Sequence record: NC_079176 | Direction: 5' to 3' (one strand) | Length of the DNA stretch: 51,940 bases | DNA from: Escherichia phage MLP1 | Part shown: piece after piece, positions 1-51,940 of the stretch | Layout: each line of letters opens with the position of its first letter | How positions within the stretch are numbered: position 1 is the stretch's first letter | Notes under the pieces: generated by a model | What the model was told of the DNA's origin: nothing | What the model saw: only the letters and a program-made list of their open reading frames with translations | Database searches by the model: none | Program-made: the position numbers and the translations under genes

Positions 1-666
1 GCTGCTGCTGCCAGCTTAGCACAGGAAGCCACCATTGATGTGGTAACTGTAGAAGGCTTACAATCTCTGCTTACATCACCGGAAGGTGAAGCTGCTGTGA
101 TGAAGCGTTTCAAACTGATGAAGCTGGCTAAAAGCATTTACAACGTCTTAATTCTCGATAACACTGAGAAGTATGATACCAAGTCAATTGCACTATCTGG
201 TGTGAAGGATTTGATTTGGGAATATTTGAAGATAGTTGCTGCCGCAGTTGGTATTCCGGCTACACGTTTCCTTTCTGCATCTCCAGACGGTATGAATGCT
301 ACGGGCGAATCTGACCTCGTAAACTATATCGACTTGTTGACTGGCTTGCAGACTTCTGTGTTCGACCCTCGTTTAGATGTGGTAGACAAGATTGTCCAAG
401 CGCACTTTGGCATTGAAGAATATGACTATGAATGGTTAGATATCTTCCCTGAATCCAACGTTGAGAAAGCGAAGCGAGCTAAAGATTTGGCGTTCGCTAT
501 TGACCTACTGGTTAACAACGGAACTATTACCACACAAGTTGCAAACGAAGTCATGTTCCATTCGGGCGTGTTCGGAACTTGTGACCTCGGTAAGCCAAAT
601 CCTAAACCTCCTAACATCCAAAAGGGTAACGCAAGTGAAGCAAAGCCAAAACCTGGTTCAGCTTAA
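1..666 (+). CDS. virion protein, C-terminal fragment (possibly portal); 5' end outside window
   Basis: Frame open from base 1 with no start codon in window, stop TAA 664-666; sits directly upstream of scaffold and capsid genes; no diagnostic motif recognised. Confidence 0.4.
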   Translation, partial: AAAASLAQEATIDVVTVEGLQSLLTSPEGEAAVMKRFKLMKLAKSIYNVLILDNTEKYDTKSIALSGVKDLIWEYLKIVAAAVGIPATRFLSASPDGMNATGESDLVNYIDLLTGLQTSVFDPRLDVVDKIVQAHFGIEEYDYEWLDIFPESNVEKAKRAKDLAFAIDLLVNNGTITTQVANEVMFHSGVFGTCDLGKPNPKPPNIQKGNASEAKPKPGSA

Positions 667-748
667 CGACGAAGATACCGTGAATGAAGTAGTTTTGTTA
701 ACCGACAAGGCTACTCTAACGACCCGTCGTTTACGTGACTCTGGCGAA

Positions 749-1699
749 ATGATTGCAGAATGCACCATCGCTCGTACTGGCATTATGCTGTACAAAGCGA
801 AAGAACTTGGTGAGATTGCAAAACATCTGGACCCAGAATCTATTTGCCGTGTTCGCACCAAGCCGGAAGTATTATTTGATGAAGCAACCATTGAAGGTTG
901 TCGCTCAATTCCGGTTACTATCGGCCATCCAAAAGATGACGTTAACACGAAGAACAACAAAGAACTCCAGAAAGGGTTCATCGAAGGTCGTCCAGTTGCA
1001 GACGGTTCTTTCTTGGCTGCATCAATCGTTTTGAATGACGAGCAAGCCATCCGATTAGTTGATTCTGGCGTTGACCAAATCTCCCTGGGCCATAATGCCG
1101 AACTGGCTGTTGCAGAAGATGCTGATGCAGACTTCGACAAAGTTCGTATTATCCCCAACCATGCTGCAATTGTTGTTCGTGGTCGTGCTCAGACTACTCG
1201 CATTGGCGACTCTGGTGAAGAGATTTCCATTGTTGACAAAGCAACCTTTGATGTTGTTGAAGCAGAGCGTGATGCAGCATTGGATAAAGTTTCCACTCTG
1301 GAACAGAAGCTCGCTGATGCAGAAACTGCACGCCTATCCGATGAAGCCATTCAGGCTGAGGTAGACAAGCGTGTTGTTGCTCGTACAGCATTGCTCATTG
1401 ACGTTGCCCGTTTGGGTGATGAATTTTCCAAGCTTGATTTCTCTGGCAAGACTGATGCAGAAGTTAAGTTGGCTGTTGTTAATAAGTTGCATGACAAGGA
1501 CTTCGGTGAGAAGAGTGAAGATTACATCTCCGCTCGTTTCGATGCGGCACTTGAAGATTGTGATTCCATTACTTTGGGCGATGCCCTGAACCAATCTATG
1601 CAATTCACTGCTAAGAAAGATTCAGAAGCTCGTAAGCCTAAAGTTTCTATTTCCGAAGAAGCTAACAAACGTCGTTTAGAACGCTTCAACTCTTTATAA
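749..1699 (+). CDS. putative head scaffolding / prohead-maturation protein
   Basis: Between portal-like and capsid genes; C-terminal half acidic and helical (EAERDAALDKVSTLEQKLADAETARL); start uncertain (ATG 749, alternatives GTG 680 or TTG 695). Confidence 0.4.
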   Translation: MIAECTIARTGIMLYKAKELGEIAKHLDPESICRVRTKPEVLFDEATIEGCRSIPVTIGHPKDDVNTKNNKELQKGFIEGRPVADGSFLAASIVLNDEQAIRLVDSGVDQISLGHNAELAVAEDADADFDKVRIIPNHAAIVVRGRAQTTRIGDSGEEISIVDKATFDVVEAERDAALDKVSTLEQKLADAETARLSDEAIQAEVDKRVVARTALLIDVARLGDEFSKLDFSGKTDAEVKLAVVNKLHDKDFGEKSEDYISARFDAALEDCDSITLGDALNQSMQFTAKKDSEARKPKVSISEEANKRRLERFNSL

Positions 1700-1708
1700 G
1701 GTAAGACA

Positions 1709-2182
1709 ATGCCAAAGCAAGATTGGTCTATTAATACTGGTGCAGCATATGCGGGTGAGCAATATGGCCTGGCTACCACTAACTCTCAGCGACTGACTTT
1801 CAATGCTGAAACTGAAATGGCTAACTTTGGTTTAGCTGTTGTTCAGGGTACTGCTTCTAATCAGGTTAAGCCTGGTATTGGTGTCGACGGCACTGTTCTG
1901 GGCATTACTATGCGCCAGATTAACATCGAATCTGCAACTCGTCCTGGTGACGGTACTGTTGCAATCAAAGCTGGCTGGCCTCTGGGCGTTATGCTGTCTG
2001 GCCCAATCATGGTCAAACTGGTCACTGCAATCACTGATAAGAACATTGGTGTGTCTGCCACTGGTCAATTTGGTGGTGTTGGTGCTGGTTATACTGCCGC
2101 TACCAACCTGACTGCACTTCGCTACCCTGCTGCTGCTGGTGATGTTGTTCCGGTCATGATTAACGTAGTCCCAAAGTCGTAA
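1709..2182 (+). CDS. capsid-associated (decoration-like) protein, zero-frame product
   Basis: 157-aa ORF with AAGGT ribosome-binding site, immediately upstream of major capsid gene; ends at TAA 2180-2182 just after a slippery heptamer. Confidence 0.5.
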   Translation: MPKQDWSINTGAAYAGEQYGLATTNSQRLTFNAETEMANFGLAVVQGTASNQVKPGIGVDGTVLGITMRQINIESATRPGDGTVAIKAGWPLGVMLSGPIMVKLVTAITDKNIGVSATGQFGGVGAGYTAATNLTALRYPAAAGDVVPVMINVVPKS

Positions 2183-2475
2183 CGCCACCTCCAGCACCGA
2201 CCGTTACTGCGGTAGCGGCGGCTGTGACTGCTGATGCTTCAACTACGGATGCTACCGTAACTGTTGATAAACTGTTTACGTTTGCAAACTCTGTTGCTAG
2301 CGACTACAACTTCACTGTTGACCCAGCGGTCGCCGGAGTAACTGTGGCGGCTAATGGTACTATAACTGTTGCAACTGCAACGATTGGTACTGCGACTTCT
2401 GCAACAATCAAAGCAACTCATAAGACTGCTCCTGGTGTAACTGCTACTAAAGCAATCACCATTACGCACCCTTAA
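2170..2475 (+). CDS. Ig-like C-terminal extension reached by -1 frameshift from the 1709 ORF
   Basis: Heptamer C CCA AAG at 2170-2176 in zero frame; -1 frame opens at 2164 right after its own TAA 2161-2163 and encodes a Pro-rich linker (VVTPPPAPTVTA) then a Thr/Val-rich beta-type domain to TAA 2473-2475. Confidence 0.5.
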   Translation, partial: PKVVTPPPAPTVTAVAAAVTADASTTDATVTVDKLFTFANSVASDYNFTVDPAVAGVTVAANGTITVATATIGTATSATIKATHKTAPGVTATKAITITHP

Positions 2476-2519
2476 GTTTAATTGGCGTAGAATAATCTGC
2501 GCCTAATGGAATAAATTTA

Positions 2520-3527
2520 ATGCCAAAGATGATTAAACTGGCCGACGGTTCTGAATTTGAACTGAATGATGCCATCACCCGTATCCAGGACTCTGGCACC
2601 GTTGTTTTGAATGACGACGACGCAGTGTTCTTTCAACGTCAGCTTGAGTTCATTGAAGCTCAAACTTACGACACCCTGTATCCTGAACTGGAAGCTCGTG
2701 CTGCTTTCGGTGTTGATACTACTGGCGGCGCTGGTGTTAACACGCTGACCTACCGTTCATACAACCATGTTGGTAAAGCTCAGGTAATCAACGCCCGTGC
2801 AACCGACCTGCCGAAGTCTAGCATTTCTGGCAAAGAATACAGCGTAACTGTTAAATCAGTTGGTACTGCATTCGATTACGACATTGACGAAGTAGCATCT
2901 GCTGCTGTAACTGGTCTGCCGCTGGAAACTCGTAAAGCAAACGCTGCTATCCGAGGTTACGAGCAGTATGTTAACTCTGCTGCATGGTACGGCGACCAGG
3001 CTAACGGCTTCGTTGGCTTCTTCGAAAACCCAGACATTACCAAAGCAACTGTTGCTCAGGGTGCTGGCGCTTCTACTAAGTGGGTCGAGAAGACTCCGAC
3101 CGAAGTTATTGCCGACCTGACTGCTGCTGTGTCTGCAATGTATGCCTCTACTCTGAAAATCATGCGCCCTGATGAAATCTGGATGCCTGTTGAGCATGAG
3201 CAGTACATCTTCAACACCGCACGTTCTGAACAGTCTGATAAGACGATTGGTCAGTTCTTCATTGCCAACAACCAGTTCATCAACTCCCGTGACAAAATCA
3301 AGGGTCTGAACGCAATCAAAGGTCACGGCGATGCTGGTTCTGATTGCTTCGTAGTTGTTTGCCGCAATGCAATGGGCAACCGTACTTTCCGTCTGCGTGA
3401 GCCCCTGCCGCTGACCTGGCAACCAGTGCAGCTTCATGGCCTGATTTATGAAGTACCTGGCCGTGGTCGTTTCGCTGGCTTCCAAACGATGTATCCGGCA
3501 GCAATCTCTATCAACTCCGGCATCTAA
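2520..3527 (+). CDS. major capsid protein (putative)
   Basis: 335-aa ORF in capsid position after scaffold/decoration genes; host-like high-expression codon choice; followed by a stable hairpin. Confidence 0.65.
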   Translation: MPKMIKLADGSEFELNDAITRIQDSGTVVLNDDDAVFFQRQLEFIEAQTYDTLYPELEARAAFGVDTTGGAGVNTLTYRSYNHVGKAQVINARATDLPKSSISGKEYSVTVKSVGTAFDYDIDEVASAAVTGLPLETRKANAAIRGYEQYVNSAAWYGDQANGFVGFFENPDITKATVAQGAGASTKWVEKTPTEVIADLTAAVSAMYASTLKIMRPDEIWMPVEHEQYIFNTARSEQSDKTIGQFFIANNQFINSRDKIKGLNAIKGHGDAGSDCFVVVCRNAMGNRTFRLREPLPLTWQPVQLHGLIYEVPGRGRFAGFQTMYPAAISINSGI

Positions 3528-3534
3528 CAAAACA

Positions 3535-3554
3535 GGGCGGGACTATTCTCGCCC
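3535..3554 (+). other. stem-loop after capsid gene (8-bp GC-rich stem, loop CTAT); no U-tract
   Basis: GGGCGGGA/TCTCGCCC pairing read directly; may be an RNA stability or processing element rather than a terminator. Confidence 0.3.
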
Positions 3555-3574
3555 ACAACTTAAGAGAAATAGTA

Positions 3575-4015
3575 ATGCAGATTAAGAACAACGAATCCCG
3601 CAACCTTCAATTCTTCTTCTATAAGAAAGGGAAGTCTGGCAAATCTGAACTGGACTTTATTCATGTTCCTGGCGGCGCAACTGTAGAAATCGACGACGAA
3701 GTTTACAAGTCCCTTACAGAATCCACTACGGAAGTTGAAGAGCTGCGCGAAGAAGTGGTTCAGCTTGATGACGAGAATATCGGTGCTTCTGTTAAGACTG
3801 GTAAAGAAGCTCTGGTCATCAAGGAGTATTACAGCACTGGTAAAACTCGTAAAGTCAACCTGGTTAAAGAAGCAATCAAAGCTGGCTCTCTTTCCATTGT
3901 TGAACGCGTGAAAGTTGGTATGCCTGATATTGATGCTATCCTTGTTAAGAACGGGGTTGACGTCAAGGGTATGCCAGAAGATGTTAAACTGGCTCTCTAC
4001 GATAAGTTGGCATAA
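3575..4015 (+). CDS. hypothetical virion protein (head completion/connector region)
   Basis: 146-aa ORF between capsid and tail genes; start overlaps nothing, next gene starts on its stop (TAATG). Confidence 0.3.
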   Translation: MQIKNNESRNLQFFFYKKGKSGKSELDFIHVPGGATVEIDDEVYKSLTESTTEVEELREEVVQLDDENIGASVKTGKEALVIKEYYSTGKTRKVNLVKEAIKAGSLSIVERVKVGMPDIDAILVKNGVDVKGMPEDVKLALYDKLA

Positions 4016-4404
4016 TGATTACACTGACCGATTTGGTGAAACGTTATCCGGCTATGGCTGACATGACCCAAGGACGTTTTGATATCTTAGTTGAAGATGC
4101 AAAACTTGTAATGGGCACAATCGAATCGCGTTGGTGTGGGTTTTATGACCCAGCTATGGCATCACTTGTCGCGCATTGGTCTTCAACAATTGACGACATA
4201 ATGCCTGGTGATGCCGCAATGCCAGCTATGCCCGTAAGTCGTACCGATGTGGACGATGTACAGGTAGAGTTCAGCGACCGAATCGTTTCGACTATTCCAT
4301 ATATCGAAGCTGATTTCATGTCAACTGTGTACGGTCAACGTTATTTGCAATGGCGGCGCATGGCATTTGCTGGGCCGAGGGTAAGTCCTGGGTTCCAGTT
4401 TTGA
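4015..4404 (+). CDS. hypothetical virion protein (head-tail joining region)
   Basis: 129-aa ORF, position only. Confidence 0.3.
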   Translation: MITLTDLVKRYPAMADMTQGRFDILVEDAKLVMGTIESRWCGFYDPAMASLVAHWSSTIDDIMPGDAAMPAMPVSRTDVDDVQVEFSDRIVSTIPYIEADFMSTVYGQRYLQWRRMAFAGPRVSPGFQF

Positions 4405-4766
4405 TTAATCAACGCTTAGCTTTCAACAAATACACAACCACGGGTCGTCCTACTCTTGCAGTATACATAGAAGGTCATTACGACAATCTTAATAATTGGG
4501 TGGAAGACTCTTGGGAACCTCCGAAGAAGTTCCGCTGTACTCCTATTGCATATGGTGACAGGGATTCGGGTGTAGCTGGTCAACAGCTTAAAGCAACGGA
4601 TGTTGGTGAGCGTCAACCATCATTCATGAAGATTCATAGTCGTACTGAGATGCCGATGAAATCAATCATCACTGTTTACGGCATTCAGTATAAAGTCATA
4701 GCAATAAACGATTATGAAGATGCCGGATTCTTCTCTGTAATTGCCGCTCGTGTATTGGAGAAGTGA
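4401..4766 (+). CDS. hypothetical virion protein (neck region)
   Basis: Frame open from ATG 4350; TTG 4401 overlaps upstream stop (tTGA) and is the start chosen here; ends TGA 4764-4766. Confidence 0.3.
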   Translation: MINQRLAFNKYTTTGRPTLAVYIEGHYDNLNNWVEDSWEPPKKFRCTPIAYGDRDSGVAGQQLKATDVGERQPSFMKIHSRTEMPMKSIITVYGIQYKVIAINDYEDAGFFSVIAARVLEK

Positions 4767-5281
4767 TGGATATTCGACTCGAAGAACTACAGTCCATGAA
4801 AGAGATTGTAGATGTGTGTGTAGGTATTCCAAAGTTTACCTACAACATGCAAATCAATGCTCCCAGACCCCATGGGGAGTATGCCGCAATCAAATGTTTA
4901 TCAAGCACCAACCCAGGCTTTGACGAGAACAGGATAGTAACCATTGATGGTGAAGAAATGTTCCGTACTCGTGGTGTTCGTATTCTGACATTTGCAATAT
5001 TGTTTTCTCGTGAGGGTGATGAATTTATCAAGTTTGATAATTCGTTTTACCGTCCCGATGTTCAAGCCAAATTGAAGCAGGAGAAGTTTGCTGCTCTTGG
5101 TAAAGAACCTTTAAATCTTGCCACCATACAAATGGAAACCAATTGGGAAGTTCGCCAAGCGGTTAAAATGCAATTCAATATCATTCGTGAAGATTTGAGT
5201 CCTATCGGAGTCATGTCTGGCGCACATGTTGGTGGCAACTTCTATGATGGTAATACACTTATCACAACCAAAAAGGTTTAA
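4766..5281 (+). CDS. putative tail completion / sheath-terminator protein
   Basis: ATG 4766 overlaps upstream stop; lies immediately before sheath gene. Confidence 0.3.
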   Translation: MDIRLEELQSMKEIVDVCVGIPKFTYNMQINAPRPHGEYAAIKCLSSTNPGFDENRIVTIDGEEMFRTRGVRILTFAILFSREGDEFIKFDNSFYRPDVQAKLKQEKFAALGKEPLNLATIQMETNWEVRQAVKMQFNIIREDLSPIGVMSGAHVGGNFYDGNTLITTKKV

Positions 5282-5283
5282 TA

Positions 5284-6732
5284 ATGTCAATCCCAATTTC
5301 TGACTTAGTTCAGGTTGATATCGCAATCTCCCCGAACGCCATTGCGACTGATGGTTTTGGGCCGTTGCTCTTCCTGAGCAAAGAGTTTGTACCAACCGTT
5401 GATGTATATCCGGTTCGCTCGTATACCAGTTTGAAAGAAGTTCTCGCAGACTTCCCTGGTGGTGAGATTGCTAAAGCTGCTACCTCTTGGTACTCGCAGA
5501 AGCCAACTCCGAAGACTTTCCTGGTCGGTGCTATCAAGTATGATACTCTGACTCCAGCAACTCCTGCCACTGTTACTGCTGCAACTGCTGCTGTACTGGC
5601 AACGATTAAGCTGGAAACTGCTGCAACCTTGCAACTAAGTGCTAGCGGTGTTCAGTACGTTACTGACCCGATTGATTTCTCTTCTGCTGCCGACTTCGAC
5701 GAAGTTGCAAATTTGGTAACTACTGCACTGTCTTCTGTTGGCGCTGGTGTGACTGTTACTCAGGAAGCTGGTAAGTTTAAACTGACTACCTCTGCAACTG
5801 GCGCTAACGCAACTATCAGCAACGTTGGTGGTAAAGTTGGTGAAGTGTTGAAGCTGCAATCTTCTGACAGTGCAGTTATTGTTGCTGGTAAGAACGAGCT
5901 ATCTATCTCTTCCGACTTGTCTAATATTGCAGATGCTCCATTCAACTTCTTCTATGTAGGCCTTGACCGCCAGTATCGTGGCAAAACCTCTCCAGTAGAC
6001 AACCAAATGTCTGTGGCGAAGTGGTGTGAAGCATCTAGCAAAGTATTTGGCTGGGGTGATAACGACAAGAACATTCTTATCAACGGCACTGATAACAGCT
6101 TCCGTCGTGCTAAGAACCAGAACCTGCGTAACACTCTGTGTGTTTACGATGCTTCTGCGAATGGTGATGAATATCCGGAAATTTCTATCCTGGGTCGTGC
6201 ATCAACTGTCAACTTTAACGTTGCAAACTCTGTTCTTATTCTGGCATACAAGAAAGGTCCAGGTATCTCCACTGCTGACCTGTCTTCTGGTCAGGTAAGC
6301 GCACTGCTTTCTTGTGGTGGTAACGCATTCATTTCTGTTGCTGGCAACGTAATGTTCTACAACGGTCGTATGGCTGATGGCACATGGTTCGACTCCGTAC
6401 AGGGTGTTGAATGGCTGACTCAGAAAGTTCGACTGAACGTGTTCAACTTGTTCTACACCTCCAATACTAAGATTCCTTGGACGGACACTGGTGTAGCAAT
6501 GGTTAACCAGCAAGTAACCCTGGCGCTTGAACTCGCTAAGACTAACGGCCTCATTGCCCCTGGCTATGATAACGAAGGTGTCTTCTATCCAGAAGGCTAC
6601 AAAGTTATTTCTACTCCGTTAGAACTCTTGCAGTCGCAGAAGGGTGAACGTATTTGGGAAGGTACTTCCTTTATTGCTATCGGTTCCGGTGCAATCCAGG
6701 GTGCTGTAATCTCTGGCAACTTCATTCAGTAA
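5284..6732 (+). CDS. tail sheath protein (putative)
   Basis: 482-aa ORF followed by a 151-aa tube-sized ORF, a chaperone pair with frameshift and a tape-measure-like gene: the canonical contractile-tail order. Confidence 0.55.
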   Translation: MSIPISDLVQVDIAISPNAIATDGFGPLLFLSKEFVPTVDVYPVRSYTSLKEVLADFPGGEIAKAATSWYSQKPTPKTFLVGAIKYDTLTPATPATVTAATAAVLATIKLETAATLQLSASGVQYVTDPIDFSSAADFDEVANLVTTALSSVGAGVTVTQEAGKFKLTTSATGANATISNVGGKVGEVLKLQSSDSAVIVAGKNELSISSDLSNIADAPFNFFYVGLDRQYRGKTSPVDNQMSVAKWCEASSKVFGWGDNDKNILINGTDNSFRRAKNQNLRNTLCVYDASANGDEYPEISILGRASTVNFNVANSVLILAYKKGPGISTADLSSGQVSALLSCGGNAFISVAGNVMFYNGRMADGTWFDSVQGVEWLTQKVRLNVFNLFYTSNTKIPWTDTGVAMVNQQVTLALELAKTNGLIAPGYDNEGVFYPEGYKVISTPLELLQSQKGERIWEGTSFIAIGSGAIQGAVISGNFIQ

Positions 6733-6741
6733 GGGTGAACA

Positions 6742-7197
6742 GTGAAGCAATATTCGTTTTATAATACAGACCTCCTGATTGACGGTGCTCGTGTAGACGG
6801 TTTTCAGGCAGGGCAATCTGTAATTACGGCACGCTACAACGTGCCACAGCATGTTCCTGTTATGGATGCTTACGGCAAACTTGCTGTAGCAACCACTGCT
6901 GACCAGTCTGGGATTATCACTTTCCCACTGCTGCAAACGGCAGATTGGAACGAAATCCTCTACCAACGTGCACAGCTTTCTCGTGCAACTGGTTTGTCTG
7001 GTAACAAATCCCTCTGGGAACCTTTGCAGTTGCAGTTGGTTGACAAGATGGGTGATGTTCTGGTTAACGGTGTCAATGGTGCAATTCTGCAACAGCCAGC
7101 AATCGTTCGTGGTGTAACTTTCACTTCGAATATGTGGGCTGTGTTTGTAGAACGCCTTACCATCGTAACTGGCCAGTATCCAGAAATCGGCGTCTAA
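6742..7197 (+). CDS. tail tube protein (putative)
   Basis: 151-aa ORF directly after sheath; GTG start with AAGGGTGA ribosome-binding site. Confidence 0.5.
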   Translation: MKQYSFYNTDLLIDGARVDGFQAGQSVITARYNVPQHVPVMDAYGKLAVATTADQSGIITFPLLQTADWNEILYQRAQLSRATGLSGNKSLWEPLQLQLVDKMGDVLVNGVNGAILQQPAIVRGVTFTSNMWAVFVERLTIVTGQYPEIGV

Positions 7198-7213
7198 TAT
7201 AAGGTAAAAGAGA

Positions 7214-7672
7214 ATGGCTTGTGAACTTCGCCAACGCGAGTTGCAAGCCGACTCTGGTGATATAGTCTTGGTTGGTACACGACAACTCGGTGCCAGCCAG
7301 GCTCTTGACCTCCAGGTCGAGCTTGTTCAGAAACTCGGTATTTCGATATTCCCATTCGTTGAGAATAAATACAACTTTGCAGATATTATTCATTTGATGC
7401 AGCAAGGTGGAACTCATACGGAAGTAACAGAATTAATTAAACGTGTAGTGTGCATGGCAACCATTGATGGTGTCGAAGTTAATCCACGCACTATGCAGAT
7501 GAAGTACAACGGCAATCTAATGCTTATGCACCATGTGTTTGCATTTGTTCTTGAATCGAACTTCCTTGATTTTTTCAAGCAAGGGCTCGAACTCAACGAA
7601 CGCAGACAGTTGGAGGCGGTGGAAGCATCCAAAATGGCCGAGCAGAAGAATTCGAGTCCGGAAACGATTTAA
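7214..7672 (+). CDS. tail assembly chaperone (short form)
   Basis: Acidic 152-aa ORF between tube and tape-measure genes; contains slippery site T TTT TTC. Confidence 0.55.
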   Translation: MACELRQRELQADSGDIVLVGTRQLGASQALDLQVELVQKLGISIFPFVENKYNFADIIHLMQQGGTHTEVTELIKRVVCMATIDGVEVNPRTMQMKYNGNLMLMHHVFAFVLESNFLDFFKQGLELNERRQLEAVEASKMAEQKNSSPETI

Positions 7673-7848
7673 CTCAGAAGTTCCCGGAAATAAAATACTT
7701 CCTGCACCGTCCTGTAATAGAGGACAGTTCTCTCTGTTCTCTTAAAGAACTCTCGGACGGAACCTACTCTATTATGGATTTGTTAACTTTCCACGCAATA
7801 CTTGATTTGCGTAATGAACTAAAACCTAAAGAAGAAGACAATGGCTAA
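7570..7848 (+). CDS. tail assembly chaperone -1 frameshift extension (long form)
   Basis: -1 frame has TGA at 7567-7569 then stays open from the heptamer at 7570-7576 to TAA 7846-7848, overlapping the tape-measure start at 7841. Confidence 0.5.
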   Translation, partial: FFQARARTQRTQTVGGGGSIQNGRAEEFESGNDLTQKFPEIKYFLHRPVIEDSSLCSLKELSDGTYSIMDLLTFHAILDLRNELKPKEEDNG

Positions 7849-10800
7849 GAACTTAAAAGATTTAATGAAGCTATCCGAGGCCGAGCTAATCGGCATGGGT
7901 GCTCAATATGGTCTGTCCTTCAATCCCGGTATGCGCAAACGAGATATGGCTCAGCAACTTGAATCAAGTGCTGCGTCAGGTTGGATGGAAACAAATTCAC
8001 AGCTTTTGGGCGAACCAGATTCCCAAATGTACGAGGAGGAATCCTCTTACGGGACTTCTGATATGATTTCAGATGCAGCACACGTAGCACAGATGATTTC
8101 TGGTGCTGGGCTGACTGAAACATTCCATGCTGCAATGAACGGACCAGGACACCATGTAGAAGCAGTTCACGCATACATGGAACAACTTGGTGTATCCACT
8201 GATGATGTTTGGATGCACATGCCTAAAGCCAACCCCAACAAGTCGGAAGGACATTGGGGAATGCTTAATTCGTACATGCGAGATACTCTTGCAGGTCATC
8301 AAGATATTATGCCTGAACTTGCCGGACATTATACCGGCAATATCATGGATGAATATTCCACAAACCGTGGAGATATTGCCAAGTCGTTTGGTTATCTTGC
8401 CCACATGTATGTTGACCGTGAACAGTACGACAACCCAGACCGCTATGCACGAGATGTTTATCGTGTAGCCAAACGTTTAGAATCAGAATTGCCGCAAAAC
8501 TTCCGAGAAGTTGCTGCCGTATCTGCAATGAATGTAGGAAATAAGTCGGGGCCAAAACTTTCATACATGGATTCATTGCCTCAACTTGGTTCTGAATCTG
8601 TTGTTGGGGATATTCTACATCCTCGACAACCTCTTAACGCATCTGGTCTTCCGATGGGTTCGTTTGGTGGAGGCATTAAGGCTGAATATTCCCTATCTGC
8701 ATCCTTGTCTGGTTCTCCAGGTTGGTCTGATGTAAGCAAGACACTCTACCAAGATGTTTCTGGCGTAGTTAAATCTGCGGCAAAAGTTTATTCTGGTGGT
8801 GCTGAAAGAGGGATGAATGCGTATCGCACTCAATCTTCTGACAGGGATTTGATTCTGGACTCCGCCTCTCGTTATGCAGACATTGCAGACGTTCGTTCTG
8901 GGTACGATAACCTTAAGAAAGATATTGGCGATGACCCTCGTTACTCTGGTTCATCTATTCGTGGCGTTCTTGAGAATGCTCACCAATATAATGAAGCAGA
9001 AGTTTCTCGAACATTTGACCCTGCCGAACGTTTAAGAAATACTGGACCTACTGAACTTAGTACATCCAGTGAGTTTACGGCAAATTTAAATGAACCGACA
9101 AGTTGGAACTCTGCAAGAGATAGAAGAGAGTCTATTGCTATTGCAAATCTCGATAGTGCTAGCGTTGGACAGCATAGTTCGGTTAAGTACCATGATGCGC
9201 TCGAGCAAGGTACGCAGGAGTGGCTTGATTTTCGTAAGCAGTATGATATTACTGGCTCTACTATTGGTGATTATTTGGGCCACAACCCCGCAACCAATAA
9301 TAGCCCAATACATACAATGGGCGAAAAGATTGGCCTCACAGTAAGAAAGGATTCGCCACGAGCGCGTGAGAACTTTGAGCGTGGACATAGATTAGAGGCG
9401 TGGGCGAGGCCCAGGGTAGGTGAACGGTATGGGATTGAGATAACTGAAACTGGTGCAATCACAAACGACAACTACCCTGGCATGATGTACTCGCCGGATG
9501 GGTTAATTGGTGATGATGCTTTGTGGGAACATAAAGCTCCAAATAACTTTAAAGATTTGGAAACAACTCCAAACTACATGGACCAGATGCAACTTGGTAT
9601 GCATTTGAGTGGTCGTAGTCGCACACTGTTTACCCAAACTGTTGGTGAAGAATCTAGAAGTCAGTGGGTTGAAGCCGACCCAACGTGGTTTGAACGTAAC
9701 AAGAACAAGATTGAATCCTCTCAAGCACGTATGAATGCTGGCCGCGAGTTTATGGAAAGCTCCGACCTTGATGGCAAAGACCTTGTTAATGAAACCCGCA
9801 AAGTTATGTCCGGTGATGGGATTTGGGGCTATCAGACTCGTGACCACAGGGAAGGTGAGGGATACACTGCTGGCAAGCGCGGGATGGCTAAATTCAGTGC
9901 CACTGCTGGTACAGCCGATGACCCATTCATAGGCAACCGTACCAGTGCCGGAGTTGGCGAAGCTACAGCCTCTGCCGTAGGCTCTGACAGCACGACTGGC
10001 AATGACCTGATGGCAGTATCTGTCAAGAAAGGTATCCTCGCTGCTCAGGAAGAAAACAAGCTGCGTGGACAAGATGCTGACTTTGGTGGCGATGGTGGTC
10101 GTGGCGGTGGTGGTGGCTTCTGGGATACCTTCGATGCAAGCAGTTACGGCATTGGTGGAGGCGGTTCCGGTGGCGGTGGTCGTGGTGGTTGGAATGTTGG
10201 TGGCAGCTTCTCAGATGACTTCGGTCGTGCTGGTGGTGCATTGGCTGCTGGCGTAGCTGGTGGCAGCATAGGCTCACTATCCAATGGTGCAATGAATGCC
10301 CTCATGATGACCCCGTGGGGACGTGTGGCGGGTATGGCTATCGGTGCTACCCAGATTGGTAACGAGGCGCTCGAAGGTCTGAACGATTTCTACGGAAACT
10401 CTTTAGACGCTGGTGTCAATAACCCTAATGAATATTCTTCCATGTCACAGGGCTTGGAGATGTTAGGGCTTAATCAGCAACAAGCTGGCCGACTCAATCG
10501 AACCACACATAGTGCCTATAACACCCTCCTGAATGGCGACCCTAGCGGCGCTGTCAACATCGTTCAGGGAACCCGTGGTCTTATCACCATTGGCGACATT
10601 CGTGCGGCACAGGGCGACCCTGTAGCCTTAGCGCGGGTAATGCGTGAACGTGGTCAGGAGCGGGGCTGGAGTCAGGCTCGCATCGCTGGTGCTATGGAGA
10701 TGGCAGGACTGGATGGCATGGCTCGCGCCTATGACCGTACAGATTACAGCGTGAACGAGGCTCAGGAGAACGTAAGCCGTGGTGCCAACTCACAGTATGC

Positions 10801-11536
10801 CGATGGTATTGCACAGCTAGGAATAGCGCAGACGGAGCGTGCTGGGGTGCTGCCAGGATACGCAGTCCCGCAAGCTGCAATATCCTACGGGAGTTCATTT
10901 ATCGAAGCAGGTGGAGATGCGGCCAGAGTAGCGCGTACAGCGTCAAATGGTTTAGCTGATACTACCAGAACGGTATATGACTTTATCGCAGGAGAAGAGT
11001 CAGGAAACCGCGATTTGAACGCAGATGGTTCGGTGGTTACATCTCCGACTGGTGCCAAAGGTCGTATGCAGGTTCTTGATTCAACTTCCCGTGACCCAGG
11101 ATTCGGCGTTAAACCTGCCCGTGATAACTCACTGGAAGAGCGTGCTCGCGTTGGTCGTGACTACTATGATGCAATGCTCAAGCGTTACAATGGTGACGCT
11201 GAGAAGGCTATGGCGGCGTATACGGATGGTGCTGGAACTGTTGATGATGCTATCAACAATCACGGAACTGACTGGCTCAATGCTGTTCCTCTACAGGCAC
11301 AGAACCGCGTCAAGAAGTACCGCGAATGGGCTTCTCAAGGTGATTCTATTGCAGAAGGTGCAACTGGCTTCACCAGAAACGGACTGTCCTACGGGCAGAC
11401 ACAGGCCACTGTGGTTAACGTTGAAGTCAAAGCTACCGTAAACAATAAGCAAGCGTCTGCAACCGTGTCAACTCCGAACGGTCAAACTGTTACCCAAACA
11501 ATCAACATGGGTAATGGTGCAATGGAACGTAGATAA
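7841..11536 (+). CDS. tape-measure-like virion protein with internal lambda-exonuclease/YqaJ-like domain, Gly-rich segment and C-terminal lytic transglycosylase domain
   Basis: 1231 aa, between chaperone and baseplate genes. Near aa 450-580: EQGTQEW..R..YDITGS, SPDGL..D..WEHKAP, YMDQMQLGM (compare lambda Exo EQGDDAW..ITAS, SPDGL..LELKCP, YMAQVQYSM). aa 745-790 GGDGGRGGGGG repeats. aa 1050-1130: AGEESG, GAKGRMQV, AAYTDGAG (transglycosylase-like). Confidence 0.6.
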   Translation: MAKNLKDLMKLSEAELIGMGAQYGLSFNPGMRKRDMAQQLESSAASGWMETNSQLLGEPDSQMYEEESSYGTSDMISDAAHVAQMISGAGLTETFHAAMNGPGHHVEAVHAYMEQLGVSTDDVWMHMPKANPNKSEGHWGMLNSYMRDTLAGHQDIMPELAGHYTGNIMDEYSTNRGDIAKSFGYLAHMYVDREQYDNPDRYARDVYRVAKRLESELPQNFREVAAVSAMNVGNKSGPKLSYMDSLPQLGSESVVGDILHPRQPLNASGLPMGSFGGGIKAEYSLSASLSGSPGWSDVSKTLYQDVSGVVKSAAKVYSGGAERGMNAYRTQSSDRDLILDSASRYADIADVRSGYDNLKKDIGDDPRYSGSSIRGVLENAHQYNEAEVSRTFDPAERLRNTGPTELSTSSEFTANLNEPTSWNSARDRRESIAIANLDSASVGQHSSVKYHDALEQGTQEWLDFRKQYDITGSTIGDYLGHNPATNNSPIHTMGEKIGLTVRKDSPRARENFERGHRLEAWARPRVGERYGIEITETGAITNDNYPGMMYSPDGLIGDDALWEHKAPNNFKDLETTPNYMDQMQLGMHLSGRSRTLFTQTVGEESRSQWVEADPTWFERNKNKIESSQARMNAGREFMESSDLDGKDLVNETRKVMSGDGIWGYQTRDHREGEGYTAGKRGMAKFSATAGTADDPFIGNRTSAGVGEATASAVGSDSTTGNDLMAVSVKKGILAAQEENKLRGQDADFGGDGGRGGGGGFWDTFDASSYGIGGGGSGGGGRGGWNVGGSFSDDFGRAGGALAAGVAGGSIGSLSNGAMNALMMTPWGRVAGMAIGATQIGNEALEGLNDFYGNSLDAGVNNPNEYSSMSQGLEMLGLNQQQAGRLNRTTHSAYNTLLNGDPSGAVNIVQGTRGLITIGDIRAAQGDPVALARVMRERGQERGWSQARIAGAMEMAGLDGMARAYDRTDYSVNEAQENVSRGANSQYADGIAQLGIAQTERAGVLPGYAVPQAAISYGSSFIEAGGDAARVARTASNGLADTTRTVYDFIAGEESGNRDLNADGSVVTSPTGAKGRMQVLDSTSRDPGFGVKPARDNSLEERARVGRDYYDAMLKRYNGDAEKAMAAYTDGAGTVDDAINNHGTDWLNAVPLQAQNRVKKYREWASQGDSIAEGATGFTRNGLSYGQTQATVVNVEVKATVNNKQASATVSTPNGQTVTQTINMGNGAMERR

Positions 11537-11542
11537 GAAAGT

Positions 11543-11570
11543 GCCGGGATTCTTCTCGGCATTCTTCTTT
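11543..11570 (+). terminator. intrinsic terminator-like hairpin with U-rich tail
   Basis: GCCGGGA/TCTCGGC stem (one G-U), loop TTCT, then ATTCTTCTTT; directly after the tape-measure stop. Confidence 0.45.
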
Positions 11571-11611
11571 AACATTATTTGAATATGTATTAATTTCAAT
11601 AGGTGTATAAC

Positions 11612-12709
11612 ATGCCGTGGATGCGTGGTATAGAGATAGTTGTCTCAAGAAAGGATGACCCAGAAGCCAAGTCTGTGTTTAAAGCGCACAAGATTGATTT
11701 CACCATCCGGTCAACTGTTGGTTGGCCAGCAGATACTGCCGATATTACTCTATACAACCTGGGCGTCGATGAAGTTAAATTCCTTCAAGACAAGTCTTAT
11801 GGTGATATGTATATTGAAATTCGTGCAGGGTACTATGAAGACGAGCGTATTGTTAATGCTGGTCACAACAAGTATCAAAGCCCAAGTCAGATGAATTCGG
11901 AAGTAAGGATTGAGATTGGCCAAGTCCTGCCAACAATCTTCTCTGGCATCGTAACAAACGCAGTTGGATTCAGACGTCCTCCAGAACACGTAACACAATT
12001 GTTTTGTATCTCCAAAGCCTATGGTGCATCTACTGAATTTACTCAGATGAAAGATATTCCAAATGGCGCAACTTTGGAAGATGCCATTCGTTCTATGTGT
12101 GCGGATTATGGCTTCTCCACCATTTCATCTTTTGGTGTTGAAGAGTCTGTATTCAAAACTCAATTGAAGTTAGGTCGGGTATTTCATGACACATTCTTGG
12201 AAGAATTCCGAACCTTGCTTGGAGAATATAATTTACTATTCTCTGTAACCACTGGTGAGATTCAAATCTTTCCAGATACCTACGGCAATAAAGATGCTGT
12301 AGACAGAATGTCAAAAGACCGTGAACCAATCAAGCTGGATGCCAACCAGGTTATTGGGAACCCCATTGCTGGCATTGCAACATACTCATTGAATACATTT
12401 CTGAATGCCAGTTATCAGCCAGGGATGATTCTGGATGTATCTCCTTTGCTGGGAGAACAGTTGCTGGCGAATGGTGTTACTTCGGTAACTGGAAAGGGTG
12501 TTGTTCTTAACACAGACCAAAGCGTGTTCCGTTGGGCGATGGAAGATAAATACTTCATCACAGAAGTTGTCCACCATGGCTCAACCCATGAAACTGTTTT
12601 CCAAACAACCATCACTGCAATGCTTGGTGGCAATACTGCAATGGGCGGTAAAGAAGCGGCTTGGCAGCAAGCCTACTTAAACAGTGGAATGGCTATGGAG
12701 TCTTTCTAA
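11612..12709 (+). CDS. tail/baseplate protein (first gene after tape measure)
   Basis: ATG 11612 with AGGTG ribosome-binding site; position only. Confidence 0.3.
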   Translation: MPWMRGIEIVVSRKDDPEAKSVFKAHKIDFTIRSTVGWPADTADITLYNLGVDEVKFLQDKSYGDMYIEIRAGYYEDERIVNAGHNKYQSPSQMNSEVRIEIGQVLPTIFSGIVTNAVGFRRPPEHVTQLFCISKAYGASTEFTQMKDIPNGATLEDAIRSMCADYGFSTISSFGVEESVFKTQLKLGRVFHDTFLEEFRTLLGEYNLLFSVTTGEIQIFPDTYGNKDAVDRMSKDREPIKLDANQVIGNPIAGIATYSLNTFLNASYQPGMILDVSPLLGEQLLANGVTSVTGKGVVLNTDQSVFRWAMEDKYFITEVVHHGSTHETVFQTTITAMLGGNTAMGGKEAAWQQAYLNSGMAMESF

Positions 12710-13611
12710 TGGCATTAATTGATACAAGTCTTATCGGGGATGGATTGTCATCCCTGTCAAAAGCATTTAGCTACGGACATAATCCATCTGTAATCATGTG
12801 GTCAAATGGCCCATCGGTACAGAAAGAAGATGAAGGATTGTTTGGTAAAGCCTTTGGTGGCATTGCCAAGACAATGGAATCTCTTGTTATGTCTTCGGTT
12901 CCAGAGAGCTTCAACTCCTTCAAGTTTGATGCGATGGTTAGTGAAGAGCACGATGCTCAATCAATCGTTACCAAGTTCCCTGTAAGTTCGGGCTTCATGG
13001 TTAGTGACCACATCATCAAACAGAACCGAATCTTGAAGCTGACTGCTGTTGCAACAAACATGCAGAACGCCGCAATGTGGACTGCTTCTGTTCAGGGTTT
13101 ATCTGTTGCCACTGGTGCAATCTTTAACAACCCAATCATCCCAATCATTGGTGCTGCTGCTGGCGCTGTTGCTTCTGCATTTGAAACAAGCAACCGAATC
13201 CAGTCCACCTATGATTTGTTCAACAACTTCCGTTCTACCGGAACCAAACTATACATCTCCACCATCATTGGGCCTTATTTGAATTGCGTAGTAACAGGCA
13301 TTCGAACCAAGACCGACAAGATGACTTCTGCAATCCTGGCTGTTGAAATCACACTGGAAGAGTTGCAAGTTATCGGTGAAGATGTTCTGGCAAGCGAAGC
13401 CCGTAAAGCAATGCAGTCCATGACAGACTATTCCGAGTTTGGGAATATTGCTCAAAGTGCTGGAATAGGTGCTCTCGGTGGTGCTGGCATATCTCTCCCA
13501 GGTCTGGGTGCAGTTGGTGCTACGGCAGTGAGTCAGCTTGGTACGTTGAAAGATAAACTTGCCAAACTTGAATCTCCACTGTCCTCGGTTAAAGGAAGGC
13601 TGTTCAAATGA
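12709..13611 (+). CDS. baseplate hub-like protein
   Basis: ATG overlaps upstream stop (TAATG); Gly/Ala-rich hydrophobic C-terminal segments; position only. Confidence 0.3.
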   Translation: MALIDTSLIGDGLSSLSKAFSYGHNPSVIMWSNGPSVQKEDEGLFGKAFGGIAKTMESLVMSSVPESFNSFKFDAMVSEEHDAQSIVTKFPVSSGFMVSDHIIKQNRILKLTAVATNMQNAAMWTASVQGLSVATGAIFNNPIIPIIGAAAGAVASAFETSNRIQSTYDLFNNFRSTGTKLYISTIIGPYLNCVVTGIRTKTDKMTSAILAVEITLEELQVIGEDVLASEARKAMQSMTDYSEFGNIAQSAGIGALGGAGISLPGLGAVGATAVSQLGTLKDKLAKLESPLSSVKGRLFK

Positions 13612-13970
13612 CAGAACAACAAGCACTGCAAGAAATATTATCACTACTCCCACCAGGATATGTGAAGACTGTTCCATATGATATCTCAAAGGATGTATCT
13701 TTTGAGTTCCGTGGCATCACAGTCAAAATGTCTGCATTGTATTTAAACGAGTATTTGAACTGTTATATGTTTGACCTTGCTTGGGGTTCATCCGAAAAGA
13801 TTTATGGAATCCCTATTCGTGGTGGTATTGATATTCTTAAACAATACAGTACACCACTGCCGAACATGTACGTTACGAATACTGTAAGCCCAGGAGAAGA
13901 GGTTTACACTTGGCGACAAATGTTCCTCTTCATCGTAGATGCGAGTGTACTTGAACGTGGCGAGTCATAA
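13608..13970 (+). CDS. small baseplate-associated protein
   Basis: ATGA overlap with upstream gene; position only. Confidence 0.3.
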   Translation: MTEQQALQEILSLLPPGYVKTVPYDISKDVSFEFRGITVKMSALYLNEYLNCYMFDLAWGSSEKIYGIPIRGGIDILKQYSTPLPNMYVTNTVSPGEEVYTWRQMFLFIVDASVLERGES

Positions 13971-14730
13971 CAACGATGTAAAGTCTGCAACTGTTAACAC
14001 AGGATACCCAGGCCATATTTACAACTTCGATGCTGTATCTCAAACATGTGAGGTACAGCTTGCAATCGAAAACCTATTCACAGGCTACACCAATGCCTAC
14101 ACCCTGGAGAAGAAGAAGCGGCTCAGGAATGTTCCCGTACAATTCATTCAGGGTGGTGGCTGGAGTTTAACGCATCCAGTCCCAGATGGTACTCCTTGCT
14201 ATGTTCATTTTGCCCAACGTGGAATCGAACATTGGCTGGCAGAGAATAAAGATTCTGCTGGCATGGTTGGTGGAAGACCTGCCCCAGCATTCAGTCAGTT
14301 GTTCTCTCACAACTCTGCTGTGTGCATTATCGGGACACAACCAATTCCAGGTGCAATACCAGGATTTAATGCAGGAGTTACTGAACTCCGAAATGCAAGT
14401 CGTGACCAGCGTCTGACCCTTCATGGTGACGGAAAGGTAGAACTTATCACTGGTGCTGCAAAGATTACAATCACGAAAGATTCGGAGATAGTAATTGAAG
14501 CGACAGAAAAAGCGTCTGTTATCTCGCCGCAAATCCTTTTGGATGGGGACACTACAGTTACCAAATCACTCACAGTCCTCGGTGGAATGTCAGTGTCAGG
14601 TGGTAGTGGTGGAACGATGGCAATCACAGGCGACATGGTTCAACAAGGTACGTTCACCATTAACGGAGTTACGGTTAACGAACACACCCACACTAACCCA
14701 GAGGGCGGCGATGTAGGGCCGATGAAATAA
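13939..14730 (+). CDS. baseplate central spike (P2 gpV / Mu gp45-like)
   Basis: C-terminal HTHTNPEGG motif resembling the metal-binding apex of spike proteins; position before gp25-like and J-like genes. Confidence 0.5.
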   Translation: MRVYLNVASHNNDVKSATVNTGYPGHIYNFDAVSQTCEVQLAIENLFTGYTNAYTLEKKKRLRNVPVQFIQGGGWSLTHPVPDGTPCYVHFAQRGIEHWLAENKDSAGMVGGRPAPAFSQLFSHNSAVCIIGTQPIPGAIPGFNAGVTELRNASRDQRLTLHGDGKVELITGAAKITITKDSEIVIEATEKASVISPQILLDGDTTVTKSLTVLGGMSVSGGSGGTMAITGDMVQQGTFTINGVTVNEHTHTNPEGGDVGPMK

Positions 14731-15101
14731 TGGCTGGAAACTTACTACTAGATTCTAACCACGATATTATTATTGGTCGTGGTGCAACCAGGGTTGGTGG
14801 TGTAGAAGAAGTTGCTCAAATAGTTAAGTGCAGATTACTGACGGTGTTCGGAGAATGGAAACATGACCCGTCCGCTGGTCTTCCTTGGTTTGAGGGAATC
14901 TTCACTAAGACTGTTCGAACTGCTGACATTGAAGCAGCTATTGCCAACGTCATTCGAAGCACTCCTGGTGTTCAACAACTTATCTCTATAAATATTGATG
15001 CTGATTTCCGTGAGCGTGAAGTAGGAATTTCATTCATTGCTATCTCCGATTATGGGAATCTTGAGGATTACTTAACATGGCAACAATCCAGTACGGCGTG
15101 A
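14730..15101 (+). CDS. baseplate wedge protein (gp25 / P2 gpW-like)
   Basis: 123-aa ORF between spike and J-like genes, the conserved order. Confidence 0.45.
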   Translation: MAGNLLLDSNHDIIIGRGATRVGGVEEVAQIVKCRLLTVFGEWKHDPSAGLPWFEGIFTKTVRTADIEAAIANVIRSTPGVQQLISINIDADFREREVGISFIAISDYGNLEDYLTWQQSSTA

Positions 15102-16231
15102 CTGAAAACGGGTTCGTACAGAAGCCTGTTCAGGAAATCGTGTCGCACATTAATAGCAGATTCCTTAGCGTATTTGGTGCCAACTTCGACATTAGTCCGG
15201 AAGGTCCAGATGGTCAGGTTATAGGAATCATATCAGAAGAAATTTCCAAGTGTTGGCAACAGGCTGAAATGGTGTTCAATGCCTATCGTCCTGGTGCAAT
15301 GCAGAAGATTGGTCTGGACAACATCTGTGAACTAACCTTCACCAAACGACTGGTCAACTGGCCTTCTCGTGTTGGTGTTCGTTGTGCTGGTCAGGCTGGC
15401 ACTCTTGTCCCTGCTGGCTCTATTGTCAGTGATGGAACAATGGATTTCGAAACACAGTATGATTGCGTCATTCCAGGAACTGTTACGGCAGTGGCAACTG
15501 AGACTGGCGAGTATTATATTGCTGCCGACACTGTTAATAAAATCAATACACCAGTCGCAGGTTGGGAATCAGTTAACAACCCAGAGATTGGACAAACAGG
15601 TGTAGATTATGAGTCTGACCCAGCACTTCGTACTCGCCGTGACAGAACTACTGCGCACAGCGGCTCGGCCTTTGTTGAAGCTATTTACGCTGCACTCGCT
15701 GACCTTAATCTATCTTACCTTCGTATTCGTGATAATGATACCGGCGCTCCTATTGGGACTCAGCCTTCGGGTACAGTCTTTGTTGTCGTAGAGGGTGGAA
15801 CAGAAGACGAAATTGCTCGTCGAATATATTCAACCAAAACTGGTGGTGTTCCTACTCACGGGACCACATCTGTGTCTATTTATGACAGTAAAGGTTATCC
15901 GCACGAAGTTAAGTTCAGCCGCCCAGAAGATGCAACCATTTATGTAACTGGTACATTCAAGCGTCGTCCTGGTTCTAACATTAGTTCCAACGATGCTGCA
16001 CGCCAGTTGCAAACGGCTATGATGGATTATATCAACTCACTGAATCCAGGCGATTCTGTTATCTGGTCAGAGTGTTTCAAGCCTATCATGGATGCCACTA
16101 ATGGTGTTCAGGTTGATTCATTGTTCATTGGTACTTCTGCAAGTCCTGCTGGCATTGCCACAATCGAACTGGATATTGATAAGAAGGCAGAGGCCACAAC
16201 TGCATCTGTAATTTTCACTGAAACACCATAA
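15077..16231 (+). CDS. baseplate J-like protein
   Basis: 384-aa ORF in P2 J / Mu gp47 position; GAGGA ribosome-binding site. Confidence 0.55.
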   Translation: MATIQYGVTENGFVQKPVQEIVSHINSRFLSVFGANFDISPEGPDGQVIGIISEEISKCWQQAEMVFNAYRPGAMQKIGLDNICELTFTKRLVNWPSRVGVRCAGQAGTLVPAGSIVSDGTMDFETQYDCVIPGTVTAVATETGEYYIAADTVNKINTPVAGWESVNNPEIGQTGVDYESDPALRTRRDRTTAHSGSAFVEAIYAALADLNLSYLRIRDNDTGAPIGTQPSGTVFVVVEGGTEDEIARRIYSTKTGGVPTHGTTSVSIYDSKGYPHEVKFSRPEDATIYVTGTFKRRPGSNISSNDAARQLQTAMMDYINSLNPGDSVIWSECFKPIMDATNGVQVDSLFIGTSASPAGIATIELDIDKKAEATTASVIFTETP

Positions 16232-16239
16232 GGTTAATC

Positions 16240-16884
16240 ATGGCTGGTAAATCTGGTTTAGATATGCTGCTAATGCAGTATAGTGATTCTCCAAACTTAC
16301 GGGCATACATCCAGATTTTCCTGGACGAGTTAAAGCTCGTTCAAGATGCTCAAGAAGAGTCTGTTAAATATCGATACCTTGCTGATTCATTCGGCGTCAT
16401 GGTTGATGATATTGCATATCTCATTGGTGCCAGCCGTACTATCTATGGTGCTGCACCACTTGGGTACTTCGGCTTCTATTCTGACCCAAGTGCATTCCCT
16501 GCTGGAGATGACAATAATCCTGGCGTTGGTGGTGTCTTGAAGTCAGATGGTGACCGAGACTCTGGCGACTTTGTTCGTACCGACACTCAGCTTAAAGATG
16601 CGATACGTGCTCGTATTCGTAAGATTGTCGGAAGATGTACAATCGAAGAACTGATTGTTTATGTAGACCTTGTTCTTGGTCGTAATTTGAATCTTGAGAT
16701 TGTTGAAGGATTCCAAACACTACACTACCAAGTGCATAACACATTGTCAGTTGCTGAGAAAGTCTTGCTGGCCTACATGCTGCCAGACTTTAAACCTGTT
16801 GGCATCTCCATAACCCTTGCAGACAATGGTGGTGCTATTGACCTTCCATATGTTTCTAGAGTTTATCCACCGGAGAACCAATGA
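16240..16884 (+). CDS. baseplate/tail protein (P2 gpI / Mu gp48-like)
   Basis: 214-aa ORF after J-like gene, before tail fibres. Confidence 0.4.
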   Translation: MAGKSGLDMLLMQYSDSPNLRAYIQIFLDELKLVQDAQEESVKYRYLADSFGVMVDDIAYLIGASRTIYGAAPLGYFGFYSDPSAFPAGDDNNPGVGGVLKSDGDRDSGDFVRTDTQLKDAIRARIRKIVGRCTIEELIVYVDLVLGRNLNLEIVEGFQTLHYQVHNTLSVAEKVLLAYMLPDFKPVGISITLADNGGAIDLPYVSRVYPPENQ

Positions 16885-18080
16885 CAAATCGTTTGAATTA
16901 CCCAGAGTATTGGGCGCAGGATGGCGAAGCACTTGACCCCGACTTGGACACAACTGCACCATCCTATATTCCAAACCGATACGAAGATGTTGGTTGGGAA
17001 GCTGAAAAGCCCCCAGAACAGTGGCAAAACTTCTTAACTCAAATCACTGATGTTAAGATTCGAGAGATGTTGCTTGGTGGAATACTGCAATGGTGCGATA
17101 CCGTAACATACTCGCTTGGCGCTTTTGCATTAGTTGATGGTAAGATTTATCAGAAGCGGGAAGAGATTCCTGGAAACATAAGTCCCCCAACTTCTGGAAG
17201 TGGGTGGCAGGAAGTTCTTGAAACTAACCTTGTTCAGTATAATACCAAGGTTCAATATCTCAAGAACATGTTCAATGCCCACATGGCAGAACAGAACCCG
17301 CACAAAGATACTGTTGACACAATTGTTGATGGAACATACCTTCAAGATTATGTGTACGACAGGTTCGCCAGTGACGAACGAGTTACAACAATCCCGTATC
17401 ACATCTCCAGAACTGGTGCATCTGTTCACAGGGTAACTCCAGAACAACTTGGAACACTTCCAACATCTGGCGGAACTTTCACAGGGCCAATAACTTTCAT
17501 TGAAGAGGCATATGCTGGCAGTGGTGTTTCCCAATATGCACATCGAAATGATTCAACTGGCGTATTCGAACTGGTTAATGGAACTACTGCAATCGGTGTG
17601 GATAGTGGTGGGCATGCGTGGTTCATCAACTCTGCTGGCGCTTTTGAAATCATCACAGAAGCAAACTACAACAGCTTCAACATTAAGTATGGTAATCAGT
17701 TTGCACTTCCTGTGCCAATGCTCCGTGCCAACTTCCATGAAGATATTAATGATGCAGAGTCTGTTGGTTTGTGGACTGTTGAGACAACCATTGACCCAGA
17801 GTTTTGGTATGGTGGATTTAACATCTCCAACAATGGGTTGAAATTCTTTGGGCCGATTCTGAATATACCGACTACTGTGGTTGTTGTGGCTACTACCGAT
17901 GAAGTTGACGTGGTCATGCGAACTGCCAATGGAGATTCTTTCAACTTTCCTGACGGACTTGATTTGAAAGACTACATTGATAATAACTTATTTGCAGATA
18001 AGACTGTTATGGCTCTAAGATTCTTTGCCGTATATCCAAGACTTTCTGCTAACCAAATCTCTATGCTTGCGAGACGATAA
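16881..18080 (+). CDS. tail fibre protein
   Basis: Shares motif NPH..(T/V)..Q(L/A)G..P..GGT(F/Y)(T/S)GP(I/V)TF with the next gene, so the two are paralogues. Confidence 0.5.
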   Translation: MTNRLNYPEYWAQDGEALDPDLDTTAPSYIPNRYEDVGWEAEKPPEQWQNFLTQITDVKIREMLLGGILQWCDTVTYSLGAFALVDGKIYQKREEIPGNISPPTSGSGWQEVLETNLVQYNTKVQYLKNMFNAHMAEQNPHKDTVDTIVDGTYLQDYVYDRFASDERVTTIPYHISRTGASVHRVTPEQLGTLPTSGGTFTGPITFIEEAYAGSGVSQYAHRNDSTGVFELVNGTTAIGVDSGGHAWFINSAGAFEIITEANYNSFNIKYGNQFALPVPMLRANFHEDINDAESVGLWTVETTIDPEFWYGGFNISNNGLKFFGPILNIPTTVVVVATTDEVDVVMRTANGDSFNFPDGLDLKDYIDNNLFADKTVMALRFFAVYPRLSANQISMLARR

Positions 18081-19471
18081 TGTTAAGACCAAAACTTAAT
18101 AGAGTCTGGACTTCGAACAATGCCAACTTACGGCGTGACCCTGGGGATGCTAAGTATCTTCAAGGGTGGATTGCAGAAATCCCAACCTTCCAGGTTCTTA
18201 ACTATTTGCAGTATAAGGTTGACACTACTCTTCTGGCATTAGCTGAACGTGGTGTCTTCGAATGGGGAACTGATGTTCAGTACGGACTTGGTTCCCTTGT
18301 GTGGGACGATGCAACTCGAACTGTTTATGTTGCAACTGTTGGTTCCCCCAGTCGTACTCTTCGCCCTAGTCAGAACTTAGGGCAGTGGGCTGCAAGTGCG
18401 ATTCAAGTATCTCGTTATGACTACGACGATATTGTTAGTAAGATTTCTGCACACATTGCAGATGTTACTTCTAACCCACACAGACTAACAGCCAACATGA
18501 TTGGTGCATACAACAAAGCACAAATCGATTCGTTGATTGCTCAATATAATGCCCTTGTTGCGAGTCATGCCAACGACCGAAACAATCCCCATCAAGTAAC
18601 TGCTGCTCAGGCAGGTGCTGTACCTATCATTGGCGGCACTTATTCCGGACCTGTTACATTCCAGCAAGGTATGTTGTTTGATGCAAGTGGAACCACAAAG
18701 CTGTCATTCGGTCCTGCTGGCTTCTATATGCAGTCTGGTGATACACGTATTGGTCTGGATGCCAGTGGTGTTCCAGTTGTTGGCAAGGCTTCAACAAACA
18801 CCAACTCTCGAATCATTACTGATGCAACATTTGCAGAAGTTAAGGCTCGTGAAGAACCAAAGTATGCTGTACCAGAACCAAACTTCTGCCAGCATTTGAT
18901 TGGTGACTTCAACATCTACTACGGAAAGGGTGCAATTAACGCCCCCGATAGCTTGTACTTCAACAATGCTTACGGTGGTGCTTTGTATCGACCTGCTGGT
19001 CAAGATAATCTGGATGTGATGTATGAAGGTGTTGGATATGGTTTTATGGACTGCACAATCTGTGTAGACATTCTATCTAATACACCTCGTGCACCGAGCA
19101 GTGATGATTCTGTTGGTGTATTCTTTTCCTTAAATGGGTTGAATAACGAGAACATAGATTTCTATTTGCAGAACAAAGGGCAGCTTAATATTAACCGAAA
19201 TGCCTCTGGAGCTAGTGATTGGATTTACTATAATCTTCCTGCCCAGGTGAATCGTTGGTATCGTATTGTTGCAACTCTTAGCACAACCACTGGTCTTGAG
19301 ATTTATGTTGATGGTGTTCGTGTAGCCTCTGATACTTCTCAGAATGCTGCTGCTGCATGTGTCGGAAGATACCCACAGATTCACTATCGCCCAACATCAA
19401 GAAACTATGCGGTTCGTAACTTCCGAGTTTGGGATTTCAAGATGACACCAAACCAAGTGTCTACTTTATAA
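18080..19471 (+). CDS. tail fibre protein with C-terminal lectin/jelly-roll-like domain
   Basis: NNPHQVTAAQAGA...GGTYSGPVTF motif; C-terminal 200 aa look beta-rich. Confidence 0.5.
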   Translation: MLRPKLNRVWTSNNANLRRDPGDAKYLQGWIAEIPTFQVLNYLQYKVDTTLLALAERGVFEWGTDVQYGLGSLVWDDATRTVYVATVGSPSRTLRPSQNLGQWAASAIQVSRYDYDDIVSKISAHIADVTSNPHRLTANMIGAYNKAQIDSLIAQYNALVASHANDRNNPHQVTAAQAGAVPIIGGTYSGPVTFQQGMLFDASGTTKLSFGPAGFYMQSGDTRIGLDASGVPVVGKASTNTNSRIITDATFAEVKAREEPKYAVPEPNFCQHLIGDFNIYYGKGAINAPDSLYFNNAYGGALYRPAGQDNLDVMYEGVGYGFMDCTICVDILSNTPRAPSSDDSVGVFFSLNGLNNENIDFYLQNKGQLNINRNASGASDWIYYNLPAQVNRWYRIVATLSTTTGLEIYVDGVRVASDTSQNAAAACVGRYPQIHYRPTSRNYAVRNFRVWDFKMTPNQVSTL

Positions 19472-19480
19472 GGTAATGTA

Positions 19481-20833
19481 ATGGCTAAAGGTTGGTCATT
19501 TGGCGGCTTAGTTGCCGCCTTAAAGTCTGCTGCATTCTTAAATGCAGGTACTGCTCGTGGTGAGGTAATCACTGTTGGACAAAAGAATGCCCAGATTCCA
19601 ACCACAGCATTTGTAAGAAACTTCAACTTCAATACATACACTTTTGTAAATGGTGAAGTTCTCTACGTTGAGATGAACTCTGCTGTCAACGTTCCTCCAG
19701 AGTTGCAGAGGTGGGACTTATCTTCTGTAAGTGGTGCATATGTAATCATTACGGTTCTTGGTATATCTGATAACAGTAATGCGTCAATCTTGGTAACACA
19801 TGGTCAGGCAGCACGGCCTCCGATTATGTATTACTCTCAAGGCGTATCTGGCAGCAGGGCGTACACAGCACATGCTGTAATGACTTGTAAGAGTGCCTCA
19901 AACATGAACATTAATTTGCTTACAGGTGCCTCGGATGTTGGAATCTACTACCAAGAGTCTGATAGCGTAGCTGGTTCTGCTGGTGGTTATCCGGCAGCAA
20001 TGGCTGGTACTTTGGAAGTTCTTCCTGCGGCACATAATGTTCAGCAACGTTATACATCAATTTACGGTAACGTCTGGGTTCGAAGTCGTACACTGGATGC
20101 CTCCCAGAATTGGGCCAACTGGAGGGAGCTTGCGCGAGTTAACCAGCGTGACCGCACCACAGAAGTTGCTGCAATAGAGTTGTATAATAACACTCCGTTT
20201 ATCGACTTCCACTATGCAAACTCTGGTTTGGATTTTACTGCACGTCTTATCGCAGAGGGCTACAACCAACTTAAGTTACTTGGTACTGGTCAGGACTTTA
20301 AGCTTGATTTGCTTGGGCAGTATCGTGGCATAACTTGGGGTCGTGGTTGGGGTCAGGAGGCAGACGGCAACGTTCCTTATGGTGTATACAGTTGTCAAGT
20401 TGCACCAGACTCCTGGGTTCCTCTCGCAACGCTGAACACAATCACAACTGGACATGGATATGGCTCTTGGATTTCTTTCGGCGCTTACTCCAGAACAGCA
20501 AACTTCTCAAGTCCTGTAATCTCACGCCGAAGTGATGATGGAGCAGTGCACAACTGGTTATTCGGTCTTGATGGCAACATTGACTATACTGGTGCTGGTG
20601 GTCCTTTCCGATTTGCACGAGAGAATTGGGTTAACTCCTCATTCATGAGCGATATTCGTTTAGCATCCTACCAAGAAACTGCTGCATGGCGTGGTCCTGG
20701 CTACCGCGATGAATCTGGTTGGGTTCTTACAGCATCTTATAACACAACTTCTGATGAATTTATTGACTACGTTGGCCGTCGTAAATTGCAGAAATACATG
20801 AATGGAACATGGTATGACAGTTATTCTGTGTAA
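19481..20833 (+). CDS. tail fibre / receptor-binding protein (putative)
   Basis: 450-aa Gly/Ser/Tyr/Trp-rich ORF at end of tail module. Confidence 0.4.
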   Translation: MAKGWSFGGLVAALKSAAFLNAGTARGEVITVGQKNAQIPTTAFVRNFNFNTYTFVNGEVLYVEMNSAVNVPPELQRWDLSSVSGAYVIITVLGISDNSNASILVTHGQAARPPIMYYSQGVSGSRAYTAHAVMTCKSASNMNINLLTGASDVGIYYQESDSVAGSAGGYPAAMAGTLEVLPAAHNVQQRYTSIYGNVWVRSRTLDASQNWANWRELARVNQRDRTTEVAAIELYNNTPFIDFHYANSGLDFTARLIAEGYNQLKLLGTGQDFKLDLLGQYRGITWGRGWGQEADGNVPYGVYSCQVAPDSWVPLATLNTITTGHGYGSWISFGAYSRTANFSSPVISRRSDDGAVHNWLFGLDGNIDYTGAGGPFRFARENWVNSSFMSDIRLASYQETAAWRGPGYRDESGWVLTASYNTTSDEFIDYVGRRKLQKYMNGTWYDSYSV

Positions 20834-21344
20834 GTATGAGGGGTTTGTTGAGAACACAAACCTGACTGAAAACCAGCAAGTGCTCAAGGATGAGCACAAG
20901 ATTCTCTTCGGATGTGATAAGAGTGGAACATGCTGGTATAAGATTCGCAAATCTTTAAAAGATGGTACGGCCAAAGTTGTCTACGAAAATGATGGCTCTA
21001 TCCGACACATTGACTTTGGTCCTGGTGACACTGTGGCCACACCGCTTGGTGGGAACATAGTTGAATTGGATGCGCTGCCAGAAGGTGTCGCAGAAGAAAT
21101 GCACTTCTGGAAGTTTGATGGTAAGAAGTTTGTACCTCATACCGAGAACCGCATGCTGTTCAACAAGTTCCGTCAGGGTAAAGTAATCTCCCGTTTATCA
21201 GAACAGATTGCTCTGCTTGATAGTGTGTTTGAATTGAAGATGCAAGAGAAGGGTGATGAAGAGGCTCTTCTTGATTTGAAGAAGAAGCGCATTCTTGTAT
21301 CTCGAATGGACTTAACTAAAACAATCGACTGGAAAGAATTCTAA
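20814..21344 (+). CDS. putative tail fibre assembly protein
   Basis: About 176-aa ORF immediately after the distal fibre gene; start ambiguous (ATG 20802 or 20814). Confidence 0.3.
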   Translation: MTVILCKYEGFVENTNLTENQQVLKDEHKILFGCDKSGTCWYKIRKSLKDGTAKVVYENDGSIRHIDFGPGDTVATPLGGNIVELDALPEGVAEEMHFWKFDGKKFVPHTENRMLFNKFRQGKVISRLSEQIALLDSVFELKMQEKGDEEALLDLKKKRILVSRMDLTKTIDWKEF

Positions 21345-21685
21345 TGGATAGACAAACTTTCCAAATGGTTTGGGAAGCAATGCACCAGTATGGAGTTCTT
21401 CATGGACTCCTAGCTGGATTGACTGCACTCATTCGTGGGGCGTACGAAAAGGAAGGCTTGCTGAAAGCTATTCTTGATGCCCTACTTTGTGTAGTCATTG
21501 GTACGTTTGTTTTCTCCCTACCTGGCTTCGTGGACATATTCAAAGATGAACCGCGCTATGCCACAATCGCTGCAATGGTGATTGGTTTGATTGGGGCTAA
21601 CCTAATCATTACCACAATTCGAGATTGCTTCACTGCTGCAATCAAACAACTCAACCCACTCAATTGGTTTAAGAAGGCCAAATAA
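21344..21685 (+). CDS. holin (three predicted transmembrane segments, lambda S-like layout)
   Basis: Hydrophobic stretches VLHGLLAGLTALI, LLCVVIGTFVFSL, ATIAAMVIGLIGANLIITTI; IRGAYEKEG...LDALLC resembles lambda S LRGRYNGG...IDATMC; directly upstream of a hydrolase. Confidence 0.6.
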   Translation: MDRQTFQMVWEAMHQYGVLHGLLAGLTALIRGAYEKEGLLKAILDALLCVVIGTFVFSLPGFVDIFKDEPRYATIAAMVIGLIGANLIITTIRDCFTAAIKQLNPLNWFKKAK

Positions 21686-21700
21686 TGCAAACAAGGAACT

Positions 21701-22261
21701 ATGATGCCCTCAGCACAAGTTCTTGCATTTCTGTTGGTGAGTCTGTTTCACGCAAATGTCCCAGCTTCGGCTGGGGCAGTGAACGCCACTATTACAGAAT
21801 TTGCAAGTCAATCCTATTTAAATGGAAGTCTGAAACTATCTTCTTCACAACGCAAAGAGCTAGAATGCTATACTAAAGTAATTTGGTTTGAAGCTCGTGG
21901 AGAAAGCAAACATGGAAAGATTCTGGTAGCTAATGTCGTCCGTAATCGAATCAAATTCGGGAAGCCATTCGCTAACACCGTTTGCGATGTAGTTTATCAA
22001 CGCAACCAGTTTGCTTGGACAAGAGAAGTAAAGAAGAAGAATGCTCAATGGAAGAACATAGTTAAAACAAATTGGAAGACTGAATCAAAACAGGTTTGGG
22101 ACGCCATGAATGTGGCAATTAGCTTCGCACTGTTGGATGCCCCAGATGTAACCGATGCCACTCACTTCTGCACAGCTACAGAGAAATGCAATTTCAAAAG
22201 GGTTGTTGGAAGAGGAACCTACGGTGGACACAAATTTTATAAGTATTTAGGAAATAAATAA
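21701..22261 (+). CDS. SleB-type cell wall hydrolase with N-terminal signal sequence
   Basis: WFEARGE...VANVVRNR...NQFAW matches the conserved core of the SleB/Hydrolase_2 family; N-terminus [24 protein letters not shown] is signal-like. Confidence 0.55.
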
Positions 22262-22263
22262 TA

Positions 22264-23382
22264 ATGGCTTACACTACCTTTTCACAAACCAAGAATAACC
22301 AACTATTAGAACCAATGTTCTTTGGTCAGAACGTCAACGTTGCTCGCTATGACCAACAGAAGTATGGCATATTCGAGAAGTTGATTGAGAAACAATTGTC
22401 ATTCTTCTGGCGACCGGAAGAGGTAGATGTTTCACAGGACCGTATTGATTATCAGAAGCTCCCACCAAATGAGCAGCACATTTTCACCAGTAATTTGCGC
22501 TATCAAATCCTTCTGGACTCCATTCAGGGACGTGGACCTAACACAGTTTTGCTACCAATCGTTAGCATTCCTGAGCTAGAAACTTGGATTGAAACTTGGT
22601 CTTTCTCTGAGACTATCCATTCACGTTCTTACACCCACATCATTCGTAATATTGTTACAGACCCAAGCATTATCTTTGATGAAATCGTAACTAACGAACA
22701 CATCAAAGCACGAGCAATTGGCATCTCCCAATATTATGACGAACTTCAACAACTCACTGCATTATGGCAGTTGTTCGGAGAAGGGAACCATGCTGGTCAT
22801 GAAATTAGTCTGCGAGAGTTGAAGAAGAAGCTCTATCTGTGCCTCATGTCCATCAATGCACTGGAAGCAATTCGATTCTATGTCAGCTTTGCTTGCTCAT
22901 TTGCCTTCGCTGAACGTAAGCTAATGGAAGGAAATGCCAAGATTATTCGACTGATTGCACGAGATGAAGCACTACATTTGACCGGAACTCAGCACATGTT
23001 GAATATTCTGGCGAGTGGTAAAGATGACCCAGAAATGGGCGAAATTGCTCAAGAATGTCGTGAAGAATGCCAGAAATTGTTCGAAGATGCTGCTCAACAG
23101 GAGAAAGATTGGGCTGATTATCTGTTCAAAGATGGCTCCATGATTGGCTTAAACAAGCAAATTCTGTGCGGATATGTGGAATATATTACGAATATTCGTA
23201 TGCAAGCGGTTGGATTAGATGCTCCATTCAAAGGTGCAACTAACCCGATTCCATGGATTAACGCATGGTTGAATTCGGATGCTGTACAGGTTGCTCCACA
23301 GGAAACGGAGATTAGTTCATACCTGGTCGGGCAAATTGACTCCGAAGTTGATACCAATGCGCTCAGTGGATTCGAGTTGTAA
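22264..23382 (+). CDS. nrdB: ribonucleotide reductase class Ia small (beta) subunit
   Basis: Near-colinear with E. coli NrdB from [11 protein letters not shown] to the C-terminal R1-binding tail; radical Tyr context RSYTHII and iron ligands ([16 protein letters not shown]) present. Confidence 0.9.
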
Positions 23383-23440
23383 CGATTAAATGGGAGAAGA
23401 GATTCGATGCGTTAGCGTCGTTTCTCTTTGAGCTAGAATA

Positions 23441-23468
23441 AAATAAGTAAGTTTTCAATATTACTTAT
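23441..23468 (+). other. perfect 9-bp-stem hairpin (AATAAGTAA/TTACTTATT)
   Basis: Read directly; 10-nt loop; lies in the gap between nrdB and the RNAP gene. Confidence 0.3.
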
Positions 23469-23537
23469 TCCCAATATTGCTACAATATTTAAAGTAGTAT
23501 TAGGAATGCGTAAAGTTCAAAACCAAGTGGTACATGG

Positions 23538-23591
23538 TCGGTCAACTGTATCTGGACATGGATTCGTTCACAATCGGTCAGCTGTATCTAG
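23538..23591 (+). repeat. direct repeat pair TCGGTCARCTGTATCTRG, spacing 36 bp
   Basis: Copies at 23538-23555 and 23574-23591; palindrome TGTTCGAACA at 23600-23609. Confidence 0.5.
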
Positions 23592-23678
23592 CCGGAATTT
23601 GTTCGAACAGTGGTCCGGCTATGTTATAAAAATTTTTATATAATTTTTTTTTTAATTTTAAATATTGTTACGGAATTA

Positions 23679-23730
23679 ATGAGACTCGAATTGTTTCAAT
23701 ATTAACGAGACTCAATCTGTGACAATATTA
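23679..23730 (+). repeat. tandem imperfect 26-bp direct repeat (about 20/26 identical)
   Basis: atgagactcgaattgtttcaatatta / acgagactcaatctgtgacaatatta, back to back. Confidence 0.5.
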
Positions 23731-23899
23731 TAATTTTATTTTTGGGCCAGCGGGGAGGGGGAAGTTGTGACATTATTATTTTAAAATTTTTATCTCCGAG
23801 GAGGGGAAGCCCAACGTCCTATCGGACTTAAATACGGTCCCTACCCCCAACTTTTTCCTGTAGCCTATCGGCTTTCAAACAACACCAAGTTAGGTAGTG

Positions 23900-23921
23900 G
23901 GTCAAGGTCAAGGTCAAAGTC
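23900..23921 (+). repeat. (GGTCAA)x3 tandem hexamer
   Basis: ggtcaaggtcaaggtcaaagtc read directly. Confidence 0.5.
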
Positions 23922-23955
23922 TCCGTGCTGTGCTAACAATGGCACAGGTTTGTGA

Positions 23956-23972
23956 TATTAGTTGGACGTGAA
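23956..23972 (+). promoter_or_regulatory. copy of recurrent 17-bp motif (tATTAGTTGGAcGTGAA), candidate phage promoter
   Basis: Member of an 8-copy family with consensus CATTAGTTGGATGTGAA, all in + orientation; 67 bp upstream of RNAP start. Confidence 0.4.
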
Positions 23973-24038
23973 TTGTGTAATGGCTACGCTATTATAATCC
24001 GTTTCATTCAAATCATACACAATCTTGGAGACTTACAA

Positions 24039-25979
24039 ATGACTACTATCACTACTCAAACTATCAAATCTGTTGTTCCTGCTATCACTGCTCTGGTATA
24101 CCGTGCCAAAGAGAAGCAGAACTACATGGTTCCACAGACTTGTGCTATTGCTGCCTTAGCCATATTCAAGATGATGACGTCTTTCACGCGTGATGACGTT
24201 ATTCCTGCTATCTCGATGGTTGAACTGGCTTCTGCTTCCATTGCTGATGCCAACCGTTACAACAACGACTTAAAGTCAATGCACTATGTTGACCCAGCTA
24301 TCAACCTCATTGGTTTGGCTAAACACTTCGGTTTCATCACCATGAACGAAGACAAATCGTTCCAGATGACTGATGCGTGGGTTGAACTGGTTACAACCAA
24401 AGATACCTCAGTTCCATTCACTGAGCGGGTAACAACTGAATCTCGTCGTAAGCCTTTCGTTAAGGGTGGCAAAGTTAAGCCATCCAAGACTCTGAAAGCT
24501 GCAATCGAATTCCTGCAAGATACTGAATATCACGTTGATGCAACAATGGTTAAGGTTATCTCTTCCATGTTAGAACAACGTACATTTGGTGGCTTACAGA
24601 TGCCAGAAGCAATCCAGACTGAACTCCATGTTTGGAACAATGCTGTAGCAATGGTTGGTCAGGACACTCTGTTCTCTGACTACTTTGCTGATAACCGTGG
24701 TCGTTTATATCACGTAGCATGTGCTGGTCCTAACCCACAATCATCTGACTTTGCTCGTTGCCTGTATTCCCACAATGTTGAGAACACTGTGAGCAAGTTT
24801 AATGCTGATGGTTCAACAACTCTGGCATACAACATGTTCATGCTTGAGCTGGAAGATATTGCTGGTGGAGACTGGACTTCTGCAAAACGTTTAACTTATG
24901 TTGCACAGAATCCTGCTGGTTCTTTGGCTCGTATGCTGAACATGCCTAAAGGTGAGCGTCCTTCCAAGCCATTCACTTATGTTCGTCTGGCTCTGGATTG
25001 GTTCAAGTTTGAGACTACAGGTGAGTGTGATTCTCGTGTAGGCTTTGGCTTAGATGCTAAATGTTCTGGTACTCAATACTTGGCATTCATTGCTGGTAAC
25101 ATGGAGATGGCTCGTGCAACAGGTCTGGTTGATTCTGAGACTAAAGCATCTGACCCATACCAGTTATCTCTTCGTGAACTGTTGAAGTTATTAGACCGTT
25201 CTTCAATGAAACCATCCGCTGAAATTATGGATGAATTCTTGAATCCGAAAGCTGGTCGTAAGTTTATCAAGACTCCATACATGGCTATTCAATATGGTGG
25301 TGGTAAAGCAGCATTAACTGGTTCTTCTGACTTCATTGCATACATGACAGAAGCTCTCCAGATTCCTATGGAGAAAGCTGATGCATTTGCTGAACTGTGT
25401 GTTGAAGCAATTCATAACGCATTGGGTGCTAAGATTAACATGTTCATTGAGAAAGCTGCTGATGCTGCATACAACCGTTGTGTTGAACTCAACAAAGAGT
25501 ACATCACATATAAGCACACTGATGGTCAAGTTGTAATGAAGCCTTGCTTCCCATCTCGTGATGTTTGTGATGCATTCAGCATTCGTGTTGACTCTCAAAC
25601 TCGTGTCATCTTTGGTCAGATTCAGGAAGAGAAACCTTGGACCATTCGTGAGTCCAATCCGACTAAAGAAGAATTCAAACGTACCTTCGTTGTTAACTAC
25701 ATTCAAGGTATTGACGCATTGGTTGCTCGTACTGTTGCAGTCAAAGCTAAAGAAGCTGGTCTTCGTGGCTTTACTTCAATTCACGACTGTTTCCGTTGCT
25801 GCTTAGCTGATGCTCCACTCATGATGGAAGTAATTCGTTCTGCTTATATTGAAATCTTTGTTAATAATAATCAGTTTGAATCTCTATCTAAGCAACTTGG
25901 TGGCATCAACATGTACCATGAGAACATCGTAACAGAAGAGCTTCTGATGAGCGAACACGCTTACTACTTCTGTCAATAA
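24039..25979 (+). CDS. single-subunit T7-type DNA-dependent RNA polymerase, compact form
   Basis: DAKCSGTQY (T7 motif A DGSCSGIQHF), RKFIKTPYMAIQYGGG (motif B), FTSIHDCF (motif C, T7 IHDSFG); ATG 24039 has GGAG ribosome-binding site; ORF track's upstream start at 23952 has none. Confidence 0.85.
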   Translation: MTTITTQTIKSVVPAITALVYRAKEKQNYMVPQTCAIAALAIFKMMTSFTRDDVIPAISMVELASASIADANRYNNDLKSMHYVDPAINLIGLAKHFGFITMNEDKSFQMTDAWVELVTTKDTSVPFTERVTTESRRKPFVKGGKVKPSKTLKAAIEFLQDTEYHVDATMVKVISSMLEQRTFGGLQMPEAIQTELHVWNNAVAMVGQDTLFSDYFADNRGRLYHVACAGPNPQSSDFARCLYSHNVENTVSKFNADGSTTLAYNMFMLELEDIAGGDWTSAKRLTYVAQNPAGSLARMLNMPKGERPSKPFTYVRLALDWFKFETTGECDSRVGFGLDAKCSGTQYLAFIAGNMEMARATGLVDSETKASDPYQLSLRELLKLLDRSSMKPSAEIMDEFLNPKAGRKFIKTPYMAIQYGGGKAALTGSSDFIAYMTEALQIPMEKADAFAELCVEAIHNALGAKINMFIEKAADAAYNRCVELNKEYITYKHTDGQVVMKPCFPSRDVCDAFSIRVDSQTRVIFGQIQEEKPWTIRESNPTKEEFKRTFVVNYIQGIDALVARTVAVKAKEAGLRGFTSIHDCFRCCLADAPLMMEVIRSAYIEIFVNNNQFESLSKQLGGINMYHENIVTEELLMSEHAYYFCQ

Positions 25980-26020
25980 CATTAATTGGTCAAGGATGAC
26001 CACAAACTTGGAGACTTAAA

Positions 26021-26119
26021 ATGAATACTCAACAAATCAAACAAATCGAAAATTGTTTCAATCCTCACCACACTTGCAGCATGATTGATTTATCTCGTCC
26101 TACAGTGGGGGGAGACTAA
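26021..26119 (+). CDS. small ORF (32 aa), hypothetical
   Basis: Initiation region CTTGGAGACTTAAAATG is near-identical to the RNAP one (CTTGGAGACTTACAAATG). Confidence 0.3.
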   Translation: MNTQQIKQIENCFNPHHTCSMIDLSRPTVGGD

Positions 26120-26227
26120 AGACTTCTTAGAATTGTTGTCAGAATATAAACAAGAGTCGCATGTATTATTGCACGCATTCTTGCATAATTCTGGATATTT
26201 CGATACAGAGATACCGTTCTGATATTT

Positions 26228-26250
26228 GGGAGCTTCGGCTCCCTTTTCTT
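26228..26250 (+). terminator. intrinsic terminator (GGGAGC-UUCG-GCUCCC then UUUUCUU)
   Basis: Perfect 6-bp GC stem, UUCG tetraloop, T-run; read directly. Confidence 0.55.
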
Positions 26251-26275
26251 GTTTCAACTAGTCTTAAGGTTGTAG

Positions 26276-26292
26276 CATTAGTTGCATGTGAA
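26276..26292 (+). promoter_or_regulatory. 17-bp motif copy CATTAGTTGcATGTGAA
   Basis: 24 bp upstream of ATG 26316. Confidence 0.4.
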
Positions 26293-26315
26293 TAACAAAC
26301 AATTTGGAGAATATC

Positions 26316-26480
26316 ATGTTCACAGTTCATTATCAAATAGTCGGCAAGTTTGAGAATTACGAAGAGTGCAATACATTAGCTGAAGCTCGTGCATTTGCTG
26401 CATCTTTAAAAGATACGGTATATGTTGATATTGTAGATGGTGATAAAGAGTATCCACTTGTAGCACCTGCATTACACTGA
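26316..26480 (+). CDS. small hypothetical protein (54 aa)
   Basis: GGAG ribosome-binding site 7 nt upstream; preceded by motif copy. Confidence 0.4.
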   Translation: MFTVHYQIVGKFENYEECNTLAEARAFAASLKDTVYVDIVDGDKEYPLVAPALH

Positions 26481-26531
26481 TTCCCAATATTCGAGCAATA
26501 TTACTGCATGTAGTATTGCTCCGATATTCGA

Positions 26532-26548
26532 CATTAGTTGGATGTGAA
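26532..26548 (+). promoter_or_regulatory. 17-bp motif copy CATTAGTTGGATGTGAA (consensus)
   Basis: Exact consensus. Confidence 0.4.
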
Positions 26549-27412
26549 GTAACAGAATACGGAGAAGTATTCCGCATGTCATGTTGAAATCATTCTAGAA
26601 ACATTTCAGCATGTCAACTAAACACACAGTGTTGTAATGATGTGGCAATCATTGAACTCCCTGTCTTTGGCCAGACAAAGTTCCAGCAACCATGTGTGAA
26701 GTAGGAATATTATTCGAAACTGTTCTTCAACCCAAGCATGTTCACTTGTTTCCAATTGAGCTTCATCTCCTATTATCAAGGCCCACCCACAAGCCGGGAG
26801 ATAACTTTGGCAAGACTGGAACTTTTGGACATGCTTCTTTCTTTCAATCAGAATTCGAAAGAAGAGAAGAGGTCGGACAATATGGCAACAGAGCATCGAG
26901 ATTAGTCTCGTAGCCGCCCCGATTTTGAGCAACAAATATTGTGGCAATATTGTCATAGTATGGCATGTAAATATTGCTACAAATTAGCATGTTAGAATGT
27001 GGCAGAATTGTTAGAGGACTAATCACCTCGAAGATACAATTGTCTACCAATCCGGCATGTTAATTTTGTAACAGTATTTGTGCCAATTTCGCATGTAATA
27101 AATGTATCAATATTCACCCAATATTCTTGCAACCCGCATGAATACTGGCTTCCAGCCAAGCGAAGGCTTTATCATCGCATGTAAATATTGTGACAATATT
27201 GGGATAAAACCCTTTATTTATTTCTGTAGTTTTTGTATTAAATGGTCGGTTTTCCGTACCTGTTGCGCCACTTCTTGATGTGCCAAATACATTCAAGGTG
27301 GGAGTAAACCTGTAATTAATGATGCATGTTTGATTGTGACTAAATTCGTCTATTTGGCAGATGAATTGGTTGCAATTAAGCATGTCCATTTATCATTAGT
27401 TGCATGTGAATA

Positions 27413-27429
27413 AGACCAAATCTCTGTAA
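27413..27429 (+). promoter_or_regulatory. 17-bp motif copy CATTAGTTGcATGTGAA
   Basis: Read directly. Confidence 0.4.
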
Positions 27430-27698
27430 ATTCTGCTGAAATTGTGTGACAGATTTTAGAGAGATTATGTCTCCAAGCTAATCATTGTAGTTTTCGGCAC
27501 TTAATGTGTCACATATATAGCCTGTGAAAAACGTGTGGTTTATTGCTGGATTGCAACGCGCCCACCAGACTAGGAAGTCCATGATGGCGGCACACACAGG
27601 AATACTATATAACTCCCTGATTCTTTAAGGTGGATTAAGGTAATACAAGACCTCCACAATCGTTATGACGGGAGTTTTCTTTTAACTTAGGAGAATAA

Positions 27699-27950
27699 AT
27701 GGATACCATCAACAAACGTGCAAAATTTGCTGACCTGTCAGAAGGTCAAATCTTCACTTACAATTCTATCAAATGTATTAAGGTGGAAGGTGAGTGTGGT
27801 TTATACAACACTGTAAGATTTCATGACTCAAGCCGTGCATGTAAACTTAAAGACAGTGATGTTGTTGAAATTGAAATCGAATTAGAGCCAGATGGTTCAA
27901 ATGATGAAATCATTCTGCGTAAAACTGTTGGATACACTAAAGGATTCTGA
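27699..27950 (+). CDS. hypothetical early protein
   Basis: Strong ribosome-binding site TTAGGAGAATAAATG. Confidence 0.45.
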   Translation: MDTINKRAKFADLSEGQIFTYNSIKCIKVEGECGLYNTVRFHDSSRACKLKDSDVVEIEIELEPDGSNDEIILRKTVGYTKGF

Positions 27951-27951
27951 A

Positions 27952-28194
27952 ATGAATTATGCACTATATCAATATATCAATCGTGATGGTGTTGTTTCTC
28001 ATGCTTTGGTTAATACTAAAACCAGAGCAATAATGTTGGCAGACTTAATGTCTGGTGCATCAATTTACGAAAACAAGCTGGTGTGGAAGAATGCAGCGTA
28101 TCCTGAATACGTTTGGCAAGCAATCCAGAATGACAAACATCACAAAGTTGTGGCAACTGCCGCACATCCAGATTTCCTGAAAGTAAGAGGTTAA
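27952..28194 (+). CDS. hypothetical early protein
   Basis: ATG immediately after upstream stop; track start 27892 overlaps upstream gene. Confidence 0.4.
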   Translation: MNYALYQYINRDGVVSHALVNTKTRAIMLADLMSGASIYENKLVWKNAAYPEYVWQAIQNDKHHKVVATAAHPDFLKVRG

Positions 28195-28195
28195 C

Positions 28196-28384
28196 ATGGA
28201 CTTCATCGTCTACTTTAAGTTAAATGGTGTAGAGCAAAGTTTGTACTTCAATTCTTTACTTCGTTTGCAACAGTGGGCGGAGAAGTTTGTTGGTTATGAC
28301 TTTGATTACATCAACGCATGTACACCTGATGAACATGAGGAAATTGTGTTCAGTTCATTAAATCAGATTCTGGAGGCAAAATGA
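28196..28384 (+). CDS. hypothetical early protein
   Basis: 62-aa ORF, tight packing. Confidence 0.4.
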   Translation: MDFIVYFKLNGVEQSLYFNSLLRLQQWAEKFVGYDFDYINACTPDEHEEIVFSSLNQILEAK

Positions 28385-28554
28385 ACGACCAGCAATTCAA
28401 CACATTAATGCAGCAGATTAATCATCAAGAACTGATGAATGCCATCGAAGGCAAGAAGCCCGTCGAACGTAAATATCGTAAAATTGATAATTATATGCCA
28501 ACAATCATTGCATGTGTTGGTGTTGCCCTTGTTCTCTACTTCCTGGTGAAATAA
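28381..28554 (+). CDS. small membrane protein (57 aa, C-terminal transmembrane helix)
   Basis: ATGA overlap with upstream stop; IIACVGVALVLYFLV hydrophobic tail; below the ORF-track length cutoff. Confidence 0.35.
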   Translation: MNDQQFNTLMQQINHQELMNAIEGKKPVERKYRKIDNYMPTIIACVGVALVLYFLVK

Positions 28555-28641
28555 TGGATATCGTAAAGAAATTAGTATTCTGCATTTTAATGTTTCCTCT
28601 GGTGCTGCTCGTTATGGGCAGCTTCATGTACTTTAACTAAT
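28555..28641 (+). CDS. tiny hydrophobic peptide (28 aa)
   Basis: MDIVKKLVFCILMFPLVLLVMGSFMYFN; starts on upstream stop. Confidence 0.25.
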
Positions 28642-28656
28642 ACCTTAGGAGTTATT

Positions 28657-28920
28657 ATGGCTACCAAAACAGGCATGATGATTGTCCCAAGCCGTAATAA
28701 CTCTTTAAGCGGCTTTACACCGTATCGCATCTATCGTGTAATCTCAGGGACTGGCGAAGCGAATCTTTCAGAAGTTGCTTTGAAGCTAGGCAGGATGGTC
28801 CACTCCGACATTTCCTGTAACGTGCTCGACGATGAGGGAAAGATACGATTTGTTACAATGGATTTCTTCCGTGAATTTAAATTAGAATCTGAATTAGGAG
28901 TTTTGTACCATGAAATTTAA
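28657..28920 (+). CDS. hypothetical early protein
   Basis: 87-aa ORF with AGGAG ribosome-binding site. Confidence 0.4.
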   Translation: MATKTGMMIVPSRNNSLSGFTPYRIYRVISGTGEANLSEVALKLGRMVHSDISCNVLDDEGKIRFVTMDFFREFKLESELGVLYHEI

Positions 28921-29137
28921 ATGTGTTGCTTCCACCAAAGACTACGTTCCAGTTGGCCTAATCATCGAGGGTGAAGCTGTTTCACCTTTGGAATTTAAAG
29001 TTACCAAATCTGCTGAGGAGTTCTCTCCAGCATTTCGTAAAGGTGCTGTTGTTCCTATGAATGGTGCATTCTGGACATGGCAGCGTGACCATCGTGCAGA
29101 GTTTGCAGATATTTGTGGACAAGGTGTATTACAATGA
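28910..29137 (+). CDS. hypothetical early protein, paralogue A
   Basis: MKFKCVASTKDYVPVGLIIEGEAV resembles the next gene's N-terminus. Confidence 0.4.
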   Translation: MKFKCVASTKDYVPVGLIIEGEAVSPLEFKVTKSAEEFSPAFRKGAVVPMNGAFWTWQRDHRAEFADICGQGVLQ

Positions 29138-29364
29138 CAAAGTTTAAATGTGTAAAATCGTCTTCTTCATCTGAATACGCTCCGAAAGTTGGAGATGTGA
29201 TTGAAGGAGAACTAATCCACATACAGAGAAAACATGGAATAGACTCTCGAATAGTTATTTCGAATGTTGGAGACCGAATAGCTGTAAATGGAAGACCTTA
29301 TTGGAGCATTGGTGAAAAAGTTCCGCTAAAAGGTAGCATCTGGATTTGGAAAGAAGTCAAATAA
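29134..29364 (+). CDS. hypothetical early protein, paralogue B
   Basis: MTKFKCVKSSSSSEYAPKVGDVIEGELI; ATGA overlap; AAGGTG ribosome-binding site. Confidence 0.4.
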   Translation: MTKFKCVKSSSSSEYAPKVGDVIEGELIHIQRKHGIDSRIVISNVGDRIAVNGRPYWSIGEKVPLKGSIWIWKEVK

Positions 29365-29427
29365 TTTCCTCAACCATTCTTATAATGAGAGTGGTTGCTG
29401 AATATTATTAATTAACTTGGAGCATTT

Positions 29428-29715
29428 ATGAAACAACGTACTCGTTTACAACGTGACCCAGCCACAGGTCGCTTGTTGCCAGCATACTTGAAAGTTGGTG
29501 ACTTAGTTTACACTCGCGACTTTGCTTTTGATATTTGCCCAAGCAAAGTTTATGTAGTTCTTGCCACCAGCCTATCAAAGCCCAAAGTGCTGTTTGGTGC
29601 ACTTGAGCCAATTCAGTTGACCGGAACTCAATTTGTAATTAAAGATGAATCTGGTTGTAACCGTATCTTCAATCTCGAAGGTGGTTTGTCTAAATGGGAG
29701 AAAATTAAGCAATGA
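29428..29715 (+). CDS. hypothetical early protein
   Basis: 95-aa ORF with GGAG ribosome-binding site. Confidence 0.4.
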   Translation: MKQRTRLQRDPATGRLLPAYLKVGDLVYTRDFAFDICPSKVYVVLATSLSKPKVLFGALEPIQLTGTQFVIKDESGCNRIFNLEGGLSKWEKIKQ

Positions 29716-29999
29716 ACAAGAATTCGATTTTACGTTATGTTGGTGAAACCAATCACTACTTCACCAAAGGTAAGAAATACAAAGTCGTCGCTGGTCGTGG
29801 TGACGGTGTTCCCCGCAACAATGGTACACTCGGTGCGTATATTCAATCTCATTTGGGTTTTGTCGTTAATGATGATAACCTCAATTTATCTTATCGTACA
29901 TTCTCCAATTTGTGGGAGCTTGTGAAAGATTCTGGCGAAGTAAGCTGGTATAAGCCTGAATCAAATATGGACCCAATTCCTATTTCAAAGGTGATGTGA
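29712..29999 (+). CDS. hypothetical early protein
   Basis: ATGA overlap. Confidence 0.4.
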   Translation: MNKNSILRYVGETNHYFTKGKKYKVVAGRGDGVPRNNGTLGAYIQSHLGFVVNDDNLNLSYRTFSNLWELVKDSGEVSWYKPESNMDPIPISKVM

Positions 30000-30002
30000 G
30001 GA

Positions 30003-30107
30003 TTGAATATTAAATACCTAATACTGACACTTACTATTAGCGTTGCTATACTTACGATTGTTATAGGCTTTGCCAACCTGCTGCTATTACAAGCAGGAAT
30101 ATAAACT
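30003..30107 (+). CDS. possible tiny membrane peptide (34 aa, TTG start)
   Basis: Hydrophobic LILTLTISVAILTIVIGFANLLLL; non-ATG start, weak support. Confidence 0.2.
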
Positions 30108-30158
30108 GGCGCGTTAAATTAACAAGGAGCATTCATTGAGTGTTCCTGATTAATTCAA

Positions 30159-30175
30159 CATTAGTTGGATGTGAG
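30159..30175 (+). promoter_or_regulatory. 17-bp motif copy CATTAGTTGGATGTGAg
   Basis: 75 bp upstream of the SSB-tail gene. Confidence 0.4.
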
Positions 30176-30249
30176 AGAGACAAAGCTATTCCGTGGTTAG
30201 CAATGTCGCTGAAACTTAAACCGTAAATTAACTTAAGAGAATCTTAATC

Positions 30250-30627
30250 ATGGCACAATATTCAGACGTAAACACTGGCATCATCGGTTCCAATGGCTTC
30301 AAGAAAGACCCAAAACATCCTGACGTTCGTGGACGTATTAACGTTGACGGAATCTGGTATTGGGTGTCTGGTTGGAACAAGCAAGCCAATGGTAATGAAT
30401 TTACCTCGCTGGCACTCACCATCATGACTCAAGAACAGGTCGATGAAATGTTGCGTAAGCGTGAAGAGAAAGCTAAAGCCAAAGCTCAACCTCAAGCCGC
30501 AGCTCAACAGCACCAGCAAACTCAGCAACCTACTGCACAACAGCAAGCACCTGCCCAGCAACAGCCTCAGAGCAGTAACTATAATCCGAACGAGCCGAAA
30601 GACTTCGACGACGATATTCCATTCTAA
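30250..30627 (+). CDS. small protein with the host SSB C-terminal tail (ends DFDDDIPF)
   Basis: Last 8 residues match the E. coli SSB C-terminal tip; preceded by a Gln/Ala/Pro-rich low-complexity linker and a 70-aa Trp/Gly-rich N-terminal domain. Confidence 0.6.
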   Translation: MAQYSDVNTGIIGSNGFKKDPKHPDVRGRINVDGIWYWVSGWNKQANGNEFTSLALTIMTQEQVDEMLRKREEKAKAKAQPQAAAQQHQQTQQPTAQQQAPAQQQPQSSNYNPNEPKDFDDDIPF

Positions 30628-30640
30628 TTGGAGATGCCCT

Positions 30641-30760
30641 ATGAAAATTTTATGTTTTATAGGGCTACATAATTGGGAGATTTCTCATACAAACGATTAT
30701 GTAACCTTTTGGGTGTGTAAGCACTGTTCAGTAATGCGTGAGGAATATCATGGCAATTAG
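30641..30760 (+). CDS. small Cys/His-containing protein (39 aa)
   Basis: LCF..H..H....CKHC; below ORF-track cutoff. Confidence 0.25.
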   Translation: MKILCFIGLHNWEISHTNDYVTFWVCKHCSVMREEYHGN

Positions 30761-31655
30761 TGTTATCGAAATACCTGCAAATTTGGTCAAAACTGGCGAT
30801 GTTGTATTTCATGATGGCAGAGGGTATCCGATTGTCCACATCAACAGACTTAGTGATGTAGTTCAGCTACAACACTCTGGCGGATTCTTTAATTTTGAGT
30901 TGGGCCGTATAGTCAGAATATTAGACAAACGTCCCACTACAGAATCTTTTACAAAGCCTACCACAACCCGTGCAGTATTGGCGCATGAAGTACGACCTGG
31001 GAACATCTTATCTTACGGAATCAGATTCTTTGAGATAAAGGAAGTTAAAGACCTTGGGGAAATACCTGAAAATGTGGTTCGATTAACCCATGTAACAGGA
31101 TACTTTGACTTTTCACCCAACCGCATAGTCCACATTGTTAATACGCCACCAGCACAGGAAACTCCTACGGTGAAGTTCGATACTCAGATAAAGCCAGTAT
31201 TCCTTCCATATGAGGAAGCAGTGAAACCATTCTCAGATGAAGAGGATGTTAAAGGTGCTGATGTGGAAGTTGGTGATGTTATCTGGTTTAAGGGTAATTG
31301 GGCAACTGTTACAAATGTGTACAAGCACCCAAACTCACCATACAATAAAGTCAATATCGAACACGGCGACGTAAAAGGTTTGCAAGTACGTCTGGTATTA
31401 ACTGGAACTTATTCAAGAAAGGTAAGAGCAGTAATGGAAACTTTAAATATCCAAAATGCAATCGAAGCACAACGTATTCTTCTGCAAAAGCTAGAGCAAA
31501 TGCTTGACTTACAGCAACTTGCACCAACAGCAGATGGCAAGATTGCAATCGGCAACTGTAACATTCGCGTGGACAAGGCATCAATCGTTAAAGCCGCACG
31601 GGATGAAATGAAAGTTGCCGCAAGCAAATCCGCAGAGCTTATTAAGAAGCTGTAA
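30750..31655 (+). CDS. hypothetical protein (about 301 aa)
   Basis: ATG 30750 with GAGGAA ribosome-binding site; track start is GTG 30738. Confidence 0.45.
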   Translation: MAISVIEIPANLVKTGDVVFHDGRGYPIVHINRLSDVVQLQHSGGFFNFELGRIVRILDKRPTTESFTKPTTTRAVLAHEVRPGNILSYGIRFFEIKEVKDLGEIPENVVRLTHVTGYFDFSPNRIVHIVNTPPAQETPTVKFDTQIKPVFLPYEEAVKPFSDEEDVKGADVEVGDVIWFKGNWATVTNVYKHPNSPYNKVNIEHGDVKGLQVRLVLTGTYSRKVRAVMETLNIQNAIEAQRILLQKLEQMLDLQQLAPTADGKIAIGNCNIRVDKASIVKAARDEMKVAASKSAELIKKL

Positions 31656-31699
31656 TTAACAGAGGTCATTCCACTTCGAGTGGCCTCGATTAATTATTA

Positions 31700-31709
31700 G
31701 GGGGGGGGG
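31700..31709 (+). repeat. poly-G tract (G10) in the Shine-Dalgarno position of the next gene
   Basis: Counted directly; 4 nt upstream of ATG 31714. Confidence 0.6.
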
Positions 31710-31713
31710 AATT

Positions 31714-31935
31714 ATGGCAAGTTATTATGCGACAATGCTTACACGAGATTTGAAAGGTGAGTTGAGCGATGCTTGTGGTAGCTTTGGAAATATAGCTATC
31801 GACGGAAGACTGACTTTGCAAAATGCTATTTCAGTTGCTAGAGAAAGTCTTTCAAAAGAGAGTGGATACGAGGGATTTAAAATAGAACTCTTATCCAGAC
31901 CTTGGGCATATAGAAATCCACTTGTAACGAAGTAG
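31714..31935 (+). CDS. hypothetical protein
   Basis: 73-aa ORF. Confidence 0.35.
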   Translation: MASYYATMLTRDLKGELSDACGSFGNIAIDGRLTLQNAISVARESLSKESGYEGFKIELLSRPWAYRNPLVTK

Positions 31936-31937
31936 TC

Positions 31938-32288
31938 ATGAAAACTTTATACATTGCACTAACAATTTTGTTTGGAGTATTCGCATTCAAATCAGAAGCA
32001 TCTGTTCGCAGCTTCCAGTGTGGCGGGTACAAAATGTCCGTTGAAACAATTACAATGAGCCAGCCGCTCATTGCAACAATTTCTTTGCACGAAGGTACTT
32101 GGATTGAGATTCCAGATAACGGAAACCCCAACCCAATGTCAACAGTGTTTTACAATACACAGAGCAGTAAGCTGGCCTTAGTTGGTGTTGACGCTGAGGA
32201 ACGTTTGGTGCTGCAGATTTACCGTGACATTGACTTCTTTCATGCCAAATTTCCATTGTTATCAACCTATTGTAAGGAAGTTAAATGA
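31938..32288 (+). CDS. secreted/periplasmic hypothetical protein
   Basis: N-terminal signal-like MKTLYIALTILFGVFAFKSEASV. Confidence 0.4.
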   Translation: MKTLYIALTILFGVFAFKSEASVRSFQCGGYKMSVETITMSQPLIATISLHEGTWIEIPDNGNPNPMSTVFYNTQSSKLALVGVDAEERLVLQIYRDIDFFHAKFPLLSTYCKEVK

Positions 32289-32518
32289 CGTCATCCGAAT
32301 TTACCATTGATGGGGTTCAATACCTGCTGGAATCCAATTGCGAGTATCGCCATTGGGCAGTAATTCACGACCGAGTTGTAAAATACTTGGAACGTGTGGG
32401 GAAGGAAACTGCTAAACCTATGTTGTTTGAGGCAACAGTTATTGGAACAACCTCAATCAATAAGGAGTTAGTATCCTTCAAATTAACCATTCACCCTAGT
32501 GGGAATAGCTTTCAATGA
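32285..32518 (+). CDS. hypothetical protein
   Basis: ATGA overlap. Confidence 0.35.
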   Translation: MTSSEFTIDGVQYLLESNCEYRHWAVIHDRVVKYLERVGKETAKPMLFEATVIGTTSINKELVSFKLTIHPSGNSFQ

Positions 32519-32790
32519 TTTCAATTGACCAAGTTCCAGTTGAGTTGAGTAAGGCAAAAGGTAAGTTGGACAATGCCAAATCCGACTTGTCGACCTTTGA
32601 TTTAAATGCTCCAGCCGATAAAGTTAAAGTTTTCATCGACTGTATTGACGGATGGGTGCTTATTGAGCATGGAGTCCTTCGAGCATTACTTGTTGATGAA
32701 GTTGCCAAGGCTCAGAAAGCATTTGATGAACTTGATAACCTCAACACACTGTTAAACAATACTTTAAACGATGCGTTAAAGGGTAAATAA
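32515..32790 (+). CDS. hypothetical protein
   Basis: ATGA overlap; helical and charged. Confidence 0.35.
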   Translation: MISIDQVPVELSKAKGKLDNAKSDLSTFDLNAPADKVKVFIDCIDGWVLIEHGVLRALLVDEVAKAQKAFDELDNLNTLLNNTLNDALKGK

Positions 32791-33185
32791 TGAATGTTAA
32801 GCTCGGTCAACGTTCTTTAGACCGACTTAAGGGAGTAAATCCTTCATTAGTTGCAGTTTTCAAACGGGCATGTGAAACCATGCCTTTTGATGTAACTGTT
32901 TTGGAAGGTTTACGCTCTTATGAACGTCAACAAGAACTGTTAAAGCAGGGTGCAACCAAAGTTTCTGTTAGCCGACACATGTCAGGCAACGCTTTGGACA
33001 TTGCACCATATCCAATTGACTGGAATGACCTTGAACGATTCCAAATTGTGGCTGAACACATGTTCAAAGCCGCAGAAGAGCTTGGAATTACTATTCGTTG
33101 GGGTGGAACATGGGAACGTTCATTCACTAAGCCAGTGAAATGGGCTAAATTCCTTGACGCACCTCATTTCGAACTTCCAGCATAA
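32790..33185 (+). CDS. peptidase M15 endolysin (L-alanyl-D-glutamate peptidase, T5-type)
   Basis: SRHMSGNALDIAPYPIDWNDLERF and GITIRWGGTW align with T5 endolysin GDAIDFAPYINGKIDWNDLEAF and GIKLRFGADW. Confidence 0.7.
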   Translation: MNVKLGQRSLDRLKGVNPSLVAVFKRACETMPFDVTVLEGLRSYERQQELLKQGATKVSVSRHMSGNALDIAPYPIDWNDLERFQIVAEHMFKAAEELGITIRWGGTWERSFTKPVKWAKFLDAPHFELPA

Positions 33186-33205
33186 CTTCATCAATGGAGC
33201 ATCCG

Positions 33206-33484
33206 ATGGAATATCAGGAAATACCGAAAGAATTAGAGCGTATGCAGGAGCGTACGTCTCGTGCAGAGGCAGAACTCCACCAACATTTGTCAAATCATGT
33301 GCAAGATTCCCGTAGTCTGAGACACGAAATTGAGGTTGGCAGATGCTGCTATCTAGTAACATATGAAGAGAAGACCGCCATCCTGGACATACTAGTAAAG
33401 GGCGGGAAAGGGCGAATCGAACAGCTCAAAATCCTTAATATGGAACTTCAAGGTATGTGGGAGAAACTCAATGCAAAACGATAA
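33206..33484 (+). CDS. hypothetical protein
   Basis: ATG 33206 has GGAG ribosome-binding site (track start 33194 lacks one). Confidence 0.35.
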   Translation: MEYQEIPKELERMQERTSRAEAELHQHLSNHVQDSRSLRHEIEVGRCCYLVTYEEKTAILDILVKGGKGRIEQLKILNMELQGMWEKLNAKR

Positions 33485-34019
33485 CATTACTAAAGCAGTG
33501 GAACAACTTAAGTCCTGGCGTAGAGATGAAACATTATTGGTTCGTTTCTACACAGGCGAAACTAATTCTGAATTTGAAGATGCGTGGATTGATGGTCTGG
33601 CATGGCGGCTCTATGACTTCAACATGTCAGAATATTTGCACGAAGAATATGGCATCGAGTACCCAGAAACAGGGACTTATGACATTCTCGAATCAAACGA
33701 AGAAGATGTTACAGAAATTTGCTTTGTTGATGGACTGTTCAGCATTCGCAGATATGACAAGTTCAACGAACTGCTTACTGACACTGACTTGGATATAATT
33801 CTTGCTGCATTCCGTAGCGATGAAATTGACATTTTCACTGTTGACGACTTGAACGACATGTTCATCACACGTTGCGACTCAATTGCAGACTATTTCAAGC
33901 AAAGTGAAGCACTGGATATTCCAGACCGCCTTGCACCATACATTGATTGGGAAGCAATTGTGAAAGACTTCGGCAGTGACTACATCTTCTCCGAAGGAGT
34001 ATTGTTCTTAAATGTGTGA
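33471..34019 (+). CDS. ardA: ArdA-like antirestriction protein (acidic DNA mimic), tentative
   Basis: Strongly acidic 182-aa protein; C-terminal YIDWEAIVKDFGSDYIFSEGVLF resembles the ArdA C-terminal block as recalled from memory. Confidence 0.45.
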   Translation: MQNDNITKAVEQLKSWRRDETLLVRFYTGETNSEFEDAWIDGLAWRLYDFNMSEYLHEEYGIEYPETGTYDILESNEEDVTEICFVDGLFSIRRYDKFNELLTDTDLDIILAAFRSDEIDIFTVDDLNDMFITRCDSIADYFKQSEALDIPDRLAPYIDWEAIVKDFGSDYIFSEGVLFLNV

Positions 34020-34248
34020 TTTAAATATTAACTCGGTCAAGCCAGAAGATATTCTCTTCCACCAGCCACGCGGCCACTACTATCGAATCCTGTTTGCTAC
34101 AAAGATTAAAACTCACTGCGGTCAGTGGGTAGATGGTTTTGCTTACCAGGAAGTTAAGAAGTATGGAAATCATACTTTCTTTGGTGTTGATTCGATAATT
34201 TATTCAAGACCAAAGGAACTGTTTGACTCAGATTGGAAAACACTATAG
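34012..34248 (+). CDS. hypothetical protein
   Basis: 78-aa ORF overlapping upstream stop. Confidence 0.35.
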   Translation: MCDLNINSVKPEDILFHQPRGHYYRILFATKIKTHCGQWVDGFAYQEVKKYGNHTFFGVDSIIYSRPKELFDSDWKTL

Positions 34249-34318
34249 TTCCAGGCGGGTTTCTTCGAAGTGCCAAGCGGGTTTTGTACTCGCATTGGCC
34301 TTCGGCTTTAGTCTGAAA

Positions 34319-34334
34319 CATTAGTGGGATTTGA
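34319..34334 (+). promoter_or_regulatory. diverged 17-bp motif copy (CATTAGTgGGATtTGA)
   Basis: Shares TCTGAAACATTAGT upstream context with the 34463 copy. Confidence 0.3.
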
Positions 34335-34462
34335 TTCTGACCTCTTAGGGAAGAAAGGCATTATACACCTATCGCCAAATGGGTGTCAAGAACTTTCTTC
34401 ATTTATTTTAATTTATTCTTATTATTATTCTTTTTGTTTGGAATATTGGAATAATTCTGAAA

Positions 34463-34479
34463 CATTAGTTGGAATTGAA
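34463..34479 (+). promoter_or_regulatory. 17-bp motif copy CATTAGTTGGAaTTGAA
   Basis: Lies in an 860-bp ORF-poor gap, about 630 nt upstream of the next gene. Confidence 0.35.
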
Positions 34480-35112
34480 GAAACAACATCATGTAAGCAA
34501 ATTGACTTCGTGTAGAAATCTACACTGGATTACAGGTTCGATGCCTGTGGGAAGTTAGTTTGCTTTCAGATGGAATGTTTCCATCAAATACACTTATCTT
34601 TTAACATAGGCCAAAGGGCCAGAATACTTCTTCGCAGAAGCTATCCACTTGTTATAGGTCAATGTATTGGGATGAATTGGTACTGAATAAGCAAGCTGTT
34701 AGGGCTGAATAATTAGAGGGTTATGCCTCATGCTTATGTTAGTCATTCGAAAATAGGTTTGTGCCACAAGCCGCTGGTGCTCCGAGAAAGTCGGACAAAC
34801 AGGGCTTAGAGTGGCATATTCCACACAAAACCGAGCCACCAGCTACGCCAACGCTGGGATTTGGGTGAATGTATTGGGGGAGGATTATAAAGCCTCTGTG
34901 GACTGTATGTGAATCCTAAGCACCAGTTGCCGAAGGGCTACAGGACGCACCCTAACGGGAATAATCCTCCACCAATGCAGTTATCCAGAATTGACACAAA
35001 CGGTAGGCAGCGGCCCGATTTTCGGCCTTCCTGCGCTACTCTGTGGCCTGTTTCATGGCCAAAAGATGAGAAGAGAAGTCACAAACACTGAATCGAAAAT
35101 TGGAGAGTTCCT

Positions 35113-35433
35113 ATGATTCGCAAGCATTCTGCTAAAGTTTTGACATTAAGAAATGTATTAACGTCCGTTCTAAGTGGGGAAGGTGAGGAAGAAACAATCC
35201 ACTTCGTCCTTGTTGGTGGACTTTGGTACTACAACGGCACCAACGACTTTACAGTAGGAATTTCGGAGAAAGATGGGTTCTGGAAGCACACTTTCAAAGA
35301 CATACTCGAAAGCAGTGCTAAATACACACTTGGGGAAGTTAAGAAATACTTCTACCTCGGGCCAAACAAGTCCATGCAAATTGCAACTCGCGAGTGGACA
35401 ACTAACCAAGAAGTTTACGGAGTCCCATTTTGA
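35113..35433 (+). CDS. hypothetical protein
   Basis: GGAG ribosome-binding site. Confidence 0.4.
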   Translation: MIRKHSAKVLTLRNVLTSVLSGEGEEETIHFVLVGGLWYYNGTNDFTVGISEKDGFWKHTFKDILESSAKYTLGEVKKYFYLGPNKSMQIATREWTTNQEVYGVPF

Positions 35434-35720
35434 ACTTACAAGACAAATCCAAAGAAGAGTTGATTGAGATTATCCAGAAAGAGCACGAACTCGCTGGCAT
35501 CACAATTAACTTTGAACTCCAGGCAATGCAAGCTGTTGCTTTGGGTCATGGCCTAATGGCTACACTCATTCATGCCAAGAATGTGTTAGGCGTTAACGAC
35601 GAAAAATACCAAATTCTGGAGAAAGCTGCGCAAGAGCGGATTTCGCAGTGCTTGGTTACATTAGTTGATTTGGGAATCGACGCAGAAACTGCGAACAAAC
35701 GTATCCTACAAGGCCACTAA
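35430..35720 (+). CDS. hypothetical protein (TTG start overlapping upstream stop)
   Basis: tTGA overlap, same coupling pattern as at 4401. Confidence 0.3.
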   Translation: MNLQDKSKEELIEIIQKEHELAGITINFELQAMQAVALGHGLMATLIHAKNVLGVNDEKYQILEKAAQERISQCLVTLVDLGIDAETANKRILQGH

Positions 35721-35721
35721 A

Positions 35722-36396
35722 ATGTCTTATCATGATGATGACAAAGAGATTGCACTATCAACGTGCAAGCAATGGCTCAATGATAATGATGCCGTCTATC
35801 TTGCCAAGGAAGATGTTATCATTATGTGGGTCCATTTTAATCCAGAATCGAAGCGCGGTGAGTGGCAACGTTACAAGATGAAAGAGGCTTGTCGCATAAT
35901 TAAAGCCACACGCGCTGGCTTCTCTGCTATGAAATATATCAAGCCAGAGATGCTGATGCTTGCTGCACAGGAAGAAGAACGTGCATATAAGCAAGCTGTT
36001 AAATCCCGTTCAACTGTTCCTCCAGAGTTCTTTAATTTGGAGCGCGCTGGTCACTTCAACAATTTAGAAATGTTGACACTGTGCCTGTTGCAAGAATTAG
36101 TTGGAAGAGGACAAAACATTGAAGCTGTTTGCCTTGGGGAACTCATGAAAGAGTTGTTCTTGACAAAGGGCTTTGCTGTACCAAACCGAACTTTACGCTG
36201 GAAATTGTTGCGAGCAGTCGCGCAAGAAGCTGGTGTAGTTGTTCGTGACAGAACCAACCGACTTACCATTACGGGAGTTGGGCGTTTTGTAGCAATCCAG
36301 ATTGAGGGTTATGACGAATCAATCATCACTGAACTCACTGTCGCTGAGACAAAGGATTTGGTAATCAAAACAATCGAACGATTCAATATGTATTGA
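35722..36396 (+). CDS. hypothetical protein (224 aa)
   Basis: ATG directly after upstream stop; track start 35665 overlaps upstream gene. Confidence 0.4.
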   Translation: MSYHDDDKEIALSTCKQWLNDNDAVYLAKEDVIIMWVHFNPESKRGEWQRYKMKEACRIIKATRAGFSAMKYIKPEMLMLAAQEEERAYKQAVKSRSTVPPEFFNLERAGHFNNLEMLTLCLLQELVGRGQNIEAVCLGELMKELFLTKGFAVPNRTLRWKLLRAVAQEAGVVVRDRTNRLTITGVGRFVAIQIEGYDESIITELTVAETKDLVIKTIERFNMY

Positions 36397-36426
36397 GTCG
36401 TTTGTTAAATCAGAGCAGTCCTGACA

Positions 36427-36443
36427 CATTAATTGGATGTGAA
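36427..36443 (+). promoter_or_regulatory. 17-bp motif copy CATTAaTTGGATGTGAA
   Basis: 78 bp upstream of ATG 36521. Confidence 0.4.
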
Positions 36444-36520
36444 AAGAGAAAGGCTCTTTAATTTTATCTACAGTCACGTCACCGTGGCGTGCAAAACTAT
36501 TTAATATAAGGTATATACAA

Positions 36521-36859
36521 ATGGCTAAGATTGTAACCGTAACTCAGTACGAAGCTAACGATGGTTCCCTGTTCCTGAGCGAAGCTGAGTGTAACGCACA
36601 CGATTTTAAACTGGAAAACGGCGCTAAAATTGATGCTGCTGTTGAAGCGTTCGCAAACACCAACAAACTGATTGACCGTTCTCGCTCAATGCAGACCAAT
36701 ACCGCTGCTGCATTCCTGGCATTCTATCTGCCGTGGGTTGAAGCCGGTTGTCCGGAAGTTGAACGTGTTGCGTTCGACACCGTGAAAGAAGTTAAGGTCG
36801 AAGAAGAAGCTGCTGTTGCAGTAGCAGAAGCTGCTGTTGAAGAAGCTCCGGTATTCTAA
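36521..36859 (+). CDS. abundant-looking small protein with acidic C-terminal tail ending in Phe
   Basis: Codon choice like highly expressed E. coli genes (CTG, CGT, GAA, ACC); C-terminus VEEEAAVAVAEAAVEEAPVF; motif plus AAGGT ribosome-binding site upstream. Confidence 0.5.
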   Translation: MAKIVTVTQYEANDGSLFLSEAECNAHDFKLENGAKIDAAVEAFANTNKLIDRSRSMQTNTAAAFLAFYLPWVEAGCPEVERVAFDTVKEVKVEEEAAVAVAEAAVEEAPVF

Positions 36860-37724
36860 ATCGATCTGGCGTGCACTGGAAGTTGTCCGGTGCTGCCTTG
36901 AACCCATTCCCAAGAGTGAGTGGGCTTCAATGAGCATTCTTGTGATTAGAGTTGGGAGGTAGGCCGATGCCCAATCTCGTGGCCCCGACAAGAGTGTTCA
37001 TTGAAGTAGTTTTCTGAGTCTTACGACGGGCCTAAACTGCCTGAAGTTATTGCGACTGTTTTATTCATTTAAAATAAATGCAAACGATTCTGAAATGCGA
37101 GTTGCAGCTTAATTAAATTTAAGTTCTCTCCGTGGTCTTCCAATCCCATGTAACCAAATTTGGCGCATTGTGGCTTCGAGATGTGATTAATAAATCGGAG
37201 CAATAATTAATTTGTATTCTGCGATGTAATGCAGACTTAAGTCCCTCAGTGCGCGTAGGGATGTGACAGAGTACAAACTTAATTATGCAGTTGGATATTT
37301 CCGGAGGACGGACGAGCACACTGGAATGTCTTCAATTGGTTTAGTGTGAGAAGCTATGCCAATGTGGAACGTAACTCCTTGAGGAAGTGCTCCTTTGGAT
37401 TTCCCTCCACACAGGAATCTCAAGCCTGTGGCAGCGACTTCGAAGCTGCACTGTATAACCTAATTCGCCCTAAAGTGAATTGCCCTGAGTATGGAAATAA
37501 ACTGCTCTAACCAATGGTTTCCACAACGGTGGAATAAATTAGGTTGCCTGTTGGTACTTGGGTTCAACACCTGCTTGCACTCGCAAAGTAGTGCCTCGTA
37601 CCTGAGATGAAGTGAGTCGGGACCATCAATCCACGGCAGGCCGAAGATACCAAACAGGCGGCTCACTGATTCTACAAGCCTCGCAGTTCGGGAAAACCTG
37701 CGTTACCAAAACCCACCAAATTTT

Positions 37725-37817
37725 GGACGAGTAGCTCAGAAGGTCTGCTCCAGAGCTTAGTCAGGTAGAGCAATCTGTTCGACAGATGTGTCGTTGGTTC
37801 GAACCCAACCTCGTCCA
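37725..37817 (+). tRNA. tRNA-like gene with insertion; isotype undetermined
   Basis: Perfect 7-bp acceptor pairing GGACGAG/CTCGTCC, canonical T-arm GTTGG-TTCGAAC-CCAAC, UA at positions 8-9, D-arm TAGCTCAG...GGTAGAGC split by about 22 nt; candidate anticodon stem ATCTG/CAGAT encloses only 5 nt. Confidence 0.45.
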
Positions 37818-37843
37818 CCCTTAACAACAAACATGGAGTCCTC

Positions 37844-37984
37844 ATGGATTTTGATGCACTTGATAACTTAGACTTCGGTGCTGCCGAAGAGGCAATTGAA
37901 GAACTTAAGAAGAAGCAGGACGAAGAAGCAATCGTTCCTGGTGCTGGTGATAACGACTGCTCAAGTGGTGCGTGTGCCATCTAA
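37844..37984 (+). CDS. small acidic peptide (46 aa), hypothetical
   Basis: GGAG 5 nt upstream of ATG; below ORF-track cutoff. Confidence 0.3.
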   Translation: MDFDALDNLDFGAAEEAIEELKKKQDEEAIVPGAGDNDCSSGACAI

Positions 37985-37992
37985 GGTGATTC

Positions 37993-38229
37993 ATGCAACA
38001 GCTTAAGGCAATATTTCTTGGCGTCTTGACTGCATTGGGAATTCTATTTGCAGTGTTCCTCAAAGGCAGAAGCTCAGGCAAAGCCGAGGAGCGTCAGGAA
38101 GCCAAAGAGAAGCAATTCGATTCGTTAAAAGAATCTATCGAGATTAAATCGCATGTTCAGAAAGAAGTGTCTAGCAGTTCTGATAGCAATGTCGATAGTG
38201 AGTTGCTCTCAAAGTGGGTTCGTAAGTGA
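37993..38229 (+). CDS. i-spanin (Rz-like) candidate
   Basis: N-terminal transmembrane segment AIFLGVLTALGILFAVFL then charged helical region; overlapped by a lipoprotein ORF. Confidence 0.5.
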   Translation: MQQLKAIFLGVLTALGILFAVFLKGRSSGKAEERQEAKEKQFDSLKESIEIKSHVQKEVSSSSDSNVDSELLSKWVRK

Positions 38230-38365
38230 TTACTGCTTGATTGCACAACCAATCTATTTGGATGTTGCAGAAGTGAAAGTTTTGTCGCGCGAAACCAAAA
38301 CCCAGATTTTAGTCCACAATGAAACGTGGGCACAAAAGTGTTCTAACTTACCCGACAGTGAGTGA
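38153..38365 (+). CDS. o-spanin (Rz1-like outer-membrane lipoprotein) candidate
   Basis: Signal peptide with lipobox-like IVSC; starts inside the i-spanin gene in another frame. Confidence 0.5.
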   Translation: MFRKKCLAVLIAMSIVSCSQSGFVSDYCLIAQPIYLDVAEVKVLSRETKTQILVHNETWAQKCSNLPDSE

Positions 38366-39215
38366 ACAAATGCTCGCCATCGCATAAACAACATTTGGCA
38401 GTCCGGTACGGGACTTTAAATACACGTATATTATAGTCGAGGGAGTGTGCGACTTTAAATAACGAGACTCTAGCTACTTGTAGCATAGTAGGTGTAATTC
38501 CTGCAATTGCTCTGGGCATAACAATTGAAATTGCTGCCTCCGAGGACGGAAGCCCCGTATTGAATGCGTGAAATTCAGGTAGTCACTTCCTAGAACAGTG
38601 GCCGGGAACAGACCTAGACAAAAGTGCTTGAGAACGTTAGCTCTGTCTTGCCAGCATTAATGGCACGTTGGCCGCGTAAAGGCCACAGCGTCTGACCAAC
38701 GTATCGGCCACCAAATTCAATGGATTCGTAGAGTTAATGAAACCTGCACGATGGGATAGGGATGAAGCATCCGAGGCCGACTGTGTAATTGTGAACGCGG
38801 AGTTCACCGAATCCACCATTTTCCAAACAGTTATGCCTCTGTTCAAAAGGCTCAAGTTAGCGTCTGGCATACCGTAGCGATACGGCTCAGTTGCGCTGAT
38901 TGTGATGTGTCGAAAGAAAGTTCAGGCTTTCATTTGAGCTACTCCTCTTCTCGAAGTTAGCTGGATTCAAAATCCAGACTATGTTCCTATTCACATGAAA
39001 TATGCAAGCCAGGGTTCTTAATATCTGACATAGGTATTAAGCGGGTTTATACTTTTCCCCGATGGTCCCCATAAACAAGGCTGATTCACTTGGGCGGTTC
39101 GAATCAAATTTAATAAGTGTCTTGGCCGCAGTGGAAACACCATTTAAGCCAATATATTGTAATGTTCGTAATAGTCCACGTCAGGGCACTTACTTAAATT
39201 TAACTGGAGAGAAAC

Positions 39216-39437
39216 ATGAAAACTGCTGAAATTGCCGAAGAGATTTACAAGGCCGTAATAGCCAACCAAATTACCAGTGAAGTCCTGCACCTGAATCTTG
39301 AAGAAGTTCGCAATGCCTTTGGTGGTTTTGCAATCTTGTCAATAGAAGCTGCGGAAGCACTAACAAACACGTACAATCAGCGCGAATATGAAAAGCGTTC
39401 TGTACTAAATGCGTCGCTACAGGCGTCATTAAAATAA
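39216..39437 (+). CDS. hypothetical protein
   Basis: GGAGAG ribosome-binding site. Confidence 0.4.
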   Translation: MKTAEIAEEIYKAVIANQITSEVLHLNLEEVRNAFGGFAILSIEAAEALTNTYNQREYEKRSVLNASLQASLK

Positions 39438-39494
39438 TACCATTGTTATGGTGCGGAGCTAATTAATCTCCCACCATATGAACCGGAGAGCAAA

Positions 39495-40145
39495 ATGTTT
39501 ACTGTCACACTCGTTGACCACATGGGCAGCGACCTAACAACTGTTAATGCTGCGCGAGTTTCTTACGGTGCAGAGTCTCACGAAATGTCGCTGCGTGACG
39601 AGAAGTTGATTGAATTTCTTGCCAAGCATAAACACATTACGCCGTTCCGTCATGCACAAGTAACTCTTCGTTGCAAAGCTCCAATCTTCATTGCACGTCA
39701 GCTTGGCAAACACCAAACTGGCTTTAGTTGGAATGAAGTAAGCCGTCGCTACAAAGATGGTGAAGCAATCGAAATCGAATTCTTCATTCCAGATACTGTG
39801 TTTGGTCGTCCTGAAAAGTTGATGACTCAATCTGCACAACCATTGCCACAAGATTTTGCTGATGACATTAAATATCGTATGGAAAGCCATAACAAGGCTT
39901 GCATCGCAGAATATGAAACGTTACTTGGTTTGGGGATTGCTCCAGAGCAAGCTCGCATGGTGTTGCCACAATCCATGATGACTGAATGGGTTTGGACTGG
40001 CTCTCTTTATGGCTGGGCATCTATGTATAATCAACGTTCCCACAAACATGCACAGTATGAAGTTCGCTTGTTTGCGGAAGAAGTGAGTAAAATTATGTCA
40101 GAACTATTTCCGGTTTGCTGGAAGGCTCTGACCAACCAGGAATAA
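39495..40145 (+). CDS. thyX: flavin-dependent thymidylate synthase
   Basis: ThyX signature RHAQVTLRCKAPIFIARQLGKHQTGFSWNEVSRRY. Confidence 0.85.
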   Translation: MFTVTLVDHMGSDLTTVNAARVSYGAESHEMSLRDEKLIEFLAKHKHITPFRHAQVTLRCKAPIFIARQLGKHQTGFSWNEVSRRYKDGEAIEIEFFIPDTVFGRPEKLMTQSAQPLPQDFADDIKYRMESHNKACIAEYETLLGLGIAPEQARMVLPQSMMTEWVWTGSLYGWASMYNQRSHKHAQYEVRLFAEEVSKIMSELFPVCWKALTNQE

Positions 40146-40150
40146 TATAA

Positions 40151-41914
40151 ATGAACGTCAAGCAATGTGTTGCCAAGATTAAGCACGATGTACCAGACTG
40201 TAAATCCACATCTGGCAAGTCTTTACAGGTTTGGTTGAATGTCGATGAAGCTGGTAATAAGAACTTCTCTGGTTACTGCTTTGCCTGTGGCGTTCTCGTT
40301 CCGAATCCGTATGGCAATAATCCGGAGAATATTCCGGAAATCAAAGTCAAGACTCCAGAAGAAATTCAGGAAGAAATTGACGAAGTAACCTCATGCCCTC
40401 CATTTGATTTAGACCATCGCAGTATTGAACCAGAATTCTGGAAAGCTGCTGGTGTTCGTCTACTCTATTCAGAGTTTGATGGTAAGACTCCAAATGCTTT
40501 GGCACATGGATATACCAAGAATGGCAAACTTGTTCGCTGGAAGATTAAACTTCTGAACAAGAAAGTTATGTGGTCTGTTGGCGATACTCAAGGCAACGAC
40601 CCATACAACTGGATGGCTGCAAAAGCTATTGGCGGTAAGACACTGTTCATCACAGAAGGTGAAGAAGACTGTATCGCATTGCGTCAAATCCTCAAAACTA
40701 TGAACCGTGGTGGTGCATATGAAGATTTGGATTTTGCTGTAATTAGTTTGAGTGATGGGAGCGATTCCGTACACAAATGTTTGTCACCAGTTGCAGAAGA
40801 AATCAAGCAACGTTGGGAACAGGTTGTTATCGTATTTGATGATGATGAGCCTGGTCGTAAAGCTGCAAAGGAAGCATGTCGTTTGCTGCCTGGTGCAATG
40901 ATTGCCACACTCCCTGCCAATGATGCCAACGACTGTTTGAAACGTGGCTTGCTGAAAGCTACTCAGTCTGCTGTTGTGTTCCGTGCTGCTCGTCCTCTGC
41001 CCACAGCTCTTGTAGATAAAGAACTCCTTCTGGAGGAACTTGATGACGAAGTTGAACAGGGTGTAGATTATCCTTGGACTAAGTTAACCGATTTAATGTT
41101 TGGTCAGCGTCGTGCCGAAGTTATCTCAATCGGTGGTGCAGAAGGCGGGGGTAAGACTACACTATCTCGACAGATTGTGCATCACAATATCATTCAGCAT
41201 GATTGGGGAGTGTTTACTGCATACATGGAGGAAACTCCTGCGGAAACATTACGCCGTATGGCTGGCCTCAATGACAACTTGCCGTATTGGGAACCTGCGT
41301 TTACTCGTGAAGACCCTCGATACGATGAAGCGAAGTTCCGTCAAACTGCTGCGAAGATGCTTCATAACATGGAGATTTGGGACCGCAAGCAAGCCGGAGA
41401 AGACCCATATGAAACTTGGGATGGGTTAAAGACGATTCTTCGTCAGATTGGTCCAGACATTGATATGTTTGTTCTTGATAACTTAACCTACTTATCAGAA
41501 GGGATTTCTGCCTCAGAGAAGAACGACTTCTTAGGCAAGCTGTATGCAGACATTACTAAGCTGGCAGACCAATACCAGTTCCATGTCAATATCTTGTCGC
41601 ACCTTAACCCTGTGGCAAAAGGCCAGCGACCTCATGAAGATGGTGGACGAATCAAGAAGTCAGACTTTACTGGCTCTCGTGCTGCTGCTAAATATTCTCA
41701 TGGTATGTTTGGCTTTGAGCGTAATAGTCAGGCAGTAGACCCAAACTGCTCAATCATTCGTTCCATCAAAGCTCGTAAGAGCGGTAAGACAGAAGGCTTC
41801 AAGACGTACTATGACTCAGACTCCGGTCGAATCATTCAACGTTCTTGGGACGACTCCCTGTTCGAAACCAAAGAGATTGTTCAACTTACTAAGAAGAACG
41901 GTCCACATCAATAA
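40151..41914 (+). CDS. DNA primase-helicase (T7 gp4-like)
   Basis: N-terminal zinc-ribbon cysteines (CKSTSG, YCFACG), central primase-like region, Walker A GGAEGGGKTTLS in the DnaB-like C-terminal half. Confidence 0.8.
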   Translation: MNVKQCVAKIKHDVPDCKSTSGKSLQVWLNVDEAGNKNFSGYCFACGVLVPNPYGNNPENIPEIKVKTPEEIQEEIDEVTSCPPFDLDHRSIEPEFWKAAGVRLLYSEFDGKTPNALAHGYTKNGKLVRWKIKLLNKKVMWSVGDTQGNDPYNWMAAKAIGGKTLFITEGEEDCIALRQILKTMNRGGAYEDLDFAVISLSDGSDSVHKCLSPVAEEIKQRWEQVVIVFDDDEPGRKAAKEACRLLPGAMIATLPANDANDCLKRGLLKATQSAVVFRAARPLPTALVDKELLLEELDDEVEQGVDYPWTKLTDLMFGQRRAEVISIGGAEGGGKTTLSRQIVHHNIIQHDWGVFTAYMEETPAETLRRMAGLNDNLPYWEPAFTREDPRYDEAKFRQTAAKMLHNMEIWDRKQAGEDPYETWDGLKTILRQIGPDIDMFVLDNLTYLSEGISASEKNDFLGKLYADITKLADQYQFHVNILSHLNPVAKGQRPHEDGGRIKKSDFTGSRAAAKYSHGMFGFERNSQAVDPNCSIIRSIKARKSGKTEGFKTYYDSDSGRIIQRSWDDSLFETKEIVQLTKKNGPHQ

Positions 41915-41980
41915 CAGAGCTTCTACGCTGCATGGTTCGCCCACCAGCGTAGACCTCACCAAATCCATTGGAGCCATACT

Positions 41981-43915
41981 GTGTTGTATCCTTGGGAAAG
42001 AATGTATGCCAGCGACATTGAAACAACTGGTCTGTTGGAGCAAATGCGTAAGCAAGCTGCCCCACGTCTTCACAACATTGGGCACATTGATGTTCAAACT
42101 CGTGAAGAAGTCGTAACAGAATGGACTGACCGTAAATCCATTCAAGCATTCCTGGACTCAGGTCCAACATTAATTATGCACAACGGCGCAACCTTTGACT
42201 TTGAAGCATTGAAGTTCTTGGGTTACGACGTTTCAAAATGTACACTAATTGATACTTTGTTTATCAGTTGGTATCTGCAACCTCGTCGTGTTAAGCACGG
42301 CTTAGAAGGTTATGGAGAAGAGTTTGGTGTGCCGAAACCAGTCATTGATGATTGGGAAAATCAAACTCAGGAAGAATATAACCATCGTGTGATGGAAGAC
42401 TGTAAGATTCAGTTGAAGCTGTGGGAACAGCAATATATTCAACTCCTTAAGATTTATAAAACTCCTGGCGAAGTTAGACGTTTTATTGAATACCTTATGA
42501 CCAAAGCTCGTCAACAAGTTATTCAACAACGTACTCGCTGGAAGCTGAACATTGAGAAAGCATTGGCATTTAAGGCCAAACTTGAACCAATGATTAAAGA
42601 GAAGACGGATGCGTTGGAAGCATCAATGCCCCGTGTTCCCGAATATGTCATCAAGTCGCGCCCTGCCAAATGCCACAAGTTAAATGGACAGTTGTCCTCA
42701 ACTGGTATGAAGTGGAAAGCTGTCTGTGATGCAAACGGTTTGGACTGGAAAGACCCAGACTTGCACATTAAGGTGCTCAAGGGTTACAAAGAACCTAACG
42801 CTGGTTCACACGTACAAATCAAAGACTGGTTATTTGGCCTTGGTTGGGTTCCAGAAACCTTTAAGTTTGACCGTAACAAAGAGACGGGCGAGACTCGCCA
42901 GATTCCTCAAATCACGGTTAAGGATGAAGATGGCAATCCTGAAATCTGTCCGAGCTTGCATAAGCTGGCAGAAAGAAACCCCGAATCTGGTATTCAACAT
43001 CTTATTGGGTTGGGCGTGTATAAACACCGTCTGTCTGTTGTTAACGGTTTCCTTCGCGACGTCGATGAAGATGGATTCCTTACTGCGCGATGCGGTGGCC
43101 TTACCAATACTCTACGTCTTAAACACCGCGAACTTGTTAACCTCCCTTCTATTCGTGTATTTGGCGGTGAAGAACTCCGTTCATTGCTGGAAGCGTTTCG
43201 TGAAGACTACGAACAGCTAGGCTCTGACTTGTGTTCACTGGAAGACCGTTGTAAACACCACTTCCAATGGATGTATGACCCTGAATATGTTAAGAAGCAG
43301 TTGGCACCAGACTATGATGCCCACCTTGCAATCGGCGTAATCGGTGGATTCATCACTGAGAAAGAATCTCAGGACCATAAGGATGGAATACAGAAATGTA
43401 AGCAACGTCCAATGTTTAAGACCACTAACTATGCTTGCCAGTATGGTGCTGGTATTCCAACTGTTGCTCGTTCTGCTGACTGTGACCAATCAACGGCTGC
43501 ACGTCTGCATAAAGCATATTGGGACCTGAACTGGTCAATCAAAGAGATTGCTGCTAACACTAAAGTCATCACAGTTGATGGCCAGATGTGGCAACAGAAT
43601 CCAGTAAACAAATTCTGGTATTCTCTGCGTACAGAGAAAGACCGCTTCTCAACATTGTGTCAGGGTACTGGTGCATATGTGTTTGATATCTGGTGTAACA
43701 ACATCATTGCAATTTGTAACGAACGTTGGGGTTGCGACCCTCTGTTGTCCGGACAATTCCATGATGAATTGATTCTGCAAGTTAAGAAAGGTTTCCGTGA
43801 TTTGTGGACGGACTTGCTTAATGAGGCAATGGAACGTACCAACAAAGAACTTAAACTTAACCGTGATTGTGCATGTGATGTGCAGTTCGGTGATAACTAC
43901 GCGGAGATTCACTAA
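41981..43915 (+). CDS. DNA polymerase, family A, with 3'-5' exonuclease domain
   Basis: Exo I DIETTGL; motif B FKTTNYACQYGAG; motif C QFHDELIL; start may be ATG 42002. Confidence 0.85.
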   Translation: MLYPWERMYASDIETTGLLEQMRKQAAPRLHNIGHIDVQTREEVVTEWTDRKSIQAFLDSGPTLIMHNGATFDFEALKFLGYDVSKCTLIDTLFISWYLQPRRVKHGLEGYGEEFGVPKPVIDDWENQTQEEYNHRVMEDCKIQLKLWEQQYIQLLKIYKTPGEVRRFIEYLMTKARQQVIQQRTRWKLNIEKALAFKAKLEPMIKEKTDALEASMPRVPEYVIKSRPAKCHKLNGQLSSTGMKWKAVCDANGLDWKDPDLHIKVLKGYKEPNAGSHVQIKDWLFGLGWVPETFKFDRNKETGETRQIPQITVKDEDGNPEICPSLHKLAERNPESGIQHLIGLGVYKHRLSVVNGFLRDVDEDGFLTARCGGLTNTLRLKHRELVNLPSIRVFGGEELRSLLEAFREDYEQLGSDLCSLEDRCKHHFQWMYDPEYVKKQLAPDYDAHLAIGVIGGFITEKESQDHKDGIQKCKQRPMFKTTNYACQYGAGIPTVARSADCDQSTAARLHKAYWDLNWSIKEIAANTKVITVDGQMWQQNPVNKFWYSLRTEKDRFSTLCQGTGAYVFDIWCNNIIAICNERWGCDPLLSGQFHDELILQVKKGFRDLWTDLLNEAMERTNKELKLNRDCACDVQFGDNYAEIH

Positions 43916-44160
43916 TGCGTGTTTTAGCTCTATACGACAAACAACAGATGGAACTTCATCAAGCGGCTGGAGATATTCCGGCCACAGAATTGGCGGTGTC
44001 TGCAATTGAGATGCACGCCTCGGCATTATTTGGAAGTGATTATCAGGGCGATATTACCTATGAAGGTGCCCTGAAAGCATTAAAGGAATCGAAAGATTTC
44101 GCAGTAACACAATCTATCCTGTCCGACCTGGACATTGACTCTCACATTATTGAAATTTAA
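43915..44160 (+). CDS. small acidic hypothetical protein
   Basis: ATG overlaps polymerase stop; Asp/Glu-rich. Confidence 0.4.
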   Translation: MRVLALYDKQQMELHQAAGDIPATELAVSAIEMHASALFGSDYQGDITYEGALKALKESKDFAVTQSILSDLDIDSHIIEI

Positions 44161-44171
44161 AGGTACTCAAA

Positions 44172-45035
44172 ATGGCATTTGCTGCTCCTACTCTGGCCTC
44201 GAACAAGACTCCTTCTGCTGCACCATTACTGGAAGCGGGTGGTTATCCTGCTCGTGTCTGCCGTATTATCGACCTGGGCTTACAGCCAGGCTCTGCTAAA
44301 TATCCAAACCCATCTCTGAAACTTCTGGTCACTTTCGAGCTGCTCGACGAGTACATGAAAGAAGTTGATGGCAATGGTGCTATGGTCATGGTCCAAGACC
44401 CGGACGAAGATGACGGCGTAATGATGGCGAAGAATCTTGAAGACAAGCCGCGTTGGTTTGACTTTGAGTTTACCTACAACGCTGACGGCTTCATGGGTGA
44501 CAACTCTCACATCTACAAATTCGCTAAAGCGATTGATGCGCTGGAAGTTAAACAGAATCTGGAACAAGGTATTCAGGGCCACCCTGCTAAGAACCTGCCA
44601 GATTGGTTGACCGAGCCTCTGGTTGTTGGCATTGTTCAGTATACCAAGCAGTCTGGCAAGAATGCTGGTCAGGTTGCAAACAAGGTTGCTACCTTCTCCC
44701 CAATGAAGTCTAAAGAGAAGAAAGAGGCCAAAGCTCTGGTTAACCCGACTGTGTTCTTCGACATGTCTGAGCCAGACCTAGAAGTGTTCAACAAGCTGCC
44801 TGGTGGCGATTCTCCTTACGCAATCAAGAACCGCATTACTGGCGGTGTTGACTTCTACAAAACCAAACTGTCTGTCCTGTTGGGCGGCAAACCTGCTGAT
44901 GATTCTGTTCCGAATCAGGCTTCTGATGAAGAGGTTGATGCAGCAATGAAGGCTGAACTGGAAGCTCAGGCTGCTGCAAAAGCACAGCGTGAAGCGGAAG
45001 GTGGTGCTGCTGGCGGCACTGGAATGCCGTTCTGA
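44172..45035 (+). CDS. abundant-looking replication-module protein, possibly ssDNA-binding
   Basis: Host-like optimal codons; Ala/Glu-rich C-terminal region ending GTGMPF; sits between polymerase and exonuclease; no diagnostic motif. Confidence 0.3.
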   Translation: MAFAAPTLASNKTPSAAPLLEAGGYPARVCRIIDLGLQPGSAKYPNPSLKLLVTFELLDEYMKEVDGNGAMVMVQDPDEDDGVMMAKNLEDKPRWFDFEFTYNADGFMGDNSHIYKFAKAIDALEVKQNLEQGIQGHPAKNLPDWLTEPLVVGIVQYTKQSGKNAGQVANKVATFSPMKSKEKKEAKALVNPTVFFDMSEPDLEVFNKLPGGDSPYAIKNRITGGVDFYKTKLSVLLGGKPADDSVPNQASDEEVDAAMKAELEAQAAAKAQREAEGGAAGGTGMPF

Positions 45036-45045
45036 TTATGTAATT

Positions 45046-45069
45046 GGCTCCTTCGGGAGCCTTTAATTT
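45046..45069 (+). terminator. terminator-like hairpin (GGCUCC-UUCG-GGAGCC then UUUAAUUU)
   Basis: Same UUCG-tetraloop architecture as the 26228 hairpin. Confidence 0.4.
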
Positions 45070-45082
45070 GGAGCTTACCAAA

Positions 45083-46105
45083 GTGAGTAAGAAACGAGTA
45101 TTGTTGCTGGTAGACGGCGACATGGTTGCATTCAGCCACTGTGCTGCTGAAGAGTACGGCAAAGACCCCGAAGATATTAACTTTGCTAAGATTCAAATGT
45201 CGATGGATTCTAAAATGGAATTCCTCGCCAAACGTGCTGGTGCTACGGAAGTAATTACTTTCATCTCCCCATCCAAAACAATGCGTAACGAATTTGCTCC
45301 TGACTACAAGGGCAACCGTGAGGGCGTATGGCGTCCAGAAAACCTTAAGAATGCGAAAGCACATCTCATGGTTGCATGGAACGGAATGTGGATGAAGGGT
45401 CTGGAAGCAGATGACCTTCTGGCTGTTTTCGCTCGCCATGAATACGAAGCAACAATGGGCAAACGAAATGAGATTAAGAGCCTCACGCGTATTGGTCCAT
45501 GCACACATGATGAAGTTTGGATTGCGTCGCTTGACAAAGACTTGCGCCAAATCGGACAATTCGGTGACACTGGTCCAGTAATCAAACATTACCAATGGGA
45601 GCGTGAATCTCAGGGTATTGGTGAGAAGATTGTAATCCCGAAGGATTATGGTGAACTCAAACTAATTATCAAAGACAACGGTAAATCTAAGAAGAAAGAA
45701 GTTAAAGGCTGTGGCCCTAAATTCTTCTTGCATCAACTCCTTATTGGCGACTCAACGGATAACGTTATGGGTTGCGGTGTGTTGGAAGAGAAGATTTACA
45801 AGACTGGTGCTAAGGCTGGAGAAACATACTTCCGTCGAAGTGGTGTCGGTGCTGTCGAATCTTTCGAACTTTTGGATAAGACCACTACTTATGCAGAAGG
45901 TTTGAAGAAAGTTATTGGTGCATTTATCATGCGATTCGGTGACGGTTGGGAAGAAGAGCTTCTCAAAGTTGGTCGTCTTGTGTACATGCACCATCAAATT
46001 GATGATGGGAATCTTGTTCGCTTGTGGCACTACAAAGGTGTCATTGACCGATTCCATCTTAAAGAGAACCGTATAATCCCTCATGCAGAGTATCTCCAGA
46101 AATAA
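45083..46105 (+). CDS. 5'-3' exonuclease / flap endonuclease
   Basis: N-terminal KKRVLLLVDGDMVAFS typical of the 5' nuclease family; GTG 45083 with GGAG ribosome-binding site, downstream of the hairpin. Confidence 0.7.
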   Translation: MSKKRVLLLVDGDMVAFSHCAAEEYGKDPEDINFAKIQMSMDSKMEFLAKRAGATEVITFISPSKTMRNEFAPDYKGNREGVWRPENLKNAKAHLMVAWNGMWMKGLEADDLLAVFARHEYEATMGKRNEIKSLTRIGPCTHDEVWIASLDKDLRQIGQFGDTGPVIKHYQWERESQGIGEKIVIPKDYGELKLIIKDNGKSKKKEVKGCGPKFFLHQLLIGDSTDNVMGCGVLEEKIYKTGAKAGETYFRRSGVGAVESFELLDKTTTYAEGLKKVIGAFIMRFGDGWEEELLKVGRLVYMHHQIDDGNLVRLWHYKGVIDRFHLKENRIIPHAEYLQK

Positions 46106-46116
46106 TTGGAGTTGAA

Positions 46117-46641
46117 ATGGCTTACGGTTATTGCGGTACGGAAGCCAAGTTTGTTTCTTGGCTCCAGTCTGCTATTCGCAGTGTTTGGTCTAAACATCCA
46201 AGCAAGCTATCTCTTATCCAGGCTCGACGTGTGGCATTGAAAGTTGGTACATCCAATAAACCAATATTCCACATTCAGTGTTATCACTGTAAGAAACTGT
46301 ATAAGTTGAAAGAGATTGAAGTGAACCACAAGAAACAGGTTGGAGGACTTCTTAAGTTAGAAGACCTTCACCGTTTTGTGGACAACCTTTTATTGGTTCA
46401 GCCAGAAGATTTGGAACTGCTGTGTCATGATTGTCATGGCATCATCACATACATGGAACGATATGGAGTATCTCGACGAGATGCAGTCATAGAGAAGAAG
46501 TGTATCGCCTTTGCCAAATTGAAGGATGACGAGCAAATTGCCAAGTGCAAACTCGCCAAGATTGACCCAATCCCTAAAACCAAAATCGGACGTAAGAATG
46601 CTGTCCGAGAATACTTGAGACTGAATCTTAATGACTATTAA
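46117..46641 (+). CDS. HNH endonuclease (putative homing endonuclease)
   Basis: CYHCKK...EVNHKK...LCHDCH. Confidence 0.7.
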   Translation: MAYGYCGTEAKFVSWLQSAIRSVWSKHPSKLSLIQARRVALKVGTSNKPIFHIQCYHCKKLYKLKEIEVNHKKQVGGLLKLEDLHRFVDNLLLVQPEDLELLCHDCHGIITYMERYGVSRRDAVIEKKCIAFAKLKDDEQIAKCKLAKIDPIPKTKIGRKNAVREYLRLNLNDY

Positions 46642-47386
46642 GCTTCTCGATGATGGTACAAAATATACGAAGGCCCATGCTCATGATTGGGAAGACCCAG
46701 AATGTCAAATCAAAGGACGCTGCGAACTCTTCATCAAGATTGACGGAATTCGAGCTATCCGTAATAAAGCAGGTGGTGTCTGGAGTCGTAATTCCAAACC
46801 CTTACCTCATTTATCGCACCTGGAGTTCAGAGATGCTGAGATATTCCGTAATAGTTGGAATGAGACTTCTAGCATCCTCGGTCGTATTGACCCGCCTACG
46901 GTCGCACTAACCCAAGAAAACGTGTATGAGCTTAGTGATGGTGCTGTTGACCCACGCTTGTACATCGGCTGGTGCAAAGACCCAAGCAATGAAAACCTTA
47001 AGGCATTGATGGATAAATATCTGGCGCTTGGTCATGAAGGTATTATCGTCCGCGATGCAAAAGGTAAGTGGTGGAAGATTGTACCATACAAATACGCCGA
47101 TGTGAAGATTACTGGTATGAAAGAAGGTACTGGTGCTCTCAAAGGTATGTGTGGCTCTATCTCCTCTAACTACGGCAGTGCTGGCTCAATGGTGAAAGAT
47201 TGTCTGGCAGACCACGGTATTCCAGAATCAAACACTGCAATCCGCAAGTGGCTGTGGGAACATCGTAACGAGCTAGTTGGTTCGATTATGCAAGTTCGAT
47301 ATCGTGAGAAGACAGAGGCTGGTAAATTCCGCTTCCCTTCTTTGGTTCGCCTTCGCACAGATAAGAGCGAGGAAAGTTTTGATTAA
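46631..47386 (+). CDS. ATP-dependent DNA ligase (minimal type)
   Basis: Adenylation motif I KIDGIR. Confidence 0.65.
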   Translation: MTIKLLDDGTKYTKAHAHDWEDPECQIKGRCELFIKIDGIRAIRNKAGGVWSRNSKPLPHLSHLEFRDAEIFRNSWNETSSILGRIDPPTVALTQENVYELSDGAVDPRLYIGWCKDPSNENLKALMDKYLALGHEGIIVRDAKGKWWKIVPYKYADVKITGMKEGTGALKGMCGSISSNYGSAGSMVKDCLADHGIPESNTAIRKWLWEHRNELVGSIMQVRYREKTEAGKFRFPSLVRLRTDKSEESFD

Positions 47387-48005
47387 GCGTTTAGCTGTCA
47401 TTCTTAATGGCCCACCTGGCTGTGGTAAAGATACAATTGCCAACAAGATAGTTGCTGCCGAGGAACTTTTCTTTCTCGGTAAGCGCCGATTCACTAAACA
47501 CCAGTTTAAGGATGCCCTGTATGAGCATACTGCCAAACACTTTCAAGTCGATGTGGACAAGTTTATCCACTATGCTTCGGACCGTGACCTCAAAGACTCT
47601 ATCTCCCTTGCAGGTCTTGGTGGCAGAACACCTCGTCAAGCTCTTATTCACGCTAGTGAAGACATCTATAAACCTCGCTACGGACAAGACTACTTCGGTA
47701 AGGTTGAAGCTGCTCGTGTTGAAGAACTCACGGGGCGTATGGGTGGCGTTATTAATGTCATTTATCCCGATGGCGGTTTTGGCGATGAAGTCGTTGCCAT
47801 TGAGTCTGCTTATGATTTTGTCATCATTGTTCGTTTGCATCGTGATGGTTTTGATTTCACGGGCGATTCTCGCAGATACATCAACCTCCCAAACACACCT
47901 ACCCGCGTAACAGTGGATGAACATCTAATTGATGGTAAGGTGGATGATTACGTATTCAAAGTGTTCAACTGGATTGAACGCATAACTTATCAAGTAGAGA
48001 AATAA
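47379..48005 (+). CDS. deoxynucleoside monophosphate kinase (T4 gp1-like)
   Basis: P-loop LNGPPGCGKDT (compare T4 gp1 GVKRSGKDT); TTG start with GAGGAAAG ribosome-binding site. Confidence 0.55.
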   Translation: MIKRLAVILNGPPGCGKDTIANKIVAAEELFFLGKRRFTKHQFKDALYEHTAKHFQVDVDKFIHYASDRDLKDSISLAGLGGRTPRQALIHASEDIYKPRYGQDYFGKVEAARVEELTGRMGGVINVIYPDGGFGDEVVAIESAYDFVIIVRLHRDGFDFTGDSRRYINLPNTPTRVTVDEHLIDGKVDDYVFKVFNWIERITYQVEK

Positions 48006-48007
48006 CC

Positions 48008-48460
48008 ATGTCTTGTATGACCCAAGTTGTTGCAGTTAAACGAGTACACCCTAATGCGAAATTACCTGTGTATGCTACAGCTGGCGCTGCTGCTGCTGAT
48101 GTTTGTACTGTATCCGATACCACTGTTGTTATCAATCCCGGCTCTTCTGTTGTTGTCGATACTGGCCTCCAGTTCGAAGTACCAATTGGGTACGAACTCA
48201 AAGTGTATAGCCGTTCTGGTCACGGCTTTAAGTCTGGTATTCGCCTTGCAAACTGCACAGGCATTCTGGATTCCGACTATCGCGGTAATCTTATGGTTAA
48301 GCTGCACAACGACTCGGACACAGCCTTTGTTATTCAGCCGGGCGAACGTGTTTGTCAAGTGCAAGTTAGTAAAGCTACTCAACACCATTTCGTTGAAGTT
48401 GACCACTTAAATTCCACTGTTCGTGGTGAAGGCGGGTTTGGTTCAACTGGACGAGTTTAG
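48008..48460 (+). CDS. dut: dUTP diphosphatase
   Basis: AGAAAADV, SRSGHGFKSGIRLANCTGILDSDYRG, GERVCQ, RGEGGFGSTG. Confidence 0.85.
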   Translation: MSCMTQVVAVKRVHPNAKLPVYATAGAAAADVCTVSDTTVVINPGSSVVVDTGLQFEVPIGYELKVYSRSGHGFKSGIRLANCTGILDSDYRGNLMVKLHNDSDTAFVIQPGERVCQVQVSKATQHHFVEVDHLNSTVRGEGGFGSTGRV

Positions 48461-48489
48461 TAATTAGTAACTAATTGGAACCTATCTGA

Positions 48490-48816
48490 ATGAAACTGTC
48501 CTCACCTGTTGTAAATAATCGCAAAGTCAAGTTTGCATATTTGAAATCCACCGTCACTTCAACTGGCGGTGGTACTTATCTCACCCGTGCACTTGCAACG
48601 CGCAATGAAACAGGTGCGGATGTTATCGTTTTCATGCTTCCTCGTGGTGAAAATACAATCAAGAACGTCGAACGTATCAAGCGTGGGCGCGAAGATTTAA
48701 TGTCGGCTGTAAAGCCGCTGATACTGCCATTTAAGATTGTGGTGGTTGTTGGTTCTACCCAACAATATCTTGAAGATTTCTTTAAAGATATGGATTGGAG
48801 CGATATTAAATATTAA
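48490..48816 (+). CDS. hypothetical protein
   Basis: 108-aa ORF upstream of terminase. Confidence 0.35.
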   Translation: MKLSSPVVNNRKVKFAYLKSTVTSTGGGTYLTRALATRNETGADVIVFMLPRGENTIKNVERIKRGREDLMSAVKPLILPFKIVVVVGSTQQYLEDFFKDMDWSDIKY

Positions 48817-48831
48817 GCGGCACGCATAATA

Positions 48832-48860
48832 GGGAGGCTATCCGGCCTCCTATCTTATTC
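48832..48860 (+). terminator. terminator-like hairpin (GGAGGC/GCCUCC) with U-rich tail
   Basis: Read directly after the 48816 stop. Confidence 0.35.
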
Positions 48861-48870
48861 GGAGTCGCTT

Positions 48871-49056
48871 ATGCGCACAATTCAATGTAGTAACTGTCAT
48901 TACGAAGTGGCAGAGGATGATTTCATCACTCAGCAATGTCCTATCTGTGATTCATTCATGCCACTAAATCGGCTGATTTTAAAAGCTGATTCTAGTTTGG
49001 GCAACATCATTCGCATCAATCCCGTGCAAACTCAGCCATTAGTGGATTGTGATTAA
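48871..49056 (+). CDS. small zinc-ribbon protein
   Basis: CSNCHYEV...CPICDSF. Confidence 0.4.
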   Translation: MRTIQCSNCHYEVAEDDFITQQCPICDSFMPLNRLILKADSSLGNIIRINPVQTQPLVDCD

Positions 49057-49075
49057 AACCAAAGAGAACGAATCA

Positions 49076-51094
49076 ATGTCAAAGACTGATGACCTCGGGC
49101 CGGAGTTTAATGATACAGTAGCCTCGTATCTTGCCAAACACTACGGTGACGTATTAAAAGTCTCAAGAGAAAGATTCTGCATTCTATCTTTGCCATTGCT
49201 CCGTCGATATATTTCAGAAAATACTGCAATAGTTGACAGCTATGAAGAACAAATTCAAGCAGAGTTAGAAGGCCAGGGTCTGGAAAACGATGCTGTATTG
49301 CGTTCCGTTTTCCGAGCACAACTTGAGCGCCTTCGCTCTGGCGATAAGAAAGATTCAACTGCGTATGCCGACGAGTTGAAGAAAGGAATCCAAGCTGGTG
49401 TATCGGACCGTGTAGCTGGTTCGACTTTAGAAGAGCCAACTTCTGAACACGACAATACACAAGAGCTTGTTGATAAAATCCTTTATGACCCACACAACGT
49501 TGACCCATCTGTAATCCCAGCCAAGGTTGCAGAACAAGTCCGTAAAGTTTTGATGAAGAGTTTTGAAGCCTTCGGTAAATGGCAGTTCCATATTCAAATG
49601 GGATTCCCATTCCAATCTCAAGACTTTCACGATGTAATATTCAAAGTAGGGCAGAAAGTTGTTGACGGTGAGATTGACCGACTAATTGTCACCATTCCAC
49701 CACGACATTCTAAGACTCAGCTTATGAGTATTGCCTTGCCACTGTATTCATTTTGCCACAATGAATCGAGCCACAACATTATCACCTCCTATGCAGAAGA
49801 CGTTGTATTGGAATCTAGTGGTTACATCCGTGCAGTAATGCTGGACCCACTGTTCCAACGTATATTCCCGAAGGTGAGAATCGACCCTAACAAACGTTCT
49901 CTTGAACGCTGGGGTACGACCAAAGCTGGAGTTATGCACGCAGTACCGACTGGTGGTAAACTGACTGGTAAAGGTGCTGGACTTCTTGTTGCAAACTATT
50001 CCGGCAGCTTTGTGGTGGATGACGTTATCAAACCAAAAGACGCCTACTCTGACACAGTTCGAGCAGAAATCAACGACCGATTTGATAACACATTTATGTC
50101 CCGTCTTGCCAATGATGGGTGCATAACCGATTCTCGTGGAAACCAAATTAAGTGTTCTCGTACTCCAATGGTTATCATCATGCAGCGAGTTCATGACCAA
50201 GATTTAGTTGGTTATATACTCCGTGGTGGTTCCTCTGACAAATACCATTATCTCAACATCCCAGCGATTATTGAGAAAGGTGTTGGCAGTGCTCAGTGGT
50301 ACGACAAATTAATTAAGAAGCAGAACTACACTCATGCTATCCCTATTCTCTATGATTTGAACAGGAAAGAAGAGAAGTCTGCATTGTGGCCTTCACGTAA
50401 GAGTTTAGAATCTCTGGAGGCAATGAAAGAGTCCAACCCATACACATACAATTCACAGTATGCTGGCGACCCGTCTGCTCAAGGCCATGGCCTTGTTAAA
50501 GAAGACTGGTGGCAAGAGTATGAGCCAGACGCTTTCGACAGAAGTCGCATAGTTAGAAGTTTCATTACCGCTGACACGGCATCAACTGCCAAGTCTTATT
50601 CTGACTATTCGGTCCTTAAGCATTGGGGCGTGACTAAAGAGCGTGATGTATATTGTTTAGATATCATGCTTGGCAAGTTTGAAACTCCAGAACTCAAGAC
50701 TGCTATCATCGACTTCTGGAACAAATGCAACAAGTTGGATTTGAAATCTGTGGGCTGCATTCCTCGTGCTTTGTACATGGAAGATAAGTCTGCTGGACAG
50801 TTCTTGAACCAACAATTTATTAGAGATGGGAGTGTCCGAGTTTTACCACTGCCTCGTGATGGCATTAACGGTAATGACAAGGTAACTCGATTCCTTAACG
50901 CAATCCCATATTTCTCCCAAAAGAGGATATTCTTCCCTGCTGGTCATGAACACATTGACCACGTTAGACGTGAAATACTTGGATTCACTTCTTTGGGTAG
51001 TGGTACTGGACACGACGATTGTGTCGATAACGTTTCAGATATGGTTGCAATCGAATTCTCCGGCCCAAGTGCCAACTACTCGGCATGGATGTAA
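49076..51094 (+). CDS. terminase large subunit
   Basis: Walker A-like TIPPRHSKT and C-terminal nuclease-type ITADTASTAKSYSDYSV; long N-terminal extension. Confidence 0.7.
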   Translation: MSKTDDLGPEFNDTVASYLAKHYGDVLKVSRERFCILSLPLLRRYISENTAIVDSYEEQIQAELEGQGLENDAVLRSVFRAQLERLRSGDKKDSTAYADELKKGIQAGVSDRVAGSTLEEPTSEHDNTQELVDKILYDPHNVDPSVIPAKVAEQVRKVLMKSFEAFGKWQFHIQMGFPFQSQDFHDVIFKVGQKVVDGEIDRLIVTIPPRHSKTQLMSIALPLYSFCHNESSHNIITSYAEDVVLESSGYIRAVMLDPLFQRIFPKVRIDPNKRSLERWGTTKAGVMHAVPTGGKLTGKGAGLLVANYSGSFVVDDVIKPKDAYSDTVRAEINDRFDNTFMSRLANDGCITDSRGNQIKCSRTPMVIIMQRVHDQDLVGYILRGGSSDKYHYLNIPAIIEKGVGSAQWYDKLIKKQNYTHAIPILYDLNRKEEKSALWPSRKSLESLEAMKESNPYTYNSQYAGDPSAQGHGLVKEDWWQEYEPDAFDRSRIVRSFITADTASTAKSYSDYSVLKHWGVTKERDVYCLDIMLGKFETPELKTAIIDFWNKCNKLDLKSVGCIPRALYMEDKSAGQFLNQQFIRDGSVRVLPLPRDGINGNDKVTRFLNAIPYFSQKRIFFPAGHEHIDHVRREILGFTSLGSGTGHDDCVDNVSDMVAIEFSGPSANYSAWM

Positions 51095-51095
51095 T

Positions 51096-51308
51096 ATGGC
51101 GGTAATCACTCGATTAGATGCCCGCTCACGCAAGAACAACTCCCTCCAGATTCAAGATTTGGAAGGGAACATTCTGTGTGTGATTGAGGCAGTTTCTACC
51201 ACAGAGAGTGACTGTGTTAAGTTAAAGCACGAGTCAAATCTGCGACTCCACACCTCCGACAACATTCAAATTGTTAAAGGTAATGGAACTGTTCTAAGGA
51301 AGAAATAA
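51096..51308 (+). CDS. hypothetical protein (70 aa)
   Basis: ATG 2 nt after terminase stop. Confidence 0.35.
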   Translation: MAVITRLDARSRKNNSLQIQDLEGNILCVIEAVSTTESDCVKLKHESNLRLHTSDNIQIVKGNGTVLRKK

Positions 51309-51940
51309 TGACTTCCAAAAAGAAAAACAATCTCTCTGTTAAAGTTGCAGATGGGTTAGAAAACCTTGTAACGGGGTTGGGCGGTCAGGCAGATAAGTCT
51401 ACTTTTAACCAGTGGTCTTTCTCCAATAAGAACGCGAACTATCGCGAACTAATGAACCGCTTCCGTGAGGATTGGGTATCGCAGAAAGTGTGTACCGTTA
51501 TTCCTCAAGACATGACGCGTAAGTGGCGACATATTGATAGTGAAGAAGGGCGCAAAGCTGATAAGAAACTTCGTATCCGCAAACTGTTCCGTGAAGCATA
51601 TCAATGGGCCAGACTGTATGGGACTTCATTTGTATTACTCGACCTGAAAGGGACGGGTAAACTTGATACACCATTGCGTCTGGATAACTTGAAGACTGGA
51701 TGTATTAAATCCATGAGAGTTATTGACCGCTCACGTTTATTTGCCGCAGGAACTATGGTGCTGGACCCTCTAAGTCCTCACTATGGTTTGCCAGAATATT
51801 ACACTCTGGCAGGGTATCCCGGCTATATCCATTACACTCGTTTCCTTCGGTTCGAGGGTACTGAACTTCCACTGTTCGAATTCCAACGTAACATGTGGTA
51901 CTCTGATTCGGTACTTATTCCACTGCTGAAAACGATTGAC
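51307..51940 (+). CDS. virion protein, N-terminal fragment (possibly portal); runs off window end
   Basis: ATG overlaps upstream stop (TAATG); frame open for 211 codons to the last base; position after terminase. Confidence 0.4.

What the first reader, a model, noticed from the sequence alone, without database searches (positions are those of the whole stretch)
36521..36859. Highly expressed-looking early protein with an acidic, Phe-terminated tail
The gene has a motif copy, a good ribosome-binding site and codon choice like top-expressed E. coli genes. The protein ends in an Ala/Glu-rich tail with a terminal Phe, a feature of DNA mimics and of ssDNA-binding proteins that use an acidic tail to contact partners.
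Basis: inference. Interest (0 to 1): 0.45.

Follow-up and report, generated by a model that had tools for sequence, protein, structure and literature searches.

The report
Abundant acidic protein with Phe-tipped tail
Every phage of the Chaseviridae family encodes this small, very acidic protein and appears to make it in very large amounts; it carries a floppy acidic tail that ends in an almost invariant phenylalanine, the hallmark of tails that dock onto DNA-replication and repair proteins, but its partner and its job are still unknown.

Summary
Window 36521-36859 (+) is a real 112-aa gene, the ortholog of phiEcoM-GJ1 gp29 ("hypothetical"). It lies 83 nt downstream of one of seven + strand copies of the phage-RNAP promoter motif. 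Its codon adaptation is the highest of 69 ORFs in the window (CAI 0.71, z +3.8), above the major capsid gene. Orthologs in Erwinia and Aeromonas phages also rank first, so the bias is a selected trait. The Shine-Dalgarno pairing is only average.

The gene is a near-universal Chaseviridae core gene (106 GenBank genomes) with fixed synteny. The protein has a β-hairpin plus two-helix domain, a conserved VERTxFDTPK segment, and a variable 26-41-aa Ala/Glu/Val/Pro acidic linker. In 47 of 50 close homologs it ends exactly in Phe.

No Pfam, PDB or BFVD relative exists. Resemblance to the SOS protein YebG is topological and sub-threshold, so membership is not met.

Best reading (inference, about 0.4): a very abundant protein whose tethered C-terminal tip docks into a partner pocket, as the SSB and T7 gp2.5/gp4 tails do. 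A structured DNA mimic is less likely.

Side result: 150 nt downstream lies an undescribed, covariation-supported tmRNA-like RNA (tag ANDSEMRVAA*) with no recognisable tRNA-like domain.

The parts
36421..36440 (+). Phage-RNAP-type promoter motif (core ACATTAATTGGA at 36426-36437), ortholog of GJ1 'putative phage promoter 7'
   Evidence: 7 + strand copies in the window against 0.61 expected. The same position is annotated as a promoter in phiEcoM-GJ1. A related motif, GCATTAGCTGAATGTGAAAGG, lies upstream of the Erwinia Y2 ortholog.
36441..36520 (+). 5' leader: A/U-rich, weakly structured, with Shine-Dalgarno UAAGG at 36507-36511 (9 nt before the AUG)
   Evidence: leader MFE is not different from shuffles (z -0.75). 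SD duplex -4.0 kcal/mol, rank 34 of 65. The -30..+30 region is the 8th least structured of 65.
36521..36859 (+). CDS, 112 aa, ortholog of phiEcoM-GJ1 gp29 (PHROG 17419, unknown function)
   Evidence: CAI rank 1 of 69. Core gene of Chaseviridae.
36521..36745 (+). Residues 1-75: folded domain made of a beta-hairpin (about 10-18, motif YEAxDGSxF) and helices 21-47 and 52-74. Invariant D14 G15 S16 F18 F29 L31 I37 N46 D52 R53 R55 N60 F65 L66.
   Evidence: AF2 model, (pLDDT 80-90 over the helices). Alignment A1.
36746..36787 (+). Residues 76-89: conserved extended segment G-x-P-x-VERTxFDTPK (invariant G76 E81 R82 D86 K89), predicted non-helical
   Evidence: the segment is also conserved in remote relatives, e.g. 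IERTVFDS, VERTVFDT, IARTVFDD.
36788..36844 (+). Residues 90-108: low-complexity acidic Ala/Glu/Val linker, predicted disordered, variable in length and sequence among homologs
   Evidence: pLDDT 50-58. (tails 26-41 aa, net charge -4 to -9).
36845..36856 (+). Residues 109-112: C-terminal tip A-P-V-F-COOH. The family consensus is P-[VLM]-F, and Phe is the last residue in 47 of 50 close homologs.
36868..36897 (+). Stable 3' hairpin immediately after the stop codon, followed by a second hairpin at 36898-36930. It has no U-tract, so it is a processing or stabilising element or a phage-RNAP terminator rather than an intrinsic terminator.
   Evidence: z -2.4; strong 3' structures follow the orthologs in GJ1, Y2 and pAh6-C (z -2.3 to -3.2), and AAUCGAUCUGG is shared; no intrinsic terminator found.

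Best explanation
The gene is a monocistronic-looking, phage-promoter-driven, pre-replicative gene selected for very high output.

Its product is a small acidic protein with three parts:
- a folded beta-hairpin plus helical-hairpin domain of about 75 aa;
- a conserved extended VERTxFDTPK segment;
- a flexible acidic 'fishing-line' linker carrying a short C-terminal tip, P-[VLM]-F-COOH here and [DE][DE]-[LM]-F in remote relatives.

The most likely mechanism is that the tip inserts its terminal Phe, and where the Phe is last also its carboxylate, into a hydrophobic pocket with a basic rim on a partner protein. This is how the E. coli SSB C-terminal tip (DDDIPF) and the acidic, Phe-terminated tails of T7 gp2.5 and gp4 work. 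The acidic linker provides reach and electrostatic steering.

Because the protein is made in large excess and is not itself a DNA binder, it would act in one of two ways. It could be a stoichiometric competitor that occupies tip-binding pockets on host or phage replication/repair proteins. Or it could be an adaptor that brings whatever its N-terminal domain binds to that hub.

Shown: the anatomy, the conservation pattern, the expression signals, and the presence of canonical PF-tipped tails on this phage's SSB and on a replication-associated protein. Inferred: the docking itself, the identity of the partner, and whether the outcome is competition or recruitment.
For: - Invariant terminal Phe on an otherwise freely drifting, disordered acidic linker. 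This is the signature of a tethered short linear motif.
- Remote relatives keep acidic residues plus [LM]-F at or near the C-terminus, and one ends in ...EDSIPF, the SSB-type tip.
- The phage's own SSB ends in DFDDDIPF, identical to E. coli SSB. The highly codon-adapted 287-aa replication-associated protein next to the DNA polymerase ends in GMPF (VIPF in Erwinia Y2, NPFD in pAh6-C). So tip-docking is in use in this replication system.
- The conserved position is just upstream of the primase/helicase and family A polymerase module in both subfamilies.
- Top codon adaptation in three genera fits a protein needed in stoichiometric excess.
- The protein is acidic throughout (pI 4.4; domain 4.65), which argues against direct DNA coating.
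Against: - No partner is identified and no complex could be modelled with these tools.
- The tip differs from the canonical SSB-Ct: P-V-F instead of I-P-F.
- In many remote relatives 1-3 residues follow the Phe. That is hard to reconcile with recognition of the free carboxylate of a terminal Phe, as in SSB-Ct pockets.
- The phage primase/helicase lacks a T7 gp4-type tail, so the T7 analogy is incomplete.
- High abundance is inferred from codon usage and signals only.
- The SD is merely average.
Confidence: 0.4

Rival explanations
1. Autoregulated nucleic-acid- or protein-binding factor of YebG type. The N-terminal domain, with its conserved N46 / D52-R53-x-R55 / N60 / R82 / K89 cluster, is the working part. 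The acidic tail folds back onto it as an intramolecular shield that a ligand must displace, as in T7 gp2.5, T4 gp32 and E. coli SSB. The terminal Phe would then anchor the tail in cis rather than on a partner.
For: - Same order and positions of secondary-structure elements as E. coli YebG, which also ends in a disordered acidic tail.
- hhalign of the diverse family profile against YebG gives 75% probability, E 2.5e-5, over 43 columns.
- YebG is the only Pfam family hit recurrently: 12 of 50 and 7 of 40 members.
- JGI named one homolog 'dsDNA-binding SOS-regulon protein'.
- The invariant basic and polar residues cluster at the inter-helix loop.
Against: - All Pfam YebG scores are 15 bits or less against a cut-off of 27.5.
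- No PF07130 protein appears among 96 profile hits in 5.8 billion sequences.
- The YebG model is of low confidence (pLDDT 56).
- The domain itself is acidic (pI 4.65).
- YebG has no terminal Phe, and its own function is unknown, so the analogy predicts little.
Confidence: 0.17
2. Host replication inhibitor acting on the beta sliding clamp. The tip, [DSE]-[LM]-F in remote relatives and P-[VLM]-F here, acts as a degenerate clamp-binding motif. It blocks the hydrophobic cleft of DnaN and shuts down clamp-dependent host synthesis, while the T7-like phage polymerase needs no clamp.
For: - Remote tips such as EEDMF, EDDLF and DSLFL share the last three residues with QL[SD]LF-type motifs and with the internal QADMF of Pol III alpha (motifs from my own knowledge; tips).
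- Residues after the Phe are tolerated, as for clamp motifs.
- The phage replication module has a family A polymerase and a primase-helicase, and no clamp gene was seen.
- A weak motif would require very high abundance to compete.
Against: - The defining Gln, and the Leu at position 2, are absent from the window's tip (EAPVF).
- Where a Gln occurs in relatives (QPLF, QDLF) it is one position off.
- Val at the penultimate position is atypical.
- There is no direct evidence.
Confidence: 0.1
3. DNA mimic. The acidic surface imitates the DNA backbone and sequesters a DNA-binding host protein such as a restriction or defence enzyme, a nucleoid protein or RNA polymerase, as Ocr, ArdA and T7 gp5.9 do.
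For: - Net charge about -11 over 112 aa, pI 4.4.
- Small, pre-replicative and probably very abundant, like T7 Ocr.
- It sits among host-takeover genes: an ArdA-like gene is 2.5 kb upstream, and a T7 gp5.9-like gene is a neighbour in a related phage.
Against: - About half of the excess charge lies in a disordered linker of variable length and sequence, not in a rigid array of carboxylates.
- The most conserved positions are hydrophobic, Asn, Arg or Lys, not Asp or Glu.
- No fold or sequence similarity to any known mimic.
- It does not explain the invariant terminal Phe.
Confidence: 0.12
4. Adaptor or anti-adaptor for a protease or chaperone, with the architecture of SspB: a folded domain, a long flexible linker and a short C-terminal docking peptide. 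It might be functionally linked to the tmRNA-like RNA encoded 150 nt downstream, whose tag ends in ...VAA.
For: - The architecture matches tethering adaptors.
- The gene is adjacent to, and probably co-transcribed with, the tag-encoding RNA in Cleopatravirinae phages.
Against: - In Aeromonas phage pAh6-C the RNA lies 2.3 kb away.
- At least 100 prophage-type contigs carry the RNA, whereas the protein's close family and every genome match found were Chaseviridae or Chaseviridae-like; I did not search the prophage loci themselves for this protein.
- The tip is acidic and hydrophobic, unlike the basic ClpX-binding motif of SspB (from my own knowledge).
- No sequence similarity to SspB, ClpS or RssB.
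Confidence: 0.06

Closest known systems
C-terminal tip of bacterial SSB (SSB-Ct, ...DFDDDIPF) and the acidic Phe-terminated tails of T7 gp2.5 and gp4
   Same: A disordered linker ends in an acidic stretch with a C-terminal Phe that is conserved while the linker drifts. The setting is a phage replication context. This phage's own SSB carries the exact E. coli tip.
   Different: The folded part is not an OB fold or a helicase, and it is acidic. The tip is P-[VLM]-F rather than [IL]-P-F. The linker is Ala/Glu/Val-rich rather than Gly/Gln/Pro-rich. In remote relatives the Phe is often followed by 1-3 residues.
YebG (Pfam PF07130, COG3141), an SOS-induced E. coli protein of unknown function
   Same: About 100 aa. 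An N-terminal beta-hairpin carries the x-F-x-[ST]-x-x-E-A-x-A-[HY]-[DE] motif, followed by two long helices and a disordered acidic C-terminal tail. Element positions almost coincide. hhalign gives 75% probability over the first 43 columns.
   Different: Never reaches the Pfam threshold (15 bits or less against 27.5). No YebG appears among the profile hits. YebG lacks the VERTxFDTPK segment and the terminal Phe. YebG is LexA-regulated and chromosomal, whereas this gene is phage-promoter-driven and restricted to one phage family.
Phage DNA mimics (T7 Ocr, ArdA, T7 gp5.9)
   Same: Small, strongly acidic, expressed before replication, probably abundant.
   Different: No similarity in sequence or predicted fold. 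The acidity lies largely in a disordered, variable tail. The conserved terminal aromatic residue is not a feature of the mimics.
Tethering adaptors such as SspB (folded domain, flexible linker, short C-terminal docking peptide)
   Same: The same three-part architecture and the same logic of a conserved tip on a variable tether.
   Different: Unrelated sequence. The tip chemistry is opposite: acidic/aromatic here against hydrophobic/basic LRVVK in SspB. There is no evidence of protease involvement.

Membership tests
PHROG 17419 (phage protein family, unknown function) | Full-length match to the family profile | tested here: met
   E 1.9e-54, residues 1-112 on profile positions 1-119. The family carries no functional annotation.
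YebG (Pfam PF07130) | Score at or above the Pfam gathering threshold (27.5 bits) | tested here: not met
   no hit for the window protein; weak hits in 12 of 50 and 7 of 40 relatives, best E 0.008, individually reported scores 12.5-14.8 bits, always limited to profile positions 17-58.
YebG (Pfam PF07130) | Bona fide YebG proteins recovered by a profile of this family | tested here: not met
   of 96 hits at E <= 1e-3 among 5.8 billion proteins, none carries PF07130; 46 hits in the exhaustive search of 1.84 billion representatives; no YebG link was seen when they were scanned against Pfam.
YebG (Pfam PF07130) | Profile-profile similarity over the whole domain | tested here: inconclusive
   hhalign probability 75%, E 2.5e-5, but over only 43 columns (hairpin plus helix 1); probability 2-4% with the shallow close-family profile.
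YebG (Pfam PF07130) | Same fold topology (beta-hairpin, two helices, acidic disordered tail) | tested here: inconclusive
   elements are E10-11, E17-18, H21-47, H52-74 in the target against E7-9, E17-19, H22-44, H51-74 in YebG. The YebG model has pLDDT 56, and no superposition tool or AFDB library was available.
YebG (Pfam PF07130) | LexA (SOS) regulation | not tested
   The gene sits behind a phage-RNAP-type promoter, and no sigma-70-like promoter lies nearby. A LexA box was not searched for.
SSB proteins with an SSB-Ct tip | OB-fold ssDNA-binding domain | tested here: not met
   the model is a hairpin plus two helices; no SSB Pfam hit. The genuine phage SSB is a different gene, 30250-30627.
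SSB proteins with an SSB-Ct tip | C-terminal consensus [DE][DE][DE]-[IL]-P-F-COOH | tested here: not met
   the tip is E-E-A-P-V-F, with Pro at -2 rather than -1. The close family is mostly P-[VLM]-F. Only one remote relative (P0238) ends in D-S-I-P-F.
T7 gp2.5 / gp4-type acidic tails | Disordered acidic C-terminal tail with a conserved C-terminal aromatic residue | tested here: met
   net charge -4 to -9, pLDDT 50-58, Phe is last in 47 of 50. This is a functional motif class, not a homologous family.
T7 gp2.5 / gp4-type acidic tails | Tail binds the phage DNA polymerase | not testable with these tools
   No multimer modelling or binding assay is available.
Beta-clamp-binding motif proteins (QL[SD]LF) | Gln at position 1 and an aliphatic residue at position 2 of a pentapeptide ending in L-F | tested here: not met
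   the window tip is E-A-P-V-F. Relatives with Gln have it at -3 (QPLF, QDLF), not -4.
DNA mimic proteins (Ocr, ArdA) | Rigid fold displaying a DNA-like array of carboxylates; similarity to a known mimic | tested here: not met
   no similarity to any known protein or fold; the acidity is concentrated in a disordered, variable linker. Surface-charge geometry of the domain was not analysed.

The most novel reading that the evidence does not exclude
The protein is a phage-adapted offshoot of the YebG fold, produced in vast excess to flood the cell with tethered SSB-tip-like peptides. These would jam the pockets through which host SSB recruits repair, restart and nuclease proteins (or the beta clamp cleft), which would be a previously undescribed 'interactome-jamming' takeover strategy. 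As a by-product it would give the first functional handle on YebG, one of the most strongly SOS-induced genes with no known function. A still bolder version links it to the adjacent tmRNA-like RNA in a single highly transcribed module that rewires host quality control.
Probability: 0.12. Interest if true: 0.8.

Novelty: new variant of a known kind. Interest (0 to 1): 0.5.

Why it matters
The most codon-optimised gene of a whole phage family, ahead of the capsid gene in the three genera tested, has no known function. That alone marks it as a priority target.

If the tail is a docking tip, the protein would show a cheap and evolvable way for a phage to compete for, or plug into, the hubs that organise bacterial replication and repair. 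Its tip peptide would then be a natural lead for inhibitors of SSB or clamp interactions, which are already being pursued as antibacterial targets.

If the YebG resemblance is real, it makes the function of a long-unexplained SOS protein experimentally approachable.

The adjacent tmRNA-like RNA without a recognisable tRNA-like domain was found while checking the flank. It is shared by virulent Chaseviridae and many prophage-type contigs, and may be of greater interest than the protein itself.

Tried and rejected
- Pfam, NCBIfam and PDB sequence searches with the single protein and with family profiles found nothing above threshold.
- YebG membership was tested five ways and is not supported (see the membership table). 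The JGI name 'dsDNA-binding SOS-regulon protein' on one homolog rests on that weak resemblance.
- A bacterial origin for the homologs on 0.45-1.2 Mb contigs is rejected. The local context there is a Chaseviridae-like phage genome.
- Two IMG/VR pattern scans with remote relatives found nothing, and the diverse alignment was too variable for the locus finder.
- An intrinsic terminator after the gene is rejected: there is no U-tract.
- A strong Shine-Dalgarno sequence is rejected: it is average.
- The large proteins with 5-10 repeats of the hairpin motif (P0227, P0228) were uninformative; the only hit is an SLH domain in one.
- Literature searches for YebG function, for Chaseviridae expression data and for SSB-tail mimics found no relevant data.
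- For the side RNA, a canonical tmRNA is rejected. ARAGORN finds none in 45 loci, Rfam scores are 20-23 bits against thresholds of 47-50, and most copies have no T-arm within 420 nt.

Full report
**Identity of the window and of the gene.**

The window is a circularly permuted genome of a phiEcoM-GJ1-like myovirus (Chaseviridae, Carltongylesvirus). The region 35000-38500 is 92-96% identical to many Escherichia and Yersinia phages of this group. The ORF 36521-36859 (+), 112 aa, exists exactly as described. It is the ortholog of GJ1 gp29, annotated 'hypothetical protein'.

**Checking the observation.**

- **Promoter motif.** GJ1 'putative phage promoter 7' lies just upstream of gp29. Its core in the window, ACATTAATTGGA, is at 36426-36437, 83 nt before the ATG. 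The core (ACATTARTTGGA, at most 1 mismatch) occurs 7 times, all on the + strand and all between 23.9 and 36.4 kb. Chance expectation is 0.61, and 0 of 100 shuffles reach 7.
- **Codon usage.** That is rank 1 of 69 + strand ORFs, z = 3.8, ahead of the major capsid gene at 0.615. All Leu codons are CTG and all Pro codons are CCG.
- **Codon usage in relatives.** I rescored every ORF against each phage's own capsid and sheath genes, so that the test is not an E. coli-specific accident. The ortholog is again first in the window (z 2.6), in Erwinia phage vB_EamM-Y2 (z 3.3) and in Aeromonas phage pAh6-C (z 2.4). Extreme codon adaptation is therefore a conserved, selected property of this gene.
- **Ribosome-binding site.** This is the one overstated element. 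UAAGG pairs with the anti-SD at only -4.0 kcal/mol, rank 34 of 65. The start region is unusually unstructured (rank 8 of 65), and the second codon is GCU.
- **3' end.** A stable hairpin (36868-36897) and a second one follow the stop (z -2.4). Orthologs in GJ1, Y2 and pAh6-C also have strong 3' structures. No intrinsic terminator is present.

**Distribution.**

The protein has 86 close homologs in 5.8 billion proteins. An exhaustive profile search of 1.84 billion representatives finds only 46 hits at E <= 1e-3.

tblastn with two remote members hits 106 GenBank phage records, all 51-56 kb. Their genus counts almost equal those obtained with the major capsid protein: Escherichia 36 vs 37, Erwinia 22 vs 22, Aeromonas 21 vs 22, Yersinia 8 vs 8, Shewanella 5 vs 5.

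The gene is thus a near-universal core gene of both Chaseviridae subfamilies. Synteny is fixed: a 224-240-aa gene, then this gene, then after a variable interval the primase/helicase and the family A DNA polymerase. Homologs on 0.45 and 1.2 Mb 'bacterial' contigs sit in the same phage context.

**Anatomy of the protein.**

The alignment of 50 close homologs (A1) and the AF2 model (mean pLDDT 75) give three modules.

- **Residues 1-75.** A beta-hairpin (YEAxDGSxF) followed by helices 21-47 and 52-74. There is an invariant polar cluster: N46, D52-R53-x-R55 and N60.
- **Residues 76-89.** A conserved, non-helical G-x-P-x-VERTxFDTPK segment, which is also kept in remote relatives.
- **Residues 90-112.** A low-confidence linker ending in A-P-V-F.

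Across the close family the tail is 26-41 aa long with net charge -4 to -9. Its composition is Ala 25%, Glu 20%, Val 13% and Pro 9%, and its sequence is unconserved. Even so, 47 of 50 proteins end exactly in Phe, mostly P-[VLM]-F.

Most remote relatives keep [DE][DE]-x-[LM]-F, sometimes with 1-3 residues after the Phe. One ends in EDSIPF. The whole protein is acidic (pI 4.4), and so is the folded domain alone (pI 4.65).

**What it is not, and the YebG lead.**

One homolog bears the JGI name 'dsDNA-binding SOS-regulon protein', which is the COG name for YebG. I fetched E. coli YebG and tested the link.

- **Pfam.** The YebG model is the only family hit recurrently (12 of 50 and 7 of 40 members), but with best E 0.008. 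The individually reported scores are 12.5-14.8 bits against a threshold of 27.5.
- **hhalign.** The diverse profile against a YebG alignment gives 75% probability, E 2.5e-5, over only 43 columns.
- **Profile search.** No PF07130 protein appears among 96 hits of the diverse profile.
- **Structure.** A low-confidence YebG model (pLDDT 56) has the same elements at nearly the same positions, plus a disordered acidic tail.

Conclusion: the architecture is YebG-like and distant homology is possible, but membership is not established. YebG itself is strongly SOS-induced, 41-fold in Salmonella, and has no known function (PMC8072944).

**Mechanism.**

A fixed terminal residue on a freely evolving, disordered, acidic tether is the signature of a tethered docking peptide. 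The same phage uses such tips.

- Its SSB ends in DFDDDIPF, identical to the E. coli SSB tip. This also holds in Erwinia Y2.
- The 287-aa protein next to the polymerase ends in a Gly/Ala-rich tail tipped GMPF (VIPF in Y2, NPFD in pAh6-C). It has a sub-threshold match to a 'phage replication initiation protein' family and is among the most codon-adapted non-structural genes.

The best-supported reading has two parts. The Phe tip of gp29 docks into a partner pocket in the manner of the SSB-Ct and T7 gp2.5/gp4 tails (their mechanisms are from my own knowledge). And the protein, abundant and not itself a DNA binder, competes for or recruits to a replication/repair hub.

Some facts weigh against a strict SSB-Ct mimic. 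The order is P-V-F rather than I-P-F, and remote relatives tolerate residues after the Phe.

Rivals are an autoinhibitory cis-acting tail on a YebG-type binding domain, a degenerate beta-clamp motif, a DNA mimic, and an SspB-like adaptor. None is excluded. The DNA-mimic idea fits the disordered, variable nature of the acidic part least well.

No expression or interaction data exist for this family.

**A side result in the flank.**

The 1.1 kb after the gene has no convincing ORF. Sensitive Rfam scans gave sub-threshold tmRNA hits (20-23 bits against thresholds of 47-50). They are confined to the sequence AUAAAU-GCA-AAC-GAU...GCN-GCN-UAA.

That 10-codon frame reads:

- ANDSEMRVAA* in the window (37080-37112), GJ1 and a metagenomic relative;
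- ANDNEMRAAA* in Erwinia Y2;
- ANDDLMLAAA* in Aeromonas pAh6-C;
- for comparison, E. coli ssrA reads ANDENYALAA*.

In three of five lineages no in-frame start codon precedes the frame.

The pattern occurs in at least 120 viral contigs, with ANDDLMMVAA* in 76 of them. Most are prophage-type contigs where it lies about 370-400 nt upstream of a tRNA cluster.

An alignment of 32 representatives (A6) shows:

- a helix enclosing the end of the tag and the stop codon;
- a following hairpin;
- two pseudoknots, the second across an invariant GAUUAAUAA.

On this five-helix structure 92.6% of cells pair, against 69.5% in shuffles (0 of 500 reach it) and 35-50% when the partners are slid. Of 21 pairs, 20 show compensatory double changes.

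ARAGORN finds no tmRNA in any locus, and Rfam finds nothing at gathering thresholds. Most copies have no T-arm within 420 nt. The tag peptides are absent from the searchable literature. The tmRNA Website census lists only mycobacteriophages and Bacillus phage G as phages with ssrA (PMC4131195).

This looks like an undescribed tmRNA-like RNA: an mRNA-like domain plus pseudoknots, without a recognisable tRNA-like domain. In the window its core is 37003-37200, probably on the same transcript as the target gene. I found no evidence tying its function to the protein. In pAh6-C the two are 2.3 kb apart. The RNA also occurs in many prophage-type contigs, whereas the protein's close family and every genome match I found were Chaseviridae or Chaseviridae-like.

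**Verdict.**

- **Observation:** confirmed, apart from the RBS strength.
- **Interpretation:** partly supported. High expression and a partner-contacting tail are well-founded inferences. 'SSB-like' and 'DNA mimic' as identities are not supported.
- **Novelty:** a new variant of a known kind, namely a tethered acidic Phe-tipped docking tail on a previously uncharacterised, YebG-like domain.
- **Interest:** moderate, and higher if a partner is found.

Noticed in passing
window 37003-37200 (+), tag frame 37080-37112; also L001 6314-6346, L004 8509-8541, L011 9423-9455, L010 31846-31878, and at least 120 IMG/VR loci (L014-L133): An undescribed tmRNA-like structured RNA lies 150 nt downstream of the target gene. 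It has a conserved 10-codon tag-like frame (ANDSEMRVAA*, against E. coli ssrA ANDENYALAA*) with no in-frame start codon in 3 of 5 lineages, a helix enclosing the stop codon, a hairpin and two pseudoknots. The covariation test gives 92.6% of cells paired against 69.5% in shuffles, and 20 of 21 pairs show compensatory changes. No tRNA-like domain is recognisable. ARAGORN and the Rfam gathering thresholds both miss it. It is shared by Chaseviridae and many prophage-type contigs, where it sits about 370-400 nt upstream of a tRNA cluster. The tag peptides are absent from the searchable literature, and the tmRNA Website census of phage ssrA does not list such phages.
   Followed up: yes
window 37725-37819 (+); L001 6959-7053: A 95-nt tRNA-like element. 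It has an acceptor stem GGACGAG/CUCGUCC, a good T-arm, and about 20 extra nt on the D-arm side. GenBank calls the GJ1 copy tRNA-Arg ('may contain an intron'), while ARAGORN calls it tRNA-Leu(CAG). In the window ARAGORN finds nothing, and Rfam tRNA scores 25.6 bits, below the threshold of 29.
   Followed up: partly
window 30250-30627, 44172-45035, 35113-35433, 26085-26222: Four ORFs end in hydrophobic-Pro-Phe; I estimate about 0.15 expected by chance. The SSB ends in DFDDDIPF, identical to the E. coli SSB tip. The 287-aa protein after the DNA polymerase ends in GMPF; this tip is conserved as VIPF in Erwinia Y2 and NPFD in pAh6-C, and the protein has a sub-threshold match to NF046043 'phage replication initiation protein'. 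A 106-aa protein ends in GVPF (also in GJ1), and a small ORF ends in EIPF. This suggests a shared C-terminal docking signal among the phage's replication proteins.
   Followed up: partly
window 36860-37000; L011 8992-9160: Between the stop codon and the tmRNA-like core lie conserved elements: AAUCGAUCUGG and GAGUGGGCUUC. In Erwinia Y2 the second reads GAGUGGGCUUCUGGAUGAUUCGAA, which resembles the 5' end of E. coli tmRNA (GGGGCUGAUUCUGGAUUCGAC, quoted from memory). In Y2 a T-arm-like UUCGGUUCAAGUCCGAA lies 105 nt after the tag. It is followed by CUCAGGC, whose perfect complement GCCUGAG lies 372 nt upstream.
   Followed up: partly
window 23955-36437: All seven copies of the phage promoter core lie between the RNA polymerase gene and the target gene. 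None precedes the replication or structural genes, so the late genes must use a different, unrecognised promoter class or read-through.
   Followed up: no
L010 31746-31795 and 31957-32010 (Aeromonas phage pAh6-C): Two copies of a hairpin followed by CUCUAUGGUAUGUUUA flank the tmRNA-like element, each preceded by GCAUAACUCGAG. They may be promoter or terminator units of this subfamily.
   Followed up: no
GenBank PP952070.1 (hit H73): 'Staphylococcus phage Pel53', host given as Staphylococcus hyicus, has a major capsid protein 97.3% identical to this coliphage's, in a 53.7 kb genome. The host attribution looks doubtful.
   Followed up: no
proteins P0227 (704 aa) and P0228 (818 aa): Large proteins carrying 5 and 10 copies of the about 22-aa N-terminal hairpin motif (x-DG-x-x-F-x-[ST]-x-x-EA-x-x-H). 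One also has an S-layer homology domain. The hairpin is thus a reusable module outside this family.
   Followed up: partly

What the first reader, a model, noticed from the sequence alone, without database searches (positions are those of the whole stretch)
36860..37724. ORF-free 0.9-kb stretch upstream of the tRNA-like gene
There is no + strand ORF of 60 aa or more. The sequence has several stable local hairpins (for example TCTGC-GATGTAAT-GCAGA) and a second GGACGAG copy at 37308. It may encode a structured RNA or be remnants of a tRNA cluster.
Basis: seen in the sequence. Interest (0 to 1): 0.45.

Follow-up and report, generated by a model that had tools for sequence, protein, structure and literature searches.

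The report
Phage tmRNA-like RNA targeting host tmRNA
The gene-free stretch encodes a structured phage RNA that carries its own ten-codon degradation-tag message, like the bacterial ribosome-rescue RNA (tmRNA), but has no tRNA-like part and begins with a sequence complementary to the host tmRNA's tag message; this unannotated RNA family is present in hundreds of enterobacterial phages and may silence or re-programme host ribosome rescue.

Summary
Window 36860-37724 has no + strand ORF of 60 aa or more, and only its + strand folds better than shuffles. It is not a tRNA-cluster remnant.

Its core (about 37006-37201) is a tmRNA-like RNA:
- an A-rich leader with the frame-setting A at -4;
- a 10-codon tag frame, GCA...TAA (ANDSEMRVAA*, 37080-37112);
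- a P5-like hairpin over the stop codon;
- two H-type pseudoknots.

Across 84 distinct relatives the helices covary, and the tag evolves like coding sequence: 24 peptides, always 10 codons.

The family occurs in 732 phage records, 445 of 5426 E. coli genomes and at least 111 viral contigs, almost always unannotated. ARAGORN and Rfam miss it. I found no paper describing it.

No conserved tRNA-like domain exists. Instead the invariant 5' end, (U)AGUUUUCG...GCGACU..., is collinear antisense to host tmRNA nt 57-106, covering the resume codon and tag codons 1-6.

Best reading (about 0.5): the RNA docks on host tmRNA, masks the host tag template and offers its own. A plain antisense inhibitor is the main rival. 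Nothing here shows expression or pairing in cells.

The parts
36428..36443 (+). Phage-RNA-polymerase-type promoter (ATTAATTGGATGTGAA) upstream of the 112-aa ORF. It is the likely source of the transcript that runs into the RNA region.
   Evidence: The motif ATTAGTTGGANGNGGA has 14 matches, all on the + strand, against 4.7 +/- 2.1 in shuffles. phiEcoM-GJ1 annotates the same motif as phage promoters. No sigma-70 promoter and no + strand terminator lies in 36300-38300.
36903..36924 (+). Hairpin H0: CCCAUUC (36903-09), loop CCAAGAGU, GAGUGGG (36918-24). The third pair is a G.U. Its role is unexplained. Relaxed ARAGORN uses it as the 'permuted acceptor stem'.
   Evidence: It is conserved in five Chaseviridae-type lineages. 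Pairs 1, 6 and 7 vary while remaining paired (pairs 1 and 6 by compensatory changes, pair 7 G-C to G.U), the G.U is retained, and the loop is 5-20 nt. ARAGORN at -ps80 reports tmRNAp* at 36820-37203.
36925..37005 (+). Stalk 1: a 14-bp helix (36925-38 with 36992-37005) carrying a variable insert. Here the insert is an H-type pseudoknot: UUGGG..GGCC..CCCAA..GGCC.
   Evidence: The helix shows compensatory changes in L043 and L108. The insert differs even between this phage and phiEcoM-GJ1. It appears in the MFE fold.
37006..37014 (+). Antisense arm 1, GUAGUUUUC. It is complementary to host tmRNA nt 99-107 (GAAAACUAC, tag codons 4-6).
   Evidence: The motif (U)AGUUUUCG is nearly invariant across the family and lies about 7 nt downstream of predicted sigma-70 -10 elements in other phages. 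It pairs better with the host message than with the phage's own in 55 of 55 sequences.
37015..37049 (+). Lineage-specific insert between the two arms. It is absent from most family members.
   Evidence: Alignment of the 5' domains.
37050..37062 (+). Antisense arm 2, UUGCGACUGUUUU. It is complementary to host tmRNA nt 81-93 (AAAAUAGUCGCAA), which hold U85, A86, the -1 triplet and the resume codon. It makes 12 Watson-Crick pairs and 1 G.U.
   Evidence: The same arm is present in all lineages.
37063..37079 (+). A/U-rich leader before the resume codon, with U at -5 (37075) and A at -4 (37076). In the free RNA it can pair with the U-run of arm 2 (37058-63 with 37070-75).
   Evidence: A at -4 is invariant and U at -5 is at least 90% conserved in 84 sequences. 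A86 at -4 is the main frame determinant in E. coli tmRNA (PMC2481249). The hairpin appears in the MFE fold.
37080..37112 (+). Tag reading frame: GCA AAC GAU UCU GAA AUG CGA GUU GCA GCU UAA = ANDSEMRVAA*.
   Evidence: Rfam tmRNA models align here below threshold. ARAGORN at -ps80 reads the same tag. The stop is at codon 11 in 84 of 84 sequences. There are 24 peptides, and third-position changes number 1516 against 446 and 184.
37099..37128 (+). P5-like hairpin: GAG 37099-101 with CUC 37126-28, and CUUAA 37108-12 with UUAAG 37119-23. The stop codon lies in its upper stem.
   Evidence: Read from the sequence. The equivalent helices in the main lineages are 73-88% paired with compensatory changes (helices 1-2).
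37131..37163 (+). Pseudoknot PK2. Stem 1 is CGUGG 37131-35 with CCAUG 37146-50. Stem 2 is CCAA 37140-43 with UUGG 37160-63.
   Evidence: The stems are 99.0% and 99.7% paired in 84 sequences. Six of nine pairs have changes on both sides, for example CG 49 / UA 35 and GC 61 / AU 23.
37166..37201 (+). Pseudoknot PK3. Stem 1 is CAUU 37166-69 with GAUG 37180-83. Stem 2 is GCUUCGA 37173-79 with UCGGAGC 37195-201. Loop 3 is UGAUUAAUAAA.
   Evidence: Stem 1 is 100% paired, with CG 59 / UA 14 / GC 11 at one pair. Stem 2 is 86.6% paired despite a length polymorphism.
37202..37288 (+).
   Evidence: A stalk directly after PK3 is present in all lineages, with different sequences and hypervariable or absent inserts. 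It appears in the MFE fold.
37304..37408 (+). Stalk 3: GGAGG..GAGCAC (37304-19) pairs with GUGCUC..CCUCC (37387-408). It contains the 'second GGACGAG' (37310-16).
   Evidence: Read from the sequence..
37600..37715 (+). Conserved module before the tRNA-like gene: helix GUGAGUC 37612-18 with GGCUCAC 37660-66, hairpin GGGA-CCAUCAA-UCC, and hairpin CGCAG..CUGCG. Function unknown.
   Evidence: It is conserved in the window, phiEcoM-GJ1, L043 and L108. L108 shows a compensatory helix (AUUGGC/GCCAAU).
37725..37820 (+). tRNA-Arg(UCG)-like gene with a 22-nt insertion in the D arm. It lies outside the finding but belongs to the same RNA array.
   Evidence: Rfam tRNA scores 25.6 bits here and 41.8 bits in phiEcoM-GJ1. 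The GJ1 annotation reads 'tRNA-Arg, may contain an intron'. The acceptor and T arm are intact.

Best explanation
The stretch is an array of RNA genes. It is probably transcribed from the phage promoter at 36428, through the 112-aa ORF, into the RNA region.

Its conserved core (about 37006-37201) belongs to a widespread, undescribed family of phage RNAs. These RNAs resemble a tmRNA with the tRNA-like domain removed and an anti-tmRNA arm added.

Shown by computation:
- The RNA has a tmRNA-type resume context, a translated-looking 10-codon tag frame, a P5-like hairpin and two covarying pseudoknots.
- It has no conserved acceptor stem, T arm or CCA.
- Its 5' domain is collinear antisense to the host tmRNA segment that holds the 3' part of PK1, the A-rich linker (U85, A86), the resume codon and tag codons 1-6.

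Inferred mechanism:
1. During lytic growth the phage RNA docks on host tmRNA through these arms.
2. The duplex hides the host resume codon, as synthetic anti-ssrA oligonucleotides do.
3. The arms lie 5' of the phage's own leader and tag frame, so that frame emerges next to host PK1, 12-17 nt from the duplex.
4. Ribosomes rescued by the host's alanyl-TLD and SmpB would then resume on the phage template and add a phage-specified tag (here AANDSEMRVAA) instead of AANDENYALAA.
5. In the free RNA the U-run of arm 2 can pair with the RNA's own A-rich leader, so docking may also unmask the phage template.
For: tmRNA-like anatomy:
- Sub-threshold tmRNA hits fall on the tag here and at the same place in Erwinia phage Y2, Klebsiella phage Magnus and Escherichia phage PGN829.1.
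- ARAGORN at 80% thresholds reads the tag as ANDSEMRVAA*.
- A at -4 is invariant. The equivalent A86 is the key frame determinant in E. coli (PMC2481249).

Structure:
- 91.4% of cells pair, against 33-47% when partners are slid.
- 252 cells have changes on both sides, against 12-52 slid and 86.8 +/- 8.6 in shuffles (0 of 500 shuffles reach it).

Coding signature:
- All 84 sequences have exactly 10 codons before the stop in this frame, while the other frames vary.
- There are 24 different peptides, all A-N/K-D/E...A/V-A.
- Third-position changes number 1516, against 446 and 184 at positions 1 and 2.

Antisense 5' domain:
- The reverse complement of the 5' domain aligns to E. coli ssrA nt about 53-106 in 57 of 60 distinct sequences.
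- Median z is 5.1 against dinucleotide shuffles, and 82% exceed all 200 shuffles.
- The sense-orientation and reversed-target controls give 21 and 28, against 41.5 observed.
- RNAduplex gives -42.9 against -28.7 +/- 3.0 kcal/mol for L044, which forms 36 bp over 44 nt.
- Arm 1 pairs better with the host message than with the phage's own in 55 of 55 sequences.
- In the window the arms are 9 bp (37006-14 with nt 99-107) and 13 bp (37050-62 with nt 81-93).

Target and 5' end:
- The target site is exact in at least 120 species of Gamma- and Betaproteobacteria, including Yersinia, Aeromonas and Pectobacterium. This would explain why the arm does not vary.
- Sigma-70 promoters in Drexler-like and Felix O1-like phages place the RNA's 5' end at the arm.

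Precedent:
- Antisense oligonucleotides to tmRNA block trans-translation in vitro (PMC7038980, PMC3384345).
- A helix around the resume codon inactivates tmRNA.
Against: - There are no expression, processing or interaction data for any family member.
- The window's own arms are short and interrupted by a 35-nt insert. Its RNAduplex z is only -2.1 and its gapped alignment is not significant (z = 0.5).
- Helices of 13 bp or more with G.U allowed occur 37 times by chance on the window's + strand. The case therefore rests on the family, not on this copy alone.
- The target is invariant among hosts, so phage-host covariation could not be tested.
- The long forms would have to unfold host PK1.
- No ribosome is known to resume on a template held to tmRNA only by base pairing.
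- This phage's host is not known; its relatives infect Yersinia and E. coli.
- The conserved G.U hairpin H0, the hypervariable stalks and the conserved 3' module are not explained.
Confidence: 0.5

Rival explanations
1. Pure anti-tmRNA antisense RNA. The arms bind host tmRNA and only block it, or trigger its cleavage by RNase III. The tag-like frame and pseudoknots serve stability, protein binding or decoy roles and are never translated.
For: The antisense complementarity and the in-vitro precedent of anti-ssrA oligonucleotides need nothing more. tmRNA tagging can restrict phage and plasmid propagation in some settings (PMC6207430).
Against: It does not explain why the tag frame always has exactly 10 codons, why it keeps the AND.../...AA character across 24 peptides with mostly third-position change, why A at -4 is invariant, or why two tmRNA-style pseudoknots are kept by covariation.
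Confidence: 0.25
2. A self-sufficient, highly divergent two-piece (permuted) tmRNA. A cryptic tRNA-like domain would be formed by hairpin H0 with its G.U at the third pair, by a stalk insert, or by the downstream tRNA-like gene, and would be charged and used in cis.
For: ARAGORN at 80% thresholds reports 'tmRNAp*' at 36820-37203 using H0. H0 keeps its G.U in five lineages while other pairs covary. Stalk inserts in some phages contain T-arm-like hairpins. The RNA sits in or beside tRNA arrays.
Against: - At that threshold ARAGORN makes 97 calls in 26 loci, borrowing any nearby T arm.
- H0 has no adjoining T arm, and CCA follows it only in this window.
- Promoter-type and most lambdoid copies have nothing upstream and no T arm plus CCA within -400 to +1000 nt.
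- The stalk inserts are hypervariable or absent.
- The tRNA-like gene has A3-U70.
Confidence: 0.1
3. A cis-acting leader or processing platform for the downstream tRNA and lysis genes, with the tmRNA resemblance incidental.
For: The element lies between the antiterminator Q and the holin gene in lambdoid prophages. It lies upstream of the spanin genes here. It lies upstream of or inside tRNA arrays elsewhere.
Against: The downstream neighbours differ (lysis genes, tRNAs, SPFH-domain gene in P1) while the core is constant. A leader role explains neither the coding signature nor the 36-bp collinear complementarity to ssrA.
Confidence: 0.08
4. A non-functional relic of a captured ssrA or tRNA cluster, or unrecognised small-protein genes.
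For: Weak tRNA and tmRNA similarities. phiEcoM-GJ1 annotates a hypothetical gp30 in the region.
Against: The region is conserved across Chaseviridae, Ackermannviridae, Schitoviridae, Felix O1-like, Drexler-like, lambdoid and P1-like phages, with compensatory changes. No ORF is conserved, and none convincingly matches a PHROG family (one marginal hit, E = 0.008).
Confidence: 0.04

Closest known systems
One-piece tmRNA (SsrA, Rfam RF00023)
   Same: Both have an A-rich single-stranded leader with A at -4, a resume codon GCA, a tag of the AND...AA type with the same length as in E. coli (10 codons), the stop codon inside a P5-like hairpin, and H-type pseudoknots downstream.
   Different: The phage RNA has no acceptor stem with G3:U70, no T arm and no CCA end. 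PK1 is replaced by simple hairpins. It has two downstream pseudoknots instead of three. Its 5' domain is antisense to tmRNA itself. Curated tools do not detect it.
Two-piece (circularly permuted) tmRNA of Alpha- and Betaproteobacteria and cyanobacteria (RF01849, RF01850, RF04321)
   Same: A coding RNA works together with a separate RNA that carries the aminoacylated end, and the two are held together by base pairing. The best (sub-threshold) Rfam hits are to these models.
   Different: In known two-piece tmRNAs both pieces come from one gene, and the coding piece still contains the 5' acceptor strand. Here the proposed partner is the complete host tmRNA, and the pairing is to its message region rather than to P1/P2.
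Phage-encoded tmRNAs (mycobacteriophages Bxz1-like, Bacillus phage G) and the TLD-only RNA of mycobacteriophage DS6A (PMC4131195)
   Same: They are phage genes that act on trans-translation. DS6A shows that phages can carry a partial tmRNA.
   Different: Those have the tRNA-like domain, and DS6A has little else. This family is the converse: message and pseudoknots without the tRNA-like domain. The 2014 census did not find it, although phiEcoM-GJ1 was already public.
Synthetic anti-ssrA (anti-tmRNA) oligonucleotides used in ribosome display and cell-free systems
   Same: They are complementary to the same tmRNA segment (resume codon and tag codons), which is known to shut off tagging in vitro (PMC7038980, PMC3384345).
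   Different: They are artificial DNA oligonucleotides with no template of their own.
Large structured phage RNAs found next to tRNA genes (GOLLD, ROOL)
   Same: They are long ORF-free structured RNAs in phage genomes near tRNA genes. This was my first guess.
   Different: Rfam gave no match to either family at any threshold. They have no tag frame and no antisense arm.

Membership tests
tmRNA (one-piece, RF00023) | tRNA-like domain: 7-bp acceptor stem with G3:U70, T arm, and a 3' CCA or a site where CCA can be added | tested here: not met
   ARAGORN at default settings finds nothing in the window or in 10 of 11 related loci beyond ordinary tRNAs. A custom scan for T arm plus acceptor finds only the A3-U70 tRNA-like gene in the window. 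Most family members have no T arm plus CCA within -400 to +1000 nt.
tmRNA (one-piece, RF00023) | Tag reading frame that resumes at an Ala codon, with a conserved upstream determinant (A at -4) and no start codon or Shine-Dalgarno sequence | tested here: met
   GCA at 37080 and A at 37076. The frame is 10 codons in 84 of 84 sequences with a coding-type substitution pattern. In the main type an in-frame UAG lies 8 codons upstream and there is no AUG, GUG or UUG in between.
tmRNA (one-piece, RF00023) | Stop codon in helix 5, and pseudoknots downstream of the tag | tested here: met
   The P5-like hairpin and two H-type pseudoknots are supported by covariation. There are two pseudoknots rather than three, and no PK1.
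tmRNA (one-piece, RF00023) | Score above the curated Rfam threshold, or an ARAGORN call | tested here: not met
   No hit at gathering thresholds. The best scores are 22.5 bits against a cut-off of 47 (RF04321) and 16.1 against 50 (RF01849).
Two-piece / permuted tmRNA | Acceptor piece (T arm, 3' acceptor strand, CCA) encoded upstream of the coding piece, which begins with the 5' acceptor strand | tested here: inconclusive
   Only the Chaseviridae-type copies have an upstream hairpin (H0) in the permuted order with a conserved G.U at pair 3. It has no adjoining T arm and CCA is not conserved. Copies with their own promoter have no upstream RNA at all. The relaxed ARAGORN call is unreliable.
Trans-acting antisense RNA against a host RNA | Extended complementarity to the target, above chance and conserved | tested here: met
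   Collinear complementarity to ssrA nt 53-106 in 57 of 60 distinct sequences, with median z 5.1 and negative controls. The host is favoured over the phage's own message in 55 of 55. The target is conserved in at least 120 species.
Trans-acting antisense RNA against a host RNA | Physical pairing with the target and an effect on it in cells | not testable with these tools
   Needs RIL-seq or CLASH, gel-shift assays, Northern blots and tagging assays.
GOLLD / ROOL large phage RNAs | Match to the family covariance model | tested here: not met
   No match, even at E-value up to 10 over 36700-37950.
tRNA gene cluster (remnants) | Recognisable cloverleaf fragments or pseudo-tRNAs within 36860-37724 | tested here: not met
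   Within this range Rfam reports no tRNA hit at E-value up to 10, and ARAGORN finds none. At -ps80 ARAGORN gives only implausible calls with 105-217-nt 'introns'.

The most novel reading that the evidence does not exclude
Many enterobacterial phages (Chaseviridae, Ackermannviridae, Schitoviridae, Felix O1-like, Drexler-like, lambdoid and P1-like) encode a parasite of the host tmRNA. This RNA has no tRNA-like domain. It base-pairs with the host tmRNA's message region, masks the host resume codon and presents its own template. The host's alanyl-tmRNA and SmpB would then rescue ribosomes, but the rescued proteins would receive a phage-chosen tag. That would be a non-covalent, inter-genomic two-piece tmRNA, a mechanism not described before.
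Probability: 0.45. Interest if true: 0.95.

Novelty: new variant of a known kind. Interest (0 to 1): 0.88.

Why it matters
- Trans-translation is close to universal in bacteria and is a drug target. A natural RNA that silences or re-templates tmRNA would be a new way for a virus to take over host quality control.
- It would bear on why some phages depend on ssrA, and it could serve as a tool for programmable C-terminal tagging.
- The family is abundant: 732 of 50,697 phage records, 8% of complete E. coli genomes, and many phage-plasmids. It includes classic phages (P1, Vi01, Felix O1-like and N4-like phages).
- It is almost never annotated, or it is covered by spurious small ORFs. Recognising it corrects many genome annotations.
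- It gives experimenters a defined 200-nt target with clear, cheap tests.

Tried and rejected
1. GOLLD/ROOL-type large phage RNA. This was my first guess. Rfam gave no match to either family at any threshold.
2. A complete tmRNA. ARAGORN at default settings, a custom scan for T arm plus acceptor plus CCA, and inspection of stalk inserts found no conserved tRNA-like domain. Relaxed ARAGORN is too permissive to use, with 97 calls in 26 loci.
3. Sequence homology to E. coli ssrA in the sense orientation. Pairwise local alignment is not above shuffles outside the tag.
4. A long-range 'P2-like' closure between the stalk strands that flank the core. This is possible in lambdoid copies, where the stalks repeat. 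It is impossible in the window, where stalks 1 and 2 share no sequence (reading).
5. A second antisense region in the 3' part. No consistent signal across 21 loci. Only L108 has one, against tmRNA nt 237-253.
6. Conventional translation of the tag or of the overlapping AUG frame. The AUG/GUG/CUG at -2 is not conserved as a start, and that frame's length varies from 4 to 31 codons.
7. Phage-host covariation of the arms. This could not be tested because the target is invariant. The 'Acinetobacter' and Aeromonas phage copies carry the same arms.
8. Protein-coding potential of ORFs in the region. No convincing PHROG match; the only hit is marginal (E = 0.008).
9. Literature. No paper among those searched mentions these tag peptides, a TLD-less phage tmRNA or a natural anti-tmRNA RNA. 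The prophage Pas/STnc100 sRNAs are different, shorter Hfq-type RNAs. The P1 genome paper could not be read.
Full report
**The observation.** The window is a phiEcoM-GJ1-like myophage (Chaseviridae). The best matches are Yersinia phages PYps23T and PYps16N and several Escherichia phages, at 87-97% identity over the region.

No + strand ORF of 60 aa or more lies between the 112-aa ORF (36521-36859, PHROG 17419, function unknown) and the spanin genes (37993-38365). The longest is 54 aa. No ORF on either strand convincingly matches a PHROG family; the only hit is marginal (E = 0.008).

The quoted hairpin is at 37218-37235.

As RNA, the + strand folds at -278.6 kcal/mol against -247.3 +/- 9.9 for shuffles (z = -3.2). 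The - strand gives z = -0.9.

ARAGORN calls no tRNA or tmRNA in the window, and Rfam finds nothing at curated thresholds.

**The lead.** At relaxed E-values Rfam aligned two permuted-tmRNA models, below threshold, to 37005-37167. The alignment rested on AAUAAAUGCAAACGAU...GCAGCUUAA.

Read as codons, this is GCA AAC GAU UCU GAA AUG CGA GUU GCA GCU UAA, or ANDSEMRVAA*. That is a tmRNA-type tag of the same length as the E. coli tag.

Across more distant phages the best-conserved part of the region is this segment plus about 90 nt downstream.

Erwinia phage Y2, Klebsiella phage Magnus (Ackermannviridae) and Escherichia phage PGN829.1 (Schitoviridae) have the same element, with tags ANDNEMRAAA, ANDDVVLMAA and ANDDVILMAA. 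They give the same weak Rfam hits and no ARAGORN call.

**Distribution and context.** I counted the family in three collections:
Of the loci then held, 111 carried the whole core.
- A 186-nt query hit 732 of 50,697 phage records. These include Vi01-like, Felix O1-like, N4-like and Drexler-like phages, lambdoid HK633, P1 and D6. Almost all hits have no annotated feature, or a small 'hypothetical protein' laid over them.
- A 358-nt prophage version is in 445 of 5426 complete E. coli genomes, with 220 chromosomal and 264 plasmid places.

The contexts differ:
- In a P22-like prophage the element lies between the antiterminator Q gene and the holin gene.
- In phages of 46-48 kb it stands at the head of a small tRNA operon with its own TTGACA-17-TAGATT promoter.
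- In Felix O1-like phages it sits inside the tRNA cluster, again behind its own sigma-70 promoter.
- In P1 it follows the dmt terminator and precedes tRNA-Asn and tRNA-Thr.
- Here it lies between a phage-polymerase promoter plus small ORF and a tRNA-like gene plus spanin genes.

In both independent promoter-bearing contexts the predicted start site falls at (U)AGUUUUCG. That motif is also the first base after stalk 1 in the window.

**Structure.** I aligned 84 distinct sequences and counted pairs for a structure I wrote by hand, consisting of P5, PK2 and PK3.
- 91.4% of cells pair, against 33-47% when the 3' partners are slid by 1-3 columns.
- 18 of 25 pairs have changes on both sides.
- 252 cells have changes on both sides, against 12-52 for the slid versions and 86.8 +/- 8.6 for shuffles. 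None of 500 shuffles reaches the observed value.
- PK2 is 99-100% paired, with pair types such as CG 49 / UA 35, GC 45 / AU 30 / GU 9 and GC 61 / AU 23.
- PK3 stem 1 is 100% paired, with CG 59 / UA 14 / GC 11 at one pair.

A second sequence subtype (P1, SE131, KpCHEMY26, phiEa2809) keeps the same architecture with different sequences.

In window coordinates:
- P5 is 37099-101/37126-28 and 37108-12/37119-23.
- PK2 is 37131-35/37146-50 and 37140-43/37160-63.
- PK3 is 37166-69/37180-83 and 37173-79/37195-201.

**The tag behaves like coding sequence.** In the tag frame all 84 sequences have exactly 10 codons before the stop. In the other two frames the first stop falls anywhere from codon 1 to 31.

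The 41 distinct nucleotide versions encode 24 peptides, all of the form A-N(K)-D/E-x-x-x-x-x-A/V-A.

Single-base codon differences fall 1516 times on position 3, against 446 and 184 on positions 1 and 2. Codon 10 is GCN with all four third bases.

A at -4 is invariant and U at -5 nearly so. In E. coli tmRNA, A86 at -4 is the main determinant of the resume frame (PMC2481249).

There is no conserved start codon. In the main type an in-frame UAG lies eight codons upstream.

**No tRNA-like domain.** Several independent checks agree.
- A scan of the window for T arms followed by an acceptor strand finds only the tRNA-like gene at 37725-37820, which has A3-U70.
- Around 100-odd family members, most lambdoid copies have no T arm plus CCA within -400 to +1000 nt. 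Where one is present it is usually an ordinary tRNA or a tRNA-like element of the array.
- In the compact Mooglevirus copy the whole RNA lies between a promoter and the next tRNA, and has no acceptor-like pairing of its ends.
- With thresholds lowered to 80%, ARAGORN does report a permuted tmRNA with the right tag (36820-37203). At that setting it makes 97 calls in 26 loci and borrows whatever T arm is near.

The hairpin it uses here, H0 (36903-24), is nonetheless conserved in five Chaseviridae-type lineages. Pairs 1, 6 and 7 vary while staying paired, and the third pair is a fixed G.U. I cannot explain this, and it keeps the cryptic-TLD rival alive at about 0.1.

**The 5' domain is antisense to host tmRNA.** I first folded 13 diverse 5' domains against E. 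coli ssrA (fetched). In every case the optimum placed the phage 5' end on ssrA nt 97-106 and continued collinearly upstream.

For the Drexler-like copy L044 the pairing is:
- UAGUUUUCGU with A97-A106 (tag codons 3-6);
- GCGACU with A86-C91 (A86, the -1 triplet, and GC of the resume codon);
- UUGCGG with C75-A80;
- UUUUUA with U68-A73;
- CUGACC with G57-G62.

This gives 36 bp over 44 nt, at -42.9 kcal/mol against -28.7 +/- 3.0 for shuffles.

A simpler test gave the same answer. I locally aligned the reverse complement of each of 60 distinct 5' domains to ssrA.
- 57 land on nt 50-106.
- Median z is 5.1 against dinucleotide shuffles, and 82% beat all 200 shuffles.
- The median score is 41.5, against 21 for the sense orientation and 28 for a reversed target.

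The arm is not complementary to the phage's own tag codons. It pairs better with the host message than with its own in 55 of 55 cases, with median -11.9 against -5.4 kcal/mol.

The target, AAUAGUCGCAAACGACGAAANCUAC, is exact in at least 120 species of Gamma- and some Betaproteobacteria, including Yersinia, Aeromonas, Pectobacterium, Pantoea and Serratia. This explains why the arm does not vary among phages of different hosts. It also means host covariation cannot be tested.

**The window copy.** Here the arms are GUAGUUUUC (37006-14, pairing nt 99-107) and UUGCGACUGUUUU (37050-62, pairing nt 81-93). A lineage-specific 35-nt insert separates them.

Taken alone this copy is weak: z = -2.1 and not significant. 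Helices of this size are not rare by chance when G.U pairs are allowed. Its reading rests on the family.

**Mechanism.** What is shown is an RNA that combines a tmRNA-style template with an anti-tmRNA arm and has no means of being aminoacylated. The rest is inference.

Antisense oligonucleotides to this part of tmRNA abolish tagging in vitro (PMC7038980, PMC3384345). A helix around the resume codon inactivates tmRNA. Silencing of the host template is therefore the minimal expected effect.

The translated-looking tag, the invariant A at -4 and the conserved pseudoknots argue for more than silencing. Because the arms lie 5' of the phage leader, the phage resume codon would emerge beside host PK1. 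It would sit 12 nt from the last pair in the long forms and 17 nt here, compared with 11 nt in native tmRNA. A ribosome moving 3' along the phage template would not have to unwind the tether.

I therefore favour docking plus template substitution (about 0.5) over plain inhibition (about 0.25).

The phage tags keep the AND start but change the rest (...LMAA, ...LAVA, ...RVAA). That could alter recognition by SspB or ClpXP. I did not test this.

**The rest of the 0.9 kb.** The core is flanked by long 'stalk' helices with variable inserts: 36925-37005, 37202-37288 and 37304-37408. The same theme appears in other phages as CACAACAGGUAAGAGCAUU[insert]AGUGCUCUUUCCGUUGUG.

A module at 37600-37715 is conserved among Chaseviridae-type phages and precedes the tRNA-Arg(UCG)-like gene, whose D arm carries a 22-nt insertion. 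I have no function for these parts. The stalks may be processing sites.

**Comparison with what is known, and novelty.** The RNA fails the defining test for tmRNA membership, the tRNA-like domain, while sharing the message-side anatomy. It resembles two-piece tmRNAs only in working, presumably, as a base-paired pair of RNAs.

The 2014 tmRNA census lists phage ssrA only in mycobacteriophages and Bacillus phage G, plus a TLD-only RNA in DS6A (PMC4131195). This family is the converse of DS6A.

Full-text searches for the tag peptides, 'tmRNA-like' with phage, natural anti-tmRNA RNAs and related terms found nothing relevant. Subscription journals are largely outside that library, so prior description cannot be excluded.

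I rate it a new variant of a known kind, a tmRNA-derived RNA. If the proposed mechanism is confirmed, that mechanism would be new in kind.

Noticed in passing
window 27486-27496 (also 27225-27236): TGTAGTTTTCG lies just downstream of the phage promoter at 27395-27410, in an ORF-poor early region. It is also complementary to tmRNA nt 98-108. About 269 helices of 11 bp or more arise by chance in the window, so this may be coincidence.
   Followed up: partly
L129 (Escherichia phage AYO145A) about 1662-1745: An unannotated tRNA-like element without a D arm lies directly after the tag RNA. It has acceptor CGGGGCG/CGCCUCG (G3:U70), A73, CCA and a UCU (Arg) anticodon loop, so it may be an alanine-accepting tRNA mimic. 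The Mooglevirus relative has a normal tRNA-Arg(UCU) at that place.
   Followed up: no
L003 (Klebsiella phage Magnus) 3805-4019; L126 (P1) about 3770-3810: The Rfam sRNA STnc100 (52.9 bits) lies at the end of the same non-coding array in Magnus. A similar 3' end (CACCGGGAGGCACCCGGCACC plus a T-run) closes the P1 array.
   Followed up: no
L005, L008, L011, L013, L025, L039, L044, L054, L086, L091, L112, L126 (flanks of the core): A repeated 'stalk' module, CACAACAGGUAAGAGCAUU[insert]AGUGCUCUUUCCGUUGUG, has compensatory changes in the stem. Its inserts are hypervariable (pseudoknots, T-arm-like hairpins and others) and differ between otherwise near-identical phages, so they look cassette-like.
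   Followed up: partly
relatives of window 36860-37830 (4HA13, Mangalitsa, flopper): In relatives the region is a hot spot for insertions. 4HA13 has an HNH endonuclease gene there, Mangalitsa a 'superinfection immunity' gene, and flopper an insert of about 200 nt.
   Followed up: no
L108 (IMG/VR Chaseviridae-like contig), about 470-530 nt after its tag: UAACAAACUGCCUGAG, in the conserved module before the tRNA-like gene, is antisense to E. coli tmRNA nt 237-253 (score 47, z = 7.5). The window's homologous module does not show this clearly.
   Followed up: partly
window, + strand: 23957, 26277, 26533, 27395, 30160, 34464, 36096, 36428: The phage-polymerase promoter motif ATTAGTTGGATGTGAA recurs on the + strand only (14 matches against 4.7 expected). 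This maps the early and middle transcription units of this phage.
   Followed up: partly
window 36903-36924 and the orthologous hairpins in L001, L043, L108, L135: Hairpin H0 keeps a G.U at its third pair while other pairs covary and the loop varies from 5 to 20 nt. It looks like an acceptor stem in the permuted order but has no T arm. Its function is unknown.
   Followed up: partly

What the first reader, a model, noticed from the sequence alone, without database searches (positions are those of the whole stretch)
37725..37817. tRNA-like gene with intact acceptor and T arms but an insertion in the D region
The 7-bp acceptor pairing and the TTCGAAC T-loop are canonical, but the D-arm consensus is interrupted by about 22 nt and the best anticodon stem leaves a 5-nt loop. 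It may be an intron-containing tRNA, a pseudo-tRNA or a tRNA-mimic RNA. It sits between the early region and the spanin genes.
Basis: seen in the sequence. Interest (0 to 1): 0.5.

Follow-up and report, generated by a model that had tools for sequence, protein, structure and literature searches.

The report
Conserved misshapen tRNA-like phage gene
This is the gene that databases call "tRNA-Arg" in phiEcoM-GJ1-like coliphages, and it is real and under selection, but it has a 22-24-base insertion in its D loop and a 5-base "anticodon" loop that varies freely between relatives, so it probably acts as a tRNA-shaped RNA rather than an ordinary decoder.

Summary
The element has a perfect 7-bp acceptor stem, a canonical T arm, a 4-bp D stem whose loop carries 22-24 extra bases, and a 5-bp anticodon stem closing a 5-nt loop.

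**Detection.** Rfam's tRNA model matches it end to end at 36.6 bits (gathering score 29). ARAGORN at default settings, and Rfam with its normal filters, find nothing.

**Identity.** The window is a Carltongylesvirus (Chaseviridae). The same gene is annotated in phiEcoM-GJ1 as "tRNA-Arg, may contain an intron".

**Conservation across 24 relatives.**
- The tRNA core is almost invariant: 3 of 65 sites vary, against 38 of 98 third-codon positions next door.
- The "anticodon" loop varies like neutral DNA: UUCGA, UCGAA, UUAGG and UAAGA.
- The insert exists as two haplotypes whose differences all preserve pairing or fall in loops.
- No allele without the insert was found, and no splicing enzyme is annotated.

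**Best reading (about 0.45).** It is a selectively maintained tRNA mimic that does not decode.

**Rivals.** A weak tRNA-Arg(UCG) decoder, a pseudogene, an intron-bearing tRNA, or a class II tRNA-Leu.

**Wider context.** Hairpin insertions at the same D-loop site, mostly paired with anticodon loops that are not 7 nt, recur in uncultivated phage contigs and are rare in cellular genomes.

The parts
37725..37817 (+). Whole tRNA-like gene, from G1 to discriminator A73. CC follows at 37818-19, so CCA is not fully encoded here.
   Evidence: Rfam RF00005 full-length match, 36.6 bits, E 8e-7. 100% identical in Yersinia phage PYps23T and coliphages TH23, TH28 and TH33; 89-99% identical in 33 further records.
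37725..37731 (+). Acceptor stem 5' strand, GGACGAG. It pairs with 37810-37816.
   Evidence: 7 of 7 Watson-Crick pairs. In GJ1 and Mangalitsa, C68 becomes U, keeping a G-U pair.
37734..37737 (+). D stem 5' strand, GCUC. It pairs with GAGC at 37768-37771.
   Evidence: Rfam alignment. Invariant in 10 haplotypes.
37744..37767 (+). Extra 24 nt in the D loop after the first GG (UCUGCUCCAGAGCUUAGUCAGGUA). It includes a possible mini-hairpin, GCU(37747-49)/AGC(37754-56), and a second D-arm-like copy, GCUUAGUCAGGUA.
   Evidence: Shown as *[24]* in the model alignment. There are two haplotypes, A and B, plus a 6-nt deletion in SA91KD. The U-A to A-U swap in the mini-hairpin is compensatory. In the alternative register the changes are G-C/G-U and U-G/C-G.
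37773..37787 (+). Anticodon-arm equivalent: a 5-bp stem AUCUG/CAGAU around the 5-nt loop UUCGA (37778-82).
   Evidence: The stem is invariant. The loop is UUCGA, UCGAA, UUAGG or UAAGA among relatives. 4 of 5 loop sites are polymorphic.
37788..37792 (+). Variable loop, GUGUC.
   Evidence: Invariant. This is the length of a class I tRNA variable loop.
37793..37809 (+). T arm: GUUGG-UUCGAAC-CCAAC.
   Evidence: Canonical in the model alignment. Only position 60 varies, C or U.
37810..37817 (+). Acceptor 3' strand CUCGUCC plus discriminator A.
   Evidence: The discriminator is A or G among relatives. CCA is encoded in some relatives (GJ1, ST32, FXie, TH26, PYps16N, Ecp_YSF, Mangalitsa) and not in others.
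37667..37711 (+). Highly conserved non-coding block 14 nt upstream. It contains the hairpin CGCAG(37682-86)...CUGCG(37698-702). It is probably associated with the tRNA-like gene (a leader, processing or control element) but is not part of the mature RNA.
   Evidence: 3 of 45 sites are polymorphic, against 8 of 13 in the spacer that follows. It is a single copy in the window. PYps3T, which lacks the tRNA-like gene, keeps it. About 81% identical blocks occur in the sister genus, and in Fifi44 the block is again followed by a tRNA-like mini-element.

Best explanation
The locus is a selectively maintained gene derived from a class I tRNA. Its body is related to tRNA-Arg and tRNA-Phe type sequences. 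It has been remodelled in two ways that are fixed in the whole genus: a 22-24-nt structured insertion in the D loop, and loss of two bases from the anticodon loop (5 nt instead of 7).

Proposed mechanism. The gene has no promoter of its own, so it is transcribed by the phage RNA polymerase as part of the long rightward transcript. Its intact acceptor stem, T arm and G18G19 let it fold into a tRNA-like L shape. Host RNase P would then cut at its 5' end, and 3' trimming plus the CCA-adding enzyme would finish the 3' end. This releases a stable RNA of about 95 nt and, as a side effect, cuts the early mRNA from the downstream orf46-spanin mRNA.

The loop that should carry the anticodon is too short and evolves freely, so the RNA most likely does not decode. 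It would act through its tRNA shape, as a mimic that occupies tRNA-binding proteins. Host tRNA-targeting defence nucleases or tRNA-processing and modification enzymes are the most plausible partners. The D-loop extension would be a specificity or protection element.

What is shown: the anatomy, the model match, purifying selection on the core, the lack of constraint on the loop, and the structure-preserving variation in the insert. What is inferred: expression, processing, non-decoding, and the identity of the partner.
For: 1. It is a tRNA by covariance model. The window scores 36.6 bits and relatives score 39-46 bits, all full length.
2. The core is under purifying selection. 3 of 65 core sites are polymorphic, against 38 of 98 third-codon positions in the two downstream ORFs (Fisher p = 2.6e-7). 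The immediately flanking spacers are hypervariable, 8 of 13 and 14 of 26.
3. The 5-nt loop has 4 of 5 polymorphic sites and four haplotypes. One (TH29) is the exact reverse complement of the commonest, that is, a hairpin-loop inversion. The loop differs from the core (p = 2e-4) but not from third-codon positions (p = 0.16). A real anticodon would be the most constrained part of the gene.
4. Read as anticodons, the variants would switch among Arg, Ser and Leu on an unchanged body.
5. The body lacks A20, the main E. coli ArgRS determinant. U follows both GG dinucleotides. The identity rules are taken from PMC9976931.
6. Every difference between insert haplotypes A and B is either in a loop or preserves pairing, so the insert looks structured rather than junk.
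7. No allele without the insert was found among the 38 phage records that hold the element at full length, the two related metagenome contigs or the IMG/VR copies.
8. Other tRNA-like genes with defective anticodon arms sit at the same locus. TH23, TH28 and TH33 carry a second one with a 6-nt loop. Erwinia phage Fifi44 has one at L030 5761-5830 (38 bits, 3-bp stem).
9. In IMG/VR, 42 of 52 other hits to a D-arm/T-arm pattern carry hairpin inserts at the same D-loop site. Of the 26 that have a perfect 5-bp stem, only 3 have a 7-nt anticodon loop. Several lie inside tRNA arrays that already hold a normal tRNA-Phe. The same pattern in about 10 times more cellular DNA gives mostly trivial 5' duplications with normal loops.
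10. The nearest phage-promoter-like motif is 1.3 kb upstream at 36428, and no terminator lies between it and the gene.
Against: - No expression, processing or binding data exist. Everything beyond anatomy and selection is inference.
- The first loop base is U and the last is a purine in all four loop variants, as expected for U33 and R37. If the closing G-C pair opens, the loop becomes GUNNNRC with a 4-bp stem, which could decode.
- The implied anticodons UCG, UAG and AAG read CGA, CUA and CUU, codons that are 1.5-2 times more frequent in this phage than in E. coli (the E. coli values are from memory).
- The element is dispensable. PYps3T, PYps4T and PYps16T lack it cleanly (PMC8762354).
- With only two insert haplotypes, the covariation evidence amounts to essentially one evolutionary event.
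- A large aptamer inserted into the D loop of E. coli tRNA-Tyr was not stably expressed (PMC5397188), so a D-loop insert may destabilise the RNA.
- Membership of the wider viral class rests on shared architecture, not on demonstrated homology.
Confidence: 0.45

Rival explanations
1. A functional, if odd, decoder: a phage tRNA-Arg(UCG). The closing G-C pair of the hairpin opens to give a 7-nt loop, G-U33-UCG-A37-C, on a 4-bp stem. The D-loop extension is tolerated. The tRNA supplements reading of CGA/CGG, and in lineages with altered loops, of CUA or CUU.
For: Public annotation as tRNA-Arg by tRNAscan-SE. U33 and a purine at 37 are kept in all four loop variants. After in-silico removal of 19-25 nt from the D loop, ARAGORN calls tRNA-Arg(tcg) at default settings with a score of 111.5. 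CGA is 7.3 per thousand codons here against about 3.5 in E. coli, and CUU and CUA are also enriched. The closest relatives of the body are Arg-type tRNAs: cyanophage S-RIM44 tRNA-Arg, and metagenome locus L026, whose loop can be read as CCG.
Against: The anticodon is not conserved, and it changes amino-acid family on an invariant body. There is no A20, the main ArgRS determinant in E. coli (PMC9976931). The AAG (Leu) variants have G73, although LeuRS needs A73. G32 and C38 can form a Watson-Crick pair, so the hairpin is thermodynamically closed. The D loop is 30 nt long. One variant is a simple loop inversion.
Confidence: 0.25
2. A decaying pseudogene or hitch-hiking relic with no function of its own. 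It is conserved only because the genus is young.
For: Two structural defects. It is dispensable in the PYps3T group. SA91KD carries a further 6-nt deletion. The region is a mosaic hotspot of gain and loss.
Against: The core is about 8 times less polymorphic than neighbouring third-codon positions, and far less so than its own flanking spacers. The few substitutions in stems keep pairing. The same two defects are fixed across all lineages, rather than different lesions accumulating in each.
Confidence: 0.1
3. An intron-containing tRNA. The D-loop insert is removed after transcription to give a tRNA of about 72 nt.
For: In GJ1 the insert is flanked by an exact GCUCAG direct repeat. Removing it restores a canonical D arm. 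Archaeal tRNAs can carry introns in the D loop (PMC3241643, listed; abstract only).
Against: No self-splicing intron this small is known in bacteria (own knowledge). E. coli has no tRNA-splicing endonuclease (own knowledge). No RNA ligase, polynucleotide kinase or RtcB is annotated in the Mangalitsa genome. No allele without the insert was found. Splicing would still leave a 5-nt anticodon loop.
Confidence: 0.07
4. A class II (long-variable-arm) tRNA-Leu(CAG). In this fold the second D-like copy, GCUYA-GUCAGGU-AGAGC, is the anticodon arm, and the AUCUG-loop-CAGAU hairpin is the variable arm.
For: ARAGORN at default settings calls GJ1 as tRNA-Leu(cag), 95 nt, score 110.4. The length is typical of class II tRNAs. 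A free variable-arm loop would explain the hypervariable 5 nt. The GUCAGGU loop is invariant.
Against: The D arm is nearly absent in this fold: 2 of 4 pairs in GJ1 and none in the commoner haplotype A, which ARAGORN does not call. There is an A-A mismatch at the base of the anticodon stem. Five nt separate the variable arm from the T arm, where class II tRNAs have 1-2. GJ1 has G73 rather than A73. The Rfam model prefers the class I fold. The deletion in SA91KD would remove the anticodon.
Confidence: 0.05
5. The tRNA-like domain partner of the tmRNA-like tag block 640 nt upstream (36990-37340), forming a split tmRNA-like system.
For: A tmRNA-tag-like reading frame, ANDSEMRVAA*, lies upstream with no convincing tRNA-like domain of its own. 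The 7-mer GGACGAG recurs at 37310.
Against: There is an A3-U70 pair, not the G3-U70 that alanylation needs (own knowledge). The element has its own complete acceptor stem. Predicted duplexes between the insert and the tag block are no better than shuffled controls. The PYps3T group keeps the tag block but lacks the tRNA-like gene.
Confidence: 0.03

Closest known systems
The 'tRNA-Arg' gene of Escherichia phage phiEcoM-GJ1 (NC_010106, 14456..14550, note 'may contain an intron') and its copies in ST32, SKA49, Ecp_YSF, Pel53, PYps23T and PYps16N
   Same: It is the same gene: same position, 89-100% identity, and the same insertion and short loop.
   Different: Public records disagree about it. Different records give 95 nt with an intron, 95 nt 'without an intron' (PMC6266442), 92 nt (PMC10282059), or a 71-nt tRNAscan-SE call that starts inside the insert and has a 4-of-7 acceptor stem. 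One paper says 'Arg or Leu' (PMC8762354). Mangalitsa is reported as having no tRNA at all (PMC6753284), and most records do not annotate the gene. None of these sources describes the D-loop location of the insert, the 5-nt loop or its variability.
Canonical phage-encoded tRNAs (T4, T5 and mycobacteriophages), including those proposed to evade anticodon nucleases through anticodon-loop changes (PMC10264068) or that differ from host tRNAs around the D loop (PMC12475279)
   Same: A tRNA gene in a virulent phage, co-transcribed with mRNAs and dependent on host processing. It deviates from host tRNAs in the D loop and the anticodon loop.
   Different: Those tRNAs keep a 7-nt loop, a fixed anticodon and a normal-sized D loop, and they decode. 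Here the loop is 5 nt and variable, and the D loop is about 30 nt.
mascRNA, the tRNA-like small RNA cut from the MALAT1 transcript by RNase P and RNase Z (own knowledge)
   Same: A tRNA-like cloverleaf with a shortened anticodon arm, embedded in a longer transcript. It is not thought to decode, and excising it processes the host transcript.
   Different: mascRNA is eukaryotic and unrelated in sequence. It has no D-loop insertion. Processing of the phage element has not been tested.
Archaeal tRNAs with non-canonical introns in the D loop (for example Aeropyrum pernix, PMC3241643)
   Same: A short insertion in the D arm or loop of an otherwise recognisable tRNA.
   Different: Those introns are removed at bulge-helix-bulge motifs by a splicing endonuclease and ligase, which E. 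coli and this phage lack. They also leave a normal anticodon loop.
Uncultivated-phage tRNA-like genes with D-loop hairpins, found here (IMG/VR loci L033-L084)
   Same: An insertion of 17-29 nt between A14G15 and G18G19 of a UAGCUCAG...GGUAGAGC D arm. Anticodon loops of 5, 6, 8 or 9 nt. Intact acceptor and T arms.
   Different: Their inserts are clear 6-9-bp hairpins with abundant covariation, whereas the insert here forms at most a 3-4-bp helix. Most of them have 8-nt loops rather than 5-nt loops. Homology with the Carltongylesvirus gene has not been shown. I found no paper describing this class.

Membership tests
tRNA (Rfam RF00005) | Covariance-model score at or above the gathering score (29 bits) over the whole model | tested here: met
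   36.6 bits, model positions 1-71, when 107 nt are searched. Relatives score 39.2-45.6 bits. With normal filters only a local 25.6-bit hit, or none, is reported.
tRNA (Rfam RF00005) | 7-bp acceptor stem, and a 5-bp T stem with a 7-nt UUCRANY loop | tested here: met
   GGACGAG/CUCGUCC and GUUGG-UUCGAAC-CCAAC. 100% paired in 10 haplotypes.
tRNA (Rfam RF00005) | D arm with a 3-4-bp stem and a loop of about 7-11 nt containing G18G19 | tested here: not met
   The stem (GCUC/GAGC) and the GG are present, but the loop is 30 nt, with a 24-nt insertion in the model alignment.
tRNA (Rfam RF00005) | Anticodon arm with a 5-bp stem and a 7-nt loop carrying U33 and a purine at 37 | tested here: not met
   A 5-bp stem with a 5-nt loop. 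The model alignment lacks 2 loop positions. A 7-nt loop is possible only by opening a G-C pair, which leaves a 4-bp stem.
tRNA (Rfam RF00005) | The anticodon is conserved among orthologues | tested here: not met
   Four loop haplotypes in near-identical bodies. 4 of 5 sites are polymorphic.
tRNA (Rfam RF00005) | Aminoacylated and used by the ribosome | not testable with these tools
   This needs acid-gel or periodate assays, tRNA sequencing or ribosome profiling.
tRNA-Arg as a substrate of E. coli ArgRS | A20 in the D loop plus C35 and U/G36 (PMC9976931) | tested here: not met
   C35 and G36 are present in the window's loop if it is read as UCG, but U, not A, follows both GG dinucleotides. C35 is lost in the Bp7, JL1, FXie, TH26 and PYps16N variants. 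The rule is quoted.
Intron-containing tRNA (bacterial group I intron in the anticodon loop, or archaeal bulge-helix-bulge intron) | The insertion is a self-splicing intron, or it lies in a bulge-helix-bulge motif with a cognate endonuclease and ligase; alleles without the intron are usually found | tested here: not met
   The insert is 22-24 nt and lies in the D loop. No intron family is hit in Rfam. No RNA ligase or endonuclease is annotated. No allele without the insert was found in the phage records, metagenome contigs or IMG/VR copies. Bulge-helix-bulge geometry was not specifically modelled.
Class II tRNA (Leu, Ser or Tyr type) | A long variable arm together with a D arm and a 5-bp, 7-nt anticodon arm; A73 for Leu | tested here: inconclusive
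   ARAGORN calls GJ1 as tRNA-Leu(cag) but finds only 2 D-stem pairs. In the window (haplotype A) there is no call at default settings, and at lowered thresholds only an 8-nt-loop 'tRNA-???'. The pairs of this fold cannot be separated from those of the class I fold by covariation.
tmRNA tRNA-like domain | A G3-U70 pair for alanylation, no anticodon arm, and connection to a tag-encoding domain | tested here: not met
   The pair is A3-U70, and the element has its own anticodon-type hairpin. tmRNA models give only an 11.9-bit partial hit.
Viral D-loop-hairpin tRNA-like genes (a provisional class defined here) | A structured insertion between R15 and G18 of an otherwise canonical D arm, together with an anticodon loop that is not 7 nt | tested here: inconclusive
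   The position and length of the insert and the abnormal loop match. However, the insert here has only weak helix potential, supported by one compensatory event, and common descent has not been shown.

The most novel reading that the evidence does not exclude
The element belongs to a previously undescribed, virus-enriched class of tRNA-derived RNAs. Members have an intact acceptor/T-arm elbow, an extra structured element inserted in the D loop, and an anticodon loop of non-canonical length (5, 6 or 8 nt). They would be kept by phages not as ordinary decoders but as tRNA mimics, for example decoys or inhibitors of host tRNA-targeting immunity or of tRNA-processing enzymes. The 8-nt-loop members might instead be specialised recoding tRNAs. 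In Cleopatravirinae this gene sits in a small cluster of such translation-mimic RNAs, together with a tmRNA-tag-like RNA.
Probability: 0.35. Interest if true: 0.75.

Novelty: new variant of a known kind. Interest (0 to 1): 0.5.

Why it matters
At face value this is the already-annotated single "tRNA-Arg" of phiEcoM-GJ1-like phages, so the locus itself is not new.

What is new is the evidence that the annotation is probably wrong in kind. The RNA's tRNA body is conserved while its anticodon loop varies as freely as neutral sites, and its two structural anomalies are fixed across the genus. This bears on the unresolved question of why phages carry tRNA genes. It adds a candidate third answer, tRNA mimicry without decoding, alongside codon supplementation and replacement of cleaved host tRNAs.

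The practical points are these:
- tRNA finders disagree on this gene. They return nothing, Arg, Leu, Ser, or a call that starts inside the insert. tRNA counts in this genus, which is used in phage-therapy candidates, are therefore unreliable.
- Natural variants are already available for experiments: the PYps3T deletion, the SA91KD 6-nt deletion, four loop types and two insert types.
- The same architecture recurs in dozens of uncultivated large phages, which suggests a general phenomenon worth a systematic survey.

Tried and rejected
- **ARAGORN with intron mode or lowered thresholds on the window.** It gave only forced folds, tRNA-Thr with a 7-nt 'intron' and tRNA-??? (ctta), with poor D and anticodon stems. 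I rejected these as structures.
- **Host origin.** No E. coli chromosomal tRNA resembles the body. The best matches are plasmid or phage-plasmid tRNA-Asn at about 76%. The stem/variable-loop/T-arm pattern has no hit in 185,579 species genomes.
- **More insert or loop haplotypes from metagenomes and IMG/VR.** I found only the same two insert types, so strong covariation statistics are not possible.
- **Out-of-genus orthologues through the spanin protein.** None turned up. The sister genus was reached only through the primase/helicase.
- **An own promoter or terminator.** No phage-promoter motif lies closer than 36428. No sigma-70-like site or intrinsic terminator is nearby.
- **The upstream 214 nt as a structured RNA.** The z-score is -1.1, which is not significant.
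- **The insert as an antisense or tethering element.** There is no complementarity of 10 nt or more anywhere in the window. Duplexes with the tmRNA-like block are no better than shuffled controls.
- **The T7 class II terminator motif ATCTGTT at 37773.** It occurs 9 times in the window and is not conserved in the loop variants, so I treat it as coincidence.
- **A complete tmRNA around the tag-like frame.** At 75-80% thresholds ARAGORN proposes tRNA-like domains at inconsistent places in different relatives, so no domain is accepted.
- **The original GJ1 paper.** It could not be retrieved.
- **A cultured-phage representative of the largest IMG/VR D-hairpin group.** No match in the phage collection.
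Full report
**1. What the window is.** The window is a nearly complete genome of a phiEcoM-GJ1-like myovirus (Chaseviridae, Cleopatravirinae, genus Carltongylesvirus). The 1-kb region around the finding is 98% identical to Yersinia phage PYps23T and 91-97% identical to about 40 coliphage records. In these phages all genes run rightward, and the phage encodes a T7-like RNA polymerase. The finding lies in a 985-nt stretch without a conserved ORF, between a gp29-like ORF (36521-36859) and a small conserved ORF (37844-37984) that precedes the spanin genes.

The sequence at 37725-37817 reads: GGACGAG-UA-GCUC-AGAAGG-[24 nt]-GAGC-A-AUCUG-UUCGA-CAGAU-GUGUC-GUUGG-UUCGAAC-CCAAC-CUCGUCC-A. That is a perfect 7-bp acceptor stem, a canonical T arm, a class I variable loop, and a D stem whose loop is about 30 nt instead of 8-10. 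The anticodon-type hairpin has only 5 loop bases.

Detection depends on the settings used.
- ARAGORN at default settings finds nothing in the window.
- Rfam at gathering threshold finds nothing over the whole window.
- With 501 nt or the whole window, Rfam reports only a local 25.6-bit hit to model positions 9-63.
- With only 107 nt, where the filters are laxer, the tRNA model aligns end to end at 36.6 bits, above the gathering score of 29, with E = 8e-7. It places a 24-nt insertion after G18G19 and leaves two anticodon-loop positions unfilled.
- Relatives score 39-46 bits full length.

**3. It is an already annotated gene, but the annotations conflict.**
- The GJ1 RefSeq record lists tRNA-Arg at 14456..14550, "may contain an intron".
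- The ST32 paper says 95 bp "without an intron" (PMC6266442).
- The SKA49 paper says 92 bp (PMC10282059).
- The Ecp_YSF and Pel53 records carry 71-nt tRNAscan-SE calls that begin inside the insert, so their "acceptor stem" pairs at only 4 of 7 positions.
- The Yersinia-phage paper speaks of "arginine or leucine" (PMC8762354).
- The Mangalitsa authors, using ARAGORN, report no tRNA and annotate a 40-codon ORF across the start of the gene (PMC6753284).
- ARAGORN calls GJ1 a 95-nt tRNA-Leu(cag) and SA91KD a tRNA-Ser(gct), using class II folds.

**4. Comparative anatomy.** I extracted the locus from 24 relatives. Variation inside the element is confined to a few places.
- The middle of the insert exists as two haplotypes: A (UCUGCUCCAGAGCUU, as in the window) and B (UUUGCAUU-GUGCUC, as in GJ1). 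SA91KD has a further 6-nt deletion.
- The 5-nt loop varies.
- Three core positions vary: T-loop position 60 (C or U), C68 to U (which keeps a G-U pair), and the discriminator (A or G).

In numbers:

| Region | Polymorphic sites |
|---|---|
| tRNA core | 3 of 65 |
| Third-codon positions, two downstream ORFs | 38 of 98 |
| Insert | 6 of 23 |
| 5-nt loop | 4 of 5 |
| Spacer immediately upstream | 8 of 13 |
| Spacer immediately downstream | 14 of 26 |

The core differs from third-codon positions with Fisher p = 2.6e-7. The tRNA body, including the anticodon stem, is therefore under strong purifying selection. The loop that should hold the anticodon behaves like unconstrained sequence.

The loop variants are UUCGA (most phages), UCGAA (TH29), UUAGG (Bp7, JL1) and UAAGA (FXie-2024a, TH26, PYps16N). 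The TH29 loop is exactly the reverse complement of UUCGA, which is a hairpin-loop inversion.

All differences between insert haplotypes A and B fall in loops or keep pairing. In the fold the model prefers, a mini-hairpin GCU/AGC becomes GCA/UGC, a compensatory U-A to A-U swap. In the alternative register the changes are G-C to G-U and U-G to C-G. This is only one evolutionary event, so it is suggestive and not proof.

No allele without the insert exists among the 38 phage records that hold the element at full length, the IMG/VR copies or the two related metagenome contigs. PYps3T, PYps4T and PYps16T lack the whole element cleanly.

**5. Which fold.** Three readings compete.
- **Class I fold with the first GCUC as the D stem and the extra bases in the D loop.** This is the Rfam reading.
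- **Class I fold with the second copy (GCUY) as the D stem and the extra bases between position 9 and the D stem.**
- **Class II fold**, in which the second D-like copy is the anticodon arm (CAG) and the AUCUG hairpin is a long variable arm. This is ARAGORN's reading for GJ1.

The class II fold would neatly explain the free loop. However, it has essentially no D stem, particularly in the commoner haplotype A, which ARAGORN does not call. It also has an A-A mismatch in the anticodon stem, and five bases lie between the variable arm and the T arm.

The sequence GCUCAGUCAGGUAGAGCA...GUGUC...GGUUCGAA is a textbook class I D arm, variable loop and T arm. The nearest relative of the body, metagenome locus L026, has a normal D arm with the identical anticodon stem, variable loop and T arm. 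I therefore take the gene to be derived from a class I tRNA. Compared with L026, whose loop can be read CU...CCGAU, the phage loop looks like U33-N34-N35-N36-R37 with positions 32 and 38 missing.

**6. Is it a decoder?**

In favour:
- U at the first loop position and a purine at the last are kept in all variants.
- If the closing G-C pair opens, the anticodons would be UCG, CGA, UAG and AAG. Three of these read codons (CGA, CUA, CUU) that are 1.5-2 times more frequent in this phage than in E. coli (host values from memory).
- After in-silico removal of 19-25 nt from the D loop, ARAGORN calls tRNA-Arg(tcg).

Against:
- The anticodon is the least conserved part of the gene, and it crosses amino-acid families on an unchanged body.
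- E. coli ArgRS depends mainly on A20 (PMC9976931), but U follows both GG dinucleotides.
- The AAG variants have G73, although leucine identity needs A73.
- G32 and C38 can form a Watson-Crick pair, and folding predicts a closed hairpin.
- A large aptamer inserted between C16 and G18 of E. coli tRNA-Tyr was not stably expressed, whereas insertions in the variable loop were tolerated (PMC5397188).

On balance, canonical decoding is less likely than not.

**7. Is the insert an intron?** The insert is 22-24 nt and lies in the D loop. No intron family matches it. No RNA ligase, kinase-phosphatase, RtcB or splicing endonuclease is annotated in the carefully annotated Mangalitsa genome. No allele without the insert was found. 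Splicing would not repair the short loop. I rate this reading as unlikely.

**8. Context that changed my view.**

*The locus is a hotspot for aberrant tRNA-like genes.*
- TH23, TH28 and TH33 carry a second 70-nt tRNA-like gene immediately downstream, with a 6-nt anticodon loop and a 3-nt variable loop.
- In the sister genus Loessnervirus, Erwinia phage Fifi44 has an unannotated tRNA-model hit of 38 bits with a 3-bp anticodon stem and the same GUUGG/CCAAC T stem (L030 5761-5830). It also has a tRNA-like mini-element directly after the homologue of the conserved 45-nt upstream block.

*D-loop hairpin insertions recur in uncultivated phages.* I scanned IMG/VR for UAGCUCAG-N12-40-GGUAGAGC-N24-40-GGUUCGAA and obtained 57 loci, 5 of them Carltongylesvirus.
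- Of the other 52, 42 carry a hairpin-forming insert at the same D-loop site.
- Of the 26 hairpin-bearing hits that have a perfect 5-bp anticodon stem, only 3 have a 7-nt loop, and 18 have 8-nt loops.
- The largest group has 14 distinct inserts in which 83 of 84 helix cells are paired, including A-U to G-C swaps.
- Several of these genes lie inside tRNA arrays that already contain a normal tRNA-Phe.

*The same pattern is mostly trivial in cellular genomes.* In about 596 Gb of bacterial and archaeal genomes it gives 63 matches. Of these, 48 are partial duplications of a tRNA's 5' end in front of a normal tRNA. The few true D-loop inserts are mostly archaeal or from candidate-phyla bacteria, and they have normal loops.

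The combination of a D-loop insertion with an anticodon loop that is not 7 nt therefore looks like a virus-associated theme, and I found no paper describing it. Whether the Carltongylesvirus gene is homologous to these genes or merely analogous is open. Its insert is a much weaker helix.

**9. Most likely mechanism.** The gene has no promoter of its own. The nearest phage-promoter-like motif (ATTAGTTGGA type) is at 36428, and no terminator intervenes. It would therefore be transcribed within the long phage transcript and released by host RNase P and 3' processing enzymes, which need only the acceptor/T-arm minihelix and the elbow. Those are exactly the parts under selection.

I propose that the product is a stable tRNA-shaped RNA of about 95 nt that does not decode and acts by occupying tRNA-binding proteins. 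Cutting the transcript between the early genes and the orf46-spanin genes would be a by-product. The most attractive partners are tRNA-targeting defence nucleases. This fits recent reports that phage tRNAs differ from host tRNAs in the anticodon loop and D loop (PMC10264068; PMC12475279). That step is pure inference.

Confidence that it is a functional non-decoding tRNA-like RNA is about 0.45. The alternatives are a weak decoder (0.25), a relic (0.10), a spliced tRNA (0.07), a class II tRNA-Leu (0.05) and a tmRNA partner (0.03).

**10. Novelty and score.** The locus itself is already in public records as a tRNA-Arg, and in that sense the finding is known. The architecture, its conservation pattern and the free "anticodon" have not been described in the papers I could search. 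The gene fails two defining features of a working tRNA while passing the family model. I therefore class it as a new variant of a known kind.

Interest is moderate at 0.5. A tRNA or phage specialist would be surprised by a conserved tRNA body with a drifting 5-nt anticodon loop, and by the recurrence of D-loop inserts in phages. No function has been shown, and the element is dispensable.

Noticed in passing
window 36990-37340 (+); tag-like frame 37080-37112: An unannotated non-coding block, conserved across the genus, resembles the mRNA-like domain of a tmRNA. It contains UUCUGAGUCUUACGACGGG, then AAAAUAAAU followed by GCA AAC GAU UCU GAA AUG CGA GUU GCA GCU UAA, which reads ANDSEMRVAA*. Relatives carry synonymous changes in this frame; Fifi44 has the same tag and SSEM1 has ANDNEMRAAA. 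Rfam tmRNA models hit only below threshold (22.5 and 16.1 bits). ARAGORN calls a permuted tmRNA only at 80% threshold, with tRNA-like domains placed inconsistently between relatives. The sub-segment 37134-37202 has 70-80% matches in unannotated DNA of very different phages (Klebsiella Magnus, Aeromonas pIS4-A, Vibrio pYD38-A, Salmonella and Acinetobacter phages)..
   Followed up: partly
IMG/VR loci L033-L084 (for example L064, L035, L039, L043, L046, L050, L070): About 42 tRNA-like genes of uncultivated, mostly large phages carry a 17-29-nt hairpin inserted between A14G15 and G18G19 of a canonical D arm. Most also have anticodon loops of 8, 6, 5 or 9 nt, for example AACGAAAG. Several lie inside tRNA arrays. 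The hairpins show compensatory changes. ARAGORN mis-reads many of them as 92-nt tRNA-Pro or tRNA-Thr. The same pattern in cellular genomes mostly returns trivial 5' partial duplications..
   Followed up: partly
L025 (Escherichia virus TH23, MT446397) 701-770; also TH28 and TH33: A second tRNA-like gene of about 70 nt is inserted directly after the first. It has a perfect acceptor stem (UGCCAAU/AUUGGCA), D arm and T arm, but a 6-nt anticodon loop and a 3-nt variable loop. It is found only in these three records..
   Followed up: partly
L030 (Erwinia phage Fifi44, NC_079174) 5761-5830 and about 5411-5470; L031 (Pantoea phage SSEM1) 3800-3866, 4037-4105 and about 5415-5455: The sister genus has several unannotated, aberrant tRNA-like or tmRNA-like pieces at the syntenic place. 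These include a 38-bit tRNA-model hit with a 3-bp anticodon stem, mini-elements with only an acceptor stem, one hairpin and a T arm, and a fragment resembling a tmRNA 3' end (GCUGGCAAGCGAA...CCAGCCGACUCCACCA)..
   Followed up: partly
window 37667-37711 (+): A 45-nt non-coding block (UGAUUCUACAAGCCUCGCAGUUCGGGAAAACCUGCGUUACCAAAA) is the most conserved stretch of the region. It has a CGCAG/CUGCG hairpin whose loop differs between genera. PYps3T keeps it although it lacks the tRNA-like gene. It is a single copy in the window and its function is unknown..
   Followed up: partly
L026 (metagenome contig Ga0209668_10107209) 1321-1408: A tRNA (48.8 bits) has a D-arm 3' half, anticodon stem, variable loop and T arm identical to the phage element. 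Its D arm is normal, but 22 nt lie between the anticodon-stem strands (CU AGGAUUUGAAAAGAU CCGAU). This could be a 15-nt insertion in a CCG (Arg) loop. The flanks are AT-rich and carry a repeated TTATATTTACT motif..
   Followed up: no
L015 (Escherichia virus TH29) loop of the tRNA-like gene; equivalent to window 37778-37782: The loop UCGAA is the exact reverse complement of the common UUCGA between inverted-repeat stems. This is a small hairpin-loop inversion, presumably from template switching, or possibly an assembly artefact in an UNVERIFIED record..
   Followed up: no
window 37844-37984 (+): The 46-codon ORF just downstream encodes an acidic peptide ending ...CSSGACAI. It is clearly a real gene: 22 of 46 third positions are polymorphic, against 3 of 46 first positions and 1 of 46 second positions. 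It is annotated only as hypothetical..
   Followed up: no
window 37346-37666 (+): The stretch between the tmRNA-like block and the conserved 45-nt block is mosaic among relatives. It holds an Imm-like ORF in Mangalitsa, gp30 in GJ1 and an HNH endonuclease nearby in Pel53. About 70% of sites are polymorphic at all three codon positions of the local 54-codon ORF, so that ORF is probably not conserved coding sequence..
   Followed up: no
PP952070 'Staphylococcus phage Pel53' (L003): A record labelled as a Staphylococcus hyicus phage is 93-99% identical to these coliphages across the region. The host label may be wrong, or the sample may have been contaminated..
   Followed up: no

Follow-up and report, generated by a model that had tools for sequence, protein, structure and literature searches.

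We consider it probable that the 850 nt between the spanin and replication genes of Escherichia phage MLP1 are a conserved, structured non-coding RNA island on the + strand, which would act as a processed RNA in trans. The sequence that we analysed, called the window here, is one strand of 51,940 nt (NC_079176). The source phage is a Carltongylesvirus (Chaseviridae), a phiEcoM-GJ1-like coliphage, and every gene of the window is on the + strand. As judged from comparison with related phages, selection maintains about 25 helices in the island, which fall into three parts: a mosaic 5' domain (Block A), a tRNA-like element without an anticodon (TLE-1) and a universal core (Block B). The features are collected in Table 1.

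A scan of the whole window for + strand ORFs of at least 60 aa left 38366-39215 uncovered, which are the very coordinates that a preliminary description of this DNA had given for an ORF-free 0.85 kb. Among the ORF-free stretches it is the second longest, after 36860-37992. The description had also placed it between the spanins and the replication module, and we found the same neighbors: upstream an Rz-like spanin, downstream a thymidylate synthase (ThyX, PF02511) and a primase/helicase. The longest ORFs inside the gap have 46 and 55 aa on the + strand and 77 aa on the - strand. None of the five ORFs tested there matched a PHROG family at E<=0.01, and the flanking 73-aa ORF (39216-39434) did have a PHROG match. 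Because of this lack of matches, and because 1-nt indels distinguish close relatives, we counted the gap as non-coding. We rejected a group I intron, since Rfam gave no match in the gap or in the loci of six relatives and the gap splits no gene: the spanin ORF on one side is complete and has its stop codon, and the ORF on the other side is a separate one that has a ribosome-binding site of its own.

About 40 phages of Escherichia and Yersinia share the gap at 80-97% identity, and 79 phage records match it at the DNA level. An unannotated gap of 0.85-1.5 kb, from the spanins to thyX/primase, is found in Carltongylesvirus, Faunusvirus, Sabourvirus, Suwonvirus and Loessnervirus, and a homologous gap is present in all Cleopatravirinae genera examined. 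Parts of it are kept across genera whose core region is just 50-60% identical overall. With nhmmer, we found the core in one copy per genome in all Cleopatravirinae loci examined, and the domain at 38433-38630, whole or partial, in these loci too. The other chasevirus subfamily was represented by Vibrio phage VPs20 and Aeromonas phage ZPAH140, and nhmmer found none of this in their 12.7-kb loci. The island is specific to Cleopatravirinae chaseviruses and an unclassified clade of Aeromonas phages.

A host or prophage origin was rejected after searches of bacterial genomes and metagenomes. A blastn search of 5,426 E. coli genomes with the gap found nothing, and of 59 motif matches in 185,579 species genomes none had both core motifs. 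Metagenomes gave 120 motif matches, with both core motifs in 6 contigs only, all of them chasevirus-like. An exact scan of IMG/VR for the motif at 38996-39016 returned only 12 contigs, each of 52-57 kb. In more than 100 deposited chasevirus genomes this kilobase has been left blank or given spurious small ORFs, and a full-text search of the literature on these phages (the original phiEcoM-GJ1 paper lay outside its scope) found the gap nowhere mentioned.

Table 1. Features of the island and its edges, in window coordinates.
Feature	Position	Strand	Part or support
Tentative first hairpin GUUC...GAAC, loop with conserved AACUUACCCGACA (38345-38357)	38340-38367	+	overlaps o-spanin end
Block A, chain of small hairpins	38366-38721	+	RNAalifold, pair count
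HpA, AGUCG/CGACU, then invariant UUAAAUAACGAG	38435-38454	+	Block A
CUUG-loop hairpin	38473-38484	+	Block A
AGG/CCU hairpin	38490-38502	+	Block A
GGCA/UGCC hairpin, loop CAAUUGAAA	38515-38538	+	Block A
UCCG/CGGA hairpin	38539-38550	+	Block A
CACU/AGUG hairpin, loop UCCUAGAAC	38584-38600	+	Block A
Hairpin with AACAGA loop	38602-38617	+	Block A
GGCCG/CGGCC hairpin	38670-38709	+	Block A
TLE-1, 97-nt tRNA-like element without anticodon	38722-38818	+	RNAalifold, pair count
Acceptor stem, 7 bp, GGAUUCG/CGAAUCC	38722-28 / 38808-14	+	TLE-1
Inner helix	38745-48 / 38784-87	+	TLE-1
Stacked 5-bp hairpin GUGAA-CGCGGAG-UUCAC, directly on acceptor stem	38791-38807	+	TLE-1
Discriminator A; DNA-encoded CCA	38815; 38816-18	+	TLE-1
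Core RNA (Block B), ~285 nt, about ten covarying helices	38824-39105	+	pair counts
P1	38827-30 / 38839-42	+	core
P2 (P1 + P2 = H-type pseudoknot)	38835-38 / 38848-51	+	core
P3, weak, crosses P5	38859-62 / 38894-97	+	core
P4, GCGA loop	38872-76 / 38881-85	+	core
P5, long-range helix	38864-71 / 39001-08	+	core
P6	38916-20 / 38927-31	+	core
P7, loop with invariant CUCCU (38942-46)	38933-38 / 38950-55	+	core
P8, hairpin CUGGAU/AUCCAG, loop UCAAA	38961-66 / 38972-77	+	core; comparative fold
P9	38901-05 / 38991-95	+	core
P10	39017-23 / 39035-41	+	core
P11	39042-45 / 39058-61	+	core
P12	39083-87 / 39101-05	+	core
Most conserved motif UGAAAUAUGCAAG-N-CAGGGUU: P5 3' strand and invariant single-stranded AGGGUU	38996-39016	+	core
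3' tail and spacer before next gene	39106-39215	+	within-genus conservation
Possible hairpin GUGU...ACAC, loop CUUGGCCGCAGUGGAA	39117-39140	+	3' tail
Ribosome-binding site of 73-aa ORF	39204-39218	+	3' tail

Core helices. Helix P5 pairs two invariant motifs, CUGGCAUA with UAUGCAAG. In the Aeromonas clade these become CUGGUAUA and UAUACAAG, a compensated double change from C-G to U-A. At P9, A-U is swapped for U-A within the genus and three positions are compensatory in Loessnervirus. P3 shows little covariation. GAAAUAU-R-CAAG and AGGG are invariant in 27/27 aligned sequences, save for a G-to-A change that is compensated and for 1 nt inserted in the GJ1 type; the flanking U varies in the truncated L065 only. 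As a partner for the CUCCU loop we considered AGGG at 39009-39012, where both sides are invariant. The GGGAG loop of HpA was rejected for this role, as it becomes GUGAA or GCGAA and CUCCU stays constant. Past the core, from 39106 to 39215, conservation falls to the within-genus level, except for CUUGGCCGCAGU, which is common to Faunus, L067 and, with two changes, phiA050. By eye, Faunus has AGCA/UGCU in place of the GUGU/ACAC of the window. The loops CUUGGGCGG (39089-39097) and CUUGGCCGC (39121-39129) both contain GGCC and are candidates for loop-loop contacts, which we offer only as a lead.

Pair counts. We made four structure counts, in which 93-98% of cells were paired against 22-48% in slid controls. 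Each had 9-30 pairs changed on both sides and a covariation score that was reached by none of 500 shuffles. Loessnervirus rows were misaligned in the middle of the core in the all-clade MAFFT alignment, so we counted the core apart for Loessnervirus and for the other clades. For the 17 sequences outside Loessnervirus (62 pairs), 95.0% of cells were paired (31-47% slid), 30 pairs had changed on both sides (6-14 slid, 12.8 shuffled) and the covariation score was 0.259 against 0.04-0.10, with 0/500 shuffles reaching it. In the independent count of 8 Loessnervirus sequences, 92.9% of cells were paired (29-38% slid) and 16 pairs had changed on both sides. We built the core structure by hand from the sequences that were then counted, which inflates the share of cells paired; this bears less on the covariation measures and on the independent Loessnervirus set.

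Folding energy was no better than that of shuffled sequences (MFE z = -0.03 on the + strand, -0.42 on the - strand) and thus uninformative. The signal is a comparative one, with parts of the gap conserved across genera. Read on the + strand, the helices hold G.U in 37 cells and A.C in 9. With all genes on the + strand, this favors an RNA of that strand.

Block A. Genera differ in the order and content of the modules of this domain. RNAalifold on 17 homologues recovered HpA and the CACU/AGUG and AACAGA hairpins. For five hairpins, 94.7% of cells were paired against 26-48% in slid controls and 9 pairs had changed on both sides against 0-3, with the score reached by 0/500 shuffles. The tentative hairpin ahead of this domain covers the last codons and the stop of the o-spanin ORF. 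Its motif ACTTACCCGACA is identical in the window, GJ1, Faunus, 4HA13 and phiA050; it is non-coding and lies in mid-gap in Fifi44, Y2 and L014, with complementary arms on either side (e.g. CGAAAC/GUUUCG). It occurs once in the window, and we dropped it as a repeated signal.

TLE-1. Given 11 distinct homologues, RNAalifold returned exactly the three helices of TLE-1, unaided, and left NCCA unpaired. A perfect 7-bp acceptor stem followed by N-CCA is present in 11/11; the stem and the stacked hairpin are 100% paired, and the end that follows is (A/G)CCA. Over the whole element 97.7% of cells were paired (22-41% slid), and the covariation score of 0.534 (at most 0.10 slid) was reached by 0/500 shuffles. 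The element therefore has the acceptor stem, stacked arm, unpaired discriminator and 3' CCA of a tRNA. We rejected a canonical tRNA, since there is no D arm, no anticodon arm and no T-loop consensus, and neither ARAGORN nor the Rfam tRNA and tmRNA models matched the element. TLE-1 is a facultative tRNA mimic, the "top half" of a tRNA alone, with G1-C72 and an R73-CCA encoded in the DNA. With a covariance model (R1), TLE-1 was detected once in the window (100 bits, E 3e-22) and also in 9 other loci searched; there was none in 4HA13, PM1, phiA050, Aioli and FXie. As several genomes keep the core without TLE-1, it cannot be required to make the core RNA.

The site between the 5' domain and the core is variable among relatives. 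PM1 has a true tRNA-Cys there (47 bits), Fifi44 has a tRNA with a shortened anticodon arm (38 bits), and there are also minimal acceptor/T-arm elements with an ACCA end. In the window, CCACCAWWT occurs 9 times (2.1 expected), with three of the copies within the two ORF-free stretches.

Standard RNA searches detected none of this. ARAGORN found no tRNA or tmRNA gene in the whole window, and Rfam 15 (4227 families) gave nothing there at gathering score. At E<=10, the sole match in 38100-39500 was a chance one to SOX2OT, a lncRNA, and the tRNA model RF00005 did not match, which bears out the preliminary description in that no complete tRNA could be folded. These negatives are informative because the same tools detect tRNAs in the gaps of relatives: in the loci of six relatives, Rfam at E<=1 matched only tRNAs, plus weak tmRNA-like chance matches outside the gap.

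The preliminary description had pointed to an anticodon-arm-like hairpin, CTGGA-TTCAAAA-TCCAG, at 38961-38977. It is present at exactly these positions, and taken singly a 5-bp hairpin is unremarkable. A reading as an anticodon arm is not supported: the hairpin is helix P8 of the core, inside P9 and P5, with no cloverleaf. Its loop varies in size and sequence (e.g. UGAGUA-AUCGAC-UACUCA in 4HA13), and in the relative L008 the hairpin is wholly deleted. P8 was 84% paired in a MAFFT-based count, a figure limited by indels. The tRNA-like element sits 240 nt upstream of this hairpin and itself has no anticodon arm. As for the RNA gene that the description suspected, the detectors found none, and conservation is instead strong; together with the compensatory base changes, it supports a non-coding RNA despite the empty ARAGORN and Rfam results.

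Sigma-70 promoters and intrinsic terminators were at or below chance, and we found no terminator-like site on the + strand, including between the core and the next gene. Copies of a promoter-like motif, acATTAGTTGGAtgtgaa, are spread from 23957 to 36428, and the gap has none. The island would have no promoter of its own and is probably transcribed rightward with its neighbors from the last copy of acATTAGTTGGAtgtgaa, at 36428. We also looked at the conserved GCGACTTTAAATAACGAG as a genome-wide phage promoter and rejected it, since it is unique in the window at <=3 mismatches; looser matches to GACTTTAAA had no extended similarity among them and the promoter repeat was dropped. GCGACTTTAAATAACGAG resembles the T7 promoter at 13/23 positions and might be a private promoter.

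We infer the ends, processing and stability of the island RNA from its sequence. TLE-1 has readable features of an RNase P substrate, with U at -1 in 10/11 distinct homologues, G1-C72, a 12-bp stacked helix and RCCA. It appears to bear the features by which RNase P of E. coli, and the enzymes that trim 3' ends, recognize a substrate, and it is probably a built-in processing signal that frees a stable tRNA-like RNA. Its processing would set the 5' end of the core RNA, six nt past CCA. The core probably works in trans during middle infection, as a folded RNA or RNA-protein particle, as has been proposed for GOLLD and ROOL. Such a particle might have an effect on translation or tRNA metabolism, or might be a decoy for defenses that target tRNA. 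Because the module order changes between genera, several independent small RNAs fit as well as one large one.

A more far-reaching reading, which we hold only tentatively and think somewhat doubtful, is that this is a new class of large phage RNA, in which the universal pseudoknotted core and the anticodon-less, CCA-ending mimics form a stable particle in infected E. coli that acts on the tRNA or translation machinery, or a multimer like those of GOLLD and ROOL. The particle might, for instance, sequester host factors or defense toxins that recognize the tRNA acceptor or CCA end. If true, it would be the first tRNA-associated ornate RNA in lytic, engineerable phages that grow on E. coli K-12.

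We weighed four other explanations. The core could be a cis-acting leader that governs translation or read-through of the 73-aa ORF, thyX and primase/helicase, and in one variant it might expose or hide the ribosome-binding site, with the CUCCU loop as an anti-Shine-Dalgarno. In every genome examined the core does lie 58-140 nt upstream of the next ORF on the same strand, with no terminator-like site on the way; the hairpin loop has an invariant CUCCU, and the next gene has CUGGAGAG as its ribosome-binding site. However, the spacer from the core to the start codon is poorly kept between genera, and we found no conserved alternative pairing with the ribosome-binding site. An RNA of 285 to >750 nt with a pseudoknot, twelve helices and tRNA-like modules also exceeds what known translational operators need, so we think a leader unlikely. 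Leaders of the riboswitch and T-box kinds were rejected, as no Rfam model of either matched the gap or the loci of six relatives and the + strand has no terminator-like site. We regard a replication origin as distinctly improbable, whether as an RNA II/ColE1-type transcript primer or as DNA hairpins read by the adjacent primase/helicase. The replication genes follow directly on the island, the cumulative GC skew levels off at ~38.4-39.6 kb, and replication of T7-type phages begins at transcribed, promoter-linked origins. On the other hand, the skew change is small and the genes are all on one strand anyway. The island has neither iterons nor direct repeats nor an AT-rich block for unwinding (GC is 42-48%), the excess of G.U over A.C favors RNA over a double-stranded or - strand DNA structure, and origins are not known to use an H-type pseudoknot or tRNA mimics that end in CCA.

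The remaining two explanations deny the RNA a function or make the gap coding. The stretch could be a graveyard of decaying tRNA genes and remnants, conserved only through the kinship of the phages. This would account for the real and half-degenerate tRNAs at the same place in relatives, the varying module content and the unremarkable folding energy. Neutral decay, however, would lose pairing and not keep it at 93-98%, and dozens of compensatory double changes hold the helices intact. A 21-nt motif, along with several more, does not vary between genera that are otherwise only 50-60% identical in the core region, and the core is found once in each Cleopatravirinae genome examined. We consider a graveyard very improbable. 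Small proteins overlooked by ORF callers seem to us scarcely credible, even though the GenBank records of JL1, FXie-2024a, PP101, EaPF9 and 2KOFFS have "hypothetical protein" ORFs of 40-130 aa annotated in the gap and the window has ORFs of 46-77 aa there on both strands. The annotated ORFs differ in place and strand from record to record, close relatives have 1-nt indels and insertions of at least 80 nt inside them, none of the five ORFs tested had a PHROG family, and the substitutions in the stems are compensatory.

A structured RNA that acts in trans, our preferred reading, can be set beside several known systems. The island matches no described RNA family, and the nearest in kind are GOLLD and ROOL and the rnaC and rnaD of T4. 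The tRNA genes of chaseviruses themselves share the neighborhood: a tRNA-Cys lies inside the homologous gap of PM1 and L008, and GJ1 and ST32 have an annotated tRNA in the other ORF-free stretch. The gap of the window differs in having no cloverleaf. TLE-1 is also like tmRNA in its acceptor stem with a stacked T-like arm, its encoded CCA, a body swapped for other helices and pseudoknots nearby. We rejected tmRNA because ARAGORN found none, permuted forms included, and the Rfam tmRNA families were unmatched in the gap. In addition, the 3-70 pair of TLE-1 is A-U in 10/11 and G-U in 1/11, which is not the G.U identity pair of alanine, and there is no conserved tag frame: in the window a frame that starts with GCG runs into a stop after 5 codons, and in Loessnervirus this frame is open.

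Maturation of T4 rnaC and rnaD depends on RNase P. These RNAs (species 1 and 2) are small and stable and adjoin phage tRNA genes (NC_000866 annotation). T4 rnaC has a perfect T arm, CCGGGUUCGAAUCCCGG, beside its 3' end and an otherwise non-tRNA body, and it is, like TLE-1 and like the mini elements in PM1 and phiA050, a tRNA-like RNA without an anticodon. In contrast to the T4 RNAs, TLE-1 has no T-loop consensus and its CCA is encoded, and the 285-nt core has no T4 counterpart. We searched T4 68500-74500 by nhmmer with one profile each for the 5' domain, TLE-1 and the core and found nothing, and R1 had no match in T4 either.

GOLLD and ROOL, the large, intricately folded phage RNAs associated with tRNAs, rank with the most poorly understood of all RNAs, and no function is known for either. 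Both were solved in 3D in 2025, and the hosts are hard to handle or are known from metagenomes only. The phages with the island are virulent coliphages with a T7-like RNA polymerase; some of them, phage flopper for one, were isolated on E. coli K-12 MG1655. In such tractable coliphages the roles of these RNAs and their tie to tRNA would become testable, and anticodon-less tRNA mimics could be tested as processing signals versus decoys.

ROOL, for which no function is known, is large and pseudoknotted, occurs in phages and prophages, often lies close to tRNA islands and may be co-transcribed with these (PMC5737381, PMC12286853). The island resembles it as a large pseudoknotted phage RNA tied to tRNAs. 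It differs in having no Rfam match and another secondary structure; ROOL assembles into an octameric cage. GOLLD, an ornate RNA that prophages carry too, is also phage-encoded and pseudoknotted, several hundred nt long and of unknown function (PMC12286853). There is no detectable homology of sequence or structure between the island and GOLLD, with Rfam unmatched at E<=10 in the gap of the window and at E<=1 in six relatives. The hosts of GOLLD are Lactobacillales, Mycobacterium and marine bacteria and those of the island are Enterobacterales and Aeromonas, and GOLLD is a 14-mer cage of >800 nt whereas the island core has ~285 nt. In kind, though not by homology, the island has the same plan as GOLLD: it is phage-encoded, with a conserved universal 3' core, a variable, mosaic 5' domain and tRNAs or tRNA-like modules at the junction, as GOLLD has tRNAs adjacent or in its linker.

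A mechanical scan confirmed that the stretch 38366-39215, described preliminarily as lacking a convincing ORF, has no + strand ORF of at least 60 aa. Only one such stretch in the window is longer, 36860-37992. In DNA searches the window falls within the phiEcoM-GJ1 group, genus Carltongylesvirus of subfamily Cleopatravirinae (Chaseviridae). The homologous gap in phiEcoM-GJ1 is 1,066 bp, unannotated, and runs from the Rz-like spanin (gp31) to gp32; Faunusvirus, Sabourvirus, Suwonvirus and Loessnervirus also have an unannotated gap, of 0.88 to 1.5 kb, from the spanins to the thyX/primase module. Downstream of the gap in the window, ThyX is confirmed by PF02511, and the flanking 73-aa ORF (39216-39434) matches phrog_32967. 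Homologues of this ORF are labelled 'tail tape measure protein' in FXie-2024a, likely an annotation error, and apparently in PYps3T/4T/16T, PO103-1 and DE15. Another likely annotation error is 'Staphylococcus phage Pel53' (host S. hyicus), whose primase is 99% identical to that of the window's coliphage.

About 40 Escherichia and Yersinia phage records contain the region at 80-97% identity. When we aligned the gaps of six genera the pattern was a mosaic: a 3' block of ~285 nt is common to all six, and a variable site separates it from a 5' block that is partly shared and whose module order differs between phages. Overall identity of the 3' block between clades is only 50-60%, with invariant runs that include UCUGGCAUA, CUCCU and UGAAAUAUGCAAG-N-CAGGGUU. 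With nhmmer profiles, the core (helices P1-P12) was found as a single copy per genome in every Cleopatravirinae locus and also in an unclassified Aeromonas phage clade (phiA050, L067, L083), and nothing was found in two Nefertitivirinae-type loci. The phiA050 record has the core, yet is unclassified. An exact-motif scan of IMG/VR gave 12 contigs, all 52-57 kb. Degenerate-motif scans gave 120 stretches in metagenomes, six with both core motifs, and 59 in 185,579 species genomes, none with both; the region was unmatched in 5,426 complete E. coli genomes.

We derived the twelve core helices by reading sequences between invariant anchors. P3 is weakly supported and crosses P5. Pairs were counted on a MAFFT alignment of 17 sequences, which is imperfect at the variable hairpins P6, P8 and P10. 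Across 62 pairs, 95.0% of cells were paired, compared to 31-47% with partners slid 1-3 columns, a measure that is favoured by deriving the structure from the counted sequences themselves. Both sides had changed in 30 pairs (6-14 when slid, 12.8 +/- 2.3 when shuffled), the covariation score was 0.259 vs 0.04-0.10, and none of 500 shuffles reached the observed values. Loessnervirus was left out and counted separately because its sequences have extra hairpins and other registers; there, 92.9% of cells were paired vs 29-38%, with 16 pairs changed on both sides. Its P9, a helix of 7 bp, is 100% paired and shows compensatory changes at three positions (UAAUACG/CGUAUUA, UGUUGCG/CGCAACA, UUAUUACG/CGUAAUAA). 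There were 37 G.U cells vs 9 A.C cells, and therefore the folded strand is the + strand.

Features of the gap and copies of the promoter-like motif in the window
Feature	Position	Strand	Description
5' domain	38366-38721		chain of small hairpins
TLE-1	38722-38818		tRNA-like element without anticodon
Core	38824-39105	+	helices P1-P12
P1 + P2			interleaved H-type pseudoknot, ACAG-UUAU-GCCU-CUGU-UCAAA-AGGC
P5			long-range helix, pairs the two most conserved motifs, CUGGCAUA and UAUGCAAG
P7			hairpin, invariant CUCCU in loop
P8	38961-38977		hairpin, CTGGA-TTCAAAA-TCCAG
P9			encloses hairpins P6, P7, P8
P10 to P12			after the P9 domain
acATTAGTTGGAtgtgaa	23957, 26533, 30160, 34464, 36096, 36428	+	~18 nt
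acATTAGTTGGAtgtgaa near-copies	26277, 27395, 32846, 34320	+	

Compensated variants of P1 are GUGG/CCAC (Faunus), AUAG/CUAU (PM1) and AAAG/CUUU (L014), and those of P2 are ACGU/ACGU (Fifi44), GCAU/AUGC (PM1) and UUCUU/AAGAA (4HA13). P5 is constant except in the Aeromonas clade, where CUGGUAUA with UAUACAAG makes a C-G to U-A double change. P8 is the hairpin that the preliminary description had likened to an anticodon arm; it is indeed present, as one variable hairpin within a larger fold. The suspicion of an RNA gene held in spirit, as a conserved structured RNA, and the anticodon arm did not. The hairpin loops at 39089-39097 and 39121-39129 both have CUUGG(G/C)CG(G/C), and a GGCC palindrome lies in the second loop and in the first loop of Loessnervirus and PM1 (CUUGGCCG). 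Both loops are candidates for loop-loop (kissing) contacts or a common protein site, and their UUGG could pair with CCAA in the ends of the form ...CCACCAAAU.

Several gap modules end in CCACCA followed by A or U, and CCACCAWWT occurs 9 times in the window vs 2.1 expected, including at 37713, 38708 and 38813. The tRNA-like element TLE-1 is one of these modules and has 11 distinct homologues of 78-101 nt; in each of them the terminal stem is a perfect 7 bp, and one nucleotide and then CCA come after it. Unguided, RNAalifold predicted this acceptor stem, a 5-bp hairpin adjoining its 3' strand, an inner 4-bp helix and an unpaired (A/G)CCA end. In our count 97.7% of cells were paired vs 22-41%, with a covariation score of 0.534 vs at most 0.10; the acceptor stem and the stacked hairpin are each 100% paired, and the acceptor changes are compensated (e.g. 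GGAUUCG/CGAAUCC, GGAGUCG/CGACUCC, GCGCUCG/CGAGUGC). ARAGORN and RF00005 miss TLE-1 because it has no D arm, anticodon arm or T-loop consensus. Good bacterial RNase P substrates have U(-1), G1-C72, a 12-bp stacked acceptor/T helix and R73-C74-C75-A76. By analogy, these four features would make TLE-1 a good substrate; the nucleotide 5' of it is U in 10 of 11 homologues.

A TLE-1 covariance model found the element once in the window (100 bits) and also in nine other loci searched; 4HA13, PM1, phiA050, Aioli and FXie gave none, which makes the module facultative. Other elements occupy the junction in some relatives. PM1 has a true tRNA-Cys (47 bits), and L008 a similar one; these tRNA-Cys(GCA) genes, with encoded CCA, lie inside the homologous gap at 2718-2788 and about 2853-2926. 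Fifi44 (3164-3233) has a tRNA with a shortened anticodon arm (38 bits), with Y2 and L014 similar. PM1, phiA050 and L083 have minimal acceptor/T-arm elements, e.g. GGCGGC...GAGG-UUCGAUU-CCUC-GCUGCC-ACCA. In the Loessnervirus gap tRNA, a 3-4 bp stem with a UGAAAU loop replaces the anticodon arm, and this loop echoes the invariant AUGAAAUAUGC of the core. HNH homing-endonuclease genes lie in or beside the gap and its flanks in Shigella phage 2KOFFS, Escherichia phage DE15 and Aioli (1-168). In T4, segB is located within the tRNA cluster; homing endonucleases may land preferentially in RNA islands.

For five hairpins of the 5' domain, 94.7% of cells were paired across 17 homologues vs 26-48%, with both sides changed in 9 pairs vs 0-3. 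The domain's strongest sequence conservation is AGUCG-AGGGAGUGUG-CGACU-UUAAAUAACGAGA (38435-38467). Upstream, AACUUACCCGACA (38345-38357) coincides with the final codons (N-L-P-D) of the o-spanin ORF (38153-38365), while in Loessnervirus it is non-coding and mid-gap, within a hairpin loop; the island may therefore start within the spanin gene. That AACUUACCCGACA is identical between genera at the nucleotide level suggests that an RNA or DNA signal overlaps the coding sequence here. Three sites (38404-38428, 38435-38464, 39172-39200) have a short hairpin, AGUC(N)...(N)GAC(U), with UUAAAU(A) after it. The middle one, GUGUGCGACUUUAAAUAACGAGA, hardly varies between genera, has no further copy in the window, and shares 13 of 23 positions with the T7 promoter TAATACGACTCACTATAGGGAGA, CGACT and GAGA included. 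It could be a private promoter or processing signal of the island.

The longer ORF-free stretch, 36860-37992, lies upstream of the spanins and also has tRNA-like sequence, especially at 37727-37822 (GGACGAG...CUCGUCC-A-CCC), with a perfect T arm (GUUGGUUCGAACCCAAC), an insert of ~23 nt in the D region and an 'anticodon' loop of 5 nt. The window's copy went uncalled by ARAGORN, which reads the one in GJ1 as tRNA-Leu(cag); the GJ1 annotation has it as a tRNA-Arg that 'may contain an intron'. Two features suggest that the two stretches are a single RNA island split by the spanin genes: CCACCAAAU at 37713, and a segment similar to part of the second gap of Fifi44 (GCCUCGCAGUUC...ACCUGCGUUA).

About ten copies of the promoter-like motif acATTAGTTGGAtgtgaa are spread over 23957 to 36428; the last is upstream of both ORF-free stretches, and the gap has none. 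Its 10-nt core has 15 matches, 14 on the + strand, vs 3.4 expected. The 'putative phage promoters' in the phiEcoM-GJ1 annotation correspond to this motif, which is a strong candidate for the promoter of the phage's T7-like RNA polymerase; the ICTV profile states that chasevirus promoters have not been identified.

By comparative analysis we show that the gap has a conserved, non-coding, multi-helix fold on the + strand with a universal core, and a facultative tRNA mimic with an encoded CCA whose end lies 6 nt before the core. We are highly confident that the gap is a structured functional RNA. We favor, with less assurance, a full model in which the island would be co-transcribed with its neighbours, RNase P and 3' trimming enzymes would process the tRNA-like module, releasing the mimic and setting the 5' end of the core, and the core would work in trans as a folded RNA or RNA-protein particle. 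A leader acting in cis on the replication genes is unlikely, and an origin or primer RNA somewhat more so. We consider tRNA-gene debris very improbable. Some records annotate small 'hypothetical' ORFs in the gap, at inconsistent positions, and none of the window's five gap ORFs of 40-77 aa matched a PHROG family; small proteins missed by annotation are the least probable explanation of all.

In the literature covered on these phages we found no mention of the gap; the ICTV profile and the ST32, PP101, Yersinia-phage and 'Tiny' papers report only an occasional tRNA-Arg. ARAGORN found no tRNA or tmRNA in the window, in keeping with the earlier failure to fold one by eye. Rfam 15 gave no match to the window at gathering score, and the gap's sole match at E<=10 was a lncRNA hit attributable to chance. 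No Rfam family matched the island, so it falls outside GOLLD, ROOL, tmRNA, tRNA, group I introns and every riboswitch class. Comparative evidence gives its structure good support, and among structured phage RNAs it is a good candidate for a class not described before. The tRNA mimic can be likened to rnaC and rnaD of T4, two stable RNAs encoded next to the tRNA cluster whose function is unknown; rnaC has a perfect T arm and a non-tRNA body, although they share no sequence homology with the island. In kind, the island resembles GOLLD most. GOLLD is phage-borne; its 3' region is conserved universally and its 5' region less so, and tRNAs lie close by, at times in the linker (PMC12286853; PMC5737381).
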